DNA of 64,000 nt from Sphingosinicella sp. (GCF_013911755.1 NZ_JACESP010000014.1:33639-97638), one strand, 5' to 3'. Positions 1 through 64,000 are shown, counted from the stretch's first letter. Notes: generated from the letters alone by a model not told the origin. Program-made: numbers and translations.

Positions 1-1731
1 GACGATACAATAAGAACGGCCGTTGCGCTGGCGGAGCGGGATTCCCCCGACGCCCGCGCGGCTGCCTTTCGTCAGCTCATCGACCTGTCGCTCCAGCGCC
101 GGGATTGCGCGGACGCGCGGCTGCGGCGGCGTGCGCTGCGGGCACTGTCGCGGCTGAGCCGGGATGTGCCCGAATCGCTGAGGAATGCGATGATCGACAA
201 GGCGGCGCGCGCGGGTGCGCGGAGCCTGCATCTGCGTCTGTTCCGGGGCCATGTTTCGCACCACTACGACAGGATGCTGCAGGTCGCGCGCCTCGACGAG
301 CCCGAATGGTGGCGCCTGGCAAGGCGCGCTCCCAAACATCTCCATGCGGGGATGCTCTCGCGCCGCGATCTGCCGGGGCCAGTGCGAGAACTGCTCTCGG
401 GGCGCGCGGGCGCTGCCGCCGGGGGCGGGGCTGCACGGCTGTTCGTCCCCGATGCCGCGATTGCCGCGACGCCCGCCGCCGTGGTCGACAAGGCCCGCTT
501 CGCGCCCGCGATGCCGCCCGCAGTGCTCGATGAACCGGCCGCCCCGGCGCTCGAATCGGGGCGCAGCCAGATAAAGGAGCTGCTGGACCGTATCTCGGCT
601 TTCCGTTCGCGCGGGCATGGGCCTGAAGCGGGCAAGACCGCGGAAGACACTGCCCCGGAACCGCGCGAAAGCCCGGTCGAGGAACTGGAACGCCGCTGGA
701 CATGGCGCTGCGACGAGCAGGGCATTCTAATCGAAAGCCCGGCGACCCCGCCGCAGCTTGTCGGCCACTGGCTTGTCGAGTTCGACACGCCGGACGGCAG
801 CGGGCAGGTGCGCCGCGCGGCGGAGCGGCGCGTGCCGTTCCGTGACGTGATCGTGACCTGCCAGCCGGAGCTTGGGCTTCCGGGGCGCTGGCGCATGTCC
901 GGCCTGCCGCAGTTCGACCGCAAGACCGGGCGTTTTACGGGCTATTGGGGAAGCGCGATCGCGCTCGATCCGCCCGAGCGCATTGCCGCGGCGGCGTCGC
1001 AGGCGGCGGGCCTCTTCGGCACCGGCGCCTCGAGCGAAGCGTTCGCGACGATGGCGCACGAGGTGCGCACGCCGCTCAACGCCATCATCGGCTTCGCGCA
1101 GCTGATCGAAGGGGAAATCCTGGGCGAAGCGGGAGTCGAATACCGATCGCAGGCGGGCAATATCCTGAAGCAGGCCGAAAAGCTGCTGAGCGCGTTCGAC
1201 GACCTCTCGGATGCCGCGCGCATCGAGCAGGGGCGTTACCGGCCCGGACTCGGCACGTTCGACGCGGGCGCGAAGGCCCGTGAAGTGGTTACGCGTTACG
1301 AAGGGCTCGCCGCCGACCGCCGCGTGGCGCTGGTGCCGTTCATTGCCGACAATATCCCCGCCGTGGCTTCGGATTCCTCGGTCTTTGAGCGCGCGCTGGC
1401 GCGGCTGCTCACCGCGGCGGTTGCCTCTGCGGCAACGGACGAAGCGGTGTTGGTGATCGTGCAGGCCGAGGGTAGCGCCCTTCGCGTCGCGGTGACCCGG
1501 CCGCGTGCCACGCTTGGCAAGAGCGAGGATGAACTGTTCGATCCTGCGGGCATCCCTCGCGGTGAGGATGCGGCGCCCATTCTGGGTGTCGGCTTCGGGC
1601 TCAAGCTGGTCGGCAGCCTTGCCGCGACCGTGGGTGGTACGTTCCGGCTCGCGCCGCACGTTTTCGAGCTTTCCATCCCGCTCGGGCAGCCGCCGCAGCG
1701 CCAGGATGAAGACGCAAGCGAGGCCTCGTAA
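1..1731 (+). CDS. sensor histidine kinase-like protein, 5' end open at the window edge, with a degenerate-looking ATP-binding domain
   Basis: Frame 1 is open from nt 1 with GC3-rich codons; the first canonical start is GTG 166. The H-box MAHEVRTPLNAIIGFAQLI indicates a HisKA domain. The C-terminal part keeps only a G2-like GVGFGLKLV; an N-box Asn and a DxGxG G1 box are not visible. Confidence 0.75.
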   Translation, partial: DDTIRTAVALAERDSPDARAAAFRQLIDLSLQRRDCADARLRRRALRALSRLSRDVPESLRNAMIDKAARAGARSLHLRLFRGHVSHHYDRMLQVARLDEPEWWRLARRAPKHLHAGMLSRRDLPGPVRELLSGRAGAAAGGGAARLFVPDAAIAATPAAVVDKARFAPAMPPAVLDEPAAPALESGRSQIKELLDRISAFRSRGHGPEAGKTAEDTAPEPRESPVEELERRWTWRCDEQGILIESPATPPQLVGHWLVEFDTPDGSGQVRRAAERRVPFRDVIVTCQPELGLPGRWRMSGLPQFDRKTGRFTGYWGSAIALDPPERIAAAASQAAGLFGTGASSEAFATMAHEVRTPLNAIIGFAQLIEGEILGEAGVEYRSQAGNILKQAEKLLSAFDDLSDAARIEQGRYRPGLGTFDAGAKAREVVTRYEGLAADRRVALVPFIADNIPAVASDSSVFERALARLLTAAVASAATDEAVLVIVQAEGSALRVAVTRPRATLGKSEDELFDPAGIPRGEDAAPILGVGFGLKLVGSLAATVGGTFRLAPHVFELSIPLGQPPQRQDEDASEAS

Positions 1732-1787
1732 TTCGCGCATCCAGAGACTACATCTCCTGTCCGACTTTTCGGCAGCAGGGATGAGGT

Positions 1788-2756
1788 GTGATGGGCGAGA
1801 CGAAGCAGGTTCGCGTTGCGGTGATCGGTTCGGGTCCGGCCGGATATACAGCCGGCGTTTATGCGGCGCGCGCGGCGCTCAATCCCGTCATCATCCGGGG
1901 CCTGCAGCCGGGCGGACAGCTTACCATCACCACCGATGTCGAGAACTGGCCGGGCGAATCGGTGATCATGGGCCCCGACCTCATGGAGAAAATGGCGGCG
2001 CAGGCGAAGCACGTGGGCGCCGAGATCGTCGATGACATCGTTACCGACGTGGACTTTTCGCGCCGGCCGTTCCGCCTGACGCTCGATTCGGGGACCACCT
2101 ACCTTGCCGAGACGGTCGTGATCGCGACCGGCGCACAGGCGCGCTGGCTTGGACTTGAAAGCGAGGGCCGCTTTCGCGGCTTCGGCGTTTCGGCTTGCGC
2201 GACCTGCGACGGGTTCTTCTATCGCGGCAAGACCGTCGCGGTGGTCGGCGGCGGCAACACCGCCGTGGAGGAAGCGCTGTTCCTCACCAACTTCGCGCAA
2301 AAGGTTTATCTCATCCACCGCCGCGACGAACTGCGCGCGGACAAGACGAACCAGGCCCGCCTGCTCGCCAATCCGAAGGTCGAGGCGGTGTGGAACGCAG
2401 AGGTTGCCGAGGTGATCGGCGCCAGTGATCCGCTGGGCGTTACCGGCATCAAGCTGCGCGGTACGAACGGTGCGGCCGACCGTGCGCTCGATGTCGACGG
2501 CCTGTTCATCGCGATCGGCCACGATCCGGCGACGGCGCTGTTCAAAGGCAAGCTGAACATGGACGGGGAGGGCTATATCCTTACCGCGCCCGACAGCACG
2601 GCGACGTCCGTGCCCGGCGTGTTCGCGGCAGGCGACGTGAAGGACAAGGTGTTCCGCCAGGCCGTGACGGCAGCGGGCATGGGCTGCATGGCGGCGCTTG
2701 AGGCCGAGCGCTTCCTCGCGCACCACGAAGCCGGGCTCGCGGAAGCGGCCGAGTAG
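1788..2756 (+). CDS. trxB: thioredoxin-disulfide reductase
   Basis: 322-aa ORF with FAD fold VAVIGSGPAGYTAGVYAARA, redox-active CATCDG and NADPH site VVGGGNTAVEEA. Start is GTG 1788 or ATG 1791. Confidence 0.95.
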   Translation: MMGETKQVRVAVIGSGPAGYTAGVYAARAALNPVIIRGLQPGGQLTITTDVENWPGESVIMGPDLMEKMAAQAKHVGAEIVDDIVTDVDFSRRPFRLTLDSGTTYLAETVVIATGAQARWLGLESEGRFRGFGVSACATCDGFFYRGKTVAVVGGGNTAVEEALFLTNFAQKVYLIHRRDELRADKTNQARLLANPKVEAVWNAEVAEVIGASDPLGVTGIKLRGTNGAADRALDVDGLFIAIGHDPATALFKGKLNMDGEGYILTAPDSTATSVPGVFAAGDVKDKVFRQAVTAAGMGCMAALEAERFLAHHEAGLAEAAE

Positions 2757-2758
2757 CC

Positions 2759-3679
2759 GTGCTCGACTGGGAAAAGCTCAGGCTTTTTCACACGGTATCG
2801 GAAGCGGGCAGCTTTACCGAGGCCTCGCGCCGGCTGGGCATGAGCCAGCCGGCGCTCTCGCGTCAGATCGCGTCGCTCGAAGAGACGCTCGGCGCCAAGC
2901 TGTTCCACCGCCATGCGCGCGGCCTGGCGATGACGCACGAGGGCGAGCAACTTGCCGCGACGACAACCGAGATGTTCGAGCGGGTCGAGCGGACGCGGCA
3001 GGCGATCGACCTTTCGAAAGACCGGCCGACCGGCGAAATCAGGCTCACGACGACGATGTCGTTCGGATCGACCTGGCTGCCGACCATGCTTCCCGAGTTT
3101 CTGGAGCGTTACCCGGACATCCAGATCAACATGGTGCTCACGGACGACGATCTCGACCTTCAGAAGCGCGAGGCGGACGTCGCCATCCGCTTTCATCCTT
3201 CGACGCAGAACGATCTCGTCCAGCGACAGCTTGCAGCGATCCGCTACCGTCTGTGCGGTTCTCCCGAGTATTTCGCGCGCCATGGCGTGCCGCAGACGAT
3301 CGCCGATCTCGACCATCATCGCATTATCGCCTTCGGCGAAACGGCGCCTTCGACGATTCGCGGGGTCAACTGGATTCAGGATGTCGGCCATCAGGGGCCG
3401 CCGCGCCGTCCCGTGCTCGTCGTCAACAGTGTGTTTGGCATTTTGCAGGCGGTCGAAGCGGGTGTGGGCATTGCAGCATTGCCGAGCTATTTGATCCGCG
3501 CGTCCGGGCGCGTGAAGGTGATCCTGCCGGACGTACAGGGCCCTGTGTTCCGCACCTATTTCGTCTACGTGCCTGAACTTAGAAATGCGATACGAATCAA
3601 AATCTTGCGTGATTTTCTCATCGAGAAAATGACCCCCGCGACGCTCGACATCGACGAGAGTTATGCGCTGGACGCATAG
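2759..3679 (+). CDS. LysR-family transcriptional regulator
   Basis: N-terminal wHTH FTEASRRLGMSQPALSRQIASLEETLG and a typical 306-aa LysR length. It starts 3 nt after the trxB stop. Confidence 0.9.
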   Translation: MLDWEKLRLFHTVSEAGSFTEASRRLGMSQPALSRQIASLEETLGAKLFHRHARGLAMTHEGEQLAATTTEMFERVERTRQAIDLSKDRPTGEIRLTTTMSFGSTWLPTMLPEFLERYPDIQINMVLTDDDLDLQKREADVAIRFHPSTQNDLVQRQLAAIRYRLCGSPEYFARHGVPQTIADLDHHRIIAFGETAPSTIRGVNWIQDVGHQGPPRRPVLVVNSVFGILQAVEAGVGIAALPSYLIRASGRVKVILPDVQGPVFRTYFVYVPELRNAIRIKILRDFLIEKMTPATLDIDESYALDA

Positions 3680-3764
3680 CTGCATTGTGATTTGCGGCAG
3701 TGCACAATAGGCCGGGGTTCCCGTACATCACTCCCAACGCAGCAACACACCGCTGCAACGGAAA

Positions 3765-3880
3765 TCGAAGGCCCGCTCCCCTCCCTCCCCGCGGGCCTCG
3801 GTAGACGGGTCCCCGGCTTCACCTCCCTCCCTCCCAAGAAGCCGGGGACCTAACCCGTTTCAGGGCCTCCCTTTTCTGCA
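3765..3880 (+). ncRNA. candidate sRNA with C/U-rich anti-SD loops (cuckoo / alpha-r14-like); strand and ends are uncertain
   Basis: Hairpin 1 has stem GGCCCGC/GCGGGCC (3770-3776/3791-3797) and loop UCCCCUCCCUCCCC. Hairpin 2 has an 11-bp stem (3809-3819/3839-3849) and loop CACCUCCCUCCCUCCCAAG. A third CCUCCC at 3866-3871 is followed by UUUU. Confidence 0.35.
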
Positions 3881-3921
3881 GCTTTACTTGCCGGAAACGT
3901 CCGAACGCTTATTGTCGCGAC

Positions 3922-4953
3922 ATGCTGGCCCCCCTCGAAAAACAATACATCTCGTTCGGCCCCGAATTCGGCCAGCGCGTGCTCGTTTTCGTTGATACCG
4001 AAGAGGAGTTCGACTGGACGCAGCCGAAGAGTCGCGATTCGACATCGGTGAAATCGGTGAAGTCGCTGCCCAAGGTGCACAGCCTGATGCGCGGCTTCGA
4101 CATCAAGCCTGCGTACATGGTCGACTATCCTGTGGCGACGACCCCCGAGAGCGTCGAGGTGTTGCGCGCGCTCTCGGAAAATGACGGCGCCACAATCGGC
4201 ACGCAGCTGCATCCGTGGGTGAACCCGCCGTTCCTCGAACGCGTCGGCGGCCCGAACAGCTTCCCCGGCAACCTGCCGCGCGAGGTGGAGCGCGCCAAGA
4301 TCAAGGCGCTGACCGAGGCCATCGACGAAAATTTCGGCGCGGCGCCGATCGTCTACAGGGCAGGGCGCTATGGCGTGGGGCCGAACACGGAGGCGTTGCT
4401 CGACGAACTCGGCTACCGGATGGACGTGTCGGTTCGGCCCTATTTCGACTACAGTGACGAAGGCGGCCCCAGTTTCCGCAACATCCGCCCGCAGCTTTAC
4501 TGGACCGGGCCGGAACGCAGGCTCCTCGAACTTCCGCTGACGTCCACCTTCACCGGCGGTTTGCGCGTGTTCGGTGAGCGAGCTTTTGAACTGGCAACGC
4601 GCGTGCCGCGCCTGAACGGTCTCCTCTCGCGCACCTCGCTACTCGGCCGCGTGGCGCTGACGCCAGAAGGCATACCGCTCGATGAGGCAATCCAAGCGAT
4701 CGAGCTGCTCGTCGAGGCGGGAACGCAGATCTTCTCCATCTCCTTCCATTCGCCTTCGGTGGAGCCGGGCCACACGCCCTATGTGCGCGACGCCCGCGAC
4801 CTCGCCGATTTCTATGCCTGGTGGGACGGCGTGCTGACGACGCTGACGCGCGCGGGGGTGAAGCCCGCCAGCGTCGAGGAGGTCGTCGCGGCGGCCCATG
4901 CCCAACGCGACGGAAAGCCCGCCGCTCTTGCGGAGCAGCCCGCGAGCGTCTAA
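3922..4953 (+). CDS. polysaccharide deacetylase-like (WalW-type) protein
   Basis: 343-aa GC3-rich ORF. The family assignment is from memory of WalW-like proteins (VFVDTEEEFDW, LHPWVNPP). No clear SD precedes ATG 3922. Confidence 0.6.
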   Translation: MLAPLEKQYISFGPEFGQRVLVFVDTEEEFDWTQPKSRDSTSVKSVKSLPKVHSLMRGFDIKPAYMVDYPVATTPESVEVLRALSENDGATIGTQLHPWVNPPFLERVGGPNSFPGNLPREVERAKIKALTEAIDENFGAAPIVYRAGRYGVGPNTEALLDELGYRMDVSVRPYFDYSDEGGPSFRNIRPQLYWTGPERRLLELPLTSTFTGGLRVFGERAFELATRVPRLNGLLSRTSLLGRVALTPEGIPLDEAIQAIELLVEAGTQIFSISFHSPSVEPGHTPYVRDARDLADFYAWWDGVLTTLTRAGVKPASVEEVVAAAHAQRDGKPAALAEQPASV

Positions 4954-4992
4954 GCGCTGCGGTCGTCCGGCGCGGGGGAAAAGCGGGGCGAC

Positions 4993-5068
4993 GGGCCTGT
5001 AGCTCAATGGTTAGAGCTGGCCGCTCATAACGGCTAGGTTGGGGGTTCGAGTCCCTCCGGGCCCACCA
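4993..5068 (+). tRNA. tRNA with CAT anticodon (Met, or Ile2 if lysidine-modified)
   Basis: Cloverleaf read by eye: acceptor GGGCCTG/CGGGCCC, D arm GCTC..GAGC, anticodon loop CTCATAA, T arm GGGGG-TTCGAGT-CCCTC, encoded CCA. The anticodon arm resembles ileX-type tRNAs. Confidence 0.9.
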
Positions 5069-5152
5069 CGCATTGTCCCATCGGCCGCCCACGACGATTG
5101 AACGGGCCACTGTTTTGCGTAAGTATGACAGTATGAGAATGGCGACTCCGCA

Positions 5153-7276
5153 ATGATTTTCCGCCGCCCGCGCGTCGAGTCGCTCGATCCGGATGATTAC
5201 CGCGCATGGAACGCAGAGTTCGGCGGGCAGGAGACGCTACAGCCGCCTGAAGAACCGAAGCCGCGTTCCCGCTGGCTGCGTTGGCTCCCCAAGATCGCGG
5301 CGGGCCTGCTGCTCGTGTTCTTCGGCATCGTTGCGTGGCTGGCGATCACGGCGCCGCTCGGCAAGGCACTCGAACCGCTGGAAACGCCCGCGCTGGTGCT
5401 GACCGCCGCCGACGGCACGCCGATCGCGCGCCGGGGTAGCTTCAAGGCGGAGCCGGTGGATGTGACGAAACTGCCCGATCACGTTGGGGAGGCCTTCGTC
5501 GCGATCGAGGACCGGCGCTTCTACGATCACATCGGCATCGATATCCGCGGAATCCTGCGCGCCGCGCAGGCGAACGCGGCGGCCGGCCGCGTCGTGCAGG
5601 GCGGCTCCACGATCACGCAGCAGCTCGCCAAGACGAGCTTCCTCAGCCTTGATCGCAGTCTGACGCGCAAGGCGCAGGAGGTGATTATCGCCTTCTGGCT
5701 GGAAGCCTGGCTGACGAAGGAGGAGATCCTCTCGCGCTATCTCTCCAGCGTCTATTTCGGCGACGGGGCTTACGGCCTGCGCGCAGCGTCGGAGCAGTAT
5801 TTCAGCAAGGAACCCGAGCAGCTCACGCTCGGCGAGGCGGCGATGCTCGCGGGTCTCGTGAAGGCGCCGTCGCGGCTTGCGCCGACCAACGACTACGACG
5901 CGGCGCGCGAACGTGGAAAGCTCGTCATCGCCGCGATGAAGGAACAGGGTCTCATCACCGACGCGGAGTGGCGCGGCGCGCGGCGCGCGGCGCTGCGTCC
6001 GGGCCGGAAGGGCCTGCCGACCGGGAGCTACTTCGCAGACTGGGCGTGGGCGGAGGCCGCCAACAGCACGCCCGACACATTCGGCGAGGTGAAGGTCGCG
6101 ACGACGCTCGACAGCCGCCTCCAGAAGCTCGCCGAGCGCGTGGTAAAGCGCAACCTGGACCGTGCGGGCTGGCACGATGTCGGCGAGGCGGCGATCGTCG
6201 CCATGCACCCGGATGGGCGCGTTGTCGCCATGGTCGGCGGCAGAGACTATCAGAAGAGCGAATTCAACCGCGCGGTGCAGGCGAAGCGGCAGCCGGGCTC
6301 CGCGTTCAAACTGTTTGTCTACCTCGCCGCGCTGCGCAGCGGCATGGACGTCGATACCGAGATCGAGGACGAGCCCGTCACCATCGGCGACTGGAGCCCC
6401 AAGAACAACGACGGCAAGTATCGCGGCCCCATCACACTGAAGCGTGCCTTCGCGCTCTCCTCCAACGTCGCGGCGGCGCGGCTGGCGAACGAGGTCGGGG
6501 CAGGGGCGATCCGCAGGGCGGCGCGCGACCTCGGCATCAAGGACGAAATCGGCGACGACCTCACGATCGCGCTTGGCACCTCCACGATGTCGCTGCTCGA
6601 TCTCACGTCGGCTTACGCGGCGGTTGCGGGCGGTACGCCGCCGGTTGTGCCCTATGCGGTCTCGCCGCCGCCGCGTGACGAGGGCGTGATGACACGCCTC
6701 CGCGCGCTTGGCGGGGACAGCTTCCCCGAGCGCGCGGCGCTGCGCGAGATGATGCGCGCGACGATCGACTACGGCACGGGCACACGCGCGAAGCTGCCGG
6801 TCGCGGCCTTCGGCAAGACCGGCACGACGCAGGATTCGCGTGACGCGATCTTCGTGGGCTTCGCGGGCGATCTCGTCGTCGGCGTCTGGGTCGGCAACGA
6901 CAACAATTCGCCGATGAACGGCGTGCTCGGCTCCACGATGCCCGCCGCGATGTGGCACGAGTTCATGATGGAGGCGCTGCCGGAAGTCCGCCAGATATCC
7001 GAGCGGCAGGCCGAGGAACGGCGCGCGCGCGAAGAGGCGGACGCCGCCGCGCAGGTCGATCTCTCGGTCCTGCTCGGGCCGGACGCGGAGGCCGTGATGC
7101 GCGGCGAACGGATCGACGTCGCGCGGGCGGCGGCGCTGCTCGGCCAGCTCGGCAATGTGATCGCCAACACACCCGAGGACGCGGAGGGTATTCGTGCCGC
7201 CGCGCGCGCGCTTTCGGATCGGATCAACAAGGCGATTACGGAAGACGCGCCCGAAGAACCGCCGCCAGCGCCCTAG
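5153..7276 (+). CDS. class A penicillin-binding protein (transglycosylase/transpeptidase, PBP1A family)
   Basis: N-terminal TM anchor. GT51 motifs EDRRFYDHIGID and GGSTITQQLAK. Transpeptidase motifs SAFK (SxxK), SSN (SxN) and KTGT. Confidence 0.92.
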   Translation: MIFRRPRVESLDPDDYRAWNAEFGGQETLQPPEEPKPRSRWLRWLPKIAAGLLLVFFGIVAWLAITAPLGKALEPLETPALVLTAADGTPIARRGSFKAEPVDVTKLPDHVGEAFVAIEDRRFYDHIGIDIRGILRAAQANAAAGRVVQGGSTITQQLAKTSFLSLDRSLTRKAQEVIIAFWLEAWLTKEEILSRYLSSVYFGDGAYGLRAASEQYFSKEPEQLTLGEAAMLAGLVKAPSRLAPTNDYDAARERGKLVIAAMKEQGLITDAEWRGARRAALRPGRKGLPTGSYFADWAWAEAANSTPDTFGEVKVATTLDSRLQKLAERVVKRNLDRAGWHDVGEAAIVAMHPDGRVVAMVGGRDYQKSEFNRAVQAKRQPGSAFKLFVYLAALRSGMDVDTEIEDEPVTIGDWSPKNNDGKYRGPITLKRAFALSSNVAAARLANEVGAGAIRRAARDLGIKDEIGDDLTIALGTSTMSLLDLTSAYAAVAGGTPPVVPYAVSPPPRDEGVMTRLRALGGDSFPERAALREMMRATIDYGTGTRAKLPVAAFGKTGTTQDSRDAIFVGFAGDLVVGVWVGNDNNSPMNGVLGSTMPAAMWHEFMMEALPEVRQISERQAEERRAREEADAAAQVDLSVLLGPDAEAVMRGERIDVARAAALLGQLGNVIANTPEDAEGIRAAARALSDRINKAITEDAPEEPPPAP

Positions 7277-7285
7277 TTTCGGCGC

Positions 7286-7726
7286 CTAGTTCCAGCGATC
7301 GCGCGCGGTGTCGTCTTCGGCCCTGGCCTCGACCCAGCGGCTTTCGCCACCGGTTTCTTCCTTCTTCCAGAACGGCGCGCCCGTCTTCAGATAGTCCATG
7401 ATGAACGCGCAGGCGTCGAAGGCGTCGCCGCGGTGCGCGGCGGCGATGGCGACGAGCACGATGGGGTCGCCCGGAAGCAGCCTGCCGTGCCGATGAATGA
7501 CTGTTCCGCCTAGCAGCGGCCATCGGCGGCGGGCTTCGCCAGCAATCGCTTCGAGCGCCTTCGTCGTCATCGCCGGATAGTGCTCCAGCGTCATCGCCTC
7601 GATCTCGCCGCCGCGCACGAGGCCGACGAAGCTCGCGATTGCGCCGATATCGGTGCGGCCGTCCGAAAGCGCGCGCGTTTCCGCCGCCAGATCGAATGCT
7701 TCGGTCTGGACGCGGACGGTGATCAT
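7286..7726 (-). CDS. moaE: molybdopterin synthase catalytic subunit
   Basis: 146-aa ORF downstream of moaD with a 4-nt overlap. MoaE-like sequence (HYPAMTTKALEAIAGEA, HRGDAFDACAFIMDYLK). Confidence 0.88.
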   Translation of the reverse strand: MITVRVQTEAFDLAAETRALSDGRTDIGAIASFVGLVRGGEIEAMTLEHYPAMTTKALEAIAGEARRRWPLLGGTVIHRHGRLLPGDPIVLVAIAAAHRGDAFDACAFIMDYLKTGAPFWKKEETGGESRWVEARAEDDTARDRWN

Positions 7727-7974
7727 CCGCCGGTCACGGGCGGAAAGATGGCCAGCTCCGCGCCTTCGCGAAGCACCGCGTCTGCGTCGACAAAATCCTG
7801 GTCGAGAGCGAAGCGCAGGCGGTGCGGTTCGGCGAAAGCGGCGGCATAGCCGTCCCCCAGCGCGGAAAGCGCGGCGAGTGCTTCGCCCACCGTTGCCGCG
7901 GCGAGGTCACGCGTTTCACCGTCGAGGCCGATGCGTTCACGCACCCAGGCGAAATAGAGGAGACTGATCTTCAC
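7723..7974 (-). CDS. moaD: molybdopterin synthase sulfur-carrier subunit
   Basis: 83-aa ubiquitin-like protein ending in the diagnostic C-terminal Gly-Gly (FPPVTGG). Confidence 0.85.
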   Translation of the reverse strand: MKISLLYFAWVRERIGLDGETRDLAAATVGEALAALSALGDGYAAAFAEPHRLRFALDQDFVDADAVLREGAELAIFPPVTGG

Positions 7975-7978
7975 CGGT

Positions 7979-8539
7979 TCACGCCATGTGCTTGAGGCCG
8001 ACCCTCAGATAGTCGTAGCCGGTGACGAGCGTAAGGATCGCGGCGGCCCACAGCGAGGCTACACCCACCTCGTAGGCCGGGAGCCACGTGAACCGGATTT
8101 CGGCCGCGCCCGCGAGGATGAGCGCGCCGAGCGATATCATCTGAAATGCCGTCTTCCACTTGGCGAGCTGGCTGACGGGCACGGAGACCTGAATTCCTGC
8201 GAGATATTCGCGAAGACCGGAAACCGTGATCTCGCGAATGAGGATGATGATCGCGGCAATCACCGTCCAGCCGCGAACGATATCGTTCTCCACAAGCATG
8301 ATGATCGCGCCCGCCACCATGATCTTGTCCGCGATCGGATCGAGAAACACGCCGAGCTTTGAAACCGTGCCCTGCGCGCGGGCGAGATATCCATCCAGAT
8401 AATCGGTCGCCCCCGCGATACAGAAGACAATGAATGCGATAAGATAGCCGAACCAGTTCGCATTCCACATCAGCACGACAAGGAGGGGCACCGCAAGGAT
8501 GCGCGAGAGCGTGAGCAGATTGGGGAGGCTGGACAGCAT
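7979..8539 (-). CDS. pgsA: CDP-diacylglycerol--glycerol-3-phosphate 3-phosphatidyltransferase
   Basis: CDP-alcohol phosphotransferase motif DYLDGYLARAQGTVSKLGVFLDPIADK; multi-TM 186-aa protein. Confidence 0.9.
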   Translation of the reverse strand: MLSSLPNLLTLSRILAVPLLVVLMWNANWFGYLIAFIVFCIAGATDYLDGYLARAQGTVSKLGVFLDPIADKIMVAGAIIMLVENDIVRGWTVIAAIIILIREITVSGLREYLAGIQVSVPVSQLAKWKTAFQMISLGALILAGAAEIRFTWLPAYEVGVASLWAAAILTLVTGYDYLRVGLKHMA

Positions 8540-8560
8540 GGGCAGACGTTAGGCTATCGT

Positions 8561-9265
8561 ATGCGCCTGCTCAACATGGCTTTGGGAATCGAAGTGAACG
8601 TCAGTGAAGCGATTGCAACCCGCCGCTCGGTGCGCGGCTTCCTCGACCGGCCTGTCGATCCCGCATGGCTGCGCGAGATCATCGAAAAGGCAGCACGTGC
8701 ACCGTCGGGCGGCAACCTGCAGCCGTGGCATATATACGCCGTCGGCGGCGACGAACTGACACGGCTGAAGGAGATCATGGCGGCGCGCATCGTCGAAGCG
8801 CCGCGCGGCGAGGAGATGGAGTACGACATCTACCCGAAGGCGCTCGGCGAACCCTACGCCTCGCGCCGCTTTCAGGTCGGCGAGGACATGTATGGCCATA
8901 TCGGGATTCCACGCGAGGACCGCGAAGCGCGGCGGCGCTGGTTCGCCCGCAATTTCATGTTCTTCGGCGCGCCCGTTGCGCTGTTCTGCTACGTGAGCCG
9001 CACGATGGGACCGCCGCAGTGGTCAGATCTGGGAATGTACCTTGAAAACGTGATGCTGCTGCTGCGCGAAGCGGGGCTCGATTCCTGCCCGCAGGAGTGC
9101 TGGGCTATGTATCCCAAAACGATCGGCACGTTCCTCGGCGCGCCCGACGCATGGATGCTGTTCACCGGCATGGCGATCGGCTGGAAAGACCCCGACGATC
9201 CTGCCAACAAGCTCCATGCAAAGCGCGTCCCGCTTGCCGAATTCGCGGAGTTTCGCGGCATATGA
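8561..9265 (+). CDS. nitroreductase-family protein
   Basis: Typical nitroreductase N-terminus (AIATRRSVRGFLDRPV, APSGGNLQPW). Length 234 aa. An alternative start is ATG 8576. Confidence 0.85.
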   Translation: MRLLNMALGIEVNVSEAIATRRSVRGFLDRPVDPAWLREIIEKAARAPSGGNLQPWHIYAVGGDELTRLKEIMAARIVEAPRGEEMEYDIYPKALGEPYASRRFQVGEDMYGHIGIPREDREARRRWFARNFMFFGAPVALFCYVSRTMGPPQWSDLGMYLENVMLLLREAGLDSCPQECWAMYPKTIGTFLGAPDAWMLFTGMAIGWKDPDDPANKLHAKRVPLAEFAEFRGI

Positions 9266-9741
9266 AGCGCCTCGGCATCATAACGCTGCTCCTGCTCGTC
9301 GCGGCCTGCGCGACACGACAGCCGACCTACAATCGCAGCTGGGCGATCTTCGACGCCGACGCATCCGAAGGCAATGCGGCGAAGCTCGTTTACGGCGTGC
9401 CGAACAGCGACGACATCGACCTGTTCGCGGTTTGCGACCGGGACGCGAAGGTTTTCGAACTCGCGTTTTTTACGGCCGATTCACGCACGTCCGTCGCCGA
9501 AGGGACGCGCACCCAGCTCCTGGTTGGTCCGCCGGACAAGGTCACGCCGCTCATGGCCTCCGTCCAGTATCATCCTTCCGGAGAAATGATGGTCGTCGCC
9601 CGCGCCGGCCTGCCGCCGACGTTCGTGCGCGACTGGGCGGGGAAGCGCGTGACGCTGGCGGGGCAGGGGACGGCGATGACGCTGCTCGCCCGCCCCGACA
9701 TGGCGTTGATCGAGGATTTCCTGAAGCGGTGCGGCGGGTAG
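9262..9741 (+). CDS. hypothetical lipoprotein
   Basis: An internal ATG at 9262 overlaps the upstream stop (ATGA). Signal peptide with lipobox LLLLVAAC. The upstream part of the 214-aa track ORF overlaps the nitroreductase gene. Confidence 0.6.
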   Translation: MKRLGIITLLLLVAACATRQPTYNRSWAIFDADASEGNAAKLVYGVPNSDDIDLFAVCDRDAKVFELAFFTADSRTSVAEGTRTQLLVGPPDKVTPLMASVQYHPSGEMMVVARAGLPPTFVRDWAGKRVTLAGQGTAMTLLARPDMALIEDFLKRCGG

Positions 9742-9824
9742 CACGGCCGGCAGACGATCGTTCGATGCGCCCGGTTCGGCGGAAGTCGCTGGCGGTGCAT
9801 CCGCGGACCGGTTCTACTGAAACG

Positions 9825-10661
9825 ATGAAACGACTGGCTCTGGCGCTGTTGCCGCTGCTTTTCCCCCTGACCGCCGCCGCGCGCGAAGACACGTTCGATG
9901 TCCACGTCCATGTCGAGGATGGCGAAGCCTCTATCCGCGCCTATCTCGCGCAGGCGCAAGCTTCGAAACGAGATCTGGCGCGCCTCGGAGGCATGCTGAT
10001 GGCGAAGGCCGGGGAGCCTGCCCGCACCCGGCAGCGCAACGACGATCTCATCCGCCTGGTGTCGAAATATCCCCGGATGCTGCCTATCGCGTCAGTGCAT
10101 CCACATGACGGCGACGCCGCGCTTGCCGAGATCGACAGGCTCGCCGCGCTCGGCATTCGCGCCATCAAGATTCACCCGCTGACGCAGGGGTTCGACGTGA
10201 CCGATCCACGCGTTTCGGCACTCTGCGAACGCGCGGGAGAAGCCGGGATTGTCGTCATGATCGACAACGCCGGCATTATCCCCGGCGACAACGAGAAGCT
10301 GCTGAACCTCGCGGTGCGAAATTCCAAGACGCGCTTCCTGTTCACGCACATCGGGGGGATGAACTTTCGGTACTGGAACCTGATCGCGCTGTTGCGGACG
10401 GCGAAAGGCTACTTCTACGACAACATCTACTTCGATGTTTCCGCAACGGTCACGCTGGTCGCCGATTCCCCGCTTGAAGGCGAGTTTATCTGGACATTAC
10501 GCAACATCGGAATCGATCGGATCACGCTCGGTTCGGACTATCCCCAGATTTCGCTCGATCAGTCACTGGATGCGCTGGCGAAGCTCGATATAGGCGAAGA
10601 GGAGCGGACGAAGATCCGCTCGGTGAACGCCAGCATTCTGTTCGGCGCAGAGCAGGATTAG
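9825..10661 (+). CDS. amidohydrolase-family (TIM-barrel metal hydrolase) protein, secreted
   Basis: ATG 9825 gives signal peptide MKRLALALLPLLFPLTAAA followed by DVHVHV (HxH metal site). The 203 upstream codons of the 481-aa track ORF are Arg/Pro-rich shadow sequence. Confidence 0.75.
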   Translation: MKRLALALLPLLFPLTAAAREDTFDVHVHVEDGEASIRAYLAQAQASKRDLARLGGMLMAKAGEPARTRQRNDDLIRLVSKYPRMLPIASVHPHDGDAALAEIDRLAALGIRAIKIHPLTQGFDVTDPRVSALCERAGEAGIVVMIDNAGIIPGDNEKLLNLAVRNSKTRFLFTHIGGMNFRYWNLIALLRTAKGYFYDNIYFDVSATVTLVADSPLEGEFIWTLRNIGIDRITLGSDYPQISLDQSLDALAKLDIGEEERTKIRSVNASILFGAEQD

Positions 10662-10679
10662 CATCCGCGCCGCCGCTGT

Positions 10680-11396
10680 TCAGGCATCGACGATCGGTTC
10701 GAAGCCGCCGAAGATCATGCGGGCGCCGTCGAACGGCATGGTTTCGGGCGCCACCTTCATGCGCGGGTCTTCCATCGTCGCCTTCACGCCTGTGTCGCGC
10801 GCAGCCTTGGATGGCCATTCGATCCACGAAAAGACGACGGTTTCGCCGTCCTTCGCGTGCGCGGCACGGCGATAATCGGTGACCTTGCCGTCGGGCACGT
10901 CGTCGCCCCAGCATTCGACGAAACGCGTCGCGCCGTGGTCCAGGAACACCGCCGAGGCGTCGCGCGCCATGACGAAATAGGCTTCCTTGTTGCCGTCGGG
11001 TACGGAGAGAATGAACCCGTCAACATAGCCGCAGTCGCCGCCTGCCCCGACTTCTACCTGCGGGAGGAAGCCGGCGAAGATCATGCGCATACCGTCGAAC
11101 GGCATCTCGCCCATCGCCTCCATGCGCTCGTCCGTCATCATGCGTTTTTTTGCAGCATCGCGGGCGGCCTTGTCGGGATATTCCAACCACGAGAATACGA
11201 CGGTTTCATCGGCCTTTGCCTGCACGGCACCCGCAAAATCGTTGACCTTTCCCGGAGGCACGTCGTTGCCCCAGCATTCCACGACGCGCGAGGCGCCAAA
11301 TTCCTTGAACAGCGGCGCGGCGGCCGCGGCATGGGCGCGGAAAACCTCCTTGTTCGCAGTGGGAACGGCGATGACGAATCCTTCGACGTAACGCAT
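10680..11396 (-). CDS. tandem-duplicated DUF1428-like protein
   Basis: Two homologous halves of about 118 aa (MRYVEGFVIAVPTANKE...MPFDGMRMIFAGF and GYVDGFILSVPDGNKE...MPFDGARMIFGGF). ATG 11396 is preceded by AGGAGA. Confidence 0.75.
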   Translation of the reverse strand: MRYVEGFVIAVPTANKEVFRAHAAAAAPLFKEFGASRVVECWGNDVPPGKVNDFAGAVQAKADETVVFSWLEYPDKAARDAAKKRMMTDERMEAMGEMPFDGMRMIFAGFLPQVEVGAGGDCGYVDGFILSVPDGNKEAYFVMARDASAVFLDHGATRFVECWGDDVPDGKVTDYRRAAHAKDGETVVFSWIEWPSKAARDTGVKATMEDPRMKVAPETMPFDGARMIFGGFEPIVDA

Positions 11397-11413
11397 GTTT
11401 TTTCTCCTGGTCC

Positions 11414-12070
11414 TCAAGCGGCAGCGGCGTCGGCGAACGCGGCGAGATGATCGGCCATCGCCTTCCTGTGCGCGGGGCGTGCTTCGCCGCGTTCGACATA
11501 GGCGGCAATGCGGGGATGGCGATCGAGGACGCCAGTGCCACGAAGGCCACCAAGCACGGACACCATCATCAGATCGCCCACGGTGAACATGTCTCCGTCA
11601 AGCCAGATTTTGTCCCCCAGCGCTTCGGCGAGATCGGCAAGGCCGCTATCGAGCGTCGCGACAACGACAGGGCGGCGATCCTTCGACCACGACTGATCGG
11701 CTTCGAACAGGTCGTTGATCGCGAGCGCCATGACGCGCGGTTCGACCGTGTTGAGCGCCGCGATCAACCACTGCGTCGCTTTCATACGGCCCGGCGTTTC
11801 CGCGGGGATGAGTTTGCCAGCGCGCTCGGCGATACGCAGCACCATTGCGCCCGATTCGAATATCTCGACCTCGTCGTCCCGGTACGTCGGCACCTGGCCG
11901 AACGGTTGAAAGGCGCGGTGGGCCTGGGTCTTCGAGAATTCGATGTCGATGTAATCGACTGTGTAGGGCTGGCCGACCTCTTCGAAGGCCCATCGCGGAC
12001 GCAAATCGCGGACGAACCCACGTGCAAATTCCGGAACCCACCCGAATGTGGTGATGACAGGCTGCTGCAT
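11414..12070 (-). CDS. glutathione S-transferase family protein
   Basis: GST N-terminal fold (FQPFGQVPTYRDDEVEIFESGAMVLRIAE). Start chosen at MQQPVITTF with an upstream GGGAGAGG. Confidence 0.85.
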   Translation of the reverse strand: MQQPVITTFGWVPEFARGFVRDLRPRWAFEEVGQPYTVDYIDIEFSKTQAHRAFQPFGQVPTYRDDEVEIFESGAMVLRIAERAGKLIPAETPGRMKATQWLIAALNTVEPRVMALAINDLFEADQSWSKDRRPVVVATLDSGLADLAEALGDKIWLDGDMFTVGDLMMVSVLGGLRGTGVLDRHPRIAAYVERGEARPAHRKAMADHLAAFADAAAA

Positions 12071-12132
12071 CACATGACCTCTCCCTTTATGCGTGTATGC
12101 AGAGGCTGACATATCGGTTATAAAAAGCAACT

Positions 12133-12822
12133 ATGAAATTACAAAAAGTAACTAAAAATGCGACGGCCGGTTTACGTTGGTACGACGATGCGTGCGGCGC
12201 TGCACTGGCACTGGAACTGGTGGGAGAGCGCTGGGCGCTGCTCGTGATGCGTGAACTGATGTTCGGTCCACGCCGCTTCGGGCAGATTCGGGCGCATCTG
12301 CCGGGAGTGAGCGCAAATGTTCTGACGCAGCGGCTGGAAGGACTGGAAGCGCACGGCGTGTTGCGGCGAACAACGCTCGCACCACCAGCGTCGGTGCCAG
12401 TCTATGAACTGACGCCGTGGGGTTATGAGGCTGAGCCGATTCTGCAGACGATGGGCCGCTGGGCGGCACGCTCGCCCGCGCACGACCCATCGCTGCCGCT
12501 CTCGCCGGCCTCGACGATGCTTTCACTGCGCACGATGCTCGACATGAAGCGTGCAGCCACGCTCTGCGCGCGAATCGCGTTCCGGTTTCCGGACGATGCG
12601 TTCGTTGCCGACCTGTCGGACGGTGAACTCTCCATCCGACGCGGCGAGACCGCGGACGCCGACGTCACCTTTTCAGGGGGAACGACGGCGCTTGTCCGCG
12701 TCTTCTATGGCAAGCGGCCCATTGCGGAAGAGGAGCTGACGGTTGCGGGCGATCCGGAAATCGCGGGCCGGTTCATCGGTCTCTTCGCGCTGCCGCCCAA
12801 GGTGGAGGGCGATACCCGTTAG
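12133..12822 (+). CDS. HxlR-type winged-helix transcriptional regulator with C-terminal extension
   Basis: HxlR signature CGAALALELVGERWALLVMRELMFGPRRFGQIRAHLPGVSANVLTQRLEGLEAHGVL. Divergent from the GST gene. Confidence 0.85.
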   Translation: MKLQKVTKNATAGLRWYDDACGAALALELVGERWALLVMRELMFGPRRFGQIRAHLPGVSANVLTQRLEGLEAHGVLRRTTLAPPASVPVYELTPWGYEAEPILQTMGRWAARSPAHDPSLPLSPASTMLSLRTMLDMKRAATLCARIAFRFPDDAFVADLSDGELSIRRGETADADVTFSGGTTALVRVFYGKRPIAEEELTVAGDPEIAGRFIGLFALPPKVEGDTR

Positions 12823-13214
12823 CGCACGAGGTCGATCACCACCGCCACGATCGCGCCGACCAGCGCGGCGAGGCTGGCGAGGCTGGAGATGAGGAAACCC
12901 GCGCCGCGCTTTTCCGCATCCTTGATGTAGCCGATCACGTAAGCGATTCGGCCGACCACCCAGGCCGCCGAATAGATGCCGCCCCAGAGGTCACCGAACA
13001 GCGTCGCCACGATCCAGACGAGCGGCAGGAACAGGACGATCTGCTCCATCGTATTCTGGTGCGCGCGGAAGGCGCGCTCGAACTCGGGATGGCCGGTCAC
13101 GGCGGGTGCCTTGATGCCGTGCTTGCCGCGTGCCTGCCCGACCGGGATCGACGCCCATACGTAAACGGCCAGCGCGGCGAGCGTGCCGAGCAGCGTCAGC
13201 GGATACATCTGCAT
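12819..13214 (-). CDS. MAPEG-family membrane glutathione transferase-like protein
   Basis: 131 aa with about 4 TM segments and a MAPEG-like RAHQNTMEQ motif. Its end overlaps the hxlR-like gene end by 4 nt (convergent). Confidence 0.8.
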   Translation of the reverse strand: MQMYPLTLLGTLAALAVYVWASIPVGQARGKHGIKAPAVTGHPEFERAFRAHQNTMEQIVLFLPLVWIVATLFGDLWGGIYSAAWVVGRIAYVIGYIKDAEKRGAGFLISSLASLAALVGAIVAVVIDLVR

Positions 13215-13241
13215 ACCTGATTCTCCCCCCTTGTGCAGCGA

Positions 13242-13934
13242 TCAGGCGGGCTTGCCCGTCACCACGATCTTGCGTGCCTGCTCGGCGAATTTCTTAGCCG
13301 AATCCTCGTCGTCGTCGCGAATCCGCGCGCGCATGTCCTCAGGCACGGTGATGCCTTTCTGTACGGCGGGGCGTGCCATGATCGCTTCGAGCCAGCGCTG
13401 CAGGTTGGGCAAGCCGTCGATCGAGATGCCCGACCATTTGTGCGTGCGCACCCAGCACCAGTTTGCCATGTCGGCGATCGAATAGTCCCCAGCGAGATAT
13501 TCGGTGCGCGAAAGCTGGCGCTCCAGCACTTCGAACAGGCGGCGGCCTTCATTCTGGTAGCGGTCGATCGCGGGCTGAATCTTTTCCGGGAAATAGCGGT
13601 AGAAGACGTTCGCCTGACCCATCATCGGGCCGATGCCGCCCATCTGGAACATCAGCCACTGCTCGACGCGGCTCTGCGACTTCGGGTCCGCGCCGTAAAA
13701 TTTGCCGGAAAGCCGGGCGAGATAGAGCATGATCGCACCCGATTCGAAGATCGGAAAATCGTCGTGGACGAGCGCGGGGATGCGGCCGTTGGGGTTGATC
13801 TCGAGGAACCACTCCTGCTTCTGCGCCCCGCCGGTAAGGTCGATCTTCTCGACGTCGTAGTCGAAGCCCATTTCCTCGAGCGCGACCGAGGCCTTGTAGC
13901 CGTTGGGCGTCGCGGCGGTGTAGAGCTTCATCAT
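13242..13934 (-). CDS. glutathione S-transferase (Nu-class, YfcG/YghU-like)
   Basis: [22 protein letters not shown]...[11 protein letters not shown]...[10 protein letters not shown] is a typical GST thioredoxin-like domain. Confidence 0.88.
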
Positions 13935-13983
13935 GCAGAGCGCCCCCCAAAGGCCCGATTCGAGTCGCGCTCGACGTTAGCCT

Positions 13984-15903
13984 TTATCCGCGCGGATGGA
14001 AGTGGTCGTAGATCACCTCGGCCATCGCCTTCGAGATGCCGGGCGCCGCCATCAGCGATTCGAGCGCGGCCGACCGAACGGCCTTCGCGGTGCCGAAGTG
14101 CATCAGAAGCGCGCGCTTACGGGTCGGGCCGATACCGGGCACGTCGTCGAGCGGATTGGCGGAGATCGCCTTGCTGCGCTTGGCGCGATGCGCGCCGATG
14201 GCGAAACGGTGAGCTTCGTCGCGCAGGCGCTGGAGGTAGAAGAGCACGGGCGAATTGAGGGGCAGGGTGAGTTCGCGGCCGTCCATCAGGTGAAAGACCT
14301 CTCGCCCGGCGTTCCTGTCCGGCCCCTTGGCGACGCCGACGAGCGTCACGTCGTCGATGCCTTGTTCGGCGAGAATGTCCATGGCGGCAGACAGTTGCCC
14401 CTTGCCGCCGTCGATGAGTACGAGGTCGGGCCAGTCGCTGCCCTTGCGATCGGGGCCTTCCTTGCCCAGCCGCGCGAAACGGCGGCCGAGCACGTGGCGC
14501 ATCATGCCGAAATCGTCGCCCGGCGTGATCGACGCGTCCTTGATGTTGAACTTGCGGTAGCTGTTCTTGAGGAAGCCTTCCGGCCCCGCGACGATCATCG
14601 CGCCCCCCGCATCGCTGCCCTGAATATGGCTGTTGTCGTAGACCTCGATACGACGCGGCGGTTCCGGCAGCTCGAAGATGTCTGCAAGCTCGGCGAGCAG
14701 CCTGGTTTGTGTCGCGCCCTCGGCGAGGTTGCGGTCGAGGGCTTCGACGGCGTTGCGTGCCGCCTGATCGACGAGGCGTTTGAGCGCGCCGCGTTGCGGC
14801 TGGCGGATCACGACCTTGCGCGTCGAGCGGCTGGAGAGCGCCTCGGCGATCAGGTCGCATTCGGTGGGCAGGCGGTCGACGAGGATCTCCGGCGGCAGCG
14901 GCATGTCCTCGTAGAACTGCACGATGAAGCTCCCCATCACGTCCTTCGGGGTGCTTCCCGCGGTGTTCTTCGGGAAGAACGCGCAGTGGCCCCAGTTCTG
15001 GCCGCCGCGAATGAAGAAGGCCTGGATCGAGAACTGCCCGGCCTTTTCGGCGAGGGCGATGACGTCGACGTCCTTCACGCCCTCGGCCGTGCCGGTCTGG
15101 CCCTGGATGTAGGTGAGCGCGCGCAGACGGTCTCGGTACACGGCTGCGAGTTCGTAGTCCTGCTTTTCGGCCGCGGCCTGCATCGATTCGCCGAGCTTGC
15201 GCTGCACCGACTGACTCTTGCCGGCGAGGAAGTCTTTCGCGTCGGCGACAAGCTCCGCGTAGCCTGCCGCGTCGATGCGGTCGACGCACGGCGCCGAGCA
15301 GCGGCGAATTTGATGAAGCAGGCAGGGACGCGTGCGATTCGCCATGAAGCTGTCCGAGCAGCTTCGCAGCAGGAACACCTTCTGGAGCGCGTTCAGCGTG
15401 CGGTTCACCGCGCCCGCGCTCGCGAACGGGCCGAAGTAGATGCCTTTGCCCTTGCGCGCGCCGCGGTGCTTGGAAATGCGCGGGTAGGCGTGGTCTTCGT
15501 TCAGGAAGATGAATGGGAAGCTCTTGTCGTCGCGGAGCAGCACGTTGAACGCGGGACGGAAGCGCTTGATGAGCTGCGCTTCGAGCAGCAGCGCCTCGGC
15601 CTCGCTCGCGGTGGTGACGATCGTCATCGCGCGCGTCAGCGACACCATGCGCTGCAACCGCTTCGGCAGCCGCGCGACCTGCGTGTAGTTTGTGACGCGG
15701 TTCTTCAGGCTGCGCGCCTTGCCGACATAAAGCACGTCGCCGCCCGCATCGAGCATCCGATAGACGCCCGGCCGCACCGGAAGCGTCTTCAGCACGTTGC
15801 GGATCGCCGCCACGCCCGCGTCGAGATCGGGCGTGTCGCGTCCGCGCACTGCGAAGGTCGCCTGCTCTTCGGAAAAGCGATCAATCTGCGGGGGTTCAGC
15901 CAT
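13984..15903 (-). CDS. uvrC: excinuclease ABC subunit C
   Basis: 639 aa. GIY-YIG N-terminus (PGVYRMLDAGGDVLYVGKARSLKNRV), UVR domain, and C-terminal (HhH)2 (VPGIGPTRKRALLMHFG). Confidence 0.97.
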   Translation of the reverse strand: MAEPPQIDRFSEEQATFAVRGRDTPDLDAGVAAIRNVLKTLPVRPGVYRMLDAGGDVLYVGKARSLKNRVTNYTQVARLPKRLQRMVSLTRAMTIVTTASEAEALLLEAQLIKRFRPAFNVLLRDDKSFPFIFLNEDHAYPRISKHRGARKGKGIYFGPFASAGAVNRTLNALQKVFLLRSCSDSFMANRTRPCLLHQIRRCSAPCVDRIDAAGYAELVADAKDFLAGKSQSVQRKLGESMQAAAEKQDYELAAVYRDRLRALTYIQGQTGTAEGVKDVDVIALAEKAGQFSIQAFFIRGGQNWGHCAFFPKNTAGSTPKDVMGSFIVQFYEDMPLPPEILVDRLPTECDLIAEALSSRSTRKVVIRQPQRGALKRLVDQAARNAVEALDRNLAEGATQTRLLAELADIFELPEPPRRIEVYDNSHIQGSDAGGAMIVAGPEGFLKNSYRKFNIKDASITPGDDFGMMRHVLGRRFARLGKEGPDRKGSDWPDLVLIDGGKGQLSAAMDILAEQGIDDVTLVGVAKGPDRNAGREVFHLMDGRELTLPLNSPVLFYLQRLRDEAHRFAIGAHRAKRSKAISANPLDDVPGIGPTRKRALLMHFGTAKAVRSAALESLMAAPGISKAMAEVIYDHFHPRG

Positions 15904-15970
15904 CGCCTTCAGATGTAGGCGAGGGAGGCGGCGCTCTCAACTGTCACGGAAATGACTTGTCCCCGGCACC

Positions 15971-15979
15971 TGTGGATAA
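15971..15979. promoter_or_regulatory. perfect consensus DnaA box (TGTGGATAA = TTATCCACA) in the uvrC / SDR divergent spacer
   Basis: Exact 9-mer read in the sequence. It is a single copy, so its function is unproven. Confidence 0.3.
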
Positions 15980-16086
15980 GTCTCTGGAGATGTCCCGCTT
16001 ACCGGCGCTGGCACTGCGCTGCTTGGACTGCCGAAAAAACGGGCAGCGGCTTGCTCGTTGGTACGCCGAGGGGTAAGCGCTCGCCG

Positions 16087-16866
16087 ATGACACCGGAATT
16101 CGGCAATCCCGCAAGCGCACTCGTCACCGGCGGTGCAAAGCGCATCGGCGGCGCGCTGTCGCGTGCACTCGCGGCAGACGGCTGGCATGTCCACATCCAC
16201 TGCAACGAATCGGTCGCCGAGGCGGAGGCGCTTGCAGCCGAGATCGGGTCGGCAGGTGGCAGTGCCTCGCTCGTCCGGGCGGACCTTGCCGACGCGGAGG
16301 CGTGCCGCACGCTGTTCGATCGTCTAGAGCCTGGAAAACCGCCGGTTTCCTTGCTGATCAACAACGCTTCGCTGTTTCGCTACGACACGCAGGCAGACTT
16401 CGGCGCCGCGCAGTGGGACGAGCAGCTCGACGTGAATCTGCGCGCACCGGCACTGCTGACGCAGCAGTTCGCGGCGAGTTGCGCGGGGCGGAACGGACTC
16501 GTCCTCAACCTGCTCGATGCAAAGGTCGCCGCTCCAAATCCGGATTTCTACAGCTACACGGTGAGCAAGCTCGGGCTTGCCGGTCTCACGGAGCTGCAGG
16601 CGAGGGCGCTAGCGCCCAATATCCGCGTGAACGGCATCGCACCCTCGGTGACGCTGGTCAGCGGCCCGCAGACGCGGGAGAACTTCGACCGCGCGCATGT
16701 GTATAACCCGCTGCGGCGCGGTGTGTTGGTGGAGCATGTTGTCATGACGATGCAATATTTGATCGCGCTTCCCACGATCACCGGGCAGGTGATCGTGCTC
16801 GATGCCGGGCAGCGTATGCTCGGTATGCCGCGCGATGTCGCGTTCATGGTGGGAGAGGGCGCATGA
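16087..16866 (+). CDS. short-chain dehydrogenase, pteridine/dihydromonapterin reductase-like
   Basis: ALVTGGAKRIGGALSRALAADGW (TGGxxRIG) at the N-terminus. Overlaps the downstream dihydroneopterin aldolase gene by 4 nt. Internal ATG 16087 was chosen. Confidence 0.8.
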   Translation: MTPEFGNPASALVTGGAKRIGGALSRALAADGWHVHIHCNESVAEAEALAAEIGSAGGSASLVRADLADAEACRTLFDRLEPGKPPVSLLINNASLFRYDTQADFGAAQWDEQLDVNLRAPALLTQQFAASCAGRNGLVLNLLDAKVAAPNPDFYSYTVSKLGLAGLTELQARALAPNIRVNGIAPSVTLVSGPQTRENFDRAHVYNPLRRGVLVEHVVMTMQYLIALPTITGQVIVLDAGQRMLGMPRDVAFMVGEGA

Positions 16867-17276
16867 GCCTCACACCGCGCGGTGTCGTCCCCGAAGCGCT
16901 GGCACCCAAGGCGCGGCGGATTCGGCTGCATGGTTACGAACTGCTCGTCGATATCGGTTTTCACAGCTTCGAGGTCGGCGCGCCGCAGCGGCTCCGCGTC
17001 GATGTCGACCTCTGGGTGGATGAGGCCTCGTTCCCCATCGACGATCAGGTGAAAAGCGCGTGGAATTATGATTTCCTGCGCGAAACCGTGAAGACGCTGG
17101 CGGCGTCGCGACGTTTCAACCTGCAGGAAACCTTCTGCCGCGCGGTCTACGACATCATCGCAGCGCGCAAAGGCGTGCTGGCGCTGCGCGTCGCAACCGC
17201 GAAGCCCGATATCTACCCCGACTGCGAATTCGTGGGCGTCGAGCTTTCGTCGCTGCCGATGGCCTATTCCGAATAG
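16863..17276 (+). CDS. folB: dihydroneopterin aldolase family protein
   Basis: 137 aa with FolB-like fold sequence (IRLHGYELLVDIGFHSFE...RFNLQETFCRAVYDII). Coupled to the pterin reductase-like gene. Confidence 0.75.
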   Translation: MSLTPRGVVPEALAPKARRIRLHGYELLVDIGFHSFEVGAPQRLRVDVDLWVDEASFPIDDQVKSAWNYDFLRETVKTLAASRRFNLQETFCRAVYDIIAARKGVLALRVATAKPDIYPDCEFVGVELSSLPMAYSE

Positions 17277-18082
17277 GCGCGGTCGCAGGGACCGAGCGAA
17301 TCGAGCACGAAACGATAGTCCGCCTTCGCGGCGGCGGCAGTTTGCGAATCGAGCGTAGTGGTGCTCGCATTGGGCAGGCTACGGGGCAGGCCGCAGGCGA
17401 GCTGATACCAGAGCAGGCTGCCGTCCTTCACACCGGCGGCGGCATCGTCGATGATGTCGCCTGTGGCCACGCTGAACATTTTCGGCTGGCCGGGGCGTGA
17501 TAGTACCACGAGCGACATCGGCTCGCCCGCCTTCGTCTGGATGAAAATCTGGCTTTCGGATTCGCCCGGAAGGCTGCCGGGCACGTGAAAGGCCTGCCCG
17601 AGCCCGGAAATCTCCATGTCGCGAATATCAGGTGACGTCACGGCCTCGGCCGCGATGGCGCGCACATAGGCGTCGCGCTCGGCGTTCCAGTCGACTTGGG
17701 CCCACGGGCGGACGAGCTGGAACTGCCCTTCGCGGCCCCCCGGCGCCAAGAACAGCAGAACGGGAAGCCCTTTGAGTTTCGGGGACTTTCCGCGCGGATC
17801 GGCACCGATATCGACGAGATACTCGATATTTTTCGGAATGAATCCCGGTGCGATCAGCACATTGCTAATTTCGGCGGTGATCAGGAAACGACGGAAGCCG
17901 GGCGCGAGGCCGGGAGACAGTTTTTCGCTGAGTCTTGAGGCCTTTGTGACCGTCGCGCGGACGATGATCGGCGCTTCGGTGGTCAGTGCTACAAGGTCCG
18001 CCCGTCCCGGGTTCGCTGACACGCCGGTAAGCGGAATCAGTCCCCCGCAGAGTAAAAGCGCAAAAAAAGCCCACAGGCGCAT
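17264..18082 (-). CDS. hypothetical secreted protein
   Basis: ATG 18082 gives signal peptide MRLWAFFALLLCGGLIPLTGVSA. GC3-rich 272-aa ORF with no recognisable domain. Confidence 0.6.
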   Translation of the reverse strand: MRLWAFFALLLCGGLIPLTGVSANPGRADLVALTTEAPIIVRATVTKASRLSEKLSPGLAPGFRRFLITAEISNVLIAPGFIPKNIEYLVDIGADPRGKSPKLKGLPVLLFLAPGGREGQFQLVRPWAQVDWNAERDAYVRAIAAEAVTSPDIRDMEISGLGQAFHVPGSLPGESESQIFIQTKAGEPMSLVVLSRPGQPKMFSVATGDIIDDAAAGVKDGSLLWYQLACGLPRSLPNASTTTLDSQTAAAAKADYRFVLDSLGPCDRAYSE

Positions 18083-18396
18083 CAGGCCGTCCCTTTTGTT
18101 ATGAAATCGAACAAAATCCATATTTGCTGGCAGCTTAACGCATTTGAGCCATGTTTGACATGACCGTGGCATGAATTGGGCGAGCGACCAATCCCGCCAC
18201 AACCCTGCCACAAAGCAGTTGCGGGTGCAGGGCGCCCAAGCTAGTAGGTCGCTCAGGGACGGTTTGAGCCGGTTTTCAACCGCTTCATGAGCGTTGCAAA
18301 AAGGGATAAGATTGCGGTCTAAGCCGCAACTGGTTTCTGATCGATTCCTATGGGATCGATGGTTAAGGGTCAGCTAAGAGGGAGTAACCCGCGTCC

Positions 18397-19044
18397 ATGG
18401 CATATGCAGATCAAGGCGTAAGCTCGAAGCGCATGGTCTCCTTGGCGCTCGTTGCGCTACTCCATGCCTTTCTCGGCTACGCATTCATAAGCGGCCTTGC
18501 GCTGCGTGTGGTTAAGGTCGTGACGGGTCCGATGGAGACGTTCGAGGTCGAGGAGCCTACGGTCGATGAAGAGCCGCCGCCTCCGCCGCCGGAACTCGAA
18601 GAGATTCCGCCGTATGTTCCACCACCGGAAGTGATCGTTGAGACGGCTGCACCGCCGCCTCCCGCGATCACCATCCAGACGGAGGCTCCGCGACCTGAAC
18701 CGGTTCGCGTTGCACCGCCGGCGCCGCCCGCGCCGCCTGCCGGTCCGACCACGCGTGCGCAGCCGAGGGGGCGTCTCGGCGCCACCATCACGGCTGACGA
18801 CTATCCGCAAGCCTCGATCCGTGCAGAGGAAGAGGGTTCGGTGGTCGCGCGCTACACCATCGATACGGATGGAAAGGTCGTGAAGGGCAGCTGCTCGATT
18901 CAGACGTCGAGCGGTTTCAGTCGTCTCGATACCCAGACCTGCAGCCTGATCGAGCGGCGCTTCCGGTTCAATCCGGCGCAGCAGAACGGCCAGCCGGTTC
19001 AGGAGACGCGCAGCCAGGCGTTCCGTTGGCAGATTCCGAAATAA
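18397..19044 (+). CDS. tonB: energy transducer TonB
   Basis: N-terminal TM anchor, Pro-rich spacer (EEPPPPPPELEEIPPYVPPPE) and C-terminal TonB domain. Followed by exbB-exbD-exbD. Confidence 0.85.
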   Translation: MAYADQGVSSKRMVSLALVALLHAFLGYAFISGLALRVVKVVTGPMETFEVEEPTVDEEPPPPPPELEEIPPYVPPPEVIVETAAPPPPAITIQTEAPRPEPVRVAPPAPPAPPAGPTTRAQPRGRLGATITADDYPQASIRAEEEGSVVARYTIDTDGKVVKGSCSIQTSSGFSRLDTQTCSLIERRFRFNPAQQNGQPVQETRSQAFRWQIPK

Positions 19045-19132
19045 GCAGGATGTCGCCGTGGGCCGGGCAAGACCGGTCCGCGGCCTTATCCGTTTCCAAA
19101 CCAACATTTTTATTCAGTCTAGGGGACTACAC

Positions 19133-19927
19133 ATGAAGAATTTTGTTTCGCGCGCCGGCCTTGCGGCGAGTGTTGCGCTCGGCACGCTGATGGTTTCGGC
19201 TCCGGCGTTCGCGGCGGAAGAGATCGCGACCGAAAACCCGTACGGCCTCCGCGCCGCGCTCGAGCAGGGCGGTCCGATCGCCCAGGGCACGTTCGCCATT
19301 CTCGTGCTGATGTCGCTTACCTCCTGGTACGTCATCTTCACGAAATGGTGGGACCAGCGGAAGCTGCTCATCGAAGCCAAGGAGCTGGACAAGAAGTTCT
19401 GGTCGGCGCCGAGCCTGAAGGACGGCGCAGCCAAGCTCGACAAGAACTCGGCTTTCCGCCAGATCGTCGACGACGGCCTGCGCGCTGCCGATCATCATGA
19501 AGGCCGTCTCACCGACAGCATCGACAAGAACGAGTGGGTGACGATGTCGATGGCGCGCTCGACGCACGCGATCAATGCCCGCCTGCAGAGCGGCCTTGCC
19601 TGGCTGGCGTCGGTGGGCTCGACCTCGCCGTTCGTCGGTCTGTTCGGTACCGTCGTCGGTATCTATCGCGCGCTCATCAACATCGGCGTTGCCGGTCAGG
19701 CCTCGATCGACAAGGTCGCGGGTCCGGTCGGTGAGGCGCTCATCATGACCGCGCTCGGTCTCGCCGTGGCCGTTCCGGCCGTGCTCGGCTACAACTGGCT
19801 GATCCGCCGCAACAAGGACGTTCAGGACCGTCTGAACAACTTCTCGGCTGACGTGCACGGCTACATGATGTCGGGTGCGCGCGTTGCACGCACGGGCGTG
19901 ACCCCGGCAGCGGCGCCGAAGGCCTGA
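19133..19927 (+). CDS. exbB: MotA/TolQ/ExbB proton-channel protein
   Basis: ATG 19133 gives a signal-like N-terminus. Conserved channel segment SPFVGLFGTVVGIYRALINIG...GPVGEALIMTALGLAVAVPAV. Confidence 0.9.
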   Translation: MKNFVSRAGLAASVALGTLMVSAPAFAAEEIATENPYGLRAALEQGGPIAQGTFAILVLMSLTSWYVIFTKWWDQRKLLIEAKELDKKFWSAPSLKDGAAKLDKNSAFRQIVDDGLRAADHHEGRLTDSIDKNEWVTMSMARSTHAINARLQSGLAWLASVGSTSPFVGLFGTVVGIYRALINIGVAGQASIDKVAGPVGEALIMTALGLAVAVPAVLGYNWLIRRNKDVQDRLNNFSADVHGYMMSGARVARTGVTPAAAPKA

Positions 19928-19935
19928 TCGTACGA

Positions 19936-19980
19936 AGGGGGCGTTTCCGGCTGGTCCGGTGCGCCCCCTCCCGTTTTGTT
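19936..19980 (+). terminator. intrinsic terminator/attenuator between exbB and exbD
   Basis: 8-bp GC stem AGGGGGCG/CGCCCCCT followed by CCGTTTTGTTT. Confidence 0.5.
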
Positions 19981-20004
19981 TGATATCAGGAAGGATCGCT
20001 AGAC

Positions 20005-20472
20005 ATGGCGATGCAAGTAGGACCCTCGGACGACGATGACGCGCCGATGGCGGACATCAACACGACGCCCCTCGTGGACGTCATGCTGGTTATGCTGATC
20101 ATCTTCCTCATCACCGTTCCCGTGGTCATTCAGACCGTACCGCTCGAACTTCCCAAAGTGAGCAGTATGCCGACGACGACGAAGCCGGAAAACGTCCTCA
20201 TCGCGGTCGACAACGCCGGCGACATCTTCTGGGGTGTCCAGCGTCTCGACAGCAAGCAGGAGCTCTTCGACAAGGCGGTTGCGCACTTGAAGAAGGAAAT
20301 CGAGCGTCAGGAAGCTGCAGGCACACCGATCGAGCTGCCTGAAGTCCATATCCGCGGTGACGCGGGCACGGAGTTCAGCAATATCGGCGGCGTCATCTTC
20401 ACGATGCAGCGCGCCGGTTTCGTGAAGGTGGGCTTCATTTCGGAACCGCCCGCCGGTTCTGTCAGCCGCTAA
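20005..20472 (+). CDS. exbD: biopolymer transporter ExbD
   Basis: INTTPLVDVMLVMLIIFLIT TM motif typical of ExbD/TolR; 155 aa. Confidence 0.9.
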   Translation: MAMQVGPSDDDDAPMADINTTPLVDVMLVMLIIFLITVPVVIQTVPLELPKVSSMPTTTKPENVLIAVDNAGDIFWGVQRLDSKQELFDKAVAHLKKEIERQEAAGTPIELPEVHIRGDAGTEFSNIGGVIFTMQRAGFVKVGFISEPPAGSVSR

Positions 20473-20485
20473 GGAAACCAAAACT

Positions 20486-20911
20486 ATGGCAATGAACGTA
20501 GGAGGCGGAGCCGAAGGCGGCGAAATGGTGGACATCAACACCACGCCGCTGATCGACGTGATGCTGGTGCTCCTCATCATGTTCATCATCACGATTCCGA
20601 TCCAGACGCACGCGGTGAAGCTCGACCTTCCGTCGAATCAGAACCAGCCGCAGAACTCTCAGGTCGATCCGGTGATCAACCGCGTGAGCATCGACTTCCT
20701 GAACACGATCTACTGGAACGATCAGGAAGTGGACATGAACACGCTGCGCTCGTACTTCAACGACGCGGCGCGCATGGAGCCTCAGCCCGAAATCCATTTG
20801 AAGCCCGACGCACTGTCGCGCTACGACGTTGTGAACAACGTCATGGCGCAGGCGCAGATGTCCGGTGTCACGAAGATCGGTTTCGTCGGTAACGAGGCCT
20901 ACGCCAACTAA
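20486..20911 (+). CDS. exbD: biopolymer transporter ExbD (second copy)
   Basis: INTTPLIDVMLVLLIMFIIT motif; 141 aa. Confidence 0.9.
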   Translation: MAMNVGGGAEGGEMVDINTTPLIDVMLVLLIMFIITIPIQTHAVKLDLPSNQNQPQNSQVDPVINRVSIDFLNTIYWNDQEVDMNTLRSYFNDAARMEPQPEIHLKPDALSRYDVVNNVMAQAQMSGVTKIGFVGNEAYAN

Positions 20912-20936
20912 GGCGAAGTCCTCGATCCAAAAGAAG

Positions 20937-20968
20937 AGGGGCGGACTTTCGGGTCCGCCCCTTTTTTG
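20937..20968. terminator. bidirectional intrinsic terminator between exbD and phaZ (convergent)
   Basis: 10-bp stem AGGGGCGGAC/GTCCGCCCCT, 6-nt loop, T6 run on the + strand and an A-rich run on the other side. Confidence 0.7.
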
Positions 20969-20994
20969 TCTGTTCGATGGAAGCGGCCGGTGGG

Positions 20995-22215
20995 TCAGTC
21001 GTGCTTCGCGATGAAGTCCTCGACGACGGGTGCGATCTTCTCGCGCCAGCGGCGGCCGTTGAAGATGCCGTAGTGGCCGACCTCCTTCGCAAGCAGATAT
21101 TCCTTTTTCGCGGCGGGAAGCGCAGTCGCGAGCGTCAGCGCCGCCTTCGTCTGGCCGACGCCGGAAATGTCGTCGCGTTCGCCTTCCACCGCCAGCAGCG
21201 CCACGTCGGTGATGGCGGCGGGGTCGATCTTCGTGCCGCGGTGCAGAAACTCGCCCTTCGGCAGCAGATGGCGCTGGAAGACGGCGTCCACCGTTTGCAG
21301 GTAGAACTCCGCGGTCATGTCACAGACGGCGCGGTACTCGTCGTAGAAGGCCTTGGTCGAATCGGCGCTTTCGCCGTCGCCTTCGACAAGATGCCGGAAC
21401 ATCTCCCAGTGGCTCATCATGTGGTTGCCGAGGTTCATCGACATGAAGCCGGCAAGCTGCAGGAAGCCCGGATAGACGCGGCGCCCGGCGCCCGCGTAGA
21501 TCGGCGGCACGGTGGTGATGGCGTTGTGTTCGAACCAGCTGTGGCCGCGGCCGGTGGCGAGCGTGTTGACCTCGGTCGGTGCTTCGCGCGTGTCGATCGG
21601 TCCGCCCATCATGGTGAGCGAGCGCGGGCGCGCCTTGTGCTTCTTCGCGGACATCAGTGCCGCTGCCGCATAGGCGGGGACCGAGGGCTGGCAGACCGCG
21701 ATCATGTGCGTGCCGGGGCCGATGTGGTTGAGGAACGCGACGATGTAGTCGACGTAGTCGTCGAGATCGAAGCGGCCTTCATCGAGGGGGACGAGCTTCG
21801 CGTCGCGCCAGTCGGTGATGTAGACATCATGGCCCGGGATCATGCGCTGCACAGTGCCGCGCAGCAGCGTCGCATAGTGGCCGGACATCGGCGCGACGAT
21901 GAGCAGCTTGGGACCCGCGGCCACGCCGTTCTGCTTCACGAAATGCTTGAGCTGCCCGAACGGCAGACGGAAGCTGATCTCCTCGCGCACGGCGACATCG
22001 GCGTCCCCGATCCTGACGCTGTGGATACCGAATTCGGGCTTGCCGCGCGGCGCAGAGGCATGGGCGAACACGTCAAGCGCCGAGGCGATGACCGGACTCA
22101 TGCCGATATAGGCCAGCGGATTCGATGGATGCGCGAGCCAGTTGGCGCCCATGCTGGCAAAGGCGCTGGCCCCGGCCATCATGGAACGGTGCAGCTCGTA
22201 GCTATGATAAATCAT
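20995..22215 (-). CDS. phaZ: intracellular polyhydroxyalkanoate (PHB) depolymerase
   Basis: 406 aa. The N-terminus MIYHSYELHRSMMAGASAF and overall length match the PhaZ family as I remember it. Adjacent to bdhA. Confidence 0.88.
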   Translation of the reverse strand: MIYHSYELHRSMMAGASAFASMGANWLAHPSNPLAYIGMSPVIASALDVFAHASAPRGKPEFGIHSVRIGDADVAVREEISFRLPFGQLKHFVKQNGVAAGPKLLIVAPMSGHYATLLRGTVQRMIPGHDVYITDWRDAKLVPLDEGRFDLDDYVDYIVAFLNHIGPGTHMIAVCQPSVPAYAAAALMSAKKHKARPRSLTMMGGPIDTREAPTEVNTLATGRGHSWFEHNAITTVPPIYAGAGRRVYPGFLQLAGFMSMNLGNHMMSHWEMFRHLVEGDGESADSTKAFYDEYRAVCDMTAEFYLQTVDAVFQRHLLPKGEFLHRGTKIDPAAITDVALLAVEGERDDISGVGQTKAALTLATALPAAKKEYLLAKEVGHYGIFNGRRWREKIAPVVEDFIAKHD

Positions 22216-22381
22216 TCACAATACCCCGCTCGGAAAGCCGGCATTTACATCGAATACCGGTCGTTTCCCGTTCAGCTTAACCCGTGCAAATCGCGAGTCC
22301 ATCGATTATTGCATTGCACAATGAGCGCGCCGTTAACGACGGCGCCGCAAGCTGTTCGCAAATGCTGCAAAGGAGAACGCC

Positions 22382-23176
22382 ATGACCGCCAGAACGCTTG
22401 AGGGCCGCGTCGCCCTCGTTACCGGCTCCACGAGCGGGATCGGGCTTTCGGTCGCACGCGGCATGGCCGCTGCGGGTGCGAACATCGGCATCAACGGCTT
22501 CGGCGACGCCGACGCGATCGAGCGTGAACGTGCCGCGATCGAGGCTGACTTCGGTGTGCGCTGCGCCTTCCTGCCCGCCGACCTCTCCAAGGGCGCGGAA
22601 GCGACGAAACTCGTTTCGGACTGTGCGGCGGCGCTTGGCGGGGTCGACATCCTCGTCAACAACGCCGGTATCCAGTACGTCGCGCCCGTGGACGAGTTTC
22701 CCCCGGCGAAGTGGGAAGCGATCATCGCGATCAACCTTTCCGCCGCTTTCTACACGACGCAGGCGGCGCTGCCGGCGATGAAGGCGAAGAACTGGGGCCG
22801 CATCATCAACATCGCGTCGGCGCACGGCCTCGTCGCCTCACCGTTCAAGGCGGCGTATGTGTCGGCGAAGCACGGCATCGTCGGCCTCACCAAGACGGCG
22901 GCGCTGGAACTTGCCGAAACCGGTATCACGGTGAACGCGATCTGCCCCGGCTACGTGCGCACGCCGCTTGTCGCCGGGCAGGTGGCCGACCAGGCGAAGG
23001 TGCACAACATGTCGGAGGAGGAGGTCGTGCGGAACGTGATCCTCGCCGCGCAGCCCAACAAGCGCTTCATCGAGCCCGAGGAAGTCGCCGACTTTGCCGT
23101 GTTCCTCGCAGGCGAGACCGGGCGCTCGTTCACCGGCGACATCCTCTCGATCGACGGCGGCTGGACGGCGCGGTGA
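22382..23176 (+). CDS. bdhA: 3-hydroxybutyrate dehydrogenase
   Basis: SDR with LEGRVALVTGSTSGIGLSVARGM, NNAGIQ, and YVSAKHG (YxxxK). Confidence 0.88.
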   Translation: MTARTLEGRVALVTGSTSGIGLSVARGMAAAGANIGINGFGDADAIERERAAIEADFGVRCAFLPADLSKGAEATKLVSDCAAALGGVDILVNNAGIQYVAPVDEFPPAKWEAIIAINLSAAFYTTQAALPAMKAKNWGRIINIASAHGLVASPFKAAYVSAKHGIVGLTKTAALELAETGITVNAICPGYVRTPLVAGQVADQAKVHNMSEEEVVRNVILAAQPNKRFIEPEEVADFAVFLAGETGRSFTGDILSIDGGWTAR

Positions 23177-23928
23177 GCTTCCCTGCAGGCGCCGTCCTCA
23201 TCACCGGCGCCTCTTCCGGCATCGGCAAGGCGACGGCCGAGCGGCTCTACGCCGAAGGCGTCCGGCGTTTCGCGCTGATGGACTTAAGCAGCGCCGCGCC
23301 GACGCTTCCCGATGCCGACGTCCTGCAACTTACCGGCAATGTGGCCGACCCATCCACATGGGAGGAGGCCGAACGCGCGATCATGCAGCGTTTCGGTCGT
23401 CTCGACCTCGCCGTCGTCAACGCCGGTGTCTCGGGCGCCGGCCCGATCGCGGACCTCGCCTTTGACGAATGGCGCCGCGTGCTTTCGGTCAATCTCGATG
23501 GCGCCTTTCTGACGCTGCGCGCGGCGATGCGGCTGATAACGGGGGCGGGGGCAATCGTGGTCGTCTCCTCGATCTCCGGGATCAAGGCCGAGCCCGGCGT
23601 TGGCGCCTATGGCGCTTCCAAGGCCGCTGCCGCCCACCTCGCAAAGGTCGCCGCAAAGGAGGGCGCCGCGCGCGGCCTCCGCGTGAACGCGATCCTGCCG
23701 GGCGGCGTCGATACGCCGATCTGGAACGGCATGGCGTTCTTCGACGACATGGTTCGCGACCTCGGCAGCCGCGAGGCTGCGCTGCAGGCAATGGCCTCCG
23801 CCGCGACACCGCTGGGGCGCTTCGCGAGCGCGGACGAGATCGCGGGGCAGATCGCGTTCCTGCTGTCGGATGCAGCGGCGACGATTACGGGCGCGCTGCT
23901 GCAGAGCGACGGGGGATATTCGCTGTAG
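23173..23928 (+). CDS. SDR-family oxidoreductase
   Basis: GTG 23173 overlaps the bdhA stop (GTGA). Motifs VLITGASSGIGKATAERL, NAGV, YGASKAA. Confidence 0.8.
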   Translation: MSFPAGAVLITGASSGIGKATAERLYAEGVRRFALMDLSSAAPTLPDADVLQLTGNVADPSTWEEAERAIMQRFGRLDLAVVNAGVSGAGPIADLAFDEWRRVLSVNLDGAFLTLRAAMRLITGAGAIVVVSSISGIKAEPGVGAYGASKAAAAHLAKVAAKEGAARGLRVNAILPGGVDTPIWNGMAFFDDMVRDLGSREAALQAMASAATPLGRFASADEIAGQIAFLLSDAAATITGALLQSDGGYSL

Positions 23929-23934
23929 GGCCGG

Positions 23935-24585
23935 TTACTTGCCGGCCTGCCGGGAGATGAGGCGCCCATTCGCCAGAAGGTCGAAATCGGGCGCCGCCGC
24001 GCGTCCGATCAAGGCGGGACCATTTGTGCCCTGCGCGAAGAAAAGCATGTCCCCCTCGCTCAGCAGAACGCCATAGGCGGCAAGGATATTGCCGCCGTGC
24101 GTTACGATCACGTCGTTGCGCGCACCCGGCTTCAGCGCGCCGACAAGGGCCGAAAGATCGCGCGATGCCATAGCCTCGCTACGGCCGCGCACGTCGGTGA
24201 TATGCCCGATGGTCTCCTCGGCCCTGGCCTTTCCGAAGATCAGCCGGGCGGTCTCCATCGTGCGGCAGAGCGGGCTGGCAAGCACCTCTCCGAAGGGAAT
24301 CTCCAGCGTGCGGAATGCCTGGCCGGTTTCCGTGGCCCCGGCATAGCCGGCAGTCGACAGGTTGCGCTGCGCTGAACAATCGGTCCAGAGCTTTGAGAAA
24401 TCATCCCAATGGCTTGCCATCGCTGCGCGCTGGTGGCGCATCACGATGATCAATCCGCCCTTTTCAAGGCGAGGCAACAGCGCATCCGCGCCCAGCAAAC
24501 CGGCTTGCGCTGAGGGCGCGACTTGCGCCGCCGCCGGCAGCGACACCAGAAGGAACAGTCCAAGGATCAGGCTTGTCAAACGCAT
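23935..24585 (-). CDS. histidine phosphatase family protein, secreted
   Basis: ATG 24585 gives signal peptide MRLTSLILGLFLLVSLPAAAQ. Contains IIVMRHQR (RH catalytic motif) and VTHGGN. The upstream part of the 395-aa track ORF is shadow sequence. Confidence 0.75.
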   Translation of the reverse strand: MRLTSLILGLFLLVSLPAAAQVAPSAQAGLLGADALLPRLEKGGLIIVMRHQRAAMASHWDDFSKLWTDCSAQRNLSTAGYAGATETGQAFRTLEIPFGEVLASPLCRTMETARLIFGKARAEETIGHITDVRGRSEAMASRDLSALVGALKPGARNDVIVTHGGNILAAYGVLLSEGDMLFFAQGTNGPALIGRAAAPDFDLLANGRLISRQAGK

Positions 24586-24598
24586 GGTGTTACCGCCC

Positions 24599-25105
24599 TC
24601 AATCGAATTTCTGGTTGCGCGGCGCCTCATCGCCCTTGGGCGCGGAAACGATGACGAAGGCATGTTCCGTGGCCGCGTGACATGCGTTGCAGGTTTGAAG
24701 CAAACGATCGTACTTGCTTTCGAACGCCTTCCAGTCGCCCTCCTTGATGGAGACATTGAGGTCGGCGATGGGCTCTTCAAGCATTTCGGCGAGTTTGATC
24801 GCGTCCCATCCGTTGTATGCGTAAGGCTCGATCTTGCCTTGCCTGACATCGCGCAGCGCGCTTTCAAGCTTCCACGAATACCAGGATGCAAGCTCCTGAT
24901 TGCCGGCCGTCCCCGCGAAATAGAGCTTCGTGGAATAGGTCTGAAACTCGTGCATGACATCGAGCAGCCGGTACGTCTTGACGTGTCGCGGCGGCTCAGG
25001 GGGCGGCGAAGGTTTCGGCTCGTAGAGCGCGGACAGCGCCAGGGTCGTTGCGACGCTCGCACCGACGGCAACCGCCAATGTCCCGAGCCACAGTCTACGT
25101 TCCAT
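24599..25105 (-). CDS. membrane-anchored putative class II (c'-like) cytochrome c
   Basis: 168 aa from ATG 25105. TM anchor, Pro-rich linker PKPSPPPEPP, helical body and a single C-terminal heme motif CNACH. Confidence 0.5.
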   Translation of the reverse strand: MERRLWLGTLAVAVGASVATTLALSALYEPKPSPPPEPPRHVKTYRLLDVMHEFQTYSTKLYFAGTAGNQELASWYSWKLESALRDVRQGKIEPYAYNGWDAIKLAEMLEEPIADLNVSIKEGDWKAFESKYDRLLQTCNACHAATEHAFVIVSAPKGDEAPRNQKFD

Positions 25106-25459
25106 AGCGCCCCCCTTCGCAATATCGTGAACAGTCACCGAACCGGGCGGCCTCGCCAAGCTGCCATGCAGGCAATATGCGGCGGAAACGGGTAAGCGCC
25201 ATCCACAACAGATCGAACTTGCCGAAGACCGCCGGCAAGGGAATGCCGATCTTTGCGTGGTCCCGAGCGTCGGTCCATTGACAGCCGTGCCCGCCATTCC
25301 CATTAACGGGGGCGCGGCCCGGGCCCCTCTGGCGAGATCGTTCTCGTGATGTCGGACCGCATCGGAAGATCCGATGCTTGCGGCCCGGCGGCTTACGTCT
25401 GTTCCCTTAAAAGCGCGGATCCTCCGGCGACCATGCGGTCCACAAGAGGAGATAGACGA

Positions 25460-25519
25460 ATGCCGCACATCCGCTTCCGCTTCCGGCGAACCGCCCCCGA
25501 TTTCGCAGGGGTGTGCTGA
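25460..25519 (+). CDS. 19-codon upstream ORF (leader peptide MPHIRFRFRRTAPDFAGVC) coupled to the TerC gene
   Basis: AGGAG lies 8 nt upstream of ATG 25460. Its TGA (25517-25519) overlaps ATG 25519 of the TerC gene. It is below the ORF-track size cutoff. Confidence 0.35.
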   Translation: MPHIRFRFRRTAPDFAGVC

Positions 25520-26517
25520 TGGAATTTCTGTTTGCTGATTGGCTGGGAACCCCGGCCTGGTTCTGGCTGTCTTTCCTGTTCCTCGTGATCGCGCTGACGG
25601 CGTTCGACCTCGGCGTGCTTCACAAGGAAGACCGCGAGATGGGGATCGGCGAGAGCCTGAAGCTTTCCGCTTTCTACATCGGCATCGCGCTACTGTTCGG
25701 CGCCTGGGTCTGGTACGCGCGCGGGCCTGAGCCGGGGATGCAATATTACACGGGTTTCTTCATCGAAAAGGCGCTGTCGATCGACAACGTCTTCGTGATC
25801 AGCCTGATCTTCACCTATTTCGCGATCCCGCCCAAATATCAGTACCGGGCGCTGCTGTGGGGCATCATTGCCGTGATCGTGCTGCGCGGGCTGATGATCG
25901 CGGGTGGCGCCGCGCTGGTGAACGAGGCCTACTGGGTGCTCTATCTGTTCGCGGCGTTCCTGATCTTCACCGGCATCAAGATGTTCTTCGCCGGTGACGA
26001 GCCCATGGATGTCGCGAACAATCCGGCGGTGAAGTTCATCTCCAGGCACATGCGCGTGACCCCGGTGCTGCACGAGCAACATTTCTTCGTGAAAGTGCCC
26101 GATGCCCGGACCGGAACGCTGGTAACGGCGGCGACGCCCCTGTTTCTGGCGCTCGTCGTCATCAATCTTGCCGATCTGGTGTTCGCGGTCGACAGCGTGC
26201 CGGCGATCTTCGCGATCACGACCGACACCTTCATCGTTTATACGTCGAACATCATGGCCATCCTCGGCCTGCGTGCCCTTTACTTCGCGCTCGCCGCGAT
26301 GGTGCATCGCTTCCACTATCTGAAATATGCGCTGGCGGCGGTCCTGATCTTCATCGGGGCGAAAATTTTCGTGGCAGACTTCATCCTTGGGGGTGACAAG
26401 TTTCCGCCTCTGGTCAGCCTCGGCGTCACCTTTGCGCTGATCGCAGCCGGGATCGCGTACTCGCTTTGGAAAACCAGAGGGGAGCCTGAGCCGGACTGGC
26501 CCGCCGACGGGCACTGA
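25519..26517 (+). CDS. TerC/Alx-family integral membrane protein
   Basis: Multi-TM protein with TerC motifs EKALSIDNVFVISLIF and FAVDSVPAIFAIT. Start is ATG 25519 or GTG 25513. Confidence 0.9.
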   Translation: MEFLFADWLGTPAWFWLSFLFLVIALTAFDLGVLHKEDREMGIGESLKLSAFYIGIALLFGAWVWYARGPEPGMQYYTGFFIEKALSIDNVFVISLIFTYFAIPPKYQYRALLWGIIAVIVLRGLMIAGGAALVNEAYWVLYLFAAFLIFTGIKMFFAGDEPMDVANNPAVKFISRHMRVTPVLHEQHFFVKVPDARTGTLVTAATPLFLALVVINLADLVFAVDSVPAIFAITTDTFIVYTSNIMAILGLRALYFALAAMVHRFHYLKYALAAVLIFIGAKIFVADFILGGDKFPPLVSLGVTFALIAAGIAYSLWKTRGEPEPDWPADGH

Positions 26518-26653
26518 GACACGCACGCACGGGGCTGATCGTTGAGGTGCTGTCACGAAAAATTCACGGGCGTTTTTCCGAAACCGGAAACCATTGCACG
26601 GCAATGCGGGCGCATGGTCCATCTTGCGGGGAGCAGTGTGCGTGCGTGTGTTC

Positions 26654-26974
26654 ATGGTTCTTCTGGTCTTGGCCGGTGCGGCGCCGGCAGCGGCTGCGAC
26701 AACATGGCCCGAGGCGGCCTCCGGGGCGGTGCGGGCGGCGCAGGCGATGCCGCGATCGGCGGTGGTGCGCCGGGCTACGTGCGTGGCGCGGGTGCGGGTT
26801 GCCGTGGACGGCAACGGGCTCATCACGCGCTACGACATCTTGAAGCCGTGTGCGGAGCCGATCCTGACGCGCTCCACCGACGATCTGTTCTTCAAGGTCG
26901 GCCAGCTGCCGCCACCACCTGCACGGCGCCCGGCGAGCCTTGAGATCGAGGTGCGCTGGCCGCCAAAGGGCTGA
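26654..26974 (+). CDS. small hypothetical secreted protein
   Basis: GC3-rich frame. MVLLVLAGAAPAAAA signal-like N-terminus. About 106 aa with no recognisable domain. Confidence 0.5.
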   Translation: MVLLVLAGAAPAAAATTWPEAASGAVRAAQAMPRSAVVRRATCVARVRVAVDGNGLITRYDILKPCAEPILTRSTDDLFFKVGQLPPPPARRPASLEIEVRWPPKG

Positions 26975-27015
26975 GCGCCATTGAGCGCGGGCGCAGGCAC
27001 TGCTAATCCGCCGCA

Positions 27016-28797
27016 ATGAGCACCAGCGAGTCCGGCAAAGAGCCCAAGGAAAAGCGTTCCCTCAGCAACCTGCAATTGCTCTGGAGCTTTTCACGACGTT
27101 ACCCCATGCAGGTAACGGCGTTCTTCGTCTCGCTGTTTATCGCGGCGCTCGCGACGCTCGCGATTCCGCGCAGCTTCCAGCGCATCGTCGACAATGGCTT
27201 CGGCGCGGAAACGGACGCGACGATCGCGCCCTACTTCTACGGTATGCTCGGCGTGGTCGCCGTGCTCGGCATCGCGACGGCGGTGCGCTTCTACTATGTG
27301 TCGTGGCTCGGGGAGCGGGTCGTCGCCGATCTCCGGCAGAGCGTACATGCGAATCTCCTGACGCTCGATCCGGCGTTCTTCGAGGAGAACCGCCCCTCCG
27401 AAATCGCCTCGCGACTGACCGCGGACACCGCGATCATCGAGCAGGTGGTCGGCACGAGCCTCTCCATGGCACTGCGCAATACGATCCTGGGTATCGGCGG
27501 CGTGATCTACCTGTTCACGATCAGCCCGAAACTGACGGGCATGTTGCTGCTCGGCATCCCGCTTGCGGTGTTGCCGATGGCGCTGATGGGCCGCCGCGTG
27601 CAGGCGCTGTCGCGCAGCTCGCAGGACAGTGTCGCGAGTGTCGGCACCATCATCAGCGAGGTGCTCGGCGCGATCCGCATCGTGCAGGCGTTCACGCAGG
27701 AACGGAACGAAGTCGCGCGCTTCACGCGGGCGGTGGAATCGACCTTCCTGGCGGCACGGAGGCGCATCCGGATGCGCGCGCTGCTGACCGCCATCGTCAT
27801 CTCGATCATCTTCGGCGGCATCACGATGGTGCTGTGGGAAGGCGCGACCGATGTGATCGACGGGGTGATGACGGGCGGCGAGATCACCGCGTTCGTGCTC
27901 ACCGCAGCGATCGTGGCGGGTGCGTTCGGTGCGCTCACCGAGGTTTACGGTGACGTGATGCGCGCGACAGGCGCGGCGGGCCGCATGATGGAGCTGCTGA
28001 ACGCCGTGCCGCAGATCACGGCGCCCGCAAACCCTGTGGCGCTCCCGCAGCCGCCCGTGGGCCGCGTGACCTTCGACAATGTCAGCTTCCGCTATCCGAC
28101 GCGAAAGGACACGGCGGCGCTCAGCGATTTCTCGCTCGATATCGCGCCCGGCGAGACTGTGGCCGTGGTTGGACCTTCTGGAGCCGGCAAGTCGACATTG
28201 TTCCAGCTCATTCAGCGCTTCTATGATCCCGAGAGCGGCACCGTGCGCGTCGATGGCGTGTCGCTGCGCGACGCGGACCCCGCCGCGGTGCGCGGGCGCA
28301 TCGCGATGGTGCCGCAGGAGAGCGTGGTTTTCGCCGAGAGCGCATACAATAACATTCTCTACGGACGCCCCGACGCGACGGAAGCGGAGGTTTGGGCGGC
28401 GGCGGACGCGGCGAATGCTTCCGAATTCCTCCGCGCACTGCCCGACGGCATCCACACATTCATGGGCGAGGCGGGGACGCGGCTTTCGGGCGGTCAGCGC
28501 CAGCGGCTTTCGATCGCGCGCGCCGTGCTGCGCGATGCGCCGATCCTGCTGCTCGATGAGGCGACCTCCGCGCTTGATGCCGAAAGCGAGCGGCTCGTGC
28601 AGGAAGCGCTCGAGCGGCTGATGCAGGGGCGGACAACGCTGGTGATCGCGCACCGCCTCGCGACAGTGCGCGGCGCGGACCGCATCGTGGTAATGAACGA
28701 AGGGCGGATCGTGGGGCAGGGGCGCCATGAAGAGTTGATGACAGGCGGCGGGCTCTATGCGCGGCTTGCGCGTCTGCAGTTCGAGGACGCGGCCTGA
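27016..28797 (+). CDS. ABC exporter, fused permease/ATPase (ABCB/MsbA-ATM1-like)
   Basis: 6-TM domain plus Walker A GPSGAGKST, signature LSGGQRQR and Walker B ILLLDEATSALD. Confidence 0.9.
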   Translation: MSTSESGKEPKEKRSLSNLQLLWSFSRRYPMQVTAFFVSLFIAALATLAIPRSFQRIVDNGFGAETDATIAPYFYGMLGVVAVLGIATAVRFYYVSWLGERVVADLRQSVHANLLTLDPAFFEENRPSEIASRLTADTAIIEQVVGTSLSMALRNTILGIGGVIYLFTISPKLTGMLLLGIPLAVLPMALMGRRVQALSRSSQDSVASVGTIISEVLGAIRIVQAFTQERNEVARFTRAVESTFLAARRRIRMRALLTAIVISIIFGGITMVLWEGATDVIDGVMTGGEITAFVLTAAIVAGAFGALTEVYGDVMRATGAAGRMMELLNAVPQITAPANPVALPQPPVGRVTFDNVSFRYPTRKDTAALSDFSLDIAPGETVAVVGPSGAGKSTLFQLIQRFYDPESGTVRVDGVSLRDADPAAVRGRIAMVPQESVVFAESAYNNILYGRPDATEAEVWAAADAANASEFLRALPDGIHTFMGEAGTRLSGGQRQRLSIARAVLRDAPILLLDEATSALDAESERLVQEALERLMQGRTTLVIAHRLATVRGADRIVVMNEGRIVGQGRHEELMTGGGLYARLARLQFEDAA

Positions 28798-28824
28798 TTG
28801 CGCGGCATGCGCCGGAATTATATT

Positions 28825-28843
28825 GTAATTGATAATCGTTCGC
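28825..28843. promoter_or_regulatory. candidate Fur box upstream of the PepSY-TM gene
   Basis: GTAATTGATAATCGTTCGC matches GATAATGATAATCATTATC at 13 of 19 positions by my count. It lies 44 nt upstream of ATG 28887 in an AT-rich patch. Confidence 0.4.
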
Positions 28844-28886
28844 GTTATCGCCGTTCCCGGTCAGGGACGGGATTGATTCAGCGCCG

Positions 28887-29528
28887 ATGCACAGCGTGAC
28901 GCCTAACAGGGTGGCGAAGAAAAGCCGCAAGGCGTTCTGGCTGAAACAGCTGCACACGTGGCACTGGATGAGTTCCGCCATCAGCCTTGTCGGGCTGCTG
29001 CTGTTCGCGGTCACCGGCATCACGCTCAACCATGCCGCCGAGATCGAGGCCGAGCCCGTGATCGAGGAGCGCACGGCGCAGCTTCCGGTGAACCTTCTTG
29101 GTCGCATCGCGCCGAAGGACGGCGAGGCGGAGCGCGCGCCGCTCCCCGCGCCCGTCGCCGCCTGGGTATCCGAGACGTTTTCGGTGAAGGCGGGCGGGGA
29201 GGCGGAGTGGTCGCCCGATGAGGTGTATCTGGCGCTGCCTCGCCCCGGCGGGGACGGCTGGGTGGCGATCGATCGGGCGACGGGCGAGGCGACTGCCGAA
29301 AGCACCGACCGCGGCTGGATCTCCTACCTCAACGACCTCCACAAGGGCCGCAATTCGGGCACGGCGTGGAAGTGGTTCATCGATATTTTCGCGGGCGCCT
29401 GCCTCGTGTTCGCATTTACCGGCCTGTTCCTGCTGCAGCTTCACGCCGCGAAGCGCCGGAGCACGTGGCCGATCGTGGGGGTGGGGCTGCTCATCCCGGT
29501 CCTCATCGCCTTGATTTTCATTCATTGA
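28887..29528 (+). CDS. PepSY-associated TM-helix protein (PiuB-like putative ferric reductase component)
   Basis: WLKQLHTWHWMSSAISLVGLLLFAVTGITLNH and C-terminal TM helices typical of the PepSY_TM family. Confidence 0.8.
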   Translation: MHSVTPNRVAKKSRKAFWLKQLHTWHWMSSAISLVGLLLFAVTGITLNHAAEIEAEPVIEERTAQLPVNLLGRIAPKDGEAERAPLPAPVAAWVSETFSVKAGGEAEWSPDEVYLALPRPGGDGWVAIDRATGEATAESTDRGWISYLNDLHKGRNSGTAWKWFIDIFAGACLVFAFTGLFLLQLHAAKRRSTWPIVGVGLLIPVLIALIFIH

Positions 29529-29539
29529 AGGGTGTCAGA

Positions 29540-30058
29540 ATGCAGCTTTCCACGCGTATCGTGATGACCGGTGCCGCTTTCGCCGCGCTGGCGGCGCCTG
29601 CCGCCGCGCAGAGCATCGACCTCACCGTCACCATCCCGCGACTCAGCGTTGCGGAGTATCACCGGCCCTACGTGGCGATCTGGCTGGAGAAGACCGGGGC
29701 TCCGGCAAAGACGCTCGCTGTCTGGTACGACCACGACATGAAGGACAATGAAGGCACCAAGTGGCTGCGCGACGTGCGCCAGTGGTGGCGCGCCTCGGGT
29801 CGGGCACTGAGCTTCCCGGCGGATGGGATTACCGGCGCGACGAAGGCGCCGGGCACCCACAAGGTGAGCCTCGGCGCGGACGTGCTCGGGGGGGCGATGG
29901 CGCCCGGCGACTACACGCTGCTCGTGGAAGCCGCGCGCGAGGTGGGCGGCCGCGAACTGGTGAAACTGCCGTTCAGCTGGCCGCCGAAGCCCGGCCAGTC
30001 CGCGAGCGCGGCGGGCAGCACGGAACTCGGCGCGGTCAGCGCCACCTTCAAACGCTGA
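29540..30058 (+). CDS. DUF2271-like periplasmic protein with flavinylation-type motif
   Basis: Signal peptide MQLSTRIVMTGAAFAALAAPAAAQ. Contains YHRPYVAIWLE and DGITGAT at nt 29822-29842. Confidence 0.8.
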   Translation: MQLSTRIVMTGAAFAALAAPAAAQSIDLTVTIPRLSVAEYHRPYVAIWLEKTGAPAKTLAVWYDHDMKDNEGTKWLRDVRQWWRASGRALSFPADGITGATKAPGTHKVSLGADVLGGAMAPGDYTLLVEAAREVGGRELVKLPFSWPPKPGQSASAAGSTELGAVSATFKR

Positions 30059-30065
30059 AAGGACA

Positions 30066-30890
30066 ATGTTCATGAACACCGGATTCCTGCGCGCACTTGC
30101 CATTTCGACAGCGCTTTTCAGCGCAACCGCTGCCGAGGCGCACCGCCAGTGGATGCTGCCGTCATCGACAGTGCTCTCGGGCCAGTCGAGCTGGGTGACG
30201 GTGGACGCCGCCGTCTCCAATGACCTGTTCTACTTCGAGCACCAGCCGGTGCGGCTCGGCAACGTGAAGGCGTGGGCGCCCGACGGCAGCGAGGTGGCGC
30301 TGCAGAACGCATCGACGGGCCGGTATCGCAGCACCTTCGACGTCGAGCTGAAACAGCAGGGCACTTACAAGATCGCGAACGCCGGTGGCGGCATCTTCGG
30401 CAGCTACAAGGAGGGCGGCGTCGAGAAGCGGTTACCGCGTGGTGCTTCGGCGGCTGACATTGAAAAGCTGATTCCCGCCGGGGCGACCGACGTGAAGCTC
30501 TCCGAGAGCCTCAGCCGCAACGAGATCTTCGTGACGCTGGGCGCGCCGACGGAGACGGTTCTGAAGCCGAGCGGCAAGGGGCTTGAGCTGGTGCCGGTGA
30601 CGCACCCGAACGACCTCGTTGCCGGTGAGGCGGCGACGTTCCAGTTCGTGATCGACGGCAAGCCCGCCGCCGGGATCGAGATCGAGGTGGTCCCGGGCGG
30701 CATCCGCTACCGCGACGAGCTCGGCCAGATGGACATGAAGACCGACGCCGAGGGCAAGGTGACGATCACGTGGCCCGGCCCAGGCCTCTACTGGATGAGC
30801 GCTGAGGCGAGCGATGCGAACGTCAGCGTGAAGGGGGCGGCGCAGCGCCGCCTCGGCTACGTCTCGACGCTCGAGGTGCTGGCGCCCTGA
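30066..30890 (+). CDS. DUF4198-like periplasmic protein
   Basis: Signal peptide, then AHRQWMLPS. About 270-aa beta-rich protein found in this conserved cluster context. Confidence 0.78.
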   Translation: MFMNTGFLRALAISTALFSATAAEAHRQWMLPSSTVLSGQSSWVTVDAAVSNDLFYFEHQPVRLGNVKAWAPDGSEVALQNASTGRYRSTFDVELKQQGTYKIANAGGGIFGSYKEGGVEKRLPRGASAADIEKLIPAGATDVKLSESLSRNEIFVTLGAPTETVLKPSGKGLELVPVTHPNDLVAGEAATFQFVIDGKPAAGIEIEVVPGGIRYRDELGQMDMKTDAEGKVTITWPGPGLYWMSAEASDANVSVKGAAQRRLGYVSTLEVLAP

Positions 30891-30988
30891 CGGACGACGC
30901 CCGAATCCTTATTCCCAAAGCCGTCTCGGCGGCTGCCTTCGCGCTGAGGGAACCTTCGGGACGGATTGCGACGCTTTCCGGCAAGACG

Positions 30989-31885
30989 ATGGGGACGCGC
31001 TGGTCGGTGCGACTCGTCGTTCCCGCCCCGGGTCTTGTCGCGGACATTAGCGCCGGTGTGCAGGCCGTACTCGACGGTGTCGTTGCGCAGATGAGCACGT
31101 GGGAAGAGGCGTCCGACATCAGCCGGTTTAACCGCGCGGCCGTTGGCGCATGGCAGGCGATGCCGCCGGATTTCCTGACGGTACTTTCCGCCGCGCTTCG
31201 GGTCGCGGAGGAGAGCGGGGGGGCTTTTGATCCGACGATCGGGGCGATCGTGGACGCCTGGGGGTTTGGAGCGGCGGGGGCTGTCGCTTCGGCGCCGGAT
31301 CATGAGACGACCGAAACGCTGCGTCTTGCGGCGGGTTGGCGGCGGGTGGCGTGTGAAGTGCTGCTGCAGCGGGCGCGGCGGACCGACACGCTTGCGCTCG
31401 ACTTTTCGGGGATCGCCAAGGGGTTCGGGGCGGACCGCGCGGCGGCGTGGCTGAAGAACCAGGGCTTCCGGCACTTTCTTGTCGAGGTCGGCGGCGAACT
31501 CGTGGGCGAGGGCGTGAAACCGGACGGGCAACCGTGGTGGGTGGATATCGAGATGCCGCCGGACGCGGCGCTGCCGCCACTGCGGCTTGCGCTGCACGGC
31601 CTCTCTGCGGCGACATCGGGTAACTATCGGCGCTGGTTCGAGGTGAACGGTGAGCGCTTCGCACACACGATCGACCCGCGCAGCGGCAGGCCTGCGAAGG
31701 GTGTCGCTTCCGTCACGGTCCTTCACGCGGAATGCATGTACGCCGACGCCTATGCGACGGCGATCACAGTGCTGGGGGTCGAAGACGGGCTGCAGTTCGC
31801 CAACCGCCTCGGCCTCGCCGCGCATATCGTCTCCGGCGACGGGAGCGAGTCGATGAGCCTCGCTTTTGGGGCGATGCTCGACTGA
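30989..31885 (+). CDS. apbE: FAD:protein FMN transferase (ApbE family); the true start is probably upstream and non-canonical (CTG 30887?)
   Basis: ApbE motifs TMGTRWSV, FDPTIGA, DFSGIAKG and HTIDPRSG. The frame is open back to 30806 with no ATG, GTG or TTG. Confidence 0.85.
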   Translation: MGTRWSVRLVVPAPGLVADISAGVQAVLDGVVAQMSTWEEASDISRFNRAAVGAWQAMPPDFLTVLSAALRVAEESGGAFDPTIGAIVDAWGFGAAGAVASAPDHETTETLRLAAGWRRVACEVLLQRARRTDTLALDFSGIAKGFGADRAAAWLKNQGFRHFLVEVGGELVGEGVKPDGQPWWVDIEMPPDAALPPLRLALHGLSAATSGNYRRWFEVNGERFAHTIDPRSGRPAKGVASVTVLHAECMYADAYATAITVLGVEDGLQFANRLGLAAHIVSGDGSESMSLAFGAMLD

Positions 31886-32635
31886 TCACCCCTGCAGGAC
31901 GAAGGGGATCTCCACGATGCCCCGAACGGCGACCGCGACGCCGTCACGGATCGTGGGTGACCAGCGCCAGTGGCGAACTGCATGGAGTGCGGCCCGGTCG
32001 AGCCGCTCGTGGCCGCTGCTCTTTGCCAGGCGGATTTCGGCGACGTTTCCGTCCGTGCCGAGGGTGAGTGCCAGCACGACGGTGCCCTGCTCGCGCTTGC
32101 GGCGCGATTCGAGCGGATAGGCGGGCGGTTTTGCCGAGATCATGGTGGCGCCGAGATCGTCGGCGACCAGCGTCGGCGGCGCCGCCGGGCGCGGCGCGGG
32201 CGGCGCCTTGATCGCCACGGGCGCCGGAGGCACGGCCTGCGGCTGATCGGCGGCTGCGACGATCGGCGGCGTTTCGCGCGCGAACTCGACGGCGGGCGGC
32301 GGCACGTAGATTTCAGGCTCGGCAAGCTCGGGGGGCGGCGGCGCCTCGGGTGCTGGCGGGGGCGCGGAGAGATCGAGCAGATCCATCGCCGTCTGCACGG
32401 TGCGGGGCGGGATCACCTGTGTGCGGATGAGCACCGCGCCGAGCGCGACATGAAGAACGACGACGGCGAGCAGGGCGCGCCAATCGAGACGGCCCGGCTG
32501 GTAGCCGCCCGTGCCTGCCGTCGGCAGCCGCTCCGGAAGGCCGATCCGTACGGGCGTCGAGGTCGCCGATACGCGCTCGTGAAACACGATATCGTCGAAA
32601 CTGTCGTCTGCGCTGCGTGCGTGAACCGTATGCAT
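31886..32635 (-). CDS. TonB-family protein (second copy, iron locus)
   Basis: TM anchor LLAVVVLHVALGAVLI, Pro-rich spacer and C-terminal TonB domain (GTVVLALTLGTDGNVAEIRLAKSSGHERLD). Its stop abuts the apbE stop inside TGATCA. Confidence 0.8.
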   Translation of the reverse strand: MHTVHARSADDSFDDIVFHERVSATSTPVRIGLPERLPTAGTGGYQPGRLDWRALLAVVVLHVALGAVLIRTQVIPPRTVQTAMDLLDLSAPPPAPEAPPPPELAEPEIYVPPPAVEFARETPPIVAAADQPQAVPPAPVAIKAPPAPRPAAPPTLVADDLGATMISAKPPAYPLESRRKREQGTVVLALTLGTDGNVAEIRLAKSSGHERLDRAALHAVRHWRWSPTIRDGVAVAVRGIVEIPFVLQG

Positions 32636-32727
32636 CCGAACGCCCCGTTACCGTGCCTTCAAGCCACGACTGGTCTATACGGTCTCAACTAATGCAAATC
32701 AATCGCATTATTGATTGAGCGCGTGCG

Positions 32728-33411
32728 TCAGGTCGTCGCCCAGCGGCGGAGGAGATTGTGATAGACGCCGGTGAGCTGGATGATCGCGGCATCGTCGTGG
32801 CCGCGGTCCTGCGCGATCGTCTGGATCGCAGTATCGAGTTCGAACAGCGAGCGTCGCGCTTCCCCGTCGCGGACCATCGACTGAATCCAGAAGAAGCTCG
32901 CGGTGCGCTTGCCGCGCGTGACCGGCTCGACGCGGTGCAGGCTGGAGGCGGGATAGAGCACCATGTGCCCGGCGGGCAGCTTCACCTGCTGGACGCCGAA
33001 CTGGTCCTCGATGGTGAGTTCGCCGCCGTCGTAGGCTTCCGGGTCTTCGAGGAACAGCGTTGCCGAGAGGTCGCTCCGGATGCGGAATTCGGTGCCGCGC
33101 TGGATGCGGATGGCATTGTCGATATGAACGCCGAAGGTCTGGCCGCCCTCGTAGCTGTTGAACAGCGGCGGATAAACTTTGAGCGGCAGTGCGGCGGCGA
33201 TGAACAAGGGCGCCTTGCCGAGCGCATCGAGGATGATCGTGCCCGCCTCGCGCGCAGCGGCGCCGTCTTCGGGAAGCTGCATGTTGCGCTTGGCGAGCGC
33301 GGACTGATAGCCGGAGGTGACGTTGCCGTCGACCCACGGGGCGGCATCGATGATCGCGCGGACGCGGGCGAGCGCCTCTGCATCGAGCACGTTGGGAATC
33401 GCGATCATCAT
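32728..33411 (-). CDS. piuC: Fe(II)/2-oxoglutarate-dependent PKHD-type hydroxylase (PiuC/YbiX-like)
   Basis: [11 protein letters not shown]-terminus, facial-triad context GVHIDNA and [24 protein letters not shown]. Confidence 0.88.
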
Positions 33412-33468
33412 GGCAGGAAACCGATCTTCGTTGGACCTACTGAGATATCAGCATCGCAAGGTGCTGGT

Positions 33469-33503
33469 GGGCAAGAGCGATCCCCCCTGAACCGCTCTTG
33501 CCC
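33469..33503 (-). other. intercistronic stem-loop between the receptor gene and piuC
   Basis: 11-bp perfect stem GGGCAAGAGCG/CGCTCTTGCCC with a 13-nt loop. No U-tract follows. Confidence 0.5.
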
Positions 33504-33514
33504 ATGCCCCATGC

Positions 33515-35875
33515 TCAGAAGCTGTAGAACAGGCTGAGTACCGCCGAGCGCCCTTCGCCGGGCGTCGCCCAGCCGTTGTTGCGGATGCCGGTGTAGTACT
33601 TCTCGTCGGTGAAGTTCTGGACGTTGAGCTGGGCGGTCAGCCCGTTGCCGAACGGATAGGAGACGAACGCGCGGTGCGTAAGCCAATCCTTCGACTTGGT
33701 GAGCGGCGTGACCGTGTTCGAAAGCACGAAGCTGCCCTGATAGGTGAAGCCGTAGCCGACCTGCAGGCCGAATGGGAGCGTGTAGGTGGTGAACAGGCTG
33801 CCCGAGTGCTTCGGCGTGTTGGTAAGCGGATTGCCAGCCTGCGCATCGGTGAGCGGGCAGGTGATCGCCGTGCCGCCCGGGGGCGTGAACGTCGCACCCG
33901 GATTGGCGAGGCAGTAGTTCGAAACGCTCTGCTTCACCTTGCTGTCGAGGTAGGTGTAGTTCGCGAAGATCGCCCAGGCATCGGTAATGTTGCCCGAGGC
34001 GCCAAGCGCGAGGCCATCGACGCGGCTCTGTCCGTCGAGCACCTGAAGCGTGCCGAGCGTCGGGTCGTTGCTCGCCACCGGATAGTTGGTCCGCTCGTTG
34101 CGGAACAGCGCGGCGGTGAGCTGGAGCCTGCCGCCGACAAGGTCGATCTTGCCGCCGATCTCGTAGTTCACCGCTTCCTGCGGCGCTACGGTGCAGGGAT
34201 CGAGGTTCAGGTTCTGCGCGGTCGCGAGGCCGCACCCGCTGCGGACGGAGGACGCGGCGGGCGTGCGGCTGTTGCCGTAGGCCGCGTACAGGCTGGCGTT
34301 CGGCACCGGCTTGTAGACGAGGCCGACACGGTAGCTGAAGAGGTTGTCGTCCGAGTGCTGAACGGCGCCGCGCGTCACGGTGCCGAACGTCGGCCCCGGC
34401 GTTCCCACGATCGAGTCGACGCGGAAGTCCGCCTTGTTGTTCTCCCAGCGGATGCCGCCGTTGATCTCGAACTGATCAGAAAGCTTGATGGCATCGAACA
34501 AATAGAAGGCGATGTTGCGCGTGTCGCCCTGCGAGAAGCCGGTCTGGATATAGTTGATCGGGCCGCCGTAGATCGGATCGGGGTTCGAAATGTCGATCGG
34601 CGGCAGCGTCGGGTTCGGCGTCGCGCCGCCCGGATTGCGCATCGAGTTGCCGTTCGACAGGTCATAGTCTTCCTGCGCGTAGGAGGCGCCGATCGTGACC
34701 GTGTGCTCGATGCCGCCCGTATCGAACACGGCTTTCAGGTCGAGCTGGTTGTAGAACATCTGGTTTTCGGTGAAGCGCGAAACGCCGCGCGGGCCGGAGG
34801 GGTAATAGGTGCCGGGGACCTGACCGGTCGCGCACGGTGCGCCTGTGTAGAGCGTGCCGCTGTCCAGGCAGTAGGTGCCCTGCGGCGGGTTGACGACGAG
34901 GTTCTGTTCGACGCGCTGCCAGCGCGCGAGATTGCGGAGCGAGACACGGTCGCTGAAGGCGTGGTCGAAGATCGCGGTTGCCTGATCGACGGTCTGCTTC
35001 TGGTAGTCGACATCCTTGTAGCCGTAGTAGCCGCCATAATCGGCGCCCGGCAGCAAGCCCCCGACCGAAGAATAATAAGGCACGCCGTAGATCGGCGTGT
35101 TGTCGTCCTTCTGATGGACATAAAGCAGCGTCAGGCTGGTCGGTCCGTCGATGCCGATGGTGACCGACGGCGCGACGCCCCAGCGTTCGTAGCTGTCGAA
35201 GTCGCGGGCCGGAACGTCGTTCTCGTGGTACATGGCGTTGAGGCGCACGGCGACGAGGTCTGACAGGCGAAGGTTGCTGTCGATCGTGGCGCGGTAATAA
35301 TTGTCCGTGCCGATACCCGCCTGAACGACGCTGAGGTCTTCGCCTTTCGGGCGCTTGGTGACGAGGTTGATCGTGCCCGAGATCGAGCCTGAGCCGCTGT
35401 AGACCGAATTGGCGCCGTTCACGACCTCGATCTGTTCGATGTTGAACGTGTCGGAGCGGCTATATTGCGCGCTGTCGCGCACGCCGTCGATCTGGATGTC
35501 GGTGTTGGCGCTCTGGCCGCGCAGGTTGATGCTGTCGCCGTAGCCGCCGCCGCCTTCACCAGCGCCGAAGGTGATGCCCGGAATCGTGGTCAGCGCTTCG
35601 CGCAGCGTCAGCAGGTTCTGCTGGCGGATCGTGGTGTTGCCGATGACGGTGATCGTCTGCGGCGTATCGAGGAGGGGGCGGACGTATTTGGGAGACTCGG
35701 CCTTCTCGACCTTGATCTCTTCTTCGATCGCGGTGCCGGTGACGGTGACGCCGCCGAGCTTCTGCTGCTGATCCTGTGCGTGCGCGGGAAGCGCGCTGGC
35801 GACGAAGCCCACGCAGGAAAGCGCGAGGAAGGCGGGACCGGCGACGGACGCGCGGGCGGCTGGTTCTGCAGTCAT
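33515..35875 (-). CDS. TonB-dependent siderophore receptor (catecholate Fiu/PiuA-like)
   Basis: 786 aa. Signal peptide, plug domain (NLRGQSANTDIQIDGVRD), beta-barrel and C-terminal aromatic residue (LSLFYSF). Confidence 0.92.
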   Translation of the reverse strand: MTAEPAARASVAGPAFLALSCVGFVASALPAHAQDQQQKLGGVTVTGTAIEEEIKVEKAESPKYVRPLLDTPQTITVIGNTTIRQQNLLTLREALTTIPGITFGAGEGGGGYGDSINLRGQSANTDIQIDGVRDSAQYSRSDTFNIEQIEVVNGANSVYSGSGSISGTINLVTKRPKGEDLSVVQAGIGTDNYYRATIDSNLRLSDLVAVRLNAMYHENDVPARDFDSYERWGVAPSVTIGIDGPTSLTLLYVHQKDDNTPIYGVPYYSSVGGLLPGADYGGYYGYKDVDYQKQTVDQATAIFDHAFSDRVSLRNLARWQRVEQNLVVNPPQGTYCLDSGTLYTGAPCATGQVPGTYYPSGPRGVSRFTENQMFYNQLDLKAVFDTGGIEHTVTIGASYAQEDYDLSNGNSMRNPGGATPNPTLPPIDISNPDPIYGGPINYIQTGFSQGDTRNIAFYLFDAIKLSDQFEINGGIRWENNKADFRVDSIVGTPGPTFGTVTRGAVQHSDDNLFSYRVGLVYKPVPNASLYAAYGNSRTPAASSVRSGCGLATAQNLNLDPCTVAPQEAVNYEIGGKIDLVGGRLQLTAALFRNERTNYPVASNDPTLGTLQVLDGQSRVDGLALGASGNITDAWAIFANYTYLDSKVKQSVSNYCLANPGATFTPPGGTAITCPLTDAQAGNPLTNTPKHSGSLFTTYTLPFGLQVGYGFTYQGSFVLSNTVTPLTKSKDWLTHRAFVSYPFGNGLTAQLNVQNFTDEKYYTGIRNNGWATPGEGRSAVLSLFYSF

Positions 35876-35909
35876 AGGAACACCCCCAACAGTTACAAGG
35901 TTTGGGCGT

Positions 35910-35936
35910 GTTATTGAGAGTGATTTGCAGAGTCAA
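35910..35936 (-). promoter_or_regulatory. candidate promoter with overlapping Fur box for the TonB-dependent receptor
   Basis: The minus strand reads TTGACT-ctGCAAATCACTCTCAATAAC. GCAAATCACTCTCAATAAC matches the Fur consensus at 11 of 19 positions by my count, downstream of a -35-like TTGACT. Confidence 0.35.
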
Positions 35937-35961
35937 CGCTATTACGAGTCACTCGCAATAA

Positions 35962-37734
35962 TTAACCGAGCGCCTCGGATTGCTCCGCAAGTTCAAGCCA
36001 GCGGTCTTCGCAGATGGCGAGACGGCTGCGGGCGGCGTCGAGCGCGGCGGAAATTTTCATGAAGCCGTCCGGGTCGCGCGTGTAGAGCGCAGGGTTGGCA
36101 AGGCTTTCCTCGTGGCGGGCGATCTCCGCGTGCAGCGCCTCGATCTCGGCGGGGAGCATGTCGAGCTCGCGCTGATCCTTGTAGCTGAGCTTGGTGCGCG
36201 CGGTGCGCGGGGCTTCGGCTACGGGGGCGCTGCTCGGCTTCGCAGCGGTGCGCTGCGTGCGCTTCTTTTCCCAGTCGGCGAAGCCGCCCGCGACGACGTC
36301 TGCGCGGCCGCTGCCATCGAGGCCGACGACCATCGTGACGGTGCGATCGAGGAAGTCGCGGTCGTGGCTGACGATGAGGACGGTGCCCTCGTAGTCGGCG
36401 ATCACCTCCTGCAGGAGGTCGAGCGTTTCGAGGTCGAGGTCGTTCGTCGGCTCGTCGAGGACAAGGAGGTTGGAGGCGCGGGCGAACTCGCGCGAGAGGA
36501 GGAGCCGCGAGCGCTCGCCGCCGGAGAGCGCATCGACGGGCGCATCGGCGTAGGCAGGATCGAACAGGAACTCCTTGAGATAGCCGATGACGTGCTTCTT
36601 CTCGCCGCGCACATCGATCCAGTCGCCGCCGTCGGCCAGGATATCGCGCACGCGCTTGCCGGGTCCGAGGAGCTTGCGCTGCTGATCGATGGTGATGCCC
36701 GCGAGCGTTTTCGCCCGCCTGACCGTGCCCGTATCGGGCGCGATCTCGCCCGTGAGGAGCCTCAGCAGCGTTGTTTTCCCTGCGCCGTTCGGGCCGACGA
36801 TGCCGATGCGGTCGCCGCGCTGGATGCGGAGCGTCAGATCCTTGATGATCGTGCGGCCGTCGTAGCTCTTGCTGACGCTCTCGGCATCGATGACGATCTT
36901 GGCCTTGGCGTCGTCCGATTGCAGGCCGAGCTTCGCCTTGCCGGCCGGCCCGATCATGCTCGCGCGCTGGGCGCGCATCTCCTGCAGCTTGGCGAGGCGG
37001 CCCTGATTGCGGCGGCGGCGCGCGGTGACGCCGCGCTGGAGCCAGTGGAGTTCGTCGCGCAGTTTCGAATCAAGCTTCTCGGCAGCGCGCGCCTCCTCGG
37101 CATAGACCTGCTCGGTCCACGCCTCGAAACCGCCGAAGCCGATCTCGGCGCGGCGGATCTGACCGCGATCGAGCCAGAGCGAGGAGCGGGTGAGGCGGGT
37201 GAGGAAGGTGCGATCGTGGCTGATCGCAACGAATGCGCCCGTGTAGCGGCCAAGCCAGCCTTCAAGCCATTCGATGGCGGCGAGATCGAGGTGGTTGGTG
37301 GGCTCGTCGAGCAGGATCAGGTCCGGGTTTTCGGCGAGCGCGCGGGCAAGCGCGGCGCGGCGCCGCTCGCCGCCGCTCGCGGTTTCGGCGGCGCGGTCGA
37401 GATCGAGGCCGATCTGATCGGCGATGGCGTCCACCTCATGCGCCTCCGGCGCGCCGGGGCCGCGCATGGCGAAATCGCGCAAGGTGGCGTAGCCGTTGAC
37501 CTTGGGGTCTTGCTCCAGCAGCACGATGTGCGTGCCGGGGCGGGCCTTGCGCTGGCCTTCGTCGAAATCGACGAGTCCGGCGATGAGGCGGAACAGCGTC
37601 GTCTTGCCCGCGCCGTTGCGCCCGATGAGCGCCAGCCGGTCGCGCTCGCCGATGAAAAGGTCAAGACCGCGCAGCAGCCAGCTCGTGCCTTGTACGAGGC
37701 CAATGGATTCAAGCGAGACAATGGGGGCGGACAC
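35962..37734 (-). CDS. ABC-F family ATPase (Uup-like)
   Basis: Two ABC cassettes (GRNGAGKTT/LSGGERRR and GPNGAGKTT/LSGGERSR), no TM domain, and a C-terminal coiled coil. Confidence 0.9.
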   Translation of the reverse strand: MSAPIVSLESIGLVQGTSWLLRGLDLFIGERDRLALIGRNGAGKTTLFRLIAGLVDFDEGQRKARPGTHIVLLEQDPKVNGYATLRDFAMRGPGAPEAHEVDAIADQIGLDLDRAAETASGGERRRAALARALAENPDLILLDEPTNHLDLAAIEWLEGWLGRYTGAFVAISHDRTFLTRLTRSSLWLDRGQIRRAEIGFGGFEAWTEQVYAEEARAAEKLDSKLRDELHWLQRGVTARRRRNQGRLAKLQEMRAQRASMIGPAGKAKLGLQSDDAKAKIVIDAESVSKSYDGRTIIKDLTLRIQRGDRIGIVGPNGAGKTTLLRLLTGEIAPDTGTVRRAKTLAGITIDQQRKLLGPGKRVRDILADGGDWIDVRGEKKHVIGYLKEFLFDPAYADAPVDALSGGERSRLLLSREFARASNLLVLDEPTNDLDLETLDLLQEVIADYEGTVLIVSHDRDFLDRTVTMVVGLDGSGRADVVAGGFADWEKKRTQRTAAKPSSAPVAEAPRTARTKLSYKDQRELDMLPAEIEALHAEIARHEESLANPALYTRDPDGFMKISAALDAARSRLAICEDRWLELAEQSEALG

Positions 37735-37849
37735 GCGTTAGACTTCCAGGCGAGAGGAACGAGGGGGAGTTAGGGTGATTGCGGCGTCTGCGCAATATTC
37801 ATGGGCTATTCACCGCCCGGGCGGTAATCGGGACGGGCGTTTCCAAGGA

Positions 37850-38170
37850 ATGAGTCCGCGTGTGAAGTTTCGTATCGCCTTTGTCTGGCTCGCCCTGTGC
37901 GTCTCCGCAGCCACTGCGGCGCCCGCGCAGGCGCTCGATCCGAAAATGAAGGATCACGATGCGGCCCGGGCGGCGACGAAGAGCGGCGAGATTCGCTCAC
38001 TCGGCGAGATCAAGAGCCGCGTCGGGAACCGCGTGGGCGGCGAACTCGTCGGCAGCAAGCTCGACATGGATCGGAAGCGCTACCGGCTGCGCTACCTGCG
38101 CGAAGGCTCGGTGGTCGAGGTGGACGTTGACGCCAAGACCGGCCATATCATCGATATAGACGGAAACTGA
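37850..38170 (+). CDS. small periplasmic PepSY-domain protein
   Basis: ATG 37850 gives a signal peptide. The C-terminal YRLRYLREGSVVEVDVDAKTGHII is PepSY-like. Precedes the two-component pair. Confidence 0.7.
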   Translation: MSPRVKFRIAFVWLALCVSAATAAPAQALDPKMKDHDAARAATKSGEIRSLGEIKSRVGNRVGGELVGSKLDMDRKRYRLRYLREGSVVEVDVDAKTGHIIDIDGN

Positions 38171-38181
38171 AGGGTTCTCCC

Positions 38182-38850
38182 ATGCGCCTGCTGATCGTCG
38201 AGGACGAACCCACGCTTGCACGCCAGCTTCGCGAGACGCTGGAAGGCGCCGGCTATGCGGTCGATGTCGCGAACGACGGCGAGGAGGGACACTTCCTCGG
38301 CTCCTCCGAGAGCTATGACGCGATCGTGCTCGATCTCGGGCTTCCCGAGATGGACGGGCTCACCGTGCTCGACAAGTGGCGCAAGGCCGACATCGCCATT
38401 CCCGTGCTCGTGCTGACGGCGCGCGACAGCTGGTCCGACAAGGTGGCGGGGCTCGATGCGGGCGCCGACGACTATCTCGCCAAGCCCTTCCAGATGGAGG
38501 AGCTGATCGCCCGGCTGCGCGCGCTCATCCGCCGCTCGACGGGCAACGCCTCCTCGGAACTGGAAGCGGGCGACGTGCGGCTCGACATGCGCTCAGGCCG
38601 CGTGACGCTGAACGGCACGCCGGTGCGGCTGACCGCGCAGGAATACAAATTGCTCGCGTACCTGATGCACCACAAGGGCAAGGTCGTTTCCCGCACCGAA
38701 CTGATCGAACACATCTACGATCAGGACTTCGACCGCGATTCGAACACCATCGAGGTCTTCATCACGCGCATCCGCAAGAAGCTGGGCGCGGACCTTATCC
38801 AGACCATTCGCGGTCTCGGCTACAGCCTGGACGATCCGCAAGCTGCCTGA
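38182..38850 (+). CDS. OmpR/PhoB-family response regulator
   Basis: Receiver domain (MRLLIVEDE, DAIVLDLGLPEMDG) and winged-helix output domain (IQTIRGLGYSL). Confidence 0.92.
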   Translation: MRLLIVEDEPTLARQLRETLEGAGYAVDVANDGEEGHFLGSSESYDAIVLDLGLPEMDGLTVLDKWRKADIAIPVLVLTARDSWSDKVAGLDAGADDYLAKPFQMEELIARLRALIRRSTGNASSELEAGDVRLDMRSGRVTLNGTPVRLTAQEYKLLAYLMHHKGKVVSRTELIEHIYDQDFDRDSNTIEVFITRIRKKLGADLIQTIRGLGYSLDDPQAA

Positions 38851-38851
38851 G

Positions 38852-40237
38852 GTGGCCGCGCGCGCGCCACGCGAATCCCGTTTCGGCCAGCTGTTCCGGC
38901 GCGGCTCGCTCAGCCGCCGTATGCTGGCGGTATCGGCGCTGTGGATCATCACGCTGTTGCTGATGGGCGGATACGCGCTCGAACGCACGGTCGGCCGCAT
39001 CATCGTCGACGGCTTCGACGAGCGCCTGCAGAGTGTGCTCACCGCACTGATCGCCACGGTGGAGCTGGGCCCCGAGGGAGAAATCCGGCTGAACAGATCG
39101 CTCGGCGACCAGCGGTTTCAGGAGCCCTATTCGGGGCTCTACTGGCAGATCAGCATGGCGGGGCAGGAGCCGCTGCGCTCGCGCTCGCTCTGGGACCGCG
39201 CGTTGACGCCAAGCACGTTCGACGCGAGCAAGGAAGCGGTCGCCTATGACAGCAATGCCTTCGCGGGGGAGGGGCTGCGCATCGTGGAGCGCGACATCGT
39301 GCTGCCCGATAGCCCGATCATGCTCCACGTGCAGGCCGCGCAGAGCCGGGCGGAGCTTGATCGCCAGCTCGCGCGCGTGCGCTCGACCGTGCTGTGGTCG
39401 CTCGGCGTGCTCGGAATCGGGCTTATCGGCATGGCTGCGCTGCAGACGGGCTACGGCCTCTGGCCGCTGCGCCGCATCAGCGCCCAGATCGCGGCGGTGC
39501 GCAGCGGCAGCGTAAAGCGCGTCTCTTCCGATTTCCCGGCGGAGGTCTCGCCGATGGTCGCCGAGCTGAACGAGCTTCTGGACCATACCGAGGCGCAGGC
39601 GGAGGCCGCACGTATGCACGCCGGAAACCTCGCGCACGCGCTGAAAACCCCGCTCGCGATCGTGATGAACGAGGCGGAGGGGCAGAAAACTCCGCTCGCC
39701 GATACCGTGCGTGGACAACTGGCCATCATGCGGCGTCACATCGATCACCACCTCGCGCGCGCCCGCGCGCTCGGCCGGCGTTCGGCGGTGAATGCGCGCG
39801 CCGACGTCTGGCCCGCGCTTGAAGGCCTGCGGCGCGCGATCAGCCGCATCTATCCCGACGTGACGATCGACCTCGACGGCGACCGCACCGCGATATTTCA
39901 TGGCGAGCGTCAGGATCTGGAGGAAATGGCCGGGAACCTGATCGAGAACGCCGCGAAATACGGGGCCGGGCGTGTGTTCGTTTCGGTATCCCTGTCGGGC
40001 GGGCCGGAGCGGTTCGTCGAAATCCTCGTGGAGGATGACGGCCCCGGCATCGCACAAACCGAGCGCGGCCGTATCTTCGGCCGCGGCGCGCGGCTCGACA
40101 CCGAAAAACCCGGCACCGGCCTTGGCCTCTCCATCGTGAAGGACGTCGCCGAGATCTACGGCGGCAGTATCACCCTTGGCAGCAGCGAGGATCTGGGCGG
40201 CCTCGCCGCGACGCTCCGCCTGCCGGCGGCGGGGTGA
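38852..40237 (+). CDS. sensor histidine kinase (HAMP-HisKA-HATPase)
   Basis: Two TM segments, H-box HAGNLAHALKTPLA, N-box NLIENAAKYG, G1 EDDGPGI and G2 GTGLGLSIV. Confidence 0.9.
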   Translation: MAARAPRESRFGQLFRRGSLSRRMLAVSALWIITLLLMGGYALERTVGRIIVDGFDERLQSVLTALIATVELGPEGEIRLNRSLGDQRFQEPYSGLYWQISMAGQEPLRSRSLWDRALTPSTFDASKEAVAYDSNAFAGEGLRIVERDIVLPDSPIMLHVQAAQSRAELDRQLARVRSTVLWSLGVLGIGLIGMAALQTGYGLWPLRRISAQIAAVRSGSVKRVSSDFPAEVSPMVAELNELLDHTEAQAEAARMHAGNLAHALKTPLAIVMNEAEGQKTPLADTVRGQLAIMRRHIDHHLARARALGRRSAVNARADVWPALEGLRRAISRIYPDVTIDLDGDRTAIFHGERQDLEEMAGNLIENAAKYGAGRVFVSVSLSGGPERFVEILVEDDGPGIAQTERGRIFGRGARLDTEKPGTGLGLSIVKDVAEIYGGSITLGSSEDLGGLAATLRLPAAG

Positions 40238-40383
40238 TGCTTACCTCCTGAGACTGTCCAGGAGCTTCTTTCCGGCGTCGAGCGGATTGGCGCGCAGCTT
40301 TGCCTCTTCGGTGCCTGCCGGAACGAGGAGGATGGGCTATGGGTTGAGTGCTTACTGCACGCTTGCCCCCTGAACGGAATTCC

Positions 40384-41205
40384 ATGCGCCTCTCCATCGA
40401 AACGATGCTGGATTACCAGCTGACCGCGCCTGCCGATCTGCTACTGGCGGTCGAGGTCGCGCAGATGCCCGACCAGATTCTCGTCAGCGACCAGCTGACC
40501 GTGCAGGGCGTCGAGGCGCTGACGCCGGTGGCGGCGGAGGAAGCGCTGGGGCGTCGCACATGGACGCACGCCGAAGGCCGGGTGACGGTGCATTACCGGG
40601 CAGAAGTGGATGTCGATCGCCCCGCGCCGTCGCTCGGCGGGCTGAAGATCGACGAGAATCGGCATTTGCCAGCGCTCGTGGTGCCTTATCTTTTCCCGAG
40701 CCGATACTGCGAGGCCGACCGTTTCGTCTCGCTGGTGGAGCGCGAGTTCGGCGATCTTTCCGGCGGGGATCAGGTACGCGCGATCGCGGCGTGGATCGGG
40801 CAACATCTCGATTACGTGCCCGGCGCCAGCAACGCCACGACCACCGCAGCCGATACGTTCATCGCCCGGCGGGGCGTGTGCCGGGACTTCGCCCACCTCA
40901 TGATCGCCATGACGCGCGCCGCGGGCATACCCGCGCGGATGGTTGCGGCCTATGCGTGGCGGCTGGAGCCGCAGGACTTCCACGCCGTGGTGGAGGTGTG
41001 GCTCGAAGGCCGCTGGCATCTGGTCGACGCGACGAACCTTGCGCCCTGCGAAGGCATCGTGCGCATCGGCGTGGGGCGCGACGCGACGGACATCAGCTTC
41101 CTGACGATATTCGGCGAGGCGCAGCTAATCGCGCAGCGCGTGGATGTGCGGAAAGTCGGTTGGCAGGGGGTGGCGACGGCCCGTGAGGCATTCGCCACCC
41201 GCTGA
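40384..41205 (+). CDS. transglutaminase-family protein
   Basis: Catalytic context RRGVCRDFAHLMIAMTRAAGIPARMV, FHAVVEVW and VDATN. ATG 40384 was chosen. Confidence 0.8.
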   Translation: MRLSIETMLDYQLTAPADLLLAVEVAQMPDQILVSDQLTVQGVEALTPVAAEEALGRRTWTHAEGRVTVHYRAEVDVDRPAPSLGGLKIDENRHLPALVVPYLFPSRYCEADRFVSLVEREFGDLSGGDQVRAIAAWIGQHLDYVPGASNATTTAADTFIARRGVCRDFAHLMIAMTRAAGIPARMVAAYAWRLEPQDFHAVVEVWLEGRWHLVDATNLAPCEGIVRIGVGRDATDISFLTIFGEAQLIAQRVDVRKVGWQGVATAREAFATR

Positions 41206-41210
41206 TCGTT

Positions 41211-41873
41211 TTATTGCTGCGGCTGGGCGACGACGGGCTCAGCCACCGGAGCGGCGGCCACCGTCGTCACTGTGGCAACCGGTGCAACCATCGGCGCGGC
41301 AGGGGCGGGAACGGTGATCGCCACGGGCGTCGGTGCGGAAAATGCGATGGGCACGTCTTCCTGCACGAAACCCGTGATGTTCGACCCGGCCGGAATCTGC
41401 GCGCTGGTTCCGGTGACAAAGAAACCGACCACCGGTACGAGCACGACCGCAGCGACCACGCCCGCCGTGCCGGTGACGCCCTTGTCGTCGATGGAGCCCG
41501 AAAGGCGTATCTGACGCCCGTTGGCCCTTACGTAGAGCATACGGGTTTCGATGTGGCCCGATTTGCCCCACATGCCCTTGTTGCGAACGCTCGTGACTTC
41601 GCCCACTGCCGGGCTGCCCACGGGAATCACCACCTGACCGTCAACCGAAACGGCTTCCGCCACCTCAAGTTCGAAACGGTGCCCGACCTTGAGTTTCTTG
41701 CCCTCGGTCGTGAGACCGACGAGGGTCTTCAGCGGAACGGACGTGCCGGCCCGAAGAACCGAGGTTTGCGGCGCGCCGAGAGCGATCGGTTCGGCATTGG
41801 TATCGACATTCTGCGCGATCGCAGGATACGCGCATACGGCCGCGCCGATGGCGGCAAATATAATCTTTTTCAT
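41211..41873 (-). CDS. hypothetical secreted protein with Ala/Pro/Val-rich tail
   Basis: ATG 41873 gives signal peptide MKKIIFAAIGAAVCAYPAIAQ. GC3-rich with no recognisable domain. Confidence 0.55.
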   Translation of the reverse strand: MKKIIFAAIGAAVCAYPAIAQNVDTNAEPIALGAPQTSVLRAGTSVPLKTLVGLTTEGKKLKVGHRFELEVAEAVSVDGQVVIPVGSPAVGEVTSVRNKGMWGKSGHIETRMLYVRANGRQIRLSGSIDDKGVTGTAGVVAAVVLVPVVGFFVTGTSAQIPAGSNITGFVQEDVPIAFSAPTPVAITVPAPAAPMVAPVATVTTVAAAPVAEPVVAQPQQ

Positions 41874-42056
41874 GAAGTCCCCCCAATTTCGGCGCCAAAT
41901 ACACCTAGGCATGACGATGAACTAACTTCGTTTGACTGACAAGGCAGTAAGTAAAGCGCCGCTCATTTCTTTCTAAGAACGGCTATCCACTTGCCGTGGG
42001 CGCTTCAGTCGATTGAAGGCATGGGATTCATGGGGCGGCGATAAGGTCGTTGCCGG

Positions 42057-42082
42057 AAATAAGTGGATGCCCCGCGAGGATT
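42057..42082. repeat. att direct repeat, left copy (AAATAAGTGGATGCCCCGCGAGGATT)
   Basis: Identical to 53800-53825. It duplicates the last 19 nt of tRNA-Gln plus 7 nt downstream. Confidence 0.88.
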
Positions 42083-42088
42083 ATAAGA

Positions 42089-42181
42089 TGCCTTCGCCGA
42101 CATTCGCGGACCTTCACAGAAAGCCTTGAAACTGCGTCGATTATAGCGATATTGTTTCGCCTGCCTTCGCTCACATTCGCG
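42089..42181 (+). repeat. pair of 20-nt direct repeats (candidate integrase arm-type sites)
   Basis: TGCCTTCGCCGACATTCGCG (42089-42108) and TGCCTTCGCTCACATTCGCG (42162-42181) match at 18 of 20 positions. They lie between att and int. Confidence 0.45.
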
Positions 42182-42222
42182 TACTATCGCGCCGAAACGA
42201 GGGAACGGATGGGGGAACGAAG

Positions 42223-43398
42223 ATGCCCAAGCTTACCGTCGTCGGAGTTCGCAACGCCAAGCCGGGCCGCCACGCTGACGGCGGCGGGCTCTACCTGCTT
42301 GTGAAGCCGAGCGGGGCGCGGTCGTGGCTGCTGCGTTATCAGGTCGCGGGGCAGCGGCGGGATATCGGGCTCGGCGCCGTGTCGGACCTCACACTACAGG
42401 AAGCGCGTGAGAAGGCCGCCCAGCTTCGCAAGGTGGCACGCAACGGCGGCGACCCGATCGCCGAGCGGGACCGCGAGCGCCGGCCCGTACCGACGTTCCG
42501 GATTGCCGCCAAGGCGTGCCATGAGGAAATGAAGCGGGGATGGGAGCCGAAGCACGCAGCGTCGTGGCTGTCGTCGCTTGAGGAACACGCCTATTCTGCG
42601 CTCGGCAACACCCGTGTCGATATGATCGAGGCTTCCAACGTCCGCGACGCACTCGCGCCGATCTGGATCGATAAGCCGGTCATGGCGCGCAAAGTCCGTC
42701 AGCGTATCGGGGCGGTGCTGAACTTCGCGAAGTCGAAGGGCTGGCGCGCGAGCGAGGCCCCGACGCGATCGGTAACGGTCGGCCTGTCCCGGCAGCCGAA
42801 GGGCGGCAACTTCGCCGCCATGCCCTACGCAGAGGTTCCCGCGTTCGTGCAGGCCGTGCGGGAGGCGTCTGAGACGGTCGGACGCATGGCGCTATTGTTC
42901 ACGATCCTGACGGCCGCGCGCTCGGGCGAGGTGCGCTCGGCGCGCTGGAGTCATATCGATTTCGAGGCGGCGCTATGGAGGCGTCCGGCGGCGCTGATGA
43001 AGTCCCGCGAGGCGCACGACGTGACACTGAATCCCGCGGCGTTTGCGATCCTTGAGCGCGCCGCGATGCTCCGCACCACGAAGGGCGACGCACTGATCTT
43101 CCCGGGGAAGAGCGGCAAGCCGCTGTCTGATATGACCCTGACCAAGGCGCTGCGGGATGCCGGGCAGACATGCACCGTTCACGGGTTCCGGTCGAGTTTC
43201 CGCGACTGGTGCGCCGAGCAGATGCCCGGCACGCCGGAAGCGGTCGCCGAGGCCGCGCTTGCCCATGTCGTCCCTGATGCCGTCGTGCGGGCCTACAAGC
43301 GGACGAAATTCCTCGATATGCGCCGCGGGCTGCTGAACGCGTGGGGCGCCTTTGTGGACGGGGAGCAGGGTGGGAACGTGGTGGCGATCAGGGCTTAA
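42223..43398 (+). CDS. int: tyrosine-type site-specific integrase (P4-like, DUF4102 N-terminal arm-binding domain)
   Basis: N-terminus GRHADGGGLYLLVKPSGARSWLLRY. Catalytic residues appear in ARSGEVRSARW, HGFRSSFRDW and VVRAYKR. Confidence 0.92.
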   Translation: MPKLTVVGVRNAKPGRHADGGGLYLLVKPSGARSWLLRYQVAGQRRDIGLGAVSDLTLQEAREKAAQLRKVARNGGDPIAERDRERRPVPTFRIAAKACHEEMKRGWEPKHAASWLSSLEEHAYSALGNTRVDMIEASNVRDALAPIWIDKPVMARKVRQRIGAVLNFAKSKGWRASEAPTRSVTVGLSRQPKGGNFAAMPYAEVPAFVQAVREASETVGRMALLFTILTAARSGEVRSARWSHIDFEAALWRRPAALMKSREAHDVTLNPAAFAILERAAMLRTTKGDALIFPGKSGKPLSDMTLTKALRDAGQTCTVHGFRSSFRDWCAEQMPGTPEAVAEAALAHVVPDAVVRAYKRTKFLDMRRGLLNAWGAFVDGEQGGNVVAIRA

Positions 43399-43937
43399 GC
43401 TTTCGCGACGTCCTGCAGCAAGTCCGCCGCCCGGCGAAGCTCGTCGACCACGCTTTTAATGCGTCGAGAGTTCACGCCGCCTGTCCACCGCTGGCGTGCG
43501 ACCTGCGCGGCGGAATAGTCCTCAAGCGCGATGGCGCGCAGGGTTGCAACCAAGCTCCCTACCGCCGTTTCGGCGCGGCGCACGTCGGCTTCGGCGTCGA
43601 GGATCCGAGTGCGCCACCTTTCATAGTCGCCGCCGCCTGAGCGGGGACCGAGGCGCCCGAGGGAATCCACCGTCGCGGAGTATTGCGCGCGGTCCCATCG
43701 ATCACGATACCAGCCGAGCGCTGTAGCCTGGCTGTCGCTGATCGTGCCTGCGCGGGCCATGGTGACGACGTGCGGCACGCGGCGATAGACGCGCTCGCGC
43801 TGCACAGTGCCGTCCTCGACGAGTGCGGCGTCTTCGTATTGAAAGCGTGCGGCCTGCTCTTCCGTCGGCCCGAGCGTTGTGATTTCGATGCGTTCGGGCT
43901 GCCGACGCTGCGCCGGCTTGCGCTTTGGTTTCCCCAT
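43395..43937 (-). CDS. hypothetical island protein (basic N-terminus, possibly DNA-binding)
   Basis: 180 aa from ATG 43937 (MGKPKRKPAQRR). Its stop overlaps the int stop inside the palindrome GCTTAAGC. The longer 295-aa track version is rejected. Confidence 0.55.
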   Translation of the reverse strand: MGKPKRKPAQRRQPERIEITTLGPTEEQAARFQYEDAALVEDGTVQRERVYRRVPHVVTMARAGTISDSQATALGWYRDRWDRAQYSATVDSLGRLGPRSGGGDYERWRTRILDAEADVRRAETAVGSLVATLRAIALEDYSAAQVARQRWTGGVNSRRIKSVVDELRRAADLLQDVAKA

Positions 43938-44263
43938 CCGGTGATTATAGGGCGGGGAGGGCCGCGCCTCAAGAAGTTCGCGCCCGGCGTAAGGAAGCGT
44001 ATTACCGGCAAGCCCGCAATCTCGAAGCTGAGCGTGAAGCGGCGAACGTCCGCCTGCGTGCCGAGCGCCGGGCGGGTGAGTTGTTGAAGGAGTTGGCGCG
44101 GGCTCAAGGTGAGCGCACCGATCTGCGCGATGAAACTTTGTCCGGCGATGCGACAAAGTCCCCATACGCCACCGCCCTCGCAGACACCGGCATGTCCCGC
44201 CAGACGGCGCACCGCTACCAGAGTGAGGATGAGGCCATCGTGGCAGCGTGGTTGGTGGGCTAG
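43925..44263 (+). CDS. hypothetical phage-related protein (RLRAERRAGELL ... ALADTGMSRQTA motif family)
   Basis: The motif pattern recalls a widespread alphaproteobacterial phage/plasmid protein family (from memory). A truncated inverted paralogous copy lies at 53541-53722. The TTG start is uncertain. Confidence 0.45.
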   Translation: MVSPSGDYRAGRAAPQEVRARRKEAYYRQARNLEAEREAANVRLRAERRAGELLKELARAQGERTDLRDETLSGDATKSPYATALADTGMSRQTAHRYQSEDEAIVAAWLVG

Positions 44264-44550
44264 GAAAGCCCACGCAGGTCAACCAGCGCCGAAATGGCGG
44301 CCGAGCCTGCTGCGATGGCAGCGATTACTAGGGCCGCCACACCATAAATGATCTGCCAGACTGTCAGGTCGATACGCTTTCCAACCTGTACGGGCTTCCC
44401 ATCCCAGTAGAGATCGCCGTCATCGCCGACGCCCATCAAGTCCTCTTCGACCGAAACGTGCTTCACGTGCTTGGGCCAATGTGGCGGCGTTTCTCCCCAC
44501 GCTTGGCCTTTTCGAACTGGCTTCCATCCGGGCGGTGGGCCGTCAGTCAC
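44260..44550 (-). CDS. small membrane protein (C-terminal TM helix)
   Basis: 96 aa. GTG start overlaps the upstream RHH gene by 8 nt. TM segment WQIIYGVAALVIAAIAAGSAAISALV. Confidence 0.5.
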   Translation of the reverse strand: MTDGPPPGWKPVRKGQAWGETPPHWPKHVKHVSVEEDLMGVGDDGDLYWDGKPVQVGKRIDLTVWQIIYGVAALVIAAIAAGSAAISALVDLRGLS

Positions 44551-44734
44551 ACCCTAACCCCCGCTCCACCAGCCGCCGAATAGCCTCCGGCCGTGTCGGC
44601 AGGTCCGGCTGCTCGCGGCGCCAGTTGTCGATTGCGTTTAGCGCGGGCCGCTCAAGCCGAACATTGACCGCCTCCGAGTCTACTGGAGGCCGTCCCATTC
44701 TTTTCGACTTATTGGCGCTATTATCTGTTGACAT
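44543..44734 (-). CDS. small ribbon-helix-helix-like regulator
   Basis: 63 aa. KRMGRPPVDSEAVNVRLERPALNAIDNW resembles an RHH/CopG-type N-terminal strand-helix. Divergent from the rightward operon. Confidence 0.6.
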   Translation of the reverse strand: MSTDNSANKSKRMGRPPVDSEAVNVRLERPALNAIDNWRREQPDLPTRPEAIRRLVERGLGCD

Positions 44735-44823
44735 GGTAGTTTTATAGCGTCATAAAGAGCGGGCGGCAAGAGAGATTAGCCCCTCCCGAGCCGCCCTAAC
44801 ACAACGATCGACTGGAGACCGTT

Positions 44824-44961
44824 ATGCTTACCATAGCCCTACACCCCGACGCCGCCGAAATCGAGCGCCAGTATCAGGAACAGGCCCGCCAGCTCGCGGC
44901 GTGGCGCGACAGTGAAATTGAGCGCGTCGTGCGTCGCGTCATGCGGGAGGCGAGCAAGTGA
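44824..44961 (+). CDS. unannotated 45-aa ORF (MLTIALHPDAAEIERQYQEQARQLAAWRDSEIERVVRRVMREASK)
   Basis: GGAGA lies 5 nt upstream of ATG 44824. Its TGA overlaps GTG 44958 of the next gene (GTGA). It is below the ORF-track cutoff. Confidence 0.4.
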   Translation: MLTIALHPDAAEIERQYQEQARQLAAWRDSEIERVVRRVMREASK

Positions 44962-45512
44962 GCCCCGCGATACACACGCCCGCAACGCTTATCGACGCAT
45001 ACGAGGCTGGACGGATGACGCGGCCCGAGTTGCTCGACCATCTGCTCGAGTGGCGGAAGGCGGTGCCTGCGAAGGCCGACAACAAGCAGGCGCTGCTTAC
45101 CCTGTGCGATGCCCACGACGACATTGGCGTTGTGAACGACCTCGCGACCGCAATCGAGATGATGGCGATGGACATCAGCGGCAATCAGCGGGACGCCTTT
45201 ATTCGTGTGGCTCAGGCGATCAAGTCCAACGCAGCGCAGGTGGGGAACCGCATCCACCTTGTCACGGATGAAATGAGGGAGACGGCGGAGAAGTCCACAA
45301 CGCCGATGAGCCCCGACGAAGACACGGTGGCCAGCCTTGCCCATGTCGGCGCCATGCTGATGAGCATCGGGTATGCGCTGGAAGCCGCCGAGGCGCTTTT
45401 CCACAATACCAATCGCGAAGACTTCGACAGGGGCGCGGGAACGCTCGCCTGCGCGATTGCGATGGCAAAACGCGCAGAGAAATTCGCAAATGGGGAGACG
45501 GTCGATGCGTGA
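44958..45512 (+). CDS. hypothetical island protein (acidic, helical)
   Basis: 184 aa. Coupled to the 45-aa ORF and overlaps the next ORF by 8 nt. No recognisable domain. Confidence 0.55.
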   Translation: MSPAIHTPATLIDAYEAGRMTRPELLDHLLEWRKAVPAKADNKQALLTLCDAHDDIGVVNDLATAIEMMAMDISGNQRDAFIRVAQAIKSNAAQVGNRIHLVTDEMRETAEKSTTPMSPDEDTVASLAHVGAMLMSIGYALEAAEALFHNTNREDFDRGAGTLACAIAMAKRAEKFANGETVDA

Positions 45513-45747
45513 AGCTGATCTGAAAAAGGCCATGCAGGGCTTCCGGATGGCCGACGTCACCCCTTTCGGCCACTTCGGCACGCCGGATTTCACGGCGGAA
45601 ACGATGGAGGGCGCGCGCAGTCTCGTGGCGGCGGTAAGCGATGCCATCGAGGCTGGGATTGCCGAGCAGCCGCTGCGTGCCGCGCTTTCTGGCATTGAGA
45701 TGCTGATCGCGCTCGGATCGCTGTCGGACAGTTGCCGGGACACCTGA
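45505..45747 (+). CDS. hypothetical island protein
   Basis: 80 aa from ATG 45505. It is the last gene before the terminator at 45775-45806. Confidence 0.45.
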   Translation: MREADLKKAMQGFRMADVTPFGHFGTPDFTAETMEGARSLVAAVSDAIEAGIAEQPLRAALSGIEMLIALGSLSDSCRDT

Positions 45748-45774
45748 TGCCGCCCGCGCGGTTTGGGCTATACT

Positions 45775-45806
45775 GCGCCGCTCCCGCGTGGGGCGGCGCT
45801 GCTTTT
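45775..45806 (+). terminator. intrinsic terminator after the three-gene operon
   Basis: Stem GCGCCGC/GCGGCGC, 11-nt loop, then TGCTTTT. Confidence 0.55.
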
Positions 45807-45823
45807 GGGACGGAGCATAACCA

Positions 45824-46561
45824 GTGAAGTTGACGAAGCGACCTGTCGTGCGTTGCACGAGCCCGACGGATTACGACGCATACATGCCAGGATTTCGGGC
45901 TCAGGCGTTAGTGGTTCAGGCGCTAAACGTTGAGCCCTCCGAGGCTGCGCGCCTGTTGATGGCCGAGGCTGAAAGCGGCAGGCTGCCCGCGCGCTGCCAC
46001 CGTCGGGCCGATGAGTTCACTTCAACTTCTCGGTCACCGACCATCCGCGTAAAATTGCTTCGCCCGCGTCATGAGCAATGCCCGGCTGTCGTGCATCCGG
46101 AAGATTGGGCCGCTATCCGCCATCTTATCGTCGAGCTGGAGGAGGAAATTGCAGCTGACGGGGAAGACGCCTGCACGCCGTCCGTCCTTCGCCTTGTTAC
46201 ACTTTGCGACTTTGAGCGCTGGAGCTTCCGTTTTCGGAGTCGCGATGCTCTCGGAAACTCGCAATTTACAACGCTGGAGGATGTCGACTTTAGGCGCGCC
46301 GAGGTTACAGCCCTCTGTGCGCCGCAAAAGGACGGAGCGAGGCGCGGGCGGCCCACGCGATATGATTGGCCAGCGTTTTTCAACGAGGCGACGCGACTAC
46401 TGAAAGAGCGCGGCGGTCTGAATGAGACGTGGATAAAGGCGGATTTAGAGCGCGACATGGAGTTCTGGTGCGAGACAACTTGGCATCGTACACCAAGTGC
46501 AAACTCTATTGCGAACCATGTTCGCAAGGCATTGATAACGTTTGATAATACAGACCAATAA
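45824..46561 (+). CDS. hypothetical island cargo protein
   Basis: 245 aa. GTG start 8 nt after GGAG. The 3' half is visibly AT-richer. No recognisable domain. Confidence 0.55.
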   Translation: MKLTKRPVVRCTSPTDYDAYMPGFRAQALVVQALNVEPSEAARLLMAEAESGRLPARCHRRADEFTSTSRSPTIRVKLLRPRHEQCPAVVHPEDWAAIRHLIVELEEEIAADGEDACTPSVLRLVTLCDFERWSFRFRSRDALGNSQFTTLEDVDFRRAEVTALCAPQKDGARRGRPTRYDWPAFFNEATRLLKERGGLNETWIKADLERDMEFWCETTWHRTPSANSIANHVRKALITFDNTDQ

Positions 46562-46669
46562 ATAATTATTGGCCTGATATTATCCAGATCGTTCGGATGA
46601 GCGGCATTTTTCGCTGAATATTCCACACAGCCGCCGGGCATTTCCCGGCTGTTGTGGAGGAAACCAGCA

Positions 46670-46840
46670 ATGTCTGATCGCATCGCGTACAGCGTGAAAG
46701 AGGTCGAACAGCGTTTCGGCCTTGGCACGACGACCGTCTACAAACTCATCAAGGAAGGCCGGCTTGAAACGTTCCGTGTGGGGCGTCGGCGGCTGATCAC
46801 TGCACAGTCTGCGCACAACCTTGTCACCGAGGCCGCCTGA
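46670..46840 (+). CDS. AlpA/Xis-type helix-turn-helix protein (excisionase or regulator)
   Basis: YSVKEVEQRFGLGTTTVYKLIKEGRLETFRVGRRRLI is a typical AlpA/MerR-like excisionase HTH. GGAGG lies 9 nt upstream of ATG 46670. Confidence 0.7.
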   Translation: MSDRIAYSVKEVEQRFGLGTTTVYKLIKEGRLETFRVGRRRLITAQSAHNLVTEAA

Positions 46841-47166
46841 TGCGCGCTGCGGAAGGGACGGGCCCGCCCGACAAACGAAAACGGCCGCCGGGACGTGGCG
46901 ACCGCTTCCTAGAGATTTCGAAAACCAATGGTCCAAAAATCATAGCACCGAACGCAGCGAATGCCAAGGGTTTGAGCATTCGAATCAACGAGATTTCGGA
47001 CGGATTTGAAGTGGCGCTGCATGGTGCCGCAATCGGTCGCGTCTGCCGGATTGCCAGCTATCCCACGCGCCGCGAGGCCGTCGACAGGGCGGTCCTCGAA
47101 GAGCGTGAACGTGGCGTGCCGCTGATCGTCGAGAGCGCCGTAACGTCGACGTCGGGGAGGGCATAG
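46840..47166 (+). CDS. hypothetical island protein
   Basis: 108 aa. Its ATG overlaps the alpA-like stop (TGATG). No recognisable domain. Confidence 0.4.
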   Translation: MRAAEGTGPPDKRKRPPGRGDRFLEISKTNGPKIIAPNAANAKGLSIRINEISDGFEVALHGAAIGRVCRIASYPTRREAVDRAVLEERERGVPLIVESAVTSTSGRA

Positions 47167-47282
47167 GCAGTGGCTATGCAATCTCTCTCCACGAAACCCC
47201 ACACCTCTCTCTTCGTGCCGCCATCCATGCCCGCAGAGGTGTTGCGGCGCATGGCCGCGGTCTGGACAGTCGGGAGGCACGC

Positions 47283-48230
47283 ATGACGCTTCCGCCTCTC
47301 GATACTGCCGAACTTATCGCTGCGACCCCGGAAGTCGCGCGCTTCCTGCTCGGCGAGCCGAACCCGAAGGCAAGTCGCGCGGGCGAAATGCGCTATGGTA
47401 CGCATGGCAGCCTGTCGGTCGATTTGAACAAGGCGACCTTTCGTTATCACGAAACCGGCGAGGGCGGGGGGCTCCTCGACCTGATTGCTCGCGAGCGGCG
47501 CTGCACGCGTGGCGATGCGGTCAACTGGCTTCGCGAAATGGGCTTCGTGTCATCGGCTGATGGTGCTCCAGCCTCGCGCCGACAGACGGCAACTCCAGCC
47601 AGGTCGGCCAATTGGCCTACCTCGCGCCCCGACGATGCCGACCGCACCCGCCGTGCGCTGGCGCTCTGGAATGAGGCTGTAAGCGCCGAGGCGACGATCG
47701 CCGAGCGATATCTCGCCAGCCGCGGCGTGGCACTGCCTGCCGAGCCGTCGCGCGTCGTCCGCTACATGGCCGCGTGTCCGTTCGGCAACGGTCAACGGCT
47801 TCCCTGCATGGTGGCGCTGATGCGCGATCCATTGACCGGCGAGCCTGTGGGGATTCATCGCACCGCGCTCACGCCCGAAGCCCGCAAGATCGATCGCAAG
47901 ATGCTGGGCCGAGCCGGCGCAATCATGCTCAGCCGCTCCGATGACGTGACCCACGGGCTCGGCATCGCCGAGGGCATCGAGACGGCGCTGTCGGTGCTCG
48001 CCGCAGGTTGGGCGCCTGTGTGGGCGATCGGTTCGGCGGGCGGCATTGCCAGCTTTCCGGTGCTTCCCGGAATCGAGGCGCTGACCGTTTTCGCCGACGC
48101 CGACGAGCCGGGCCAGAATGCCGCTCGCGCCATCGCCGAGCGATACGCCGACGCGGGACGCGAGGCTTTCATTCAGACCCCGCCCGAGGGTGATTTCAAC
48201 GACCGCCTGCAGGGGTCTATGTATGCGTAA
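47283..48230 (+). CDS. toprim-domain primase-like protein
   Basis: Toprim acidic motifs GLGIAEGIETALS and VFADADEPGQNAA. N-terminal P4-alpha-like region. Confidence 0.8.
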   Translation: MTLPPLDTAELIAATPEVARFLLGEPNPKASRAGEMRYGTHGSLSVDLNKATFRYHETGEGGGLLDLIARERRCTRGDAVNWLREMGFVSSADGAPASRRQTATPARSANWPTSRPDDADRTRRALALWNEAVSAEATIAERYLASRGVALPAEPSRVVRYMAACPFGNGQRLPCMVALMRDPLTGEPVGIHRTALTPEARKIDRKMLGRAGAIMLSRSDDVTHGLGIAEGIETALSVLAAGWAPVWAIGSAGGIASFPVLPGIEALTVFADADEPGQNAARAIAERYADAGREAFIQTPPEGDFNDRLQGSMYA

Positions 48231-49350
48231 TGGGGCAGCAGCGGGCGTTCTGGGCGCCAAGGTCGAGCGCTTTCCGCCGCGGGGTGGCGACGCACCTGTC
48301 ATGCCGAGCGATGGCGCCCGCATCATCTCGGCGGCCGACCTCGACGAATTCGACTTCCCTGAGATCAAGTTCATCGTGCATGGCCTGATCGTCGAGGGTC
48401 TGACCATCCTCGCTGGCAAGCCGAAGTTCGGTAAGTCGTTCCTCGTGCTCCAGCTCCTCATAGGCGTTGCCAGCGGCACCCTTGCGCTCAACGATCTGGA
48501 GTGTGACGCCGGGGACGTGCTTTACGTCGCGGGTGAGGACAACGAACGCCGTTTGCAGCGTCGTTTGCGGCAGATCCTTGGGCGTGGCCCCAAACCGAAG
48601 CGCCTGCATCTCACGACATCCTGGCCGAAGATCGGAGACGGCTGCATCGAGGCGCTGGAACGCTGGCTGGACGACCATCCCGACGCCCGAATGATTGTTC
48701 TCGACACGTGGAGCGTCATCAAGCCGCGCAGCAATGGCCAGAGGGGCGTGTACGATGAGGATGCGGACGGCGTGCGCCCGCTCCAGCGGCTTGCCAGTGA
48801 ACGGGGCGTGGCGGTCATCCTCGTGCACCACACGCGCAAGGCTGAAGCCGACGACGTGTTTGATACCGTAAGCGGCTCGCTGGGCCTCACGGGCGTTGCC
48901 GATACCATCCTGATCGCTGGCCGCTCCGATGACCGCTGCCTTCTGTCGGGCAAGGGCCGCGACATCGAGGAATTCGAGAAGGTCATCAAGCGCGATCCGC
49001 ACATGGGGACGTGGACCATTCTCGGCGACTCCGCGACCGTTCCAGACACTCCCGAGCAGCAGGCCGTCGTGCATGTTCTTGCGAAAGCGGGGACGCCGAT
49101 GACGGCAACCCAGATCGGCGAGGTGCTGAAAAAGGACCGTACCGCCGTCCAGCACATGCTCCGCCGCCTGCGGCTGCATGGCAAAGTCGAATACCACGGG
49201 AGGTCCGGCTACTCCGTTCCCCTATTCACTAACGTCACTAACGTCACTCAACCCCCCGCCCATAGTGAACATAGTGACGATAGTGATGGGGGTACATACG
49301 CGCGCGAGATGAGCGAGCCTTCCTTCCCAGATGAGGAGGACTCCGAATGA
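48223..49350 (+). CDS. RepA/DnaB-like AAA ATPase (AAA_25-type replicative helicase)
   Basis: Walker A GKPKFGKS, Walker B MIVLDTW and ILVHHTRK. Its ATG overlaps the primase end by 8 nt. Confidence 0.8.
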   Translation: MRNGAAAGVLGAKVERFPPRGGDAPVMPSDGARIISAADLDEFDFPEIKFIVHGLIVEGLTILAGKPKFGKSFLVLQLLIGVASGTLALNDLECDAGDVLYVAGEDNERRLQRRLRQILGRGPKPKRLHLTTSWPKIGDGCIEALERWLDDHPDARMIVLDTWSVIKPRSNGQRGVYDEDADGVRPLQRLASERGVAVILVHHTRKAEADDVFDTVSGSLGLTGVADTILIAGRSDDRCLLSGKGRDIEEFEKVIKRDPHMGTWTILGDSATVPDTPEQQAVVHVLAKAGTPMTATQIGEVLKKDRTAVQHMLRRLRLHGKVEYHGRSGYSVPLFTNVTNVTQPPAHSEHSDDSDGGTYAREMSEPSFPDEEDSE

Positions 49351-49553
49351 ACGTGCCCACCCTTGAGCAACTCACCCGCCAGAATGAGCAACTTCTCCGC
49401 GACATCGCCCGGCAGTTCGTCGTCGGCACCGGCGGCAATCGCGCCGAGGCGCTGCGTATGGTCGAGGTGATCCGTCAACACATCTGGAGCGGGCAACTCT
49501 GCACGAATCCGCTCTGTGGCGATCGGGGCTGCACAGGCTGCCTCGCCTACTGA
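49347..49553 (+). CDS. small Cys4 protein (possible zinc-ribbon regulator)
   Basis: 68 aa with an ATGA overlap with the helicase gene. C-terminal CTNPLCGDRGCTGC (C-x4-C-x4-C-x2-C). Confidence 0.5.
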   Translation: MNVPTLEQLTRQNEQLLRDIARQFVVGTGGNRAEALRMVEVIRQHIWSGQLCTNPLCGDRGCTGCLAY

Positions 49554-49600
49554 GATTCCCCCGAAAACTGAGAAGTGAACCCGAAGAAAAGGAATGAAAA

Positions 49601-49885
49601 ATGGCAGTTAACATGACCCAAAAGTCGACCGGAAAGACCGCAAGCGTCCACCCCGATGAAGTCGCAAACTACGCGGACGGAGGATGGCGGGTGGAAGGTG
49701 AGACCGTGAGCCTCGACGATGCCACGACCGGCCAGCTCGTCGACGAGTTGCAGCACCGTCTCGCTGTTGAGGCTGAAACCGACTCCACGGGAATTCCCGT
49801 AGAGGCTGAAACCGGCTTTCGCGGCCCACGCACGGCGATCCCGCTGGGCGTAAAGCACCTTCTCGGGCTCGGGCACACGATCTGA
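49601..49885 (+). CDS. hypothetical island protein
   Basis: 94 aa. AAGGAA precedes ATG 49601. No recognisable domain. Confidence 0.45.
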   Translation: MAVNMTQKSTGKTASVHPDEVANYADGGWRVEGETVSLDDATTGQLVDELQHRLAVEAETDSTGIPVEAETGFRGPRTAIPLGVKHLLGLGHTI

Positions 49886-49968
49886 CGAAAACTTTACAGA
49901 ACTTGACATTTTGGAGCGCGGGGCTGGCGATGATGTTGCAGCCCCGCGTTCGAAGCGGAGGACGAAAA

Positions 49969-50604
49969 ATGAATATCTATGACACGATGCGCGCGCGCAT
50001 AAATCCCGGCTGGGACAAGTTCACGCGTCTTTCCACCTCAGCGAAAATCGCGATCAACGTCGCCGAGACCGTTACGGCGACCGCCACGGAAATCGCGAAA
50101 GACGAGAAACTCACCCCCGTCGGTCGCACCGATGCCGTGCGGAAAGCTGCCAAGGAGGCGGCCGCCCGGCTCCGCGACGCCGAGGCCCGCGCCGCTGCCG
50201 AGCTTGTGGACCTTCGCGCCGATCATGCGAAGCTCACCCAAATGCCCGCAGACAAGGCGGACCTCGCCCGCGCCGTTCTACGCGCGGAAATCCGCCAGTG
50301 GCTTCGCGCCATGCCTGCCGGCGAGCGTATCGTAACGTTGACGGGGGAGGATGCAGATCCTGCCATCCTCGATGCTGCGCTGTCCGGGCCCCCGGCGCTC
50401 GCTGGCCTCACGCCCGAAACCGTCGACACGGTGCGTGCGCGGTACATCGAACTCGTTCACCCGGGCGAGGCTGGCAATCTGTCCGGCGGCCTTGAGGCAT
50501 CGGAGTTCGCCGCGTCGGCCATCGCCATCGCCAAGGCAGACCTGCAGCGCGCGGTTGCCTTCGAGCGGCCGGACGAGTTCGCCCGCTGGTACGAGGCGGC
50601 GTAA
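49969..50604 (+). CDS. hypothetical island protein
   Basis: 211 aa from ATG 49969, preceded by GGAGGA. The upstream part of the track ORF runs through a 10-bp hairpin (49917-49948). Confidence 0.55.
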   Translation: MNIYDTMRARINPGWDKFTRLSTSAKIAINVAETVTATATEIAKDEKLTPVGRTDAVRKAAKEAAARLRDAEARAAAELVDLRADHAKLTQMPADKADLARAVLRAEIRQWLRAMPAGERIVTLTGEDADPAILDAALSGPPALAGLTPETVDTVRARYIELVHPGEAGNLSGGLEASEFAASAIAIAKADLQRAVAFERPDEFARWYEAA

Positions 50605-50798
50605 TGGGCCAACGGCTGACGCAGGGACGGCTCAAATGGCGCCGGGGCGGTCGTTCCGTCTCGGCGCCTACACGCCTGTGAGCCGTGGTTATAATCCTGA
50701 GCAAGCAGCCATAATTTCTAGCCATCGCATTGCTTTTGCGATAGAATGCAACCGCGCAATGGACGGGTTCCCCCGAATATTCCCTCAGTCCACCGTGC

Positions 50799-50822
50799 AA
50801 TTAGGCGTTTTGCCTAATTTTT
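50799..50822 (+). terminator. terminator-like hairpin / operator upstream of the tape-measure gene
   Basis: AATTAGGC-GTTTT-GCCTAATT followed by TTT. A third TTAGGC copy lies at 50821-50826, 13 nt before ATG 50839. Confidence 0.4.
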
Positions 50823-50838
50823 AGGCAGGGAAACCCGC

Positions 50839-53541
50839 ATGTCTGATACGGTTCGCACCATCCGCATTGTTGTCGACAGCCGCCCCGCCGAGGAAGGGGC
50901 AGGTAGGGCCAGGCGCGCCTTGGGCGGACTTGGCACCGAAGCTGCCCGCGCCGACCGCACAATGAAAATGCTCGGATCCGGTCTGAACGGCACCGGCGCG
51001 ATGATGAAGGAAGCCGAGCGGAGCACTCGCCAACTTGAGCAGGCGACGCTGGAATTGTCGCGGGCTCAGATGACGGCCACGCGCTCAGCAGGCTCCATGC
51101 GCGCTGCGTCGATGAACCTTGGCTACCAGATCAGCGACGTGACACAGCAGATCGCGCTTGGCACCAATCCCCTGATCATCTTTGCGCAGCAGGGCGGGCA
51201 GACCGCTGCAGCACTTGCGGGCATGGGTGGCCGTATCGGTGCCGTTGCAAGTGCGCTGTCAGGCCCATGGGGCGCCGCTGTGATGGGCGCTGTAATGATC
51301 GCGGGCACGCTGGCCACAAAGCTTTGGGATAACGCCGAGGCAGCGGACGAAGCCGCCGAGAAGACCGGTAAGCTCACGGGCGCCGAGAAGCTGCTGAAGG
51401 AACTGCGCGGCGAATCGATCCTTACCGCCCGCGAGATGGCCAAGCAGACGTACAATCTGGCGCTCCAGAAGCGACAGGAGGCGGTCGACACGCTCGCGGC
51501 AGCGCAGGCGCACCTCGAATACGCAAAGGCGTTCCATGAGGCCCAGAAGGTGCGCGCCTCTGGTCCGGGGCAGGGCAATGAGCTGGCTGCGCTGGGCTTG
51601 GGCCGAACGGTGGCGGGCATCGAGAAGGCGGAAAAACGTGTCGCCGAGATGCGGAAAGGTCTGTTTGACGCCAGCTCGGACGTCGACAAGGCGTTCGGAA
51701 AGGTATCGTCCAGCGGATTGGAGCTTGAGGACGTGCTGGGCGGGGTCAACCGCAACTTCCGGGAAACGAAGGATGCCAGCGACACTGCGACGACGGCGCT
51801 GCGCGAACAGCAAAAGGCAATGGACGCCTTGGTCGGGGCCGCGCAGCGTGCCAGCAACGCCATGGCTGATTTTGGCATTGCAGACGCCGCAGCGATGGCC
51901 AAAGCCCGCGAGGACGCGTACGCCAAGCGGTACGGCATTGAGGGCGGGATTTACGGCAAAGGGCTAGGCGCAATCCTCAACGAATCGAGGCGCCCCATGG
52001 GTGAAGCCGGCGACGAAATCGGCAAGAGGGCAGGCCGCGCGTTCCGTGACGAAGGGTTGCTCGCGGCCGAAGCGATAGGTCAGATCATCGGCGGCAAGGC
52101 CGGTAGGGCGATCCAGAATGTGGTGGGCATCCTTGAGGGTGCGAAGTCCGGCGACTTCACGGCCATGAACAGCCCGCTCGGCGCGCTGGCAACGCTGGCG
52201 AGCAGCAAGAGCGGTCCCGGTCGCCAGTTCCTCGACGACGCGGACAAGTTCGCCAAGCCGATCACCAAAAAGCTCGACAAGATATTTGGTGGCATGGAGG
52301 GCGACGGCACCTTCACGAAGGCGCTTGGCGGCGCGATCAAAGGTGGGGCGATCGGTGAGGCCACGTCCGGCGTGATGAAAGCGCTGGGCATCAAGACGAG
52401 CAAGACCGGGGCACAGATCGGCGGCGCGATCGGTGGCGCGACCGGTATTCCCGGTATGGATATCGCCGGTTCGATCGTTGGCGGCGTCATTGGCGGGATG
52501 CTGAAAAAGACGAAATGGGGTGCGGCCGACATTACGAGCGTCGACGAGTTCGGGATGCGCGGCAACAGCGGTAAGGCGAAGGACGCGGCGAGCGCTGCAG
52601 CCACGTCGTTCCAGGGCGGGCTGCAGTCGATCGCTGACGCGCTCGGTGCTGACCTCGGCAGCTTCGGCGTTACCCTCGGGCAGCGTCACGGTGACTGGCG
52701 CGTCAATACGAACGCGGGCGGATCGCTCAAGAAAAAGAAGGGCGCCGTCGAGTTCGACGACGATGCCGAGGGCGCGATCAAGTACGCCATTCGTGATGCG
52801 ATCCGCGATGGCGCCTTGCTAGGCATCTCTGAGTTTTCGCAGCGCGTACTTCGCGGCAACATGGACCTCGACAAGGCCCTCGACATTGCCGCGAAGTACG
52901 AAACCCTGCTGGAAGCGCTTGCAGCGAGCGACAATCCGATCAGGGCCGCGGCGGAATCCTTCGCGAAAGACTTCACCATGCTCGCGAACGAAATGAAAAA
53001 GGCCGGCGCGACGGCGGCCGAGCTTGCGAATATCGAAACATACTATGCGAAGGAACGCGAGAAGGCGCTGACGGCGGTCCTGCAGCCGCTCAAGGACTAT
53101 CAGAAGTCGCTCTCTGGCGAGGGCTCCGGAGTTACCGCACTCAACCGCTTCAACACGTCGAAGCTGGAGTATGAGCAGGCCAAGGCGGGATTCGCCGCCG
53201 GGACGGTCGATCAGGGCGCCTTCACGGCCGCAGGGCAGGAACTGTTCGCGCTTGCTCGCGACGTGTTCGGGACCGCCACAGGTGAGTTTCAGTCGATCAG
53301 GCAGCAGCTTTTGGCCGACACAGCCGGGGCGCTGGAGACGGCCGCCGCTGCATTCAATGGCGGGGCGCCTGAACGCCTGCTTGCCGCGCAGGAAGCGCAG
53401 AACACGATTACCGCGCAGCAGTATCAGCAGCAGGTCATCGGGAATCAGTATCTCGCCTACTTGCCCCAGATCGCGCAGGCGCTGGCATCTGGCGGCACCA
53501 TCTCGGGGCGGTACGTGAACGGGGTTTGGAAGGCGGCGTAG
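50839..53541 (+). CDS. phage tail tape-measure protein (lambda gpH-type N-terminus)
   Basis: 900 aa. NLGYQISDVTQQIALGTNPLIIFAQQGGQTAAALAG, long coiled-coil regions and a Gly-rich hydrophobic core GAIGGATGIPGMDIAGSIVGGVIGGML. Confidence 0.85.
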   Translation: MSDTVRTIRIVVDSRPAEEGAGRARRALGGLGTEAARADRTMKMLGSGLNGTGAMMKEAERSTRQLEQATLELSRAQMTATRSAGSMRAASMNLGYQISDVTQQIALGTNPLIIFAQQGGQTAAALAGMGGRIGAVASALSGPWGAAVMGAVMIAGTLATKLWDNAEAADEAAEKTGKLTGAEKLLKELRGESILTAREMAKQTYNLALQKRQEAVDTLAAAQAHLEYAKAFHEAQKVRASGPGQGNELAALGLGRTVAGIEKAEKRVAEMRKGLFDASSDVDKAFGKVSSSGLELEDVLGGVNRNFRETKDASDTATTALREQQKAMDALVGAAQRASNAMADFGIADAAAMAKAREDAYAKRYGIEGGIYGKGLGAILNESRRPMGEAGDEIGKRAGRAFRDEGLLAAEAIGQIIGGKAGRAIQNVVGILEGAKSGDFTAMNSPLGALATLASSKSGPGRQFLDDADKFAKPITKKLDKIFGGMEGDGTFTKALGGAIKGGAIGEATSGVMKALGIKTSKTGAQIGGAIGGATGIPGMDIAGSIVGGVIGGMLKKTKWGAADITSVDEFGMRGNSGKAKDAASAAATSFQGGLQSIADALGADLGSFGVTLGQRHGDWRVNTNAGGSLKKKKGAVEFDDDAEGAIKYAIRDAIRDGALLGISEFSQRVLRGNMDLDKALDIAAKYETLLEALAASDNPIRAAAESFAKDFTMLANEMKKAGATAAELANIETYYAKEREKALTAVLQPLKDYQKSLSGEGSGVTALNRFNTSKLEYEQAKAGFAAGTVDQGAFTAAGQELFALARDVFGTATGEFQSIRQQLLADTAGALETAAAAFNGGAPERLLAAQEAQNTITAQQYQQQVIGNQYLAYLPQIAQALASGGTISGRYVNGVWKAA

Positions 53542-53722
53542 CGCCGTCTGGCGGGACATGCCGGTGTCTGCGAGGGCGGCGGCGTATGGAGATGGGGTTG
53601 TCGCATCGTTGGACAACCCCAACTGCCTCTCTCGTGCCGCCTTCCCGGTCTCGGCAAGATCAGCCCGCGCCAACTCCTTCAGCAATTCCCCGGCGCGCCG
53701 CTCCGCACGAAGACGGACGTTC
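53541..53722 (-). pseudogene. truncated inverted copy of the 43925-44263 gene
   Basis: Encodes NVRLRAERRAGELLKELARA...PYAAALADTGMSRQTA. It shares a 39-nt and a 20-nt identical run with 44044-44210. Both gene ends are missing, and the homology stops at the tape-measure stop codon. Confidence 0.6.
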
Positions 53723-53799
53723 AAAACACTTGAGGGAGCAAACGTGGGAACGATCCCACTATATCCCGATATTTCCCTGAAAATCCCGCAACTTAGCGA

Positions 53800-53825
53800 A
53801 AATAAGTGGATGCCCCGCGAGGATT
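53800..53825. repeat. att direct repeat, right copy
   Basis: Identical to 42057-42082. It overlaps the 3' end of tRNA-Gln (53807-53825). Confidence 0.88.
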
Positions 53826-53880
53826 CGAACCTCGATTGACGGAGTCAGAGTCCGTAGTCTTACCATTAGACGACAGGGCA
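53807..53880 (-). tRNA. tRNA-Gln (CTG)
   Basis: Reverse complement folds as acceptor UGCCCUG/CGGGGCA (U1-A72), anticodon loop CUCUGAC, T arm CGAGG-UUCGAAU-CCUCG, with encoded CCA. Confidence 0.9.
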
Positions 53881-54084
53881 CCAATGGGCGGCGGGAGCCG
53901 CCCGATAGCGGTGGGCGTAATATGGGGGCCGCCGCGCAATGTCAAACGGTCTGATGCGTGCGCGTTGTGCGTGCGTCGCGTGCGCGGAGGTTGCGGATTT
54001 TCCCAAAAGGGTGCTAGCCTCGCTTTCAAGTGAACGGTGGATGCTCTTTCGGCTCTCCACCGTCTTGATTGCAGGGCGACCATC

Positions 54085-55140
54085 ATGCCTTTCGACGTGA
54101 ATACCGCGCCCGACACGGGCGTACCTGACTCACCGTCGCCGCCCGCCAGGGGCGACATCGGACAGACGCAGCGGCGTGCCTATGCCGCGCTTGACCTTGG
54201 CACCAACAATTGCCGCCTCCTGATCGCCCGCCCCGCGCGCGGCGGGTTTTATGTGGTGGACGCCTTCTCGCGGATCGTGCGGCTGGGCGAGGGGCTGATG
54301 GAGACCGGGCGGCTTTCGGACGCCGCGCAGGACCGTGCTGTCGCCGCGCTCAAGGCCTGCGCCGAGAAGATCCGCCGCCGGGGCGTGTGGGTGAGCCGTA
54401 ACGTCGCGACCGAAGCCTGCCGCCGCGCAAGCAACCGCGACGCCTTCGTGGACCGCGTGTTCGCCGAGACCGGCATCGCGCTCGACGTGATCTCGCCCGA
54501 AGAGGAGGCGCGGCTCGCCGTGCTCGGCTGCCAGACGCTGCTCGACCGCAGCGGCGGACACGCGCTCGTTTTCGACATCGGCGGCGGCAGCACCGAGATC
54601 ATCCTTGTCGAGATTGGCGCGGGCGGGCGCGAGCGCATCGTGAGCTGGGCGAGCGTGCCGTGGGGCGTCGTTTCGCTCACTGAAACGGAGCCGACGCACT
54701 TCGAGACCACAGAGGAACGCGAGGCCGCCTATGCGCGGATGATCGCGCGCGTGACCGAGCATCTCGCCGGCGCGCGGGAACATCTGCACCCGCCATGCAG
54801 CCCAGAGGCGCTGCAGCTTCTGGGCACATCGGGCACCATTACCACGCTCGCGAGCCTGCACCTCGGCCTCGCGCACTACGACCGACGCCGCGTGGACGGC
54901 TGCAACGTGCCCGCCGCGGCGCTTCGCGAGGTGGGTGTTTCGCTGTCGCGCATGGCGCACGCCGAGCGCGCCGCGCTCGCCTGCATCGGCAATGAGCGCG
55001 CCGACCTTATCATCGCGGGATGCGCCATTCTTGACGCCATCCTCGCTATGTTCCCGGCGCGCGAGGTGTGCGTTGCCGACCGCGGCATCCGCGAAGGCAT
55101 TCTCCGCACGATGATGCGGCGCGACGGGCACAGGCTTTAG
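54085..55140 (+). CDS. Ppx/GppA-family phosphatase
   Basis: ASKHA phosphate motifs [14 protein letters not shown] and [14 protein letters not shown] 54085 was chosen. Confidence 0.85.
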
Positions 55141-55141
55141 C

Positions 55142-55881
55142 ATGGCAAACGGTGTCGGCGGCCGCTCCGTGGGCGGCAAGGTGCGGGTGAAGACGGCGCG
55201 GCGACGTTCCGCGGCCTCGACGCGCTGGATCGAGCGGCAGCTCAACGATCCCTATGTGAAGGCGGCGAAGTCGCAGGGCTATCGCTCGCGCGCTGCGTTC
55301 AAGCTGCTTGAGCTCGACGAGAAATACCATTTTCTGCGCGGGGTGCGCCGGGTGGTCGATCTTGGCGCGGCGCCCGGCGGCTGGTGCCAGGTGCTGCGCG
55401 AGAAGCACCCCAAGGCGGCGGTCGTTGGCATCGACCTGCTGGAAATGGAACCGCTGGCGGGCGTGACCTTCCTGCAGATGGATTTCCTTGCCGATGAAGC
55501 GCCGGACGCGCTGAAAGCCGCGCTCGGCGGCGCTGCGGATCTTGTGCTGTCGGACATGGCGGCAAACACCATCGGCCACAAGCAGACCGACCATCTGCGC
55601 ACGATGGCGCTGGTGGAGGCGGGGCTTCATTTCGCGTGCGAGATCCTTGCGCCCGGCGGCACGTTCGTCGCCAAGGTGCTGGCAGGCGGCGCCGACCATG
55701 CGCTTGTCGCAGAATTGAAACGCAATTTTCGCACGGTGAAGCACACCAAGCCGCCCGCGAGCCGCAAGGATTCGTCCGAATGGTATGTGGTGGCGCAGGG
55801 TTTCAAGGGAACAGCGTTGCCCGGGGAGGGTTCGAGTGGCAGAGCCGCGGACGAAACCGGCTTCGTGCAAGAGGAGAATTC

Positions 55882-55885
<4 letters not shown>
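55142..55885 (+). CDS. rlmE: 23S rRNA (uridine2552-2'-O)-methyltransferase
   Basis: [34 protein letters not shown] and SAM site [11 protein letters not shown]. Confidence 0.9.
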
Positions 55886-56852
<967 letters not shown>

Positions 56853-56856
<4 letters not shown>

Positions 56857-57701
56857 GCACCATGAACGTCGCCGCGCTCCAGCTTCCGCTCGGGGGCGAT
56901 ATCGACACCAATATCGCCCGCGTCAGCGAACTCGTGCGCGAGGCGGCGGCGAAGGGCGCGAAGATCATCCTGCCGCCTGAGCTTTTCGAAGGGCCGTATT
57001 TCTGCCAGGTGCAGCACGAGCGCTTCTTCGCGACGGCGAAGCCTGTAGCCGAACACAAATCGGTGCTGGCGATGCAGGCGCTCGCGGCTGAGCTGAAGGT
57101 CTATATCCCGACGAGCTTCTTCGAGGCGGACGGGCCGCACTATTACAACACGCTCGCGATGATCGACGACAGCGGCAAGGTGATGGGCACCTACCGCAAG
57201 AGCCACATCCCGGACGGCCCCGGCTATACGGAGAAGTTCTATTTCCGCCCCGGCAACACCGGCTTCAAGGTGTGGCCGACGAAGTACGGCACGGTCGGTG
57301 TCGGCGTCTGCTGGGACCAGTGGTATCCGGAAACCGCGCGCGCGATGATGCTGATGGGCGCGGACGTGCTGTTCTTCCCCACCGCGATCGGCGACGAACC
57401 GGCGGCGGAGGAACTCGACACCTCGCGGCTGTGGCGGCGCGCGATGATCGGCCACGCGGTTTCGAACGTCGTGCCGGTGGTCGCCGCGAACCGTATCGGC
57501 AGCGAGGACGCGATGAGCTTCTACGGGCACAGCTTCATCACCGACGAACGCGGCGATTTCGTTGCCGAGTTCGGCGCTGCCGAAACGGGCGTGCTGACGG
57601 CGGAGATCGACCTCGACCGCGTAAGGAAGCACCGCGCGGCGTTCGGCTTCTTCCGGGATCGGCGGCCTGAGCTTTACGGGCGGCTGACGCAGGACATCTG
57701 A
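56853..57701 (+). CDS. aguB: N-carbamoylputrescine amidase
   Basis: CN-hydrolase triad contexts PPELFEGPYF, YRKSHIP and VGVCWDQWYPE. ATGA overlap with aguA. Confidence 0.88.
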
Positions 57702-57708
57702 AGCGGGC

Positions 57709-58287
57709 TCACCCCGCCAGCACTTCGTCCCAGAACGCGGCTTCGGTATCGAGCATCCGCTCGATGTAGGCTGCATCGCGCGCAATCTCGATATGCTGAG
57801 GCGCACGGCCCGGAACCCAGCACCAGAAATCGATGCGGGCATAGCCGGTGACGGCAAGGATGTGCTGAAGCTGGCCGTAGTAATAGCGCGGCACTGCCCG
57901 CTTTTCGGCGCTGTGCGCGTAGGTCTTGTCGCCGCACTTGATCTCGACCACTGCGCCTGAAGTGAAGCAGATGCCGTCCACGCTGGCGCGGAGCCATTCG
58001 TAGCGATTGCTTTGCAGGCAGGCGGGTGCGACGTTGCGGCCCGTATGGCCGGCATAAAGCCGCCGCGCTTCGGGCTCCAGCGCGTTGCCGCGAGACGTTG
58101 CGGCATTGCCGCGCCACTGCGAGACCACCCCCGCCAGCGCGTCGATCTTTTCCTTGAGCAGTCGCTTGCGGCTCTTCCAGGGGTTCTCGCCCATCACGGC
58201 GGGCGCATCGGACGCGCCGAGGCCGCCGCTTCGCCAGCGCAGCCAGCGCGCATTGCCCTGATCGAGTTCGATGACCGAGAACGGCAT
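57709..58287 (-). CDS. YqaJ/lambda-exonuclease-like PD-(D/E)xK nuclease
   Basis: GLGASDAPAVMGENPW N-terminal YqaJ motif and D...EIK (ASVDGICFTSGAVVEIKCG). ATG 58287 was chosen. Confidence 0.7.
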   Translation of the reverse strand: MPFSVIELDQGNARWLRWRSGGLGASDAPAVMGENPWKSRKRLLKEKIDALAGVVSQWRGNAATSRGNALEPEARRLYAGHTGRNVAPACLQSNRYEWLRASVDGICFTSGAVVEIKCGDKTYAHSAEKRAVPRYYYGQLQHILAVTGYARIDFWCWVPGRAPQHIEIARDAAYIERMLDTEAAFWDEVLAG

Positions 58288-58291
58288 CGGG

Positions 58292-58945
58292 CTAAGCCGC
58301 CGTTTCGAGCGCCATGCGGAACACATCCTCGAACATCGGCGCGGTCAGCCGCCCGGTATTCGTATTGTAACGCGAGCAGTGATAGCTGTTCAGCAGCACC
58401 TGCCCGCTGGGCAGCACATGGCGCGCGCCGTGCCCGAACTTGTGATGCGTGGGTTTGAGCCCGAAGCTGCGCAGCGTCGATTGGTGCGCGATGAGCCCGA
58501 GCGCGATAAACGCGCGCACGCGGGGCAGCGCGGCGATCTGTGTTTCAAGGAAGGGCCGACAGGTGTGCATTTCCTCGGGTGTCGGTTTGTTTTCCGGCGG
58601 CAGGCACTTGACCGCGTTGAGGATGATTGCGCCCTTGAGGCGGAGGCCGTCGCCCGGATCGGCGGCATAGGTGCCGTTCGAAAGCCCGAACTTGGCGAGC
58701 GTCGCATAAAGGAGGTCGCCCGCATAATCGCCTGTGAACGGCCGCCCGGTGCGGTTCGCGCCGTGCTTGCCGGGGGCAAGGCCGATGACCGCGAGCCACG
58801 CATCGGGATCGCCGAAAGCGGGGACGGGCGCGTTCCACCAATCGGGATATTCGGCGCGGCATTCATGGCGGAACGCGACGAGGCGGGGGCAGCGCGGGCA
58901 ATCGCGCGAAGGTTCGGTGGCGGGAAGCGGGCTTTCCATCGGCAT
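58292..58945 (-). CDS. uracil-DNA glycosylase, family 4
   Basis: CPRCPRL Fe-S cysteines, GLAPGKHGANRTGRPFTGD and HCSRYN. Confidence 0.85.
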   Translation of the reverse strand: MPMESPLPATEPSRDCPRCPRLVAFRHECRAEYPDWWNAPVPAFGDPDAWLAVIGLAPGKHGANRTGRPFTGDYAGDLLYATLAKFGLSNGTYAADPGDGLRLKGAIILNAVKCLPPENKPTPEEMHTCRPFLETQIAALPRVRAFIALGLIAHQSTLRSFGLKPTHHKFGHGARHVLPSGQVLLNSYHCSRYNTNTGRLTAPMFEDVFRMALETAA

Positions 58946-58968
58946 GGATTTCCGATTAAGCGGCGCGC

Positions 58969-59493
58969 ATGGGCTTAGCAACCGCCGCAACGTCAGCCGA
59001 AACAGCGATCGTGATCGCCCTCGGCTCGAACCGTCCGCATGGGCGCCACGGACGTCCCGCGGAGGTGGTGCGCGCCGCGGTGAAGGCGCTCGGCGCGGCC
59101 GGGTTTCAAGCCGGTGCCGTGTCGCCGATCCTGAACACGCGCGCGGTGGGGCCGGGCGGCCGCGACTATGCCAATGCCGTCATGACGTCATCCTCGGCGC
59201 TTACGCCGCCGCAGATCGTCGCCGCGCTGAAAGCGGTGGAACGCAGCTTCGGACGCCGCCGGGGGCAGCGCTGGGGCGCGCGTGTGCTCGACCTGGACCT
59301 CATCGCGTGGGGCGGCGGCGTGTGGCCGGGCCGGCTGCTCTGGCGGCAGTCGCGGGGTGTTGCGGCGCCGCACCGATCCATGCACCTTCGGGCCTTCGTG
59401 CTGGCACCGATGCTGACGGTCGCGCCCGAATGGAGGCACCCTGTTATCGGCCTCACTGTGCGCCAGATGCACGCGCGCCTCAGAAACGGTTGA
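58969..59493 (+). CDS. folK: 2-amino-4-hydroxy-6-hydroxymethyldihydropteridine diphosphokinase
   Basis: IVIALGSN, RWGARVLDLDLIAWG and PHRSMHLRAFVLAPM are typical HPPK motifs. Confidence 0.85.
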   Translation: MGLATAATSAETAIVIALGSNRPHGRHGRPAEVVRAAVKALGAAGFQAGAVSPILNTRAVGPGGRDYANAVMTSSSALTPPQIVAALKAVERSFGRRRGQRWGARVLDLDLIAWGGGVWPGRLLWRQSRGVAAPHRSMHLRAFVLAPMLTVAPEWRHPVIGLTVRQMHARLRNG

Positions 59494-59544
59494 CCGAAGC
59501 CCCCGCGCTCCATAGATCAGCCCCGCACACGCCACGCGGCGCAA

Positions 59545-59620
59545 GGGCCCTTAGCTCAGTCGGTAGAGCAACTGACTTTTAATCAGTAGGTCGCTGGTTC
59601 GAATCCAGCAGGGCTCACCA
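59545..59620 (+). tRNA. tRNA-Lys (TTT)
   Basis: Acceptor GGGCCCU/AGGGCUC, anticodon loop CUUUUAA, T arm GCUGG-UUCGAAU-CCAGC, with encoded CCA. Confidence 0.92.
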
Positions 59621-59892
59621 TCGCGGTTTCTTCCAATTTGCGTTGCCCGGCATCCGCATACCGTCAATTTGAAAATGGCCCGACCGCTGGGACGGCCGGG
59701 CCAGTCAAACTGGGATGTAAACAACGCGAGAATAAGAAACTCGCGCGGTCGTGCTGCTTGCACAGATGCGCAGCACTATCAACATGCTATTGGAACGGCG
59801 TCGCAACGTCCGGCCGGGAACCGCGCCTGGGTGCCGTTTTTGGGGCGGTCTGTAACTGGACCTGACGATCACTTGGGTTAAGCCCGCATAGC

Positions 59893-60294
59893 TTAACCCG
59901 CCGTCCCCATCCCATCGCAGTCCAGCCCGAACGCGGCCAGCCCCGTTTCGAGGAGCGAGGCCAGCATCGGGGTGCGCATGAGGGCGTCGGGGATGTCTGA
60001 AATCTCGTCGGTGACGATGGCGAGGGCTTCATCCCATTCGGCGGCGTCGTAGTCGCCAGCGCCGACCAGCATCAGCGTGTAGAGCTCGGTGTGCTCGTCG
60101 TCGTTCAGATCCTCGATCATGCTGCGCAGTTCTTCCTCGACAGAGGTATTCGAGGAGTCTTCGAGAACGTCCACGGCCTTGTCGTCGGCCATGTTGGAGC
60201 TGTCGTCGGGATCGACGGCGGGGACCTGTGCGTCGTATTCGCGTGCCCTCAGCACGATGCGGCATACGTCTTCGAGAGAAATCGTCAGTTCCAT
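59893..60294 (-). CDS. DUF3775-like acidic protein
   Basis: 133 aa from ATG 60294 (MELTISLEDVCRIVLRAREYD). The family assignment is from memory. Confidence 0.65.
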   Translation of the reverse strand: MELTISLEDVCRIVLRAREYDAQVPAVDPDDSSNMADDKAVDVLEDSSNTSVEEELRSMIEDLNDDEHTELYTLMLVGAGDYDAAEWDEALAIVTDEISDIPDALMRTPMLASLLETGLAAFGLDCDGMGTAG

Positions 60295-60393
60295 CGTGCG
60301 CTTCCGATCCTTGCCTTCGAGTCGCGGCTTGTTCACGAACCAACCATGCCACAGCGGCCCGGCGGTTTCTTGAGCCGCATCAAAGAGAACGGT

Positions 60394-61335
60394 TCAGGCG
60401 GCGCAGAGTTTCGCTTTGGCCGTGTCGTATTCGCGTTTCAGGCGCGCGACGAGCTCTGCGGCGGGCAGCACGGCCTTCACCGCGCCGATGCCCTGGCCGC
60501 AGCCCCAGATGTCCTTCCAGGCCTTTGCGCCGGTGTTGCCGCCGCTGCCGAAGTCCATCTTCGAAGGGTCGCTCGTCGGCAGGTTCGCGGGATCGAGGCC
60601 CGCATTCACGATGGATGGGGCGAGGTAGTTGCCGTGCACGCCGGTGAAGAGGTTCGAGTAGACGATGTCTGACGCGCGGCTATCGACGATCATCTGCTTA
60701 TAGCGCTCGTCGGCGCGCGCCTCCGTCGTGGCGATGAAGGCCGAACCGATATAGCCGAAATCCGCGCCCATCGCCTGTGCGGCGAGGATGGCGCTGCCGC
60801 TCGCGATGGCGCCTGAAAGCGCAACGGGGCCGTCGAACCACTCGCGGATTTCCTGAACGAGCGCGAAGGGGGAAAGCGTTCCCGCATGGCCGCCCGCGCC
60901 CGCGGCGACAGGAATGAGGCCGTCCGCGCCCTTTTCGATGGCCTTCTTTGCATACGCGCCAGTGATGACGTCGTGGAAGACGAGGCCGCCGTAGCTATGG
61001 ATCGCCGCATTCACATCCTCGCGCGCACCGAGCGAGGTGATGATGAGCGGCACCTTGTATTTCACGCAGAGCGCGAGGTCGTCCATCAGCCGGTCGTTCG
61101 ACTTGTGGACGATGAGGTTGACCGCGTAGGGCGCGTCCTTCTCGGTCAGCTCGCTCGAAAGGCGCTGCAGCCATTCCTCGAACTGCGCCAGCGGGCGGGC
61201 GTTCAGCGACGGGAAGCTGCCCACGATGCCCGCGCGGCACTGCGCAATGACGAGATCGGGGTTCGAGATGATGAACAGCGGCGACCCGATCACCGGGATC
61301 GAAAGCCGCCCGTGAAACAGCGCTGGCATGGTCAT
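60394..61335 (-). CDS. nitronate monooxygenase-family (NMO) flavoenzyme
   Basis: 313 aa from ATG 61335. IPVIGSPLFIISNPDLVIAQCRAGIVGSFP and IPVAAGAGGHAG are NMO-like. The upstream 94 codons of the track ORF were rejected. Confidence 0.85.
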   Translation of the reverse strand: MTMPALFHGRLSIPVIGSPLFIISNPDLVIAQCRAGIVGSFPSLNARPLAQFEEWLQRLSSELTEKDAPYAVNLIVHKSNDRLMDDLALCVKYKVPLIITSLGAREDVNAAIHSYGGLVFHDVITGAYAKKAIEKGADGLIPVAAGAGGHAGTLSPFALVQEIREWFDGPVALSGAIASGSAILAAQAMGADFGYIGSAFIATTEARADERYKQMIVDSRASDIVYSNLFTGVHGNYLAPSIVNAGLDPANLPTSDPSKMDFGSGGNTGAKAWKDIWGCGQGIGAVKAVLPAAELVARLKREYDTAKAKLCAA

Positions 61336-61349
61336 GGCCTGAGTCCCCC

Positions 61350-62582
61350 CTATGATGCGGCCGGGAGCTCCTTCAGCGGTGTGCCGGCATCGGCGAGACG
61401 GGCCGGATCGATGACCGCTCCTTTTTCGACGAGTGCACGCCCCTGAATGAAATCCTTCGCCGCACTGATGCAATCGAGCGCGATGACCCGGCCACCCTTC
61501 AAATAGATAAGGCTGAAGCTGCGCGCGCTTGGCTCGCCGCGCAAGACGGTCGCGTCGTGGCCTGTCGAGAGGCCCACGGTCTGGAGACGCAGGTCGTACT
61601 GGTTGGACCAGAACCACGGCGTGGCCGTATAAGGCTGGGGGGTGCCGAGGATTGCGGCGACCGCCGTCTTCGCTTGATCGACAGCGTTCTGCACCGATTC
61701 GAGGCGGATGCGCGCGCCGTCCGCGAAGCGGTTCTCGTGGCTCGCGCAGTCGCCGATCGCATAGATGTGGGGCAGGGTCGTGCGGCAGAAGGCATCGACA
61801 TCGACGCCGTTGCCACCGCTCGCGCCCGCGTCGAGAAGCGGCTCGACCGAGGGGATGAGGCCGATACCCACAATGACGGCAGCGGCAGAAAGCCGCTCTC
61901 CCCCCGCAAGGCGCACCGCCGTGACGCGGCCGCCTTCGGTTTCCAGCGCCTCAATCGCGACGGAGAGGCGAAGATCGACACCATGGATGCGGTGCTCTTC
62001 CTCGTAGAAGCGCGACACTGGCTCACCCGCCACGCGCGCCAGCACGCGCGGCAGCGCTTCGAGCAGCGTGACCTTGTGACCCTGTTTGACGAGGACCGCG
62101 GCCGCTTCAAGCCCGATGTAGCCACCGCCGATGATGACGACCGGACCGCCGCCTTCAAGGTCGGCGCGCAGCGCGTCGACATCGGCGATCGTGCGGATCA
62201 TGTGGACGTTGTGGCTGTCGGCACCGGGAAGGGGTAGGGGGCGCGGACTGCCGCCCGCCGCCCATATGAGGTCGCCATAGCCGAGATGCTCACCCGCATC
62301 GGTGGTAACGGTGCGTGCTTCCGGGTTCACCGTGACCACGCGCGTGCCGAGGTGCAGGGTGACGTTCTTGTCGGCCCAGAACGCCTCGGGGCGAAGCAGC
62401 AATCGGGCGGCTTCCTTTTCACCGGCGAGATAGTCCTTGGAGAGCGGGGGGCGCTCGTAGGGCGGAACCGCTTCGGCGCCGACCATCGTGATGGTGCCCG
62501 TGAAGTTCGCCATGCGCAGGCTGATAGCGGCCTGGGCGGCGGCCTGTCCCGCGCCCACGATCAGAACGTCGCTCGTGCTCAC
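61350..62582 (-). CDS. NAD(P)/FAD-dependent oxidoreductase (ferredoxin/rubredoxin reductase-like)
   Basis: FAD site VLIVGAGQAA, NAD site VVIIGGGYIGLEAA and AIGDCA. Confidence 0.85.
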   Translation of the reverse strand: MSTSDVLIVGAGQAAAQAAISLRMANFTGTITMVGAEAVPPYERPPLSKDYLAGEKEAARLLLRPEAFWADKNVTLHLGTRVVTVNPEARTVTTDAGEHLGYGDLIWAAGGSPRPLPLPGADSHNVHMIRTIADVDALRADLEGGGPVVIIGGGYIGLEAAAVLVKQGHKVTLLEALPRVLARVAGEPVSRFYEEEHRIHGVDLRLSVAIEALETEGGRVTAVRLAGGERLSAAAVIVGIGLIPSVEPLLDAGASGGNGVDVDAFCRTTLPHIYAIGDCASHENRFADGARIRLESVQNAVDQAKTAVAAILGTPQPYTATPWFWSNQYDLRLQTVGLSTGHDATVLRGEPSARSFSLIYLKGGRVIALDCISAAKDFIQGRALVEKGAVIDPARLADAGTPLKELPAAS

Positions 62583-63577
62583 TCTTCATCCCCATAGATA
62601 TGAACGGCGAATTCTCCGCCGGAGGTGGCGCGCCCGCGATACATGCCGGGCGTGTTGAAGGAAAAGGCCGAAGTGCCGTCGGGCGCCACCGCGATGACGC
62701 CCCCCGTGCCGCCGAGCGTCTTCACCTCGTCCTGCACGGCGTTCGCGGCTGTTTGCACGTCGTCGTTGCCGAAGCGCATCCGCGCGCAGATTTCGTGTGC
62801 GACGCCCACGCGGATGTAAAACTCGCCCGAGCCCGTCGCCGAGACGGCGCAGCCACGGTTGTCGGCGTAGGTGCCTGCACCGAGCACGGGCGAATCTCCG
62901 ACGCGGCCCCAGCGCTTGCCGGTGAGGCCGCCGGTAGAGGTGGCGGCGGCGAGATTGCCGTGCGCGTCCTTCGCGACGGCGCCCACGGTGCCGTACTTCA
63001 CCTCTGCATCGAACGCGGCGCCAGTTTTCGCATTTTCCTTCATCTTCTGAAGCTGCTGCCAGCGCTCCTCGGTACGGAAGTACGACGGATCGACCTGGTC
63101 GAGGCCACGCTCGCGCGTGAAGCGGTCCGCGCCGGGGCCTTGCAGCATGACGTGCGGGCTCTTTTCCATCACGGCCCGCGCGGCACTGATCGGATTGCGC
63201 GTGCGTGTGAGGCCGGCGACGGCACCGGCGGCGCGATTGCGGCCGTCCATGATGGCGGCATCGAGTTCATTCACGCCTTCGTAGGTGAAGACCGCCCCGC
63301 GACCAGCATTGAAACCGGGGTCGTCCTCCAGCACCTTCACGGCAGCTTCCACGGCATCAAGCGCGCTGCCGCCGCCGGCGAGCACGGCCTTGCCCGCTTC
63401 GAGCGCCGCGGAGAGCCCGGCGCGCCGCCCGGCATCCTGCTCTGGCGTGATCTTGCCGCGTTCCATCCCACCGGCGCCGCCGTGGATGAGGAGCGTCCAG
63501 TCCTGCATTGCATGTGCCTCGCTTGAAAGAAAAACACCTGAGAGCGCTGCGGCGAGCGCGAACGAACGCAATGTCAT
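62579..63577 (-). CDS. isoaspartyl peptidase / L-asparaginase (Ntn hydrolase)
   Basis: Signal peptide, then LLIHGGAGG, with autoprocessing Thr context KYGTVGAVA. 4-nt overlap with the oxidoreductase gene. Confidence 0.85.
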   Translation of the reverse strand: MTLRSFALAAALSGVFLSSEAHAMQDWTLLIHGGAGGMERGKITPEQDAGRRAGLSAALEAGKAVLAGGGSALDAVEAAVKVLEDDPGFNAGRGAVFTYEGVNELDAAIMDGRNRAAGAVAGLTRTRNPISAARAVMEKSPHVMLQGPGADRFTRERGLDQVDPSYFRTEERWQQLQKMKENAKTGAAFDAEVKYGTVGAVAKDAHGNLAAATSTGGLTGKRWGRVGDSPVLGAGTYADNRGCAVSATGSGEFYIRVGVAHEICARMRFGNDDVQTAANAVQDEVKTLGGTGGVIAVAPDGTSAFSFNTPGMYRGRATSGGEFAVHIYGDEE

Positions 63578-63726
63578 CGGCTGATCTCTCCCCACGGTCC
63601 CCCGCTACGATGGCGCACGGCTTAGCCAGCGCCGGGCCCAAGCGCAACCATGCTGCACGGACGATTGACCGGGGCAGCCCCCCACGCCTATATGACCCCC
63701 GCTTTCGGGCCGAACAGGTCTTTCGG

Positions 63727-63803
63727 GGCGGAGTAGCTCAGTTGGTTAGAGCAGCGGAATCATAATCCGCGTGTCGGGGGTTCAAGTCCCTCCTCCGCTA
63801 CCA
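63727..63803 (+). tRNA. tRNA-Met (CAT), elongator-like
   Basis: Acceptor GGCGGAG/CUCCGCU (G1-U72 wobble), D arm GCUCAGUUGGUUAGAGC, anticodon loop AUCAUAA, T arm GGGGG-UUCAAGU-CCCUC, with CCA. Confidence 0.85.
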
Positions 63804-63939
63804 ACCCGGATTGTCCACCAGTGACCCACTGAGGCCACTGGCAGACATTTTTCGAGGAAAATCAAATATTTTTCGCGTCCCGTTGCGTACGCCGGCGTCC
63901 CGGTGCGACCGGCTGCGGCCACCCACGGCGATTTGGATT

Positions 63940-63991
63940 GGGGGTATTTTGGGGGTATTTTTCGGCTGTCCCCAAAACAGGCGATACCCCC
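63940..63991. repeat. tandem and inverted GGGGGTAT(TTT) repeats downstream of tRNA-Met
   Basis: GGGGGTATTTT occurs at 63940-63950 and 63951-63961. Inverted CCCCAAAA (63970-63977) and ATACCCCC (63984-63991) follow. The region is AT-richer than the flanks. Confidence 0.5.
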
Positions 63992-64000
63992 AGATGGCTT

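Follow-up and report, generated by a model that had tools for sequence, protein, structure and literature searches.

The element described here is, with moderate confidence, an integrative, self-replicating, phage-satellite-like island of Sphingosinicella sp., belonging to a modular island family of the Sphingomonadaceae. We infer its satellite behaviour from its gene content and from its relatives, and the family most likely parasitises long-tailed phages; the one virion gene in the island is that of the tail tape measure protein (TMP). The window, i.e., the whole stretch of DNA that was analysed, comprises 64,000 nucleotides, and all positions are counted from its first letter.

Integration Site and Gene Content

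The features of the island, with strand, are as follows:

42057-42082, no strand: attL, left copy of the 26-bp direct repeat (part of the tRNA-Gln 3′ end, with 7 nt more)
42223-43398, +: P4-type tyrosine integrase, 391 aa (Arm-DNA-bind_3, Phage_int_M, Phage_integrase; phrog_1)
43395-43937, –: orf2, 180 aa, convergent with the integrase gene (98% identical in L004, dN/dS 0.018)
43925-44263, +: orf3, 112 aa, left arm of an inverted duplication (44044-44215); weak phrog_33995 match
44260-44550, –: orf4, 96 aa, hydrophobic C-terminus, window-specific
44543-44734, –: putative RHH-like repressor of 63 aa, the leftward half of the divergent switch (phrog_4738)
44824-44961, +: conserved ORF of 45 aa with which the rightward operon begins (homologues in L004, L002, L052)
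44958-45512, +: orf6, 184 aa (N-terminal 109 aa 89% identical to L004)
45505-45747, +: orf7, 80 aa (86% identical in L004)
45824-46561, +: orf8, 245 aa, cargo gene specific to the window copy, with low local G+C (54-55%)
46652-46840, +: excisionase/AlpA-like HTH_17 protein (PF12728, E 5e-9; TIGR01764; phrog_66)
46840-47166, +: orf10, 108 aa (55% identical in L002)
47283-48230, +: DUF7146 + Toprim_3 primase, 315 aa (PF23639, E 1e-19; PF13362, E 4e-17)
48223-49350, +: AAA_25 (RepA/DnaB-like) ATPase, 375 aa, winged-helix-like C-terminal region (PF13481, E 2e-30; helicase/primase PHROGs)
49347-49553, +: 68-aa protein, four cysteines in the C-terminal part, conserved in the island family (homologues in L002, L004, L005, L048, L052)
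49601-49885, +: orf14, 94 aa, conserved in the island family (69-84% identical in L004, L005, L048)
49969-50604, +: orf15, 211 aa, all-helical, conserved in the island family (homologues upstream of the TMP module)
50607-50672, +: deletion scar in which a remnant of a DUF5681 gene (its first ~60 nt) runs into the end of a 55-aa gene (alignment to L004)
50675-50836, +: conserved non-coding leader/promoter region, ~160 nt, upstream of the TMP gene, GGTTATAAT, with the palindrome TGCCTAATTTTTAGGCA adjoining the RBS
50839-53541, +: TMP, 900 aa, last island gene (PF06791 TMP_2 in the N-terminal part; four TMP PHROGs)
53536-53722, –: right arm of the inverted duplication, a truncated orf3-like fragment (repeat alignment)
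53800-53825, no strand: attR, right copy of the 26-bp direct repeat, which overlaps the 3′ end of the tRNA
53807-53880, –: intact tRNA-Gln(CTG), the integration target (ARAGORN; Rfam RF00005, 61.3 bits)

The direct repeat AAATAAGTGGATGCCCCGCGAGGATT is perfect and occurs in exactly two copies in the window, 0 matches being expected in shuffled sequences even with up to 3 mismatches, and its right copy consists of 19 nt of the tRNA 3′ end and 7 nt downstream. The original prediction had taken this repeat and its overlap with tRNA-Gln(CTG) as the footprint of an insertion, and repeat counts, shuffles, ARAGORN and Rfam all bear it out. The island spanned by the repeats measures 11,769 bp (about 11.7 kb), with a G+C content of 63.4% against 65-66% in the flanks, and the ends of the related island L002 likewise bear a repeat of this kind, of 24 bp. 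At the level of sequence, these features identify the tRNA-Gln 3′ end as the point of entry, the P4-type tyrosine integrase as the enzyme of insertion and the 11.7-kb segment as a real mobile island.

At the left end, the integrase is 97% identical to that of L004 and 90% to that of L002 (dN/dS 0.06-0.09), and the neighbouring orf2 has no match in Pfam, PHROG, PADLOC or NCBIfam. Two features overlooked in the original prediction are the conserved 45-aa ORF and an inverted duplication of ~180 nt, whose arms, 44044-44215 and 53536-53722, are 85-93% identical. The orf3 in its left arm, absent from the corresponding position of L004, is probably a gene fragment; L004 has two orf3-like fragments, inverted, after its TMP stop codon, and such inverted fragments resemble debris. 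Likewise, the segment 43975-44570, which includes orf4 (no family match in Pfam, PHROG or PADLOC), has no counterpart at that position in L004. The 63-aa putative repressor matches phrog_4738 “transcriptional repressor” only weakly (E 1e-5), and is 93% identical in L004 and 55% identical to a gene of the IMG/VR prophage contig L018. It faces the rightward operon that opens with the 45-aa ORF, of which the homologues in L004, L002 and L052 are 58-91% identical with 25 invariant positions. Further along, orf6 has no family match, a strong terminator-like hairpin (45775-45799; 10-bp stem, 9 GC pairs, T-run; terminator scan) lies 3′ of orf7, and orf8 has neither a counterpart in L004, L002 and L052 nor a match in Pfam, PHROG, PADLOC and NCBIfam.

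The HTH_17, Toprim primase and AAA_25 genes then follow in this order. The HTH gene likely starts at 46670, and its product matches HTH_17 and the TIGR01764 excisionase family (35.9 bits, cut-off 28.8) rather than Phage_AlpA. The primase matches the phrog_510 DNA primase (E 1e-34) and is 100% identical over 270 aa in L044, and the ATPase is 95% identical in L004 (dN/dS 0.044); gene calls in L047 place the starts of the AAA_25 gene (48223) and orf15 (49969) later than the longest ORFs. The replicase thus consists of separate Toprim_3 and AAA_25 proteins, unlike the P4 alpha primase-helicase. These assignments show an island predicted to carry its own primase and AAA_25 replicase, an excisionase-type HTH protein and a divergent regulatory switch.

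Searches of the island ORFs against Pfam, PHROG and NCBIfam models gave no terminase, portal, capsid, tail tube, lysis, relaxase or T4SS gene, PADLOC gave no match, no tail assembly chaperone (TAC) or hub was matched in the window island, and no helper phage was found within the window. The gene calls of the original prediction were therefore essentially right, the integrase, HTH, primase, AAA_25 and TMP domains being reproduced by Pfam, PHROG and NCBIfam, and so was its statement that terminase, portal, capsid, lysis and conjugation genes are absent.

The Tape Measure Protein and Its Phage Relatives

The last gene of the island encodes a genuine, full-length TMP and is the sole virion gene of the island. 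Its product is 61% identical over the C-terminal 506 aa, and 63% over the first 56 aa, to P0007, the TMP of siphophage contigs L049/L050, and its middle is divergent, while the TMP of the L004 island is 55% identical to P0007 over its full length. The related phage TMPs P0005, P0007 and P0008 sit in complete tail modules, with terminator, Phage_tube_2, YdaY chaperone, TMP, distal tail genes and lysozyme. Furthermore, a 210-nt tract of the window (52604-52814) has 95% nucleotide identity to the TMP gene of phage L053, in surroundings of 65-75%, and comparison with L005 gives a dN/dS of 0.07 at dS 0.34. By these data the island TMP gene shares ancestry with the TMP genes of one defined siphophage group and has recombined with them, the tail-module siphophages being the presumed helper type. 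In the phage loci compared, no DNA is common to the island outside the TMP gene; the complete siphophage contigs compared have no clear match to any other island gene, and a 94-109-aa gene of theirs has short, weak N-terminal similarity to orf14. An IMG/VR search with the TMP as query did not find the island family. A contig that looks like a capsid-forming counterpart, L001, carries MuF, TerL, portal, major capsid, a Neck1-like connector and a TMP 66% identical to that of the window, without tube or chaperone.

The island might instead be a mobilisable or replicative element unrelated to phage particles, spreading by conjugation, vesicles or GTA with the TMP gene as passenger DNA, a reading that we consider very improbable. 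A module of DUF5681, chaperone-like and TMP genes does lie beside a Mob_Pre relaxase on L007, a scaffold of 8.7 kb, and the primase domains match the TraI C-terminal sequence, weakly and partially (54 bits against a cut-off of 930). However, no relaxase, oriT-type or T4SS/T4CP gene, as expected of an ICE or IME, was found in the window island, and the fixed terminal place of the TMP gene, its strong purifying selection and its exchange with phage TMP genes are unexpected for a passenger.

Small Genes, Lost Cassette and Leader Upstream of the TMP Gene

Between the replicase and the TMP gene lie small genes conserved in the family. The 68-aa cysteine protein is found at the same position, with 41-43% identity, in L002, L004, L005 and L048, and with 42% in L052. 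The homologues of orf15 in the same five islands are 28-91% identical (dN/dS 0.12-0.18), and its AF2 model (pLDDT 71) gave no significant fold match.

In most relatives a three-gene cassette (DUF5681, 87 aa and 55 aa) precedes the TMP gene, and the sublineage of the window is without it: window 47623-50665 aligns with L004 4743-7747 and window 50673-50940 with L004 8543-8809, leaving the scar between them, and junction alignments place the same deletion in L048. The cassette possibly represents a small-terminase-like packaging specificity gene with two small partners; DUF5681 stands where TerS would lie in a single contig, L060, it gave no TerS-like fold match, and the 87-aa and 55-aa genes have no family match. 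Since the window copy is without the cassette, it may rely more on a helper or transmit less. The near-identical relative L044 is without a different block, and the two losses may be a sign of continuing decay and not of modularity.

The leader has a mean identity of 79% over 7 islands and contains a predicted promoter-like site at 50719-50747. By nhmmer it was found in 8 island sequences (7 independent, L047 being a duplicate of the window) and in no phage locus compared.

Related Islands and Selection

Seven further islands, mutually diverged, have the same layout, with integrase, switch, HTH_17, replicase, small genes and, at the end in every case, the TMP gene, and are without head, tube or lysis genes. 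L002 occupies the same tRNA-Gln in a related host, with flanking genes 88-94% identical, an integrase 90% identical and cargo only 28-55% identical; L004, L005, L044 and L048 share the layout as well. L052 differs in its integrase (56% identical), in its site and in having a Prim-Pol replicase, and its right-hand module is 86-99% identical to those of L004 and L005. Modules are thus shuffled between islands, which appear from these comparisons to form a recurring, modular and previously undescribed family in the Sphingomonadaceae. The comparison at the tRNA-Gln locus and among relatives suggested in the original prediction therefore gave a positive answer, the integrase/HTH_17/replicase module recurring without those virion genes.

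The main ORFs are intact and, with dN/dS from 0.02 to 0.18, the island genes are under purifying selection. The original prediction had named a decayed prophage as the alternative. Such an element would derive from a siphophage that lost its head, tube and lysis genes by deletion, and would survive as an inert remnant of integrase, early genes and TMP. The phage origin of the TMP gene, the deletion scar of the window with the different deletion in L044, and the truncated duplicated fragments near the island ends all fit such a remnant. A collinear deletion derivative with decaying ORFs is nevertheless not what is observed: in the complete siphophage contigs compared the TMP alone clearly matches (plus the short, weak orf14 similarity), and the same virion genes are missing from all seven diverged islands, despite their other integrases, replicases and sites. 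Moreover, the deletion junction is common to the diverged L048, so the cassette-less form has persisted. Because the ORFs are intact, dN/dS is low and modules are shuffled, the remnant is disfavoured and, in our judgement, decidedly unlikely.

A Candidate Mechanism

Under the satellite reading, siphophage infection or induction would lead to excision and replication of the island, and its TMP would be expressed under a separate control region, conserved upstream of the gene. The first 56 aa and the last ~500 aa of the island TMP are phage-like, and these parts would be expected to engage the tail-tip initiator and become capped. The island TMP would replace that of the helper in tails built of helper tube, tip and chaperone proteins. 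The outcome would be chimeric, probably shorter tails and island DNA in helper capsids, possibly at a cost to the helper.

The same TMP could serve an anti-phage defence island, as a dominant-negative or decoy protein poisoning siphophage tail assembly, with the island spreading rarely or otherwise. That the first 56 aa and the C-terminal half have stayed phage-like around a divergent middle, that the gene has its own conserved control region and that no packaging gene is recognised in the window copy all agree with this, and satellite-borne defences targeting tails are documented, such as Rta in PLE11 (PMC12987554) and the Tai systems (PMC11364771). On the other hand, a static defence gene has no need of a full excision and replication module under purifying selection, PADLOC finds nothing in the island, and the only tested precedent puts a satellite TMP into satellite virions (PMC12987554); we consider a defence island unlikely. 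Defence is compatible with the satellite reading and not exclusive of it.

Returning to the satellite reading, we propose tentatively that these islands represent an unrecognised family of minimal Sphingomonadaceae satellites, whose single virion gene is a TMP continually recombining with that of the helper and expressed from a dedicated conserved control region. This TMP would both gain the island entry to tails made by the helper and serve as a weapon against it. If so, the PLE “chimeric tail” strategy would also hold for temperate siphophages and for Alphaproteobacteria of soil and freshwater and, since the DUF5681 cassette is gone from sublineages such as that of the window, the TMP may be the one hijacking function that cannot be dispensed with.

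Comparison With Known Satellites

The original prediction read the island as a PICI-like or P4-like satellite. The likeness holds in that an integrase/HTH_17/replicase module recurs without virion head genes, but membership of either group was rejected. With the P4-like elements the island shares an arm-binding P4-type integrase (Arm-DNA-bind_3, Phage_int_M and Phage_integrase) at a tRNA gene, here tRNA-Gln, an AlpA-like gene and a Toprim-type primase; unlike them, it has no sid, psu, delta or epsilon homologue by PHROG or Pfam, no P4 alpha-type fused primase-helicase (D5_N/DUF5906) and no identified cos site. With the PICIs of Gram-negative bacteria (EcCICFT073) and of the SaPI type it shares a size of 10-15 kb, flanking att repeats at a defined locus, a terminal integrase gene and a cargo gene of accessory type. 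The PICI order of divergent regulatory pair, alpA and primase/replicase is resembled less clearly: the genes stand in that order, with a repressor-like match that is weak (E 1e-5) and an HTH protein of the HTH_17/TIGR01764 type rather than Phage_AlpA. The island differs from PICIs in the lack of recognised packaging or capsid-size genes (no terS, rpp/ppi or cpm match in Pfam, PHROG or NCBIfam in the window island, and no cos match), and in carrying a virion structural gene, the 900-aa TMP, which classical PICIs lack.

The novelty claimed for a sphingomonad satellite family was weaker than stated, satellites in Alphaproteobacteria (PMC9618062) and TMP-encoding satellites (PMC12987554; PMC12822802) having already been reported. 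The former, the VEIMEs (virion-encapsidated integrative mobile elements), occur integrated in marine bacteria, Alphaproteobacteria among them, and are small tyrosine-integrase islands with replication genes considered to be phage satellites (PMC9618062); they are defined there by physical presence in virions, whereas the island is known here from genes alone, and tail or TMP genes are not found reported as a VEIME feature in the available part of the source. Among the latter, putative tmp genes are present in PLE-like elements and some cf-PICIs (Extended Data Fig. 10b, PMC12987554), and the EPIP satellites of Mycolicibacterium encode a TMP (PMC12822802). The island shares this gene with cf-PICIs and EPIPs but carries no gene for a capsid, portal, terminase or connector; EPIPs integrate by means of serine integrases and possess TerS, scaffold and capsid-related genes (PMC12822802).

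The closest parallel in strategy is offered by the Vibrio PLE satellites, which encode their own TMP, TAC and hub, that TMP entering shorter chimeric tails (Nature 2026, PMC12987554); the own-TMP strategy has been experimentally shown only in these cholera-phage satellites, in 2025-2026 (PMC12987554). The two are alike in being integrated islands of ~12-18 kb that replicate with a module of their own, are without most virion genes and encode a TMP related to that of the (presumed) helper. Their genes have no sequence homology, however, and a PLE recombinase contrasts with a P4-type tyrosine integrase at a tRNA, a lytic myophage helper with a presumed temperate-type siphophage of Alphaproteobacteria, and the PLE TAC and hub with none recognised in the island. 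The PLE TMP is shown in satellite virions, whereas that of the island is known here as a gene; it is, in turn, far closer to its phage counterparts, with 55-61% identity and the tract of 95% nucleotide identity, than the PLE TMP is to that of ICP1, at 20%.

Integration Site and Gene Content of the Island

Two exact copies of the 26-bp direct repeat AAATAAGTGGATGCCCCGCGAGGATT are present in the window, one at 42057-42082 and one at 53800-53825; a third is not found there at up to three mismatches, nor any in 100 shuffles. ARAGORN and Rfam agree on a tRNA-Gln(CTG) gene, intact and encoded by the minus strand (53807-53880), so that the right repeat covers the final 19 nt of this tRNA and the 7 nt that follow, the footprint expected for site-specific insertion at a tRNA 3' end. 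The repeat pair flanking an island at tRNA-Gln, first noticed by eye, is thus confirmed by exact repeat search and by both tRNA tools. The island bounded by the repeats measures 11,769 bp, with a G+C content of 63.4% (65-66% in the flanks) and a trough of 54-55% at 46.0-47.0 kb. The genes around it are ordinary chromosomal ones, with a transglutaminase-like gene to its left and Ppx/GppA and FtsJ to its right; Rfam finds nothing in the island apart from the tRNA. By exact sequence match, the window comes from a metagenome-assembled genome of a Sphingosinicella sp. Integration at tRNA-Gln is the work of a P4-type integrase, encoded together with an autonomous replication module. Family searches of the island ORFs were made with Pfam, PHROGs and NCBIfam, and PADLOC was used for defence models.

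Features of the window island
42223-43398: P4-type integrase, Arm-DNA-bind_3 + Phage_int_M + Phage_integrase (Pfam, PHROGs, NCBIfam)
44543-44734, minus strand: 63-aa protein, weak match to a phage repressor family
44824-44961: 45-aa ORF, first gene of the rightward operon, conserved in relatives; an addition to the first map
45775-45799: strong terminator-like hairpin
45824-46561: orf8, 245 aa, window-specific, in the lowest-GC part of the island (54-55%)
46652-46840: HTH_17 excisionase-family protein, TIGR01764 above its cut-off
47283-48230: DUF7146 + Toprim_3 primase
48223-49350: AAA_25 ATPase
50839-53541, plus strand: 900-aa protein, N-terminal third matching TMP_2 and four tape-measure PHROGs

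The three family collections reproduce the integrase, HTH, primase, AAA ATPase and tape measure calls of the original prediction, and NCBI names the 900-aa ORF 'phage tail length tape measure family protein' (hereafter TMP, tape measure protein). The absence of terminase, portal, capsid, lysis and conjugation genes is equally upheld: the candidate island ORFs give no family match to terminase, portal, capsid, tail tube, chaperone, lysis, relaxase or T4SS. Neither the TMP nor orf3 has a match in the plasmid collection. A non-phage mobilisable island carrying its TMP as a passenger is, in our view, highly improbable. The orf15 product is modeled by AF2 as a generic helical bundle without a match.

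Orf8 is located between the strong terminator and promoter-like sites upstream of the HTH_17 gene. It matches no family or defence model and looks like an accessory (moron-type) cargo gene. The repressor-like gene, with part of the region upstream of it, has a counterpart in an IMG/VR prophage contig (window 44714-44826, L018 7833-7943) at 55% amino-acid and 75% nucleotide identity, which hints at a relationship between the island switch and a prophage immunity region.

An inverted duplication of ~180 nt, at 44044-44215 (+) and 53536-53722 (-), has arms that are 85-93% identical and correspond to truncated copies of a small orf3-like gene (weak phrog_33995 match; peptide ...RAERRAGELLKELAR...DTGMSRQTAHRYQ). 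The first copy is situated between orf2 and orf4, the second immediately behind the TMP stop codon; in the related island L004, two inverted copies, 11827-11988 (+) and 12146-12346 (-), both follow the TMP gene. These copies may be debris of another element, a recombination substrate or part of attP. An inversion of the 9.3 kb between them was considered and rejected, because the genes between the repressor-like gene and the TMP gene, both included, are arranged and oriented as in L004.

A Modular Island Family Under Purifying Selection

Relatives were traced through homologues of the 900-aa protein and the contigs encoding them, giving seven islands besides that of the window, reported as independent. 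In L002, from a JGI metagenome, the TMP is 51% identical to the window's and the island is bounded by direct repeats, 24 bp long, that derive from the 3' end of the same tRNA-Gln; the neighbouring Ppx, FtsJ and a third gene are 88-94% identical to those of the window, and the integrase is 90% identical, whereas the cargo reaches only 28-55% and the replicase is an AAA_25 protein without the Toprim primase. L004 ends within the equivalent tRNA and is much closer (integrase 97%, orf2 98%, AAA_25 95%, orf15 91% identical), and L047, from another assembly, is 99.9% identical to the window. L005, L044 and L048 are partial islands. L052 is a complete one; its integrase reaches just 56% identity, it has no tRNA-Gln core, and its replicase combines Prim-Pol with AAA_25. 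The module at its right end (a 68-aa Cys protein, proteins of 60 and 225 aa, DUF5681, 87 aa, 55 aa and TMP) nevertheless matches that of L005 at 90-99% identity, and the TMPs of L052 and L004 are 98% identical. Integrase, replicase and TMP modules have been reassorted, and the island recurs as a modular family. A common order is shared by the seven islands, three of them partial, and the window: integrase, switch, HTH_17, replicase, small conserved genes and TMP last. As to whether the integrase-HTH-primase/helicase module recurs without virion genes, it does so in all seven apart from the TMP gene that ends each of them, and none contains head, tube or lysis genes.

Selection was estimated as Nei-Gojobori dN/dS, which is 0.07 for the TMP compared with that of L005 (dS 0.34), 0.06-0.09 for the integrase, 0.018 for orf2, 0.044 for the AAA_25 gene and 0.12-0.18 for orf15. 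Every gene compared is under purifying selection, a pattern unlike that left by a decaying prophage remnant, and this weighs against regarding the island as an inert piece of a former prophage, an explanation that we judge quite unlikely.

The search of genome contigs with the TMP alignment relied on peptide patterns too common in high-GC DNA and, among the matches listed, gave only a weak one in Novosphingobium (L006); in metagenome contigs, a degenerate pattern for the invariant YxKxLSGEGSGVTA motif retrieved nothing but a fragment of 2.5 kb and the phage contig already known. In IMG/VR, the TMP alignment matched 34 loci at 29-42% identity, mostly siphophage or prophage contigs of ~40 kb, and none of them carries island genes, so no particle-derived copy of the island family is present among them. 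In the phage collection the window TMP gives weak N-terminal matches only, to two Erythrobacter siphophages. Two ARAGORN calls of 'tRNA-Cys(aca)', at 4932-5030 in L048 and 10905-11003 in L052, are almost certainly false positives, being 99 nt long and inside the coding sequence of a TMP_3-type tape measure.

Cassette Loss and the DUF5681 Protein

Between orf15 and the TMP gene, L004 and L005 have 795 bp that are missing from the window, with the genes for DUF5681, an 87-aa and a 55-aa protein; what is left of the DUF5681 gene, ~60 nt, is fused at about 50665-50673 with the end of the gene for the 55-aa protein. The junction is identical in L048, where orf15 is only 81% identical and the TMP N-terminus is of the other type, and since so diverged an island shares it, the cassette-less form is evidently a persisting sublineage or recombining allele and not a private lesion, as far as the alignments tell. 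L044 (primase 100%, AAA_25 99.5% identical to the window) keeps the cassette, and what it lacks is the Cys protein with orf14 and orf15. Loss of either block is evidently possible, and may reflect modularity or erosion.

DUF5681 proteins are very common (1958 homologues), yet a close homologue is found in only one of 50,697 phage genome records. The AF2 model (pLDDT 74) is helical with a basic disordered N-terminus and has no significant fold match in PDB or BFVD. The sole positional hint of a function is an 11.7 kb contig, L060 (IMGVR_UViG_3300009685_000007), also encoding a D5_N/DUF5906 primase-helicase, in which the DUF5681 gene stands immediately before, and overlaps, the gene for a Terminase_6N large terminase (7944-9955). 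That DUF5681 is a small terminase is a lead only; in the cassette-bearing relatives the protein is a candidate for choosing island DNA for packaging, whereas the window copy has no candidate for this role.

In Sphingomonas, DUF5681 is also found in other islands with a P4-type integrase, a primase and a DUF3987 helicase. These (L042, on the Sphingomonas sp. SORGH_AS_0879 chromosome, and L043) represent a second island type of ~13.5 kb, in the order P4-type integrase, HTH_17, DnaG-Zn/DUF7146/Toprim primase, DUF3987 helicase, DUF5681, several genes of no assigned function, M15 peptidase and a 1018-1045-aa protein. The L043 integrase is 61% identical to the window's, HTH_17 is called in L043 only, and L042 has an IS insertion. 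A further DUF5681 gene lies on a plasmid-like 'Bacteriophage sp.' scaffold from a human faecal sample (L007, MT836812.1; 8,660 bp, 61% G+C), together with GTA-gp10/TAC_11-like and Neck1-like genes, an 825-aa TMP_2 protein and a Mob_Pre relaxase, that is, a tape-measure module on a mobilisable-plasmid backbone.

The Tape Measure Gene and Its Link to Siphophages

Three related TMPs, P0005, P0007 and P0008, of 1065-1100 aa, belong to canonical siphophage tail modules (contigs L003, L049/L050 and L053/L054). A tail terminator comes first in these, then the major tail protein (Phage_tube_2), a YdaY-type chaperone, the TMP and distal tail genes; where the contig is long enough, in L003 and L049, an endolysin or lysozyme gene is next. 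The TMP of the L004 island aligns with P0007 over its full length at 55% identity. The window TMP aligns with P0007 at its two ends, at 63% identity over the N-terminal 56 residues and at 61% over the last 506, while residues 57-394 are different and of the TMP_2 type common to L001 (66% identity overall). Both N-terminal types are present within islands and outside them: TMP_3 in complete siphophage tail modules, TMP_2 in L001 and in ~40 kb IMG/VR prophage contigs (30-42%). L001, a 15.1 kb contig (Logan ERR6015539), encodes HTH_17, HTH_36, MuF, TerL, portal, major capsid, a Neck1-like connector and TMP; in the part read, from 2.3 kb to the TMP gene, the latter directly follows the connector with no tube or chaperone gene between, and this element may be a capsid-forming counterpart or satellite relative.

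A sliding codon-alignment comparison revealed that window positions 52604-52814 have 95% nucleotide identity (97% in the core) to the TMP gene of phage contig L053, within surroundings that are 65-75% identical. Since synonymous positions of the tract are conserved too, it is best read as a recent recombination between the island and phage genes. Outside the TMP gene, the islands and the phage loci compared share no DNA, including any cos or pac candidate. Judged on sequence, the window TMP gene is lone, intact and selected, homologous to genes of a defined siphophage group and apparently recombining with them.

The ~160 non-coding nt upstream of the TMP start (50675-50836) are conserved in seven islands with 79% mean identity, extending to L002 despite its TMP being only 51% identical. 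A GGTTATAAT box lies in this leader, as does the perfect palindrome TGCCTAATTTTTAGGCA, which directly adjoins the ribosome-binding site; the leader's profile matches all island sequences (n = 8) and none of the phage loci compared. Such conservation suggests that expression of the TMP gene follows a separate cue, which we infer to be a helper late function; the leader may act as a helper-responsive promoter/operator or as a 5'UTR element.

A Possible Satellite Mechanism and Comparison With Known Systems

The satellite-like character of the original prediction is supported by comparative evidence, short of demonstration, and the satellite mechanism appears to us modestly probable. In layout, the island does work like a satellite. 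As such it would depend on siphophages of the L049/L053 type. The 64-kb window itself contains no helper-type phage. Derepression would lead to excision by the integrase and the HTH_17 excisionase-like protein, and to replication by the primase and the AAA_25 ATPase. The island TMP would then take the place of the helper's in tails otherwise made of helper proteins, its conserved N-terminal 56 residues and C-terminal half contacting the tail initiator and terminator, and island DNA would exit in helper capsids. With about 0.15 nm of tail per TMP residue, as is usual for TMP rulers, an island TMP of 900 aa against 1083-1100 aa in the helper would make such tails roughly 25-30 nm shorter. A tail-poisoning defence island, partly compatible with the satellite mechanism, is an unlikely explanation; the ten ORFs of no assigned function match no PADLOC defence model.

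Membership in the PICI or P4 types, whose hallmark had been recognized in the gene order, is not supported: unlike PICIs, the island has no packaging or capsid-size genes and has a structural gene, and unlike P4-like elements it is without sid, psu, delta and epsilon. Until 2025, satellites were believed to take helper tails wholesale. Work on PLE, the Vibrio cholerae satellite of phage ICP1, has revealed that a satellite is able to swap the core protein of the tail: PLE encodes its own TMP, tail assembly chaperone and hub, and its virions contain the PLE TMP and not that of ICP1, with tails ~10 nm shorter (PMC12987554). If this were true of the sphingomonad islands, tail-core substitution would be convergent and widespread and no Vibrio curiosity, and they would offer a minimal setting for it, with a single structural gene, exchangeable modules for integrase and replicase, and recombination with the helper gene that can be seen in the sequence, in which selective TMP incorporation, the tuning of tail length and genome delivery, and satellite-helper co-evolution could be tested. 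In that case, tRNA islands with a lone tape-measure gene, now annotated as prophage debris, would become candidate satellites, and DUF5681 a candidate marker gene for sphingomonad primase/helicase islands.

As to novelty, the literature gave us no account of satellites in sphingomonads. Satellites integrated in other Alphaproteobacteria (VEIMEs) have been reported (PMC9618062). PLE is the closest functional precedent, the role of the sphingomonad islands being deduced from their genes. Putative tmp genes have also been noted in PLE-like elements and some cf-PICIs (PMC12987554), and TMP genes are carried by Mycolicibacterium satellites, in a December 2025 preprint that states TMPs to be otherwise unknown in satellites (PMC12822802). 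TMP-encoding phage satellites are therefore an already known kind, and the sphingomonad islands would be a variant of them, which shares no sequence with any of these elements and differs in its P4-type integrase, in having the TMP as the only recognised virion gene and in its Sphingomonadaceae hosts.
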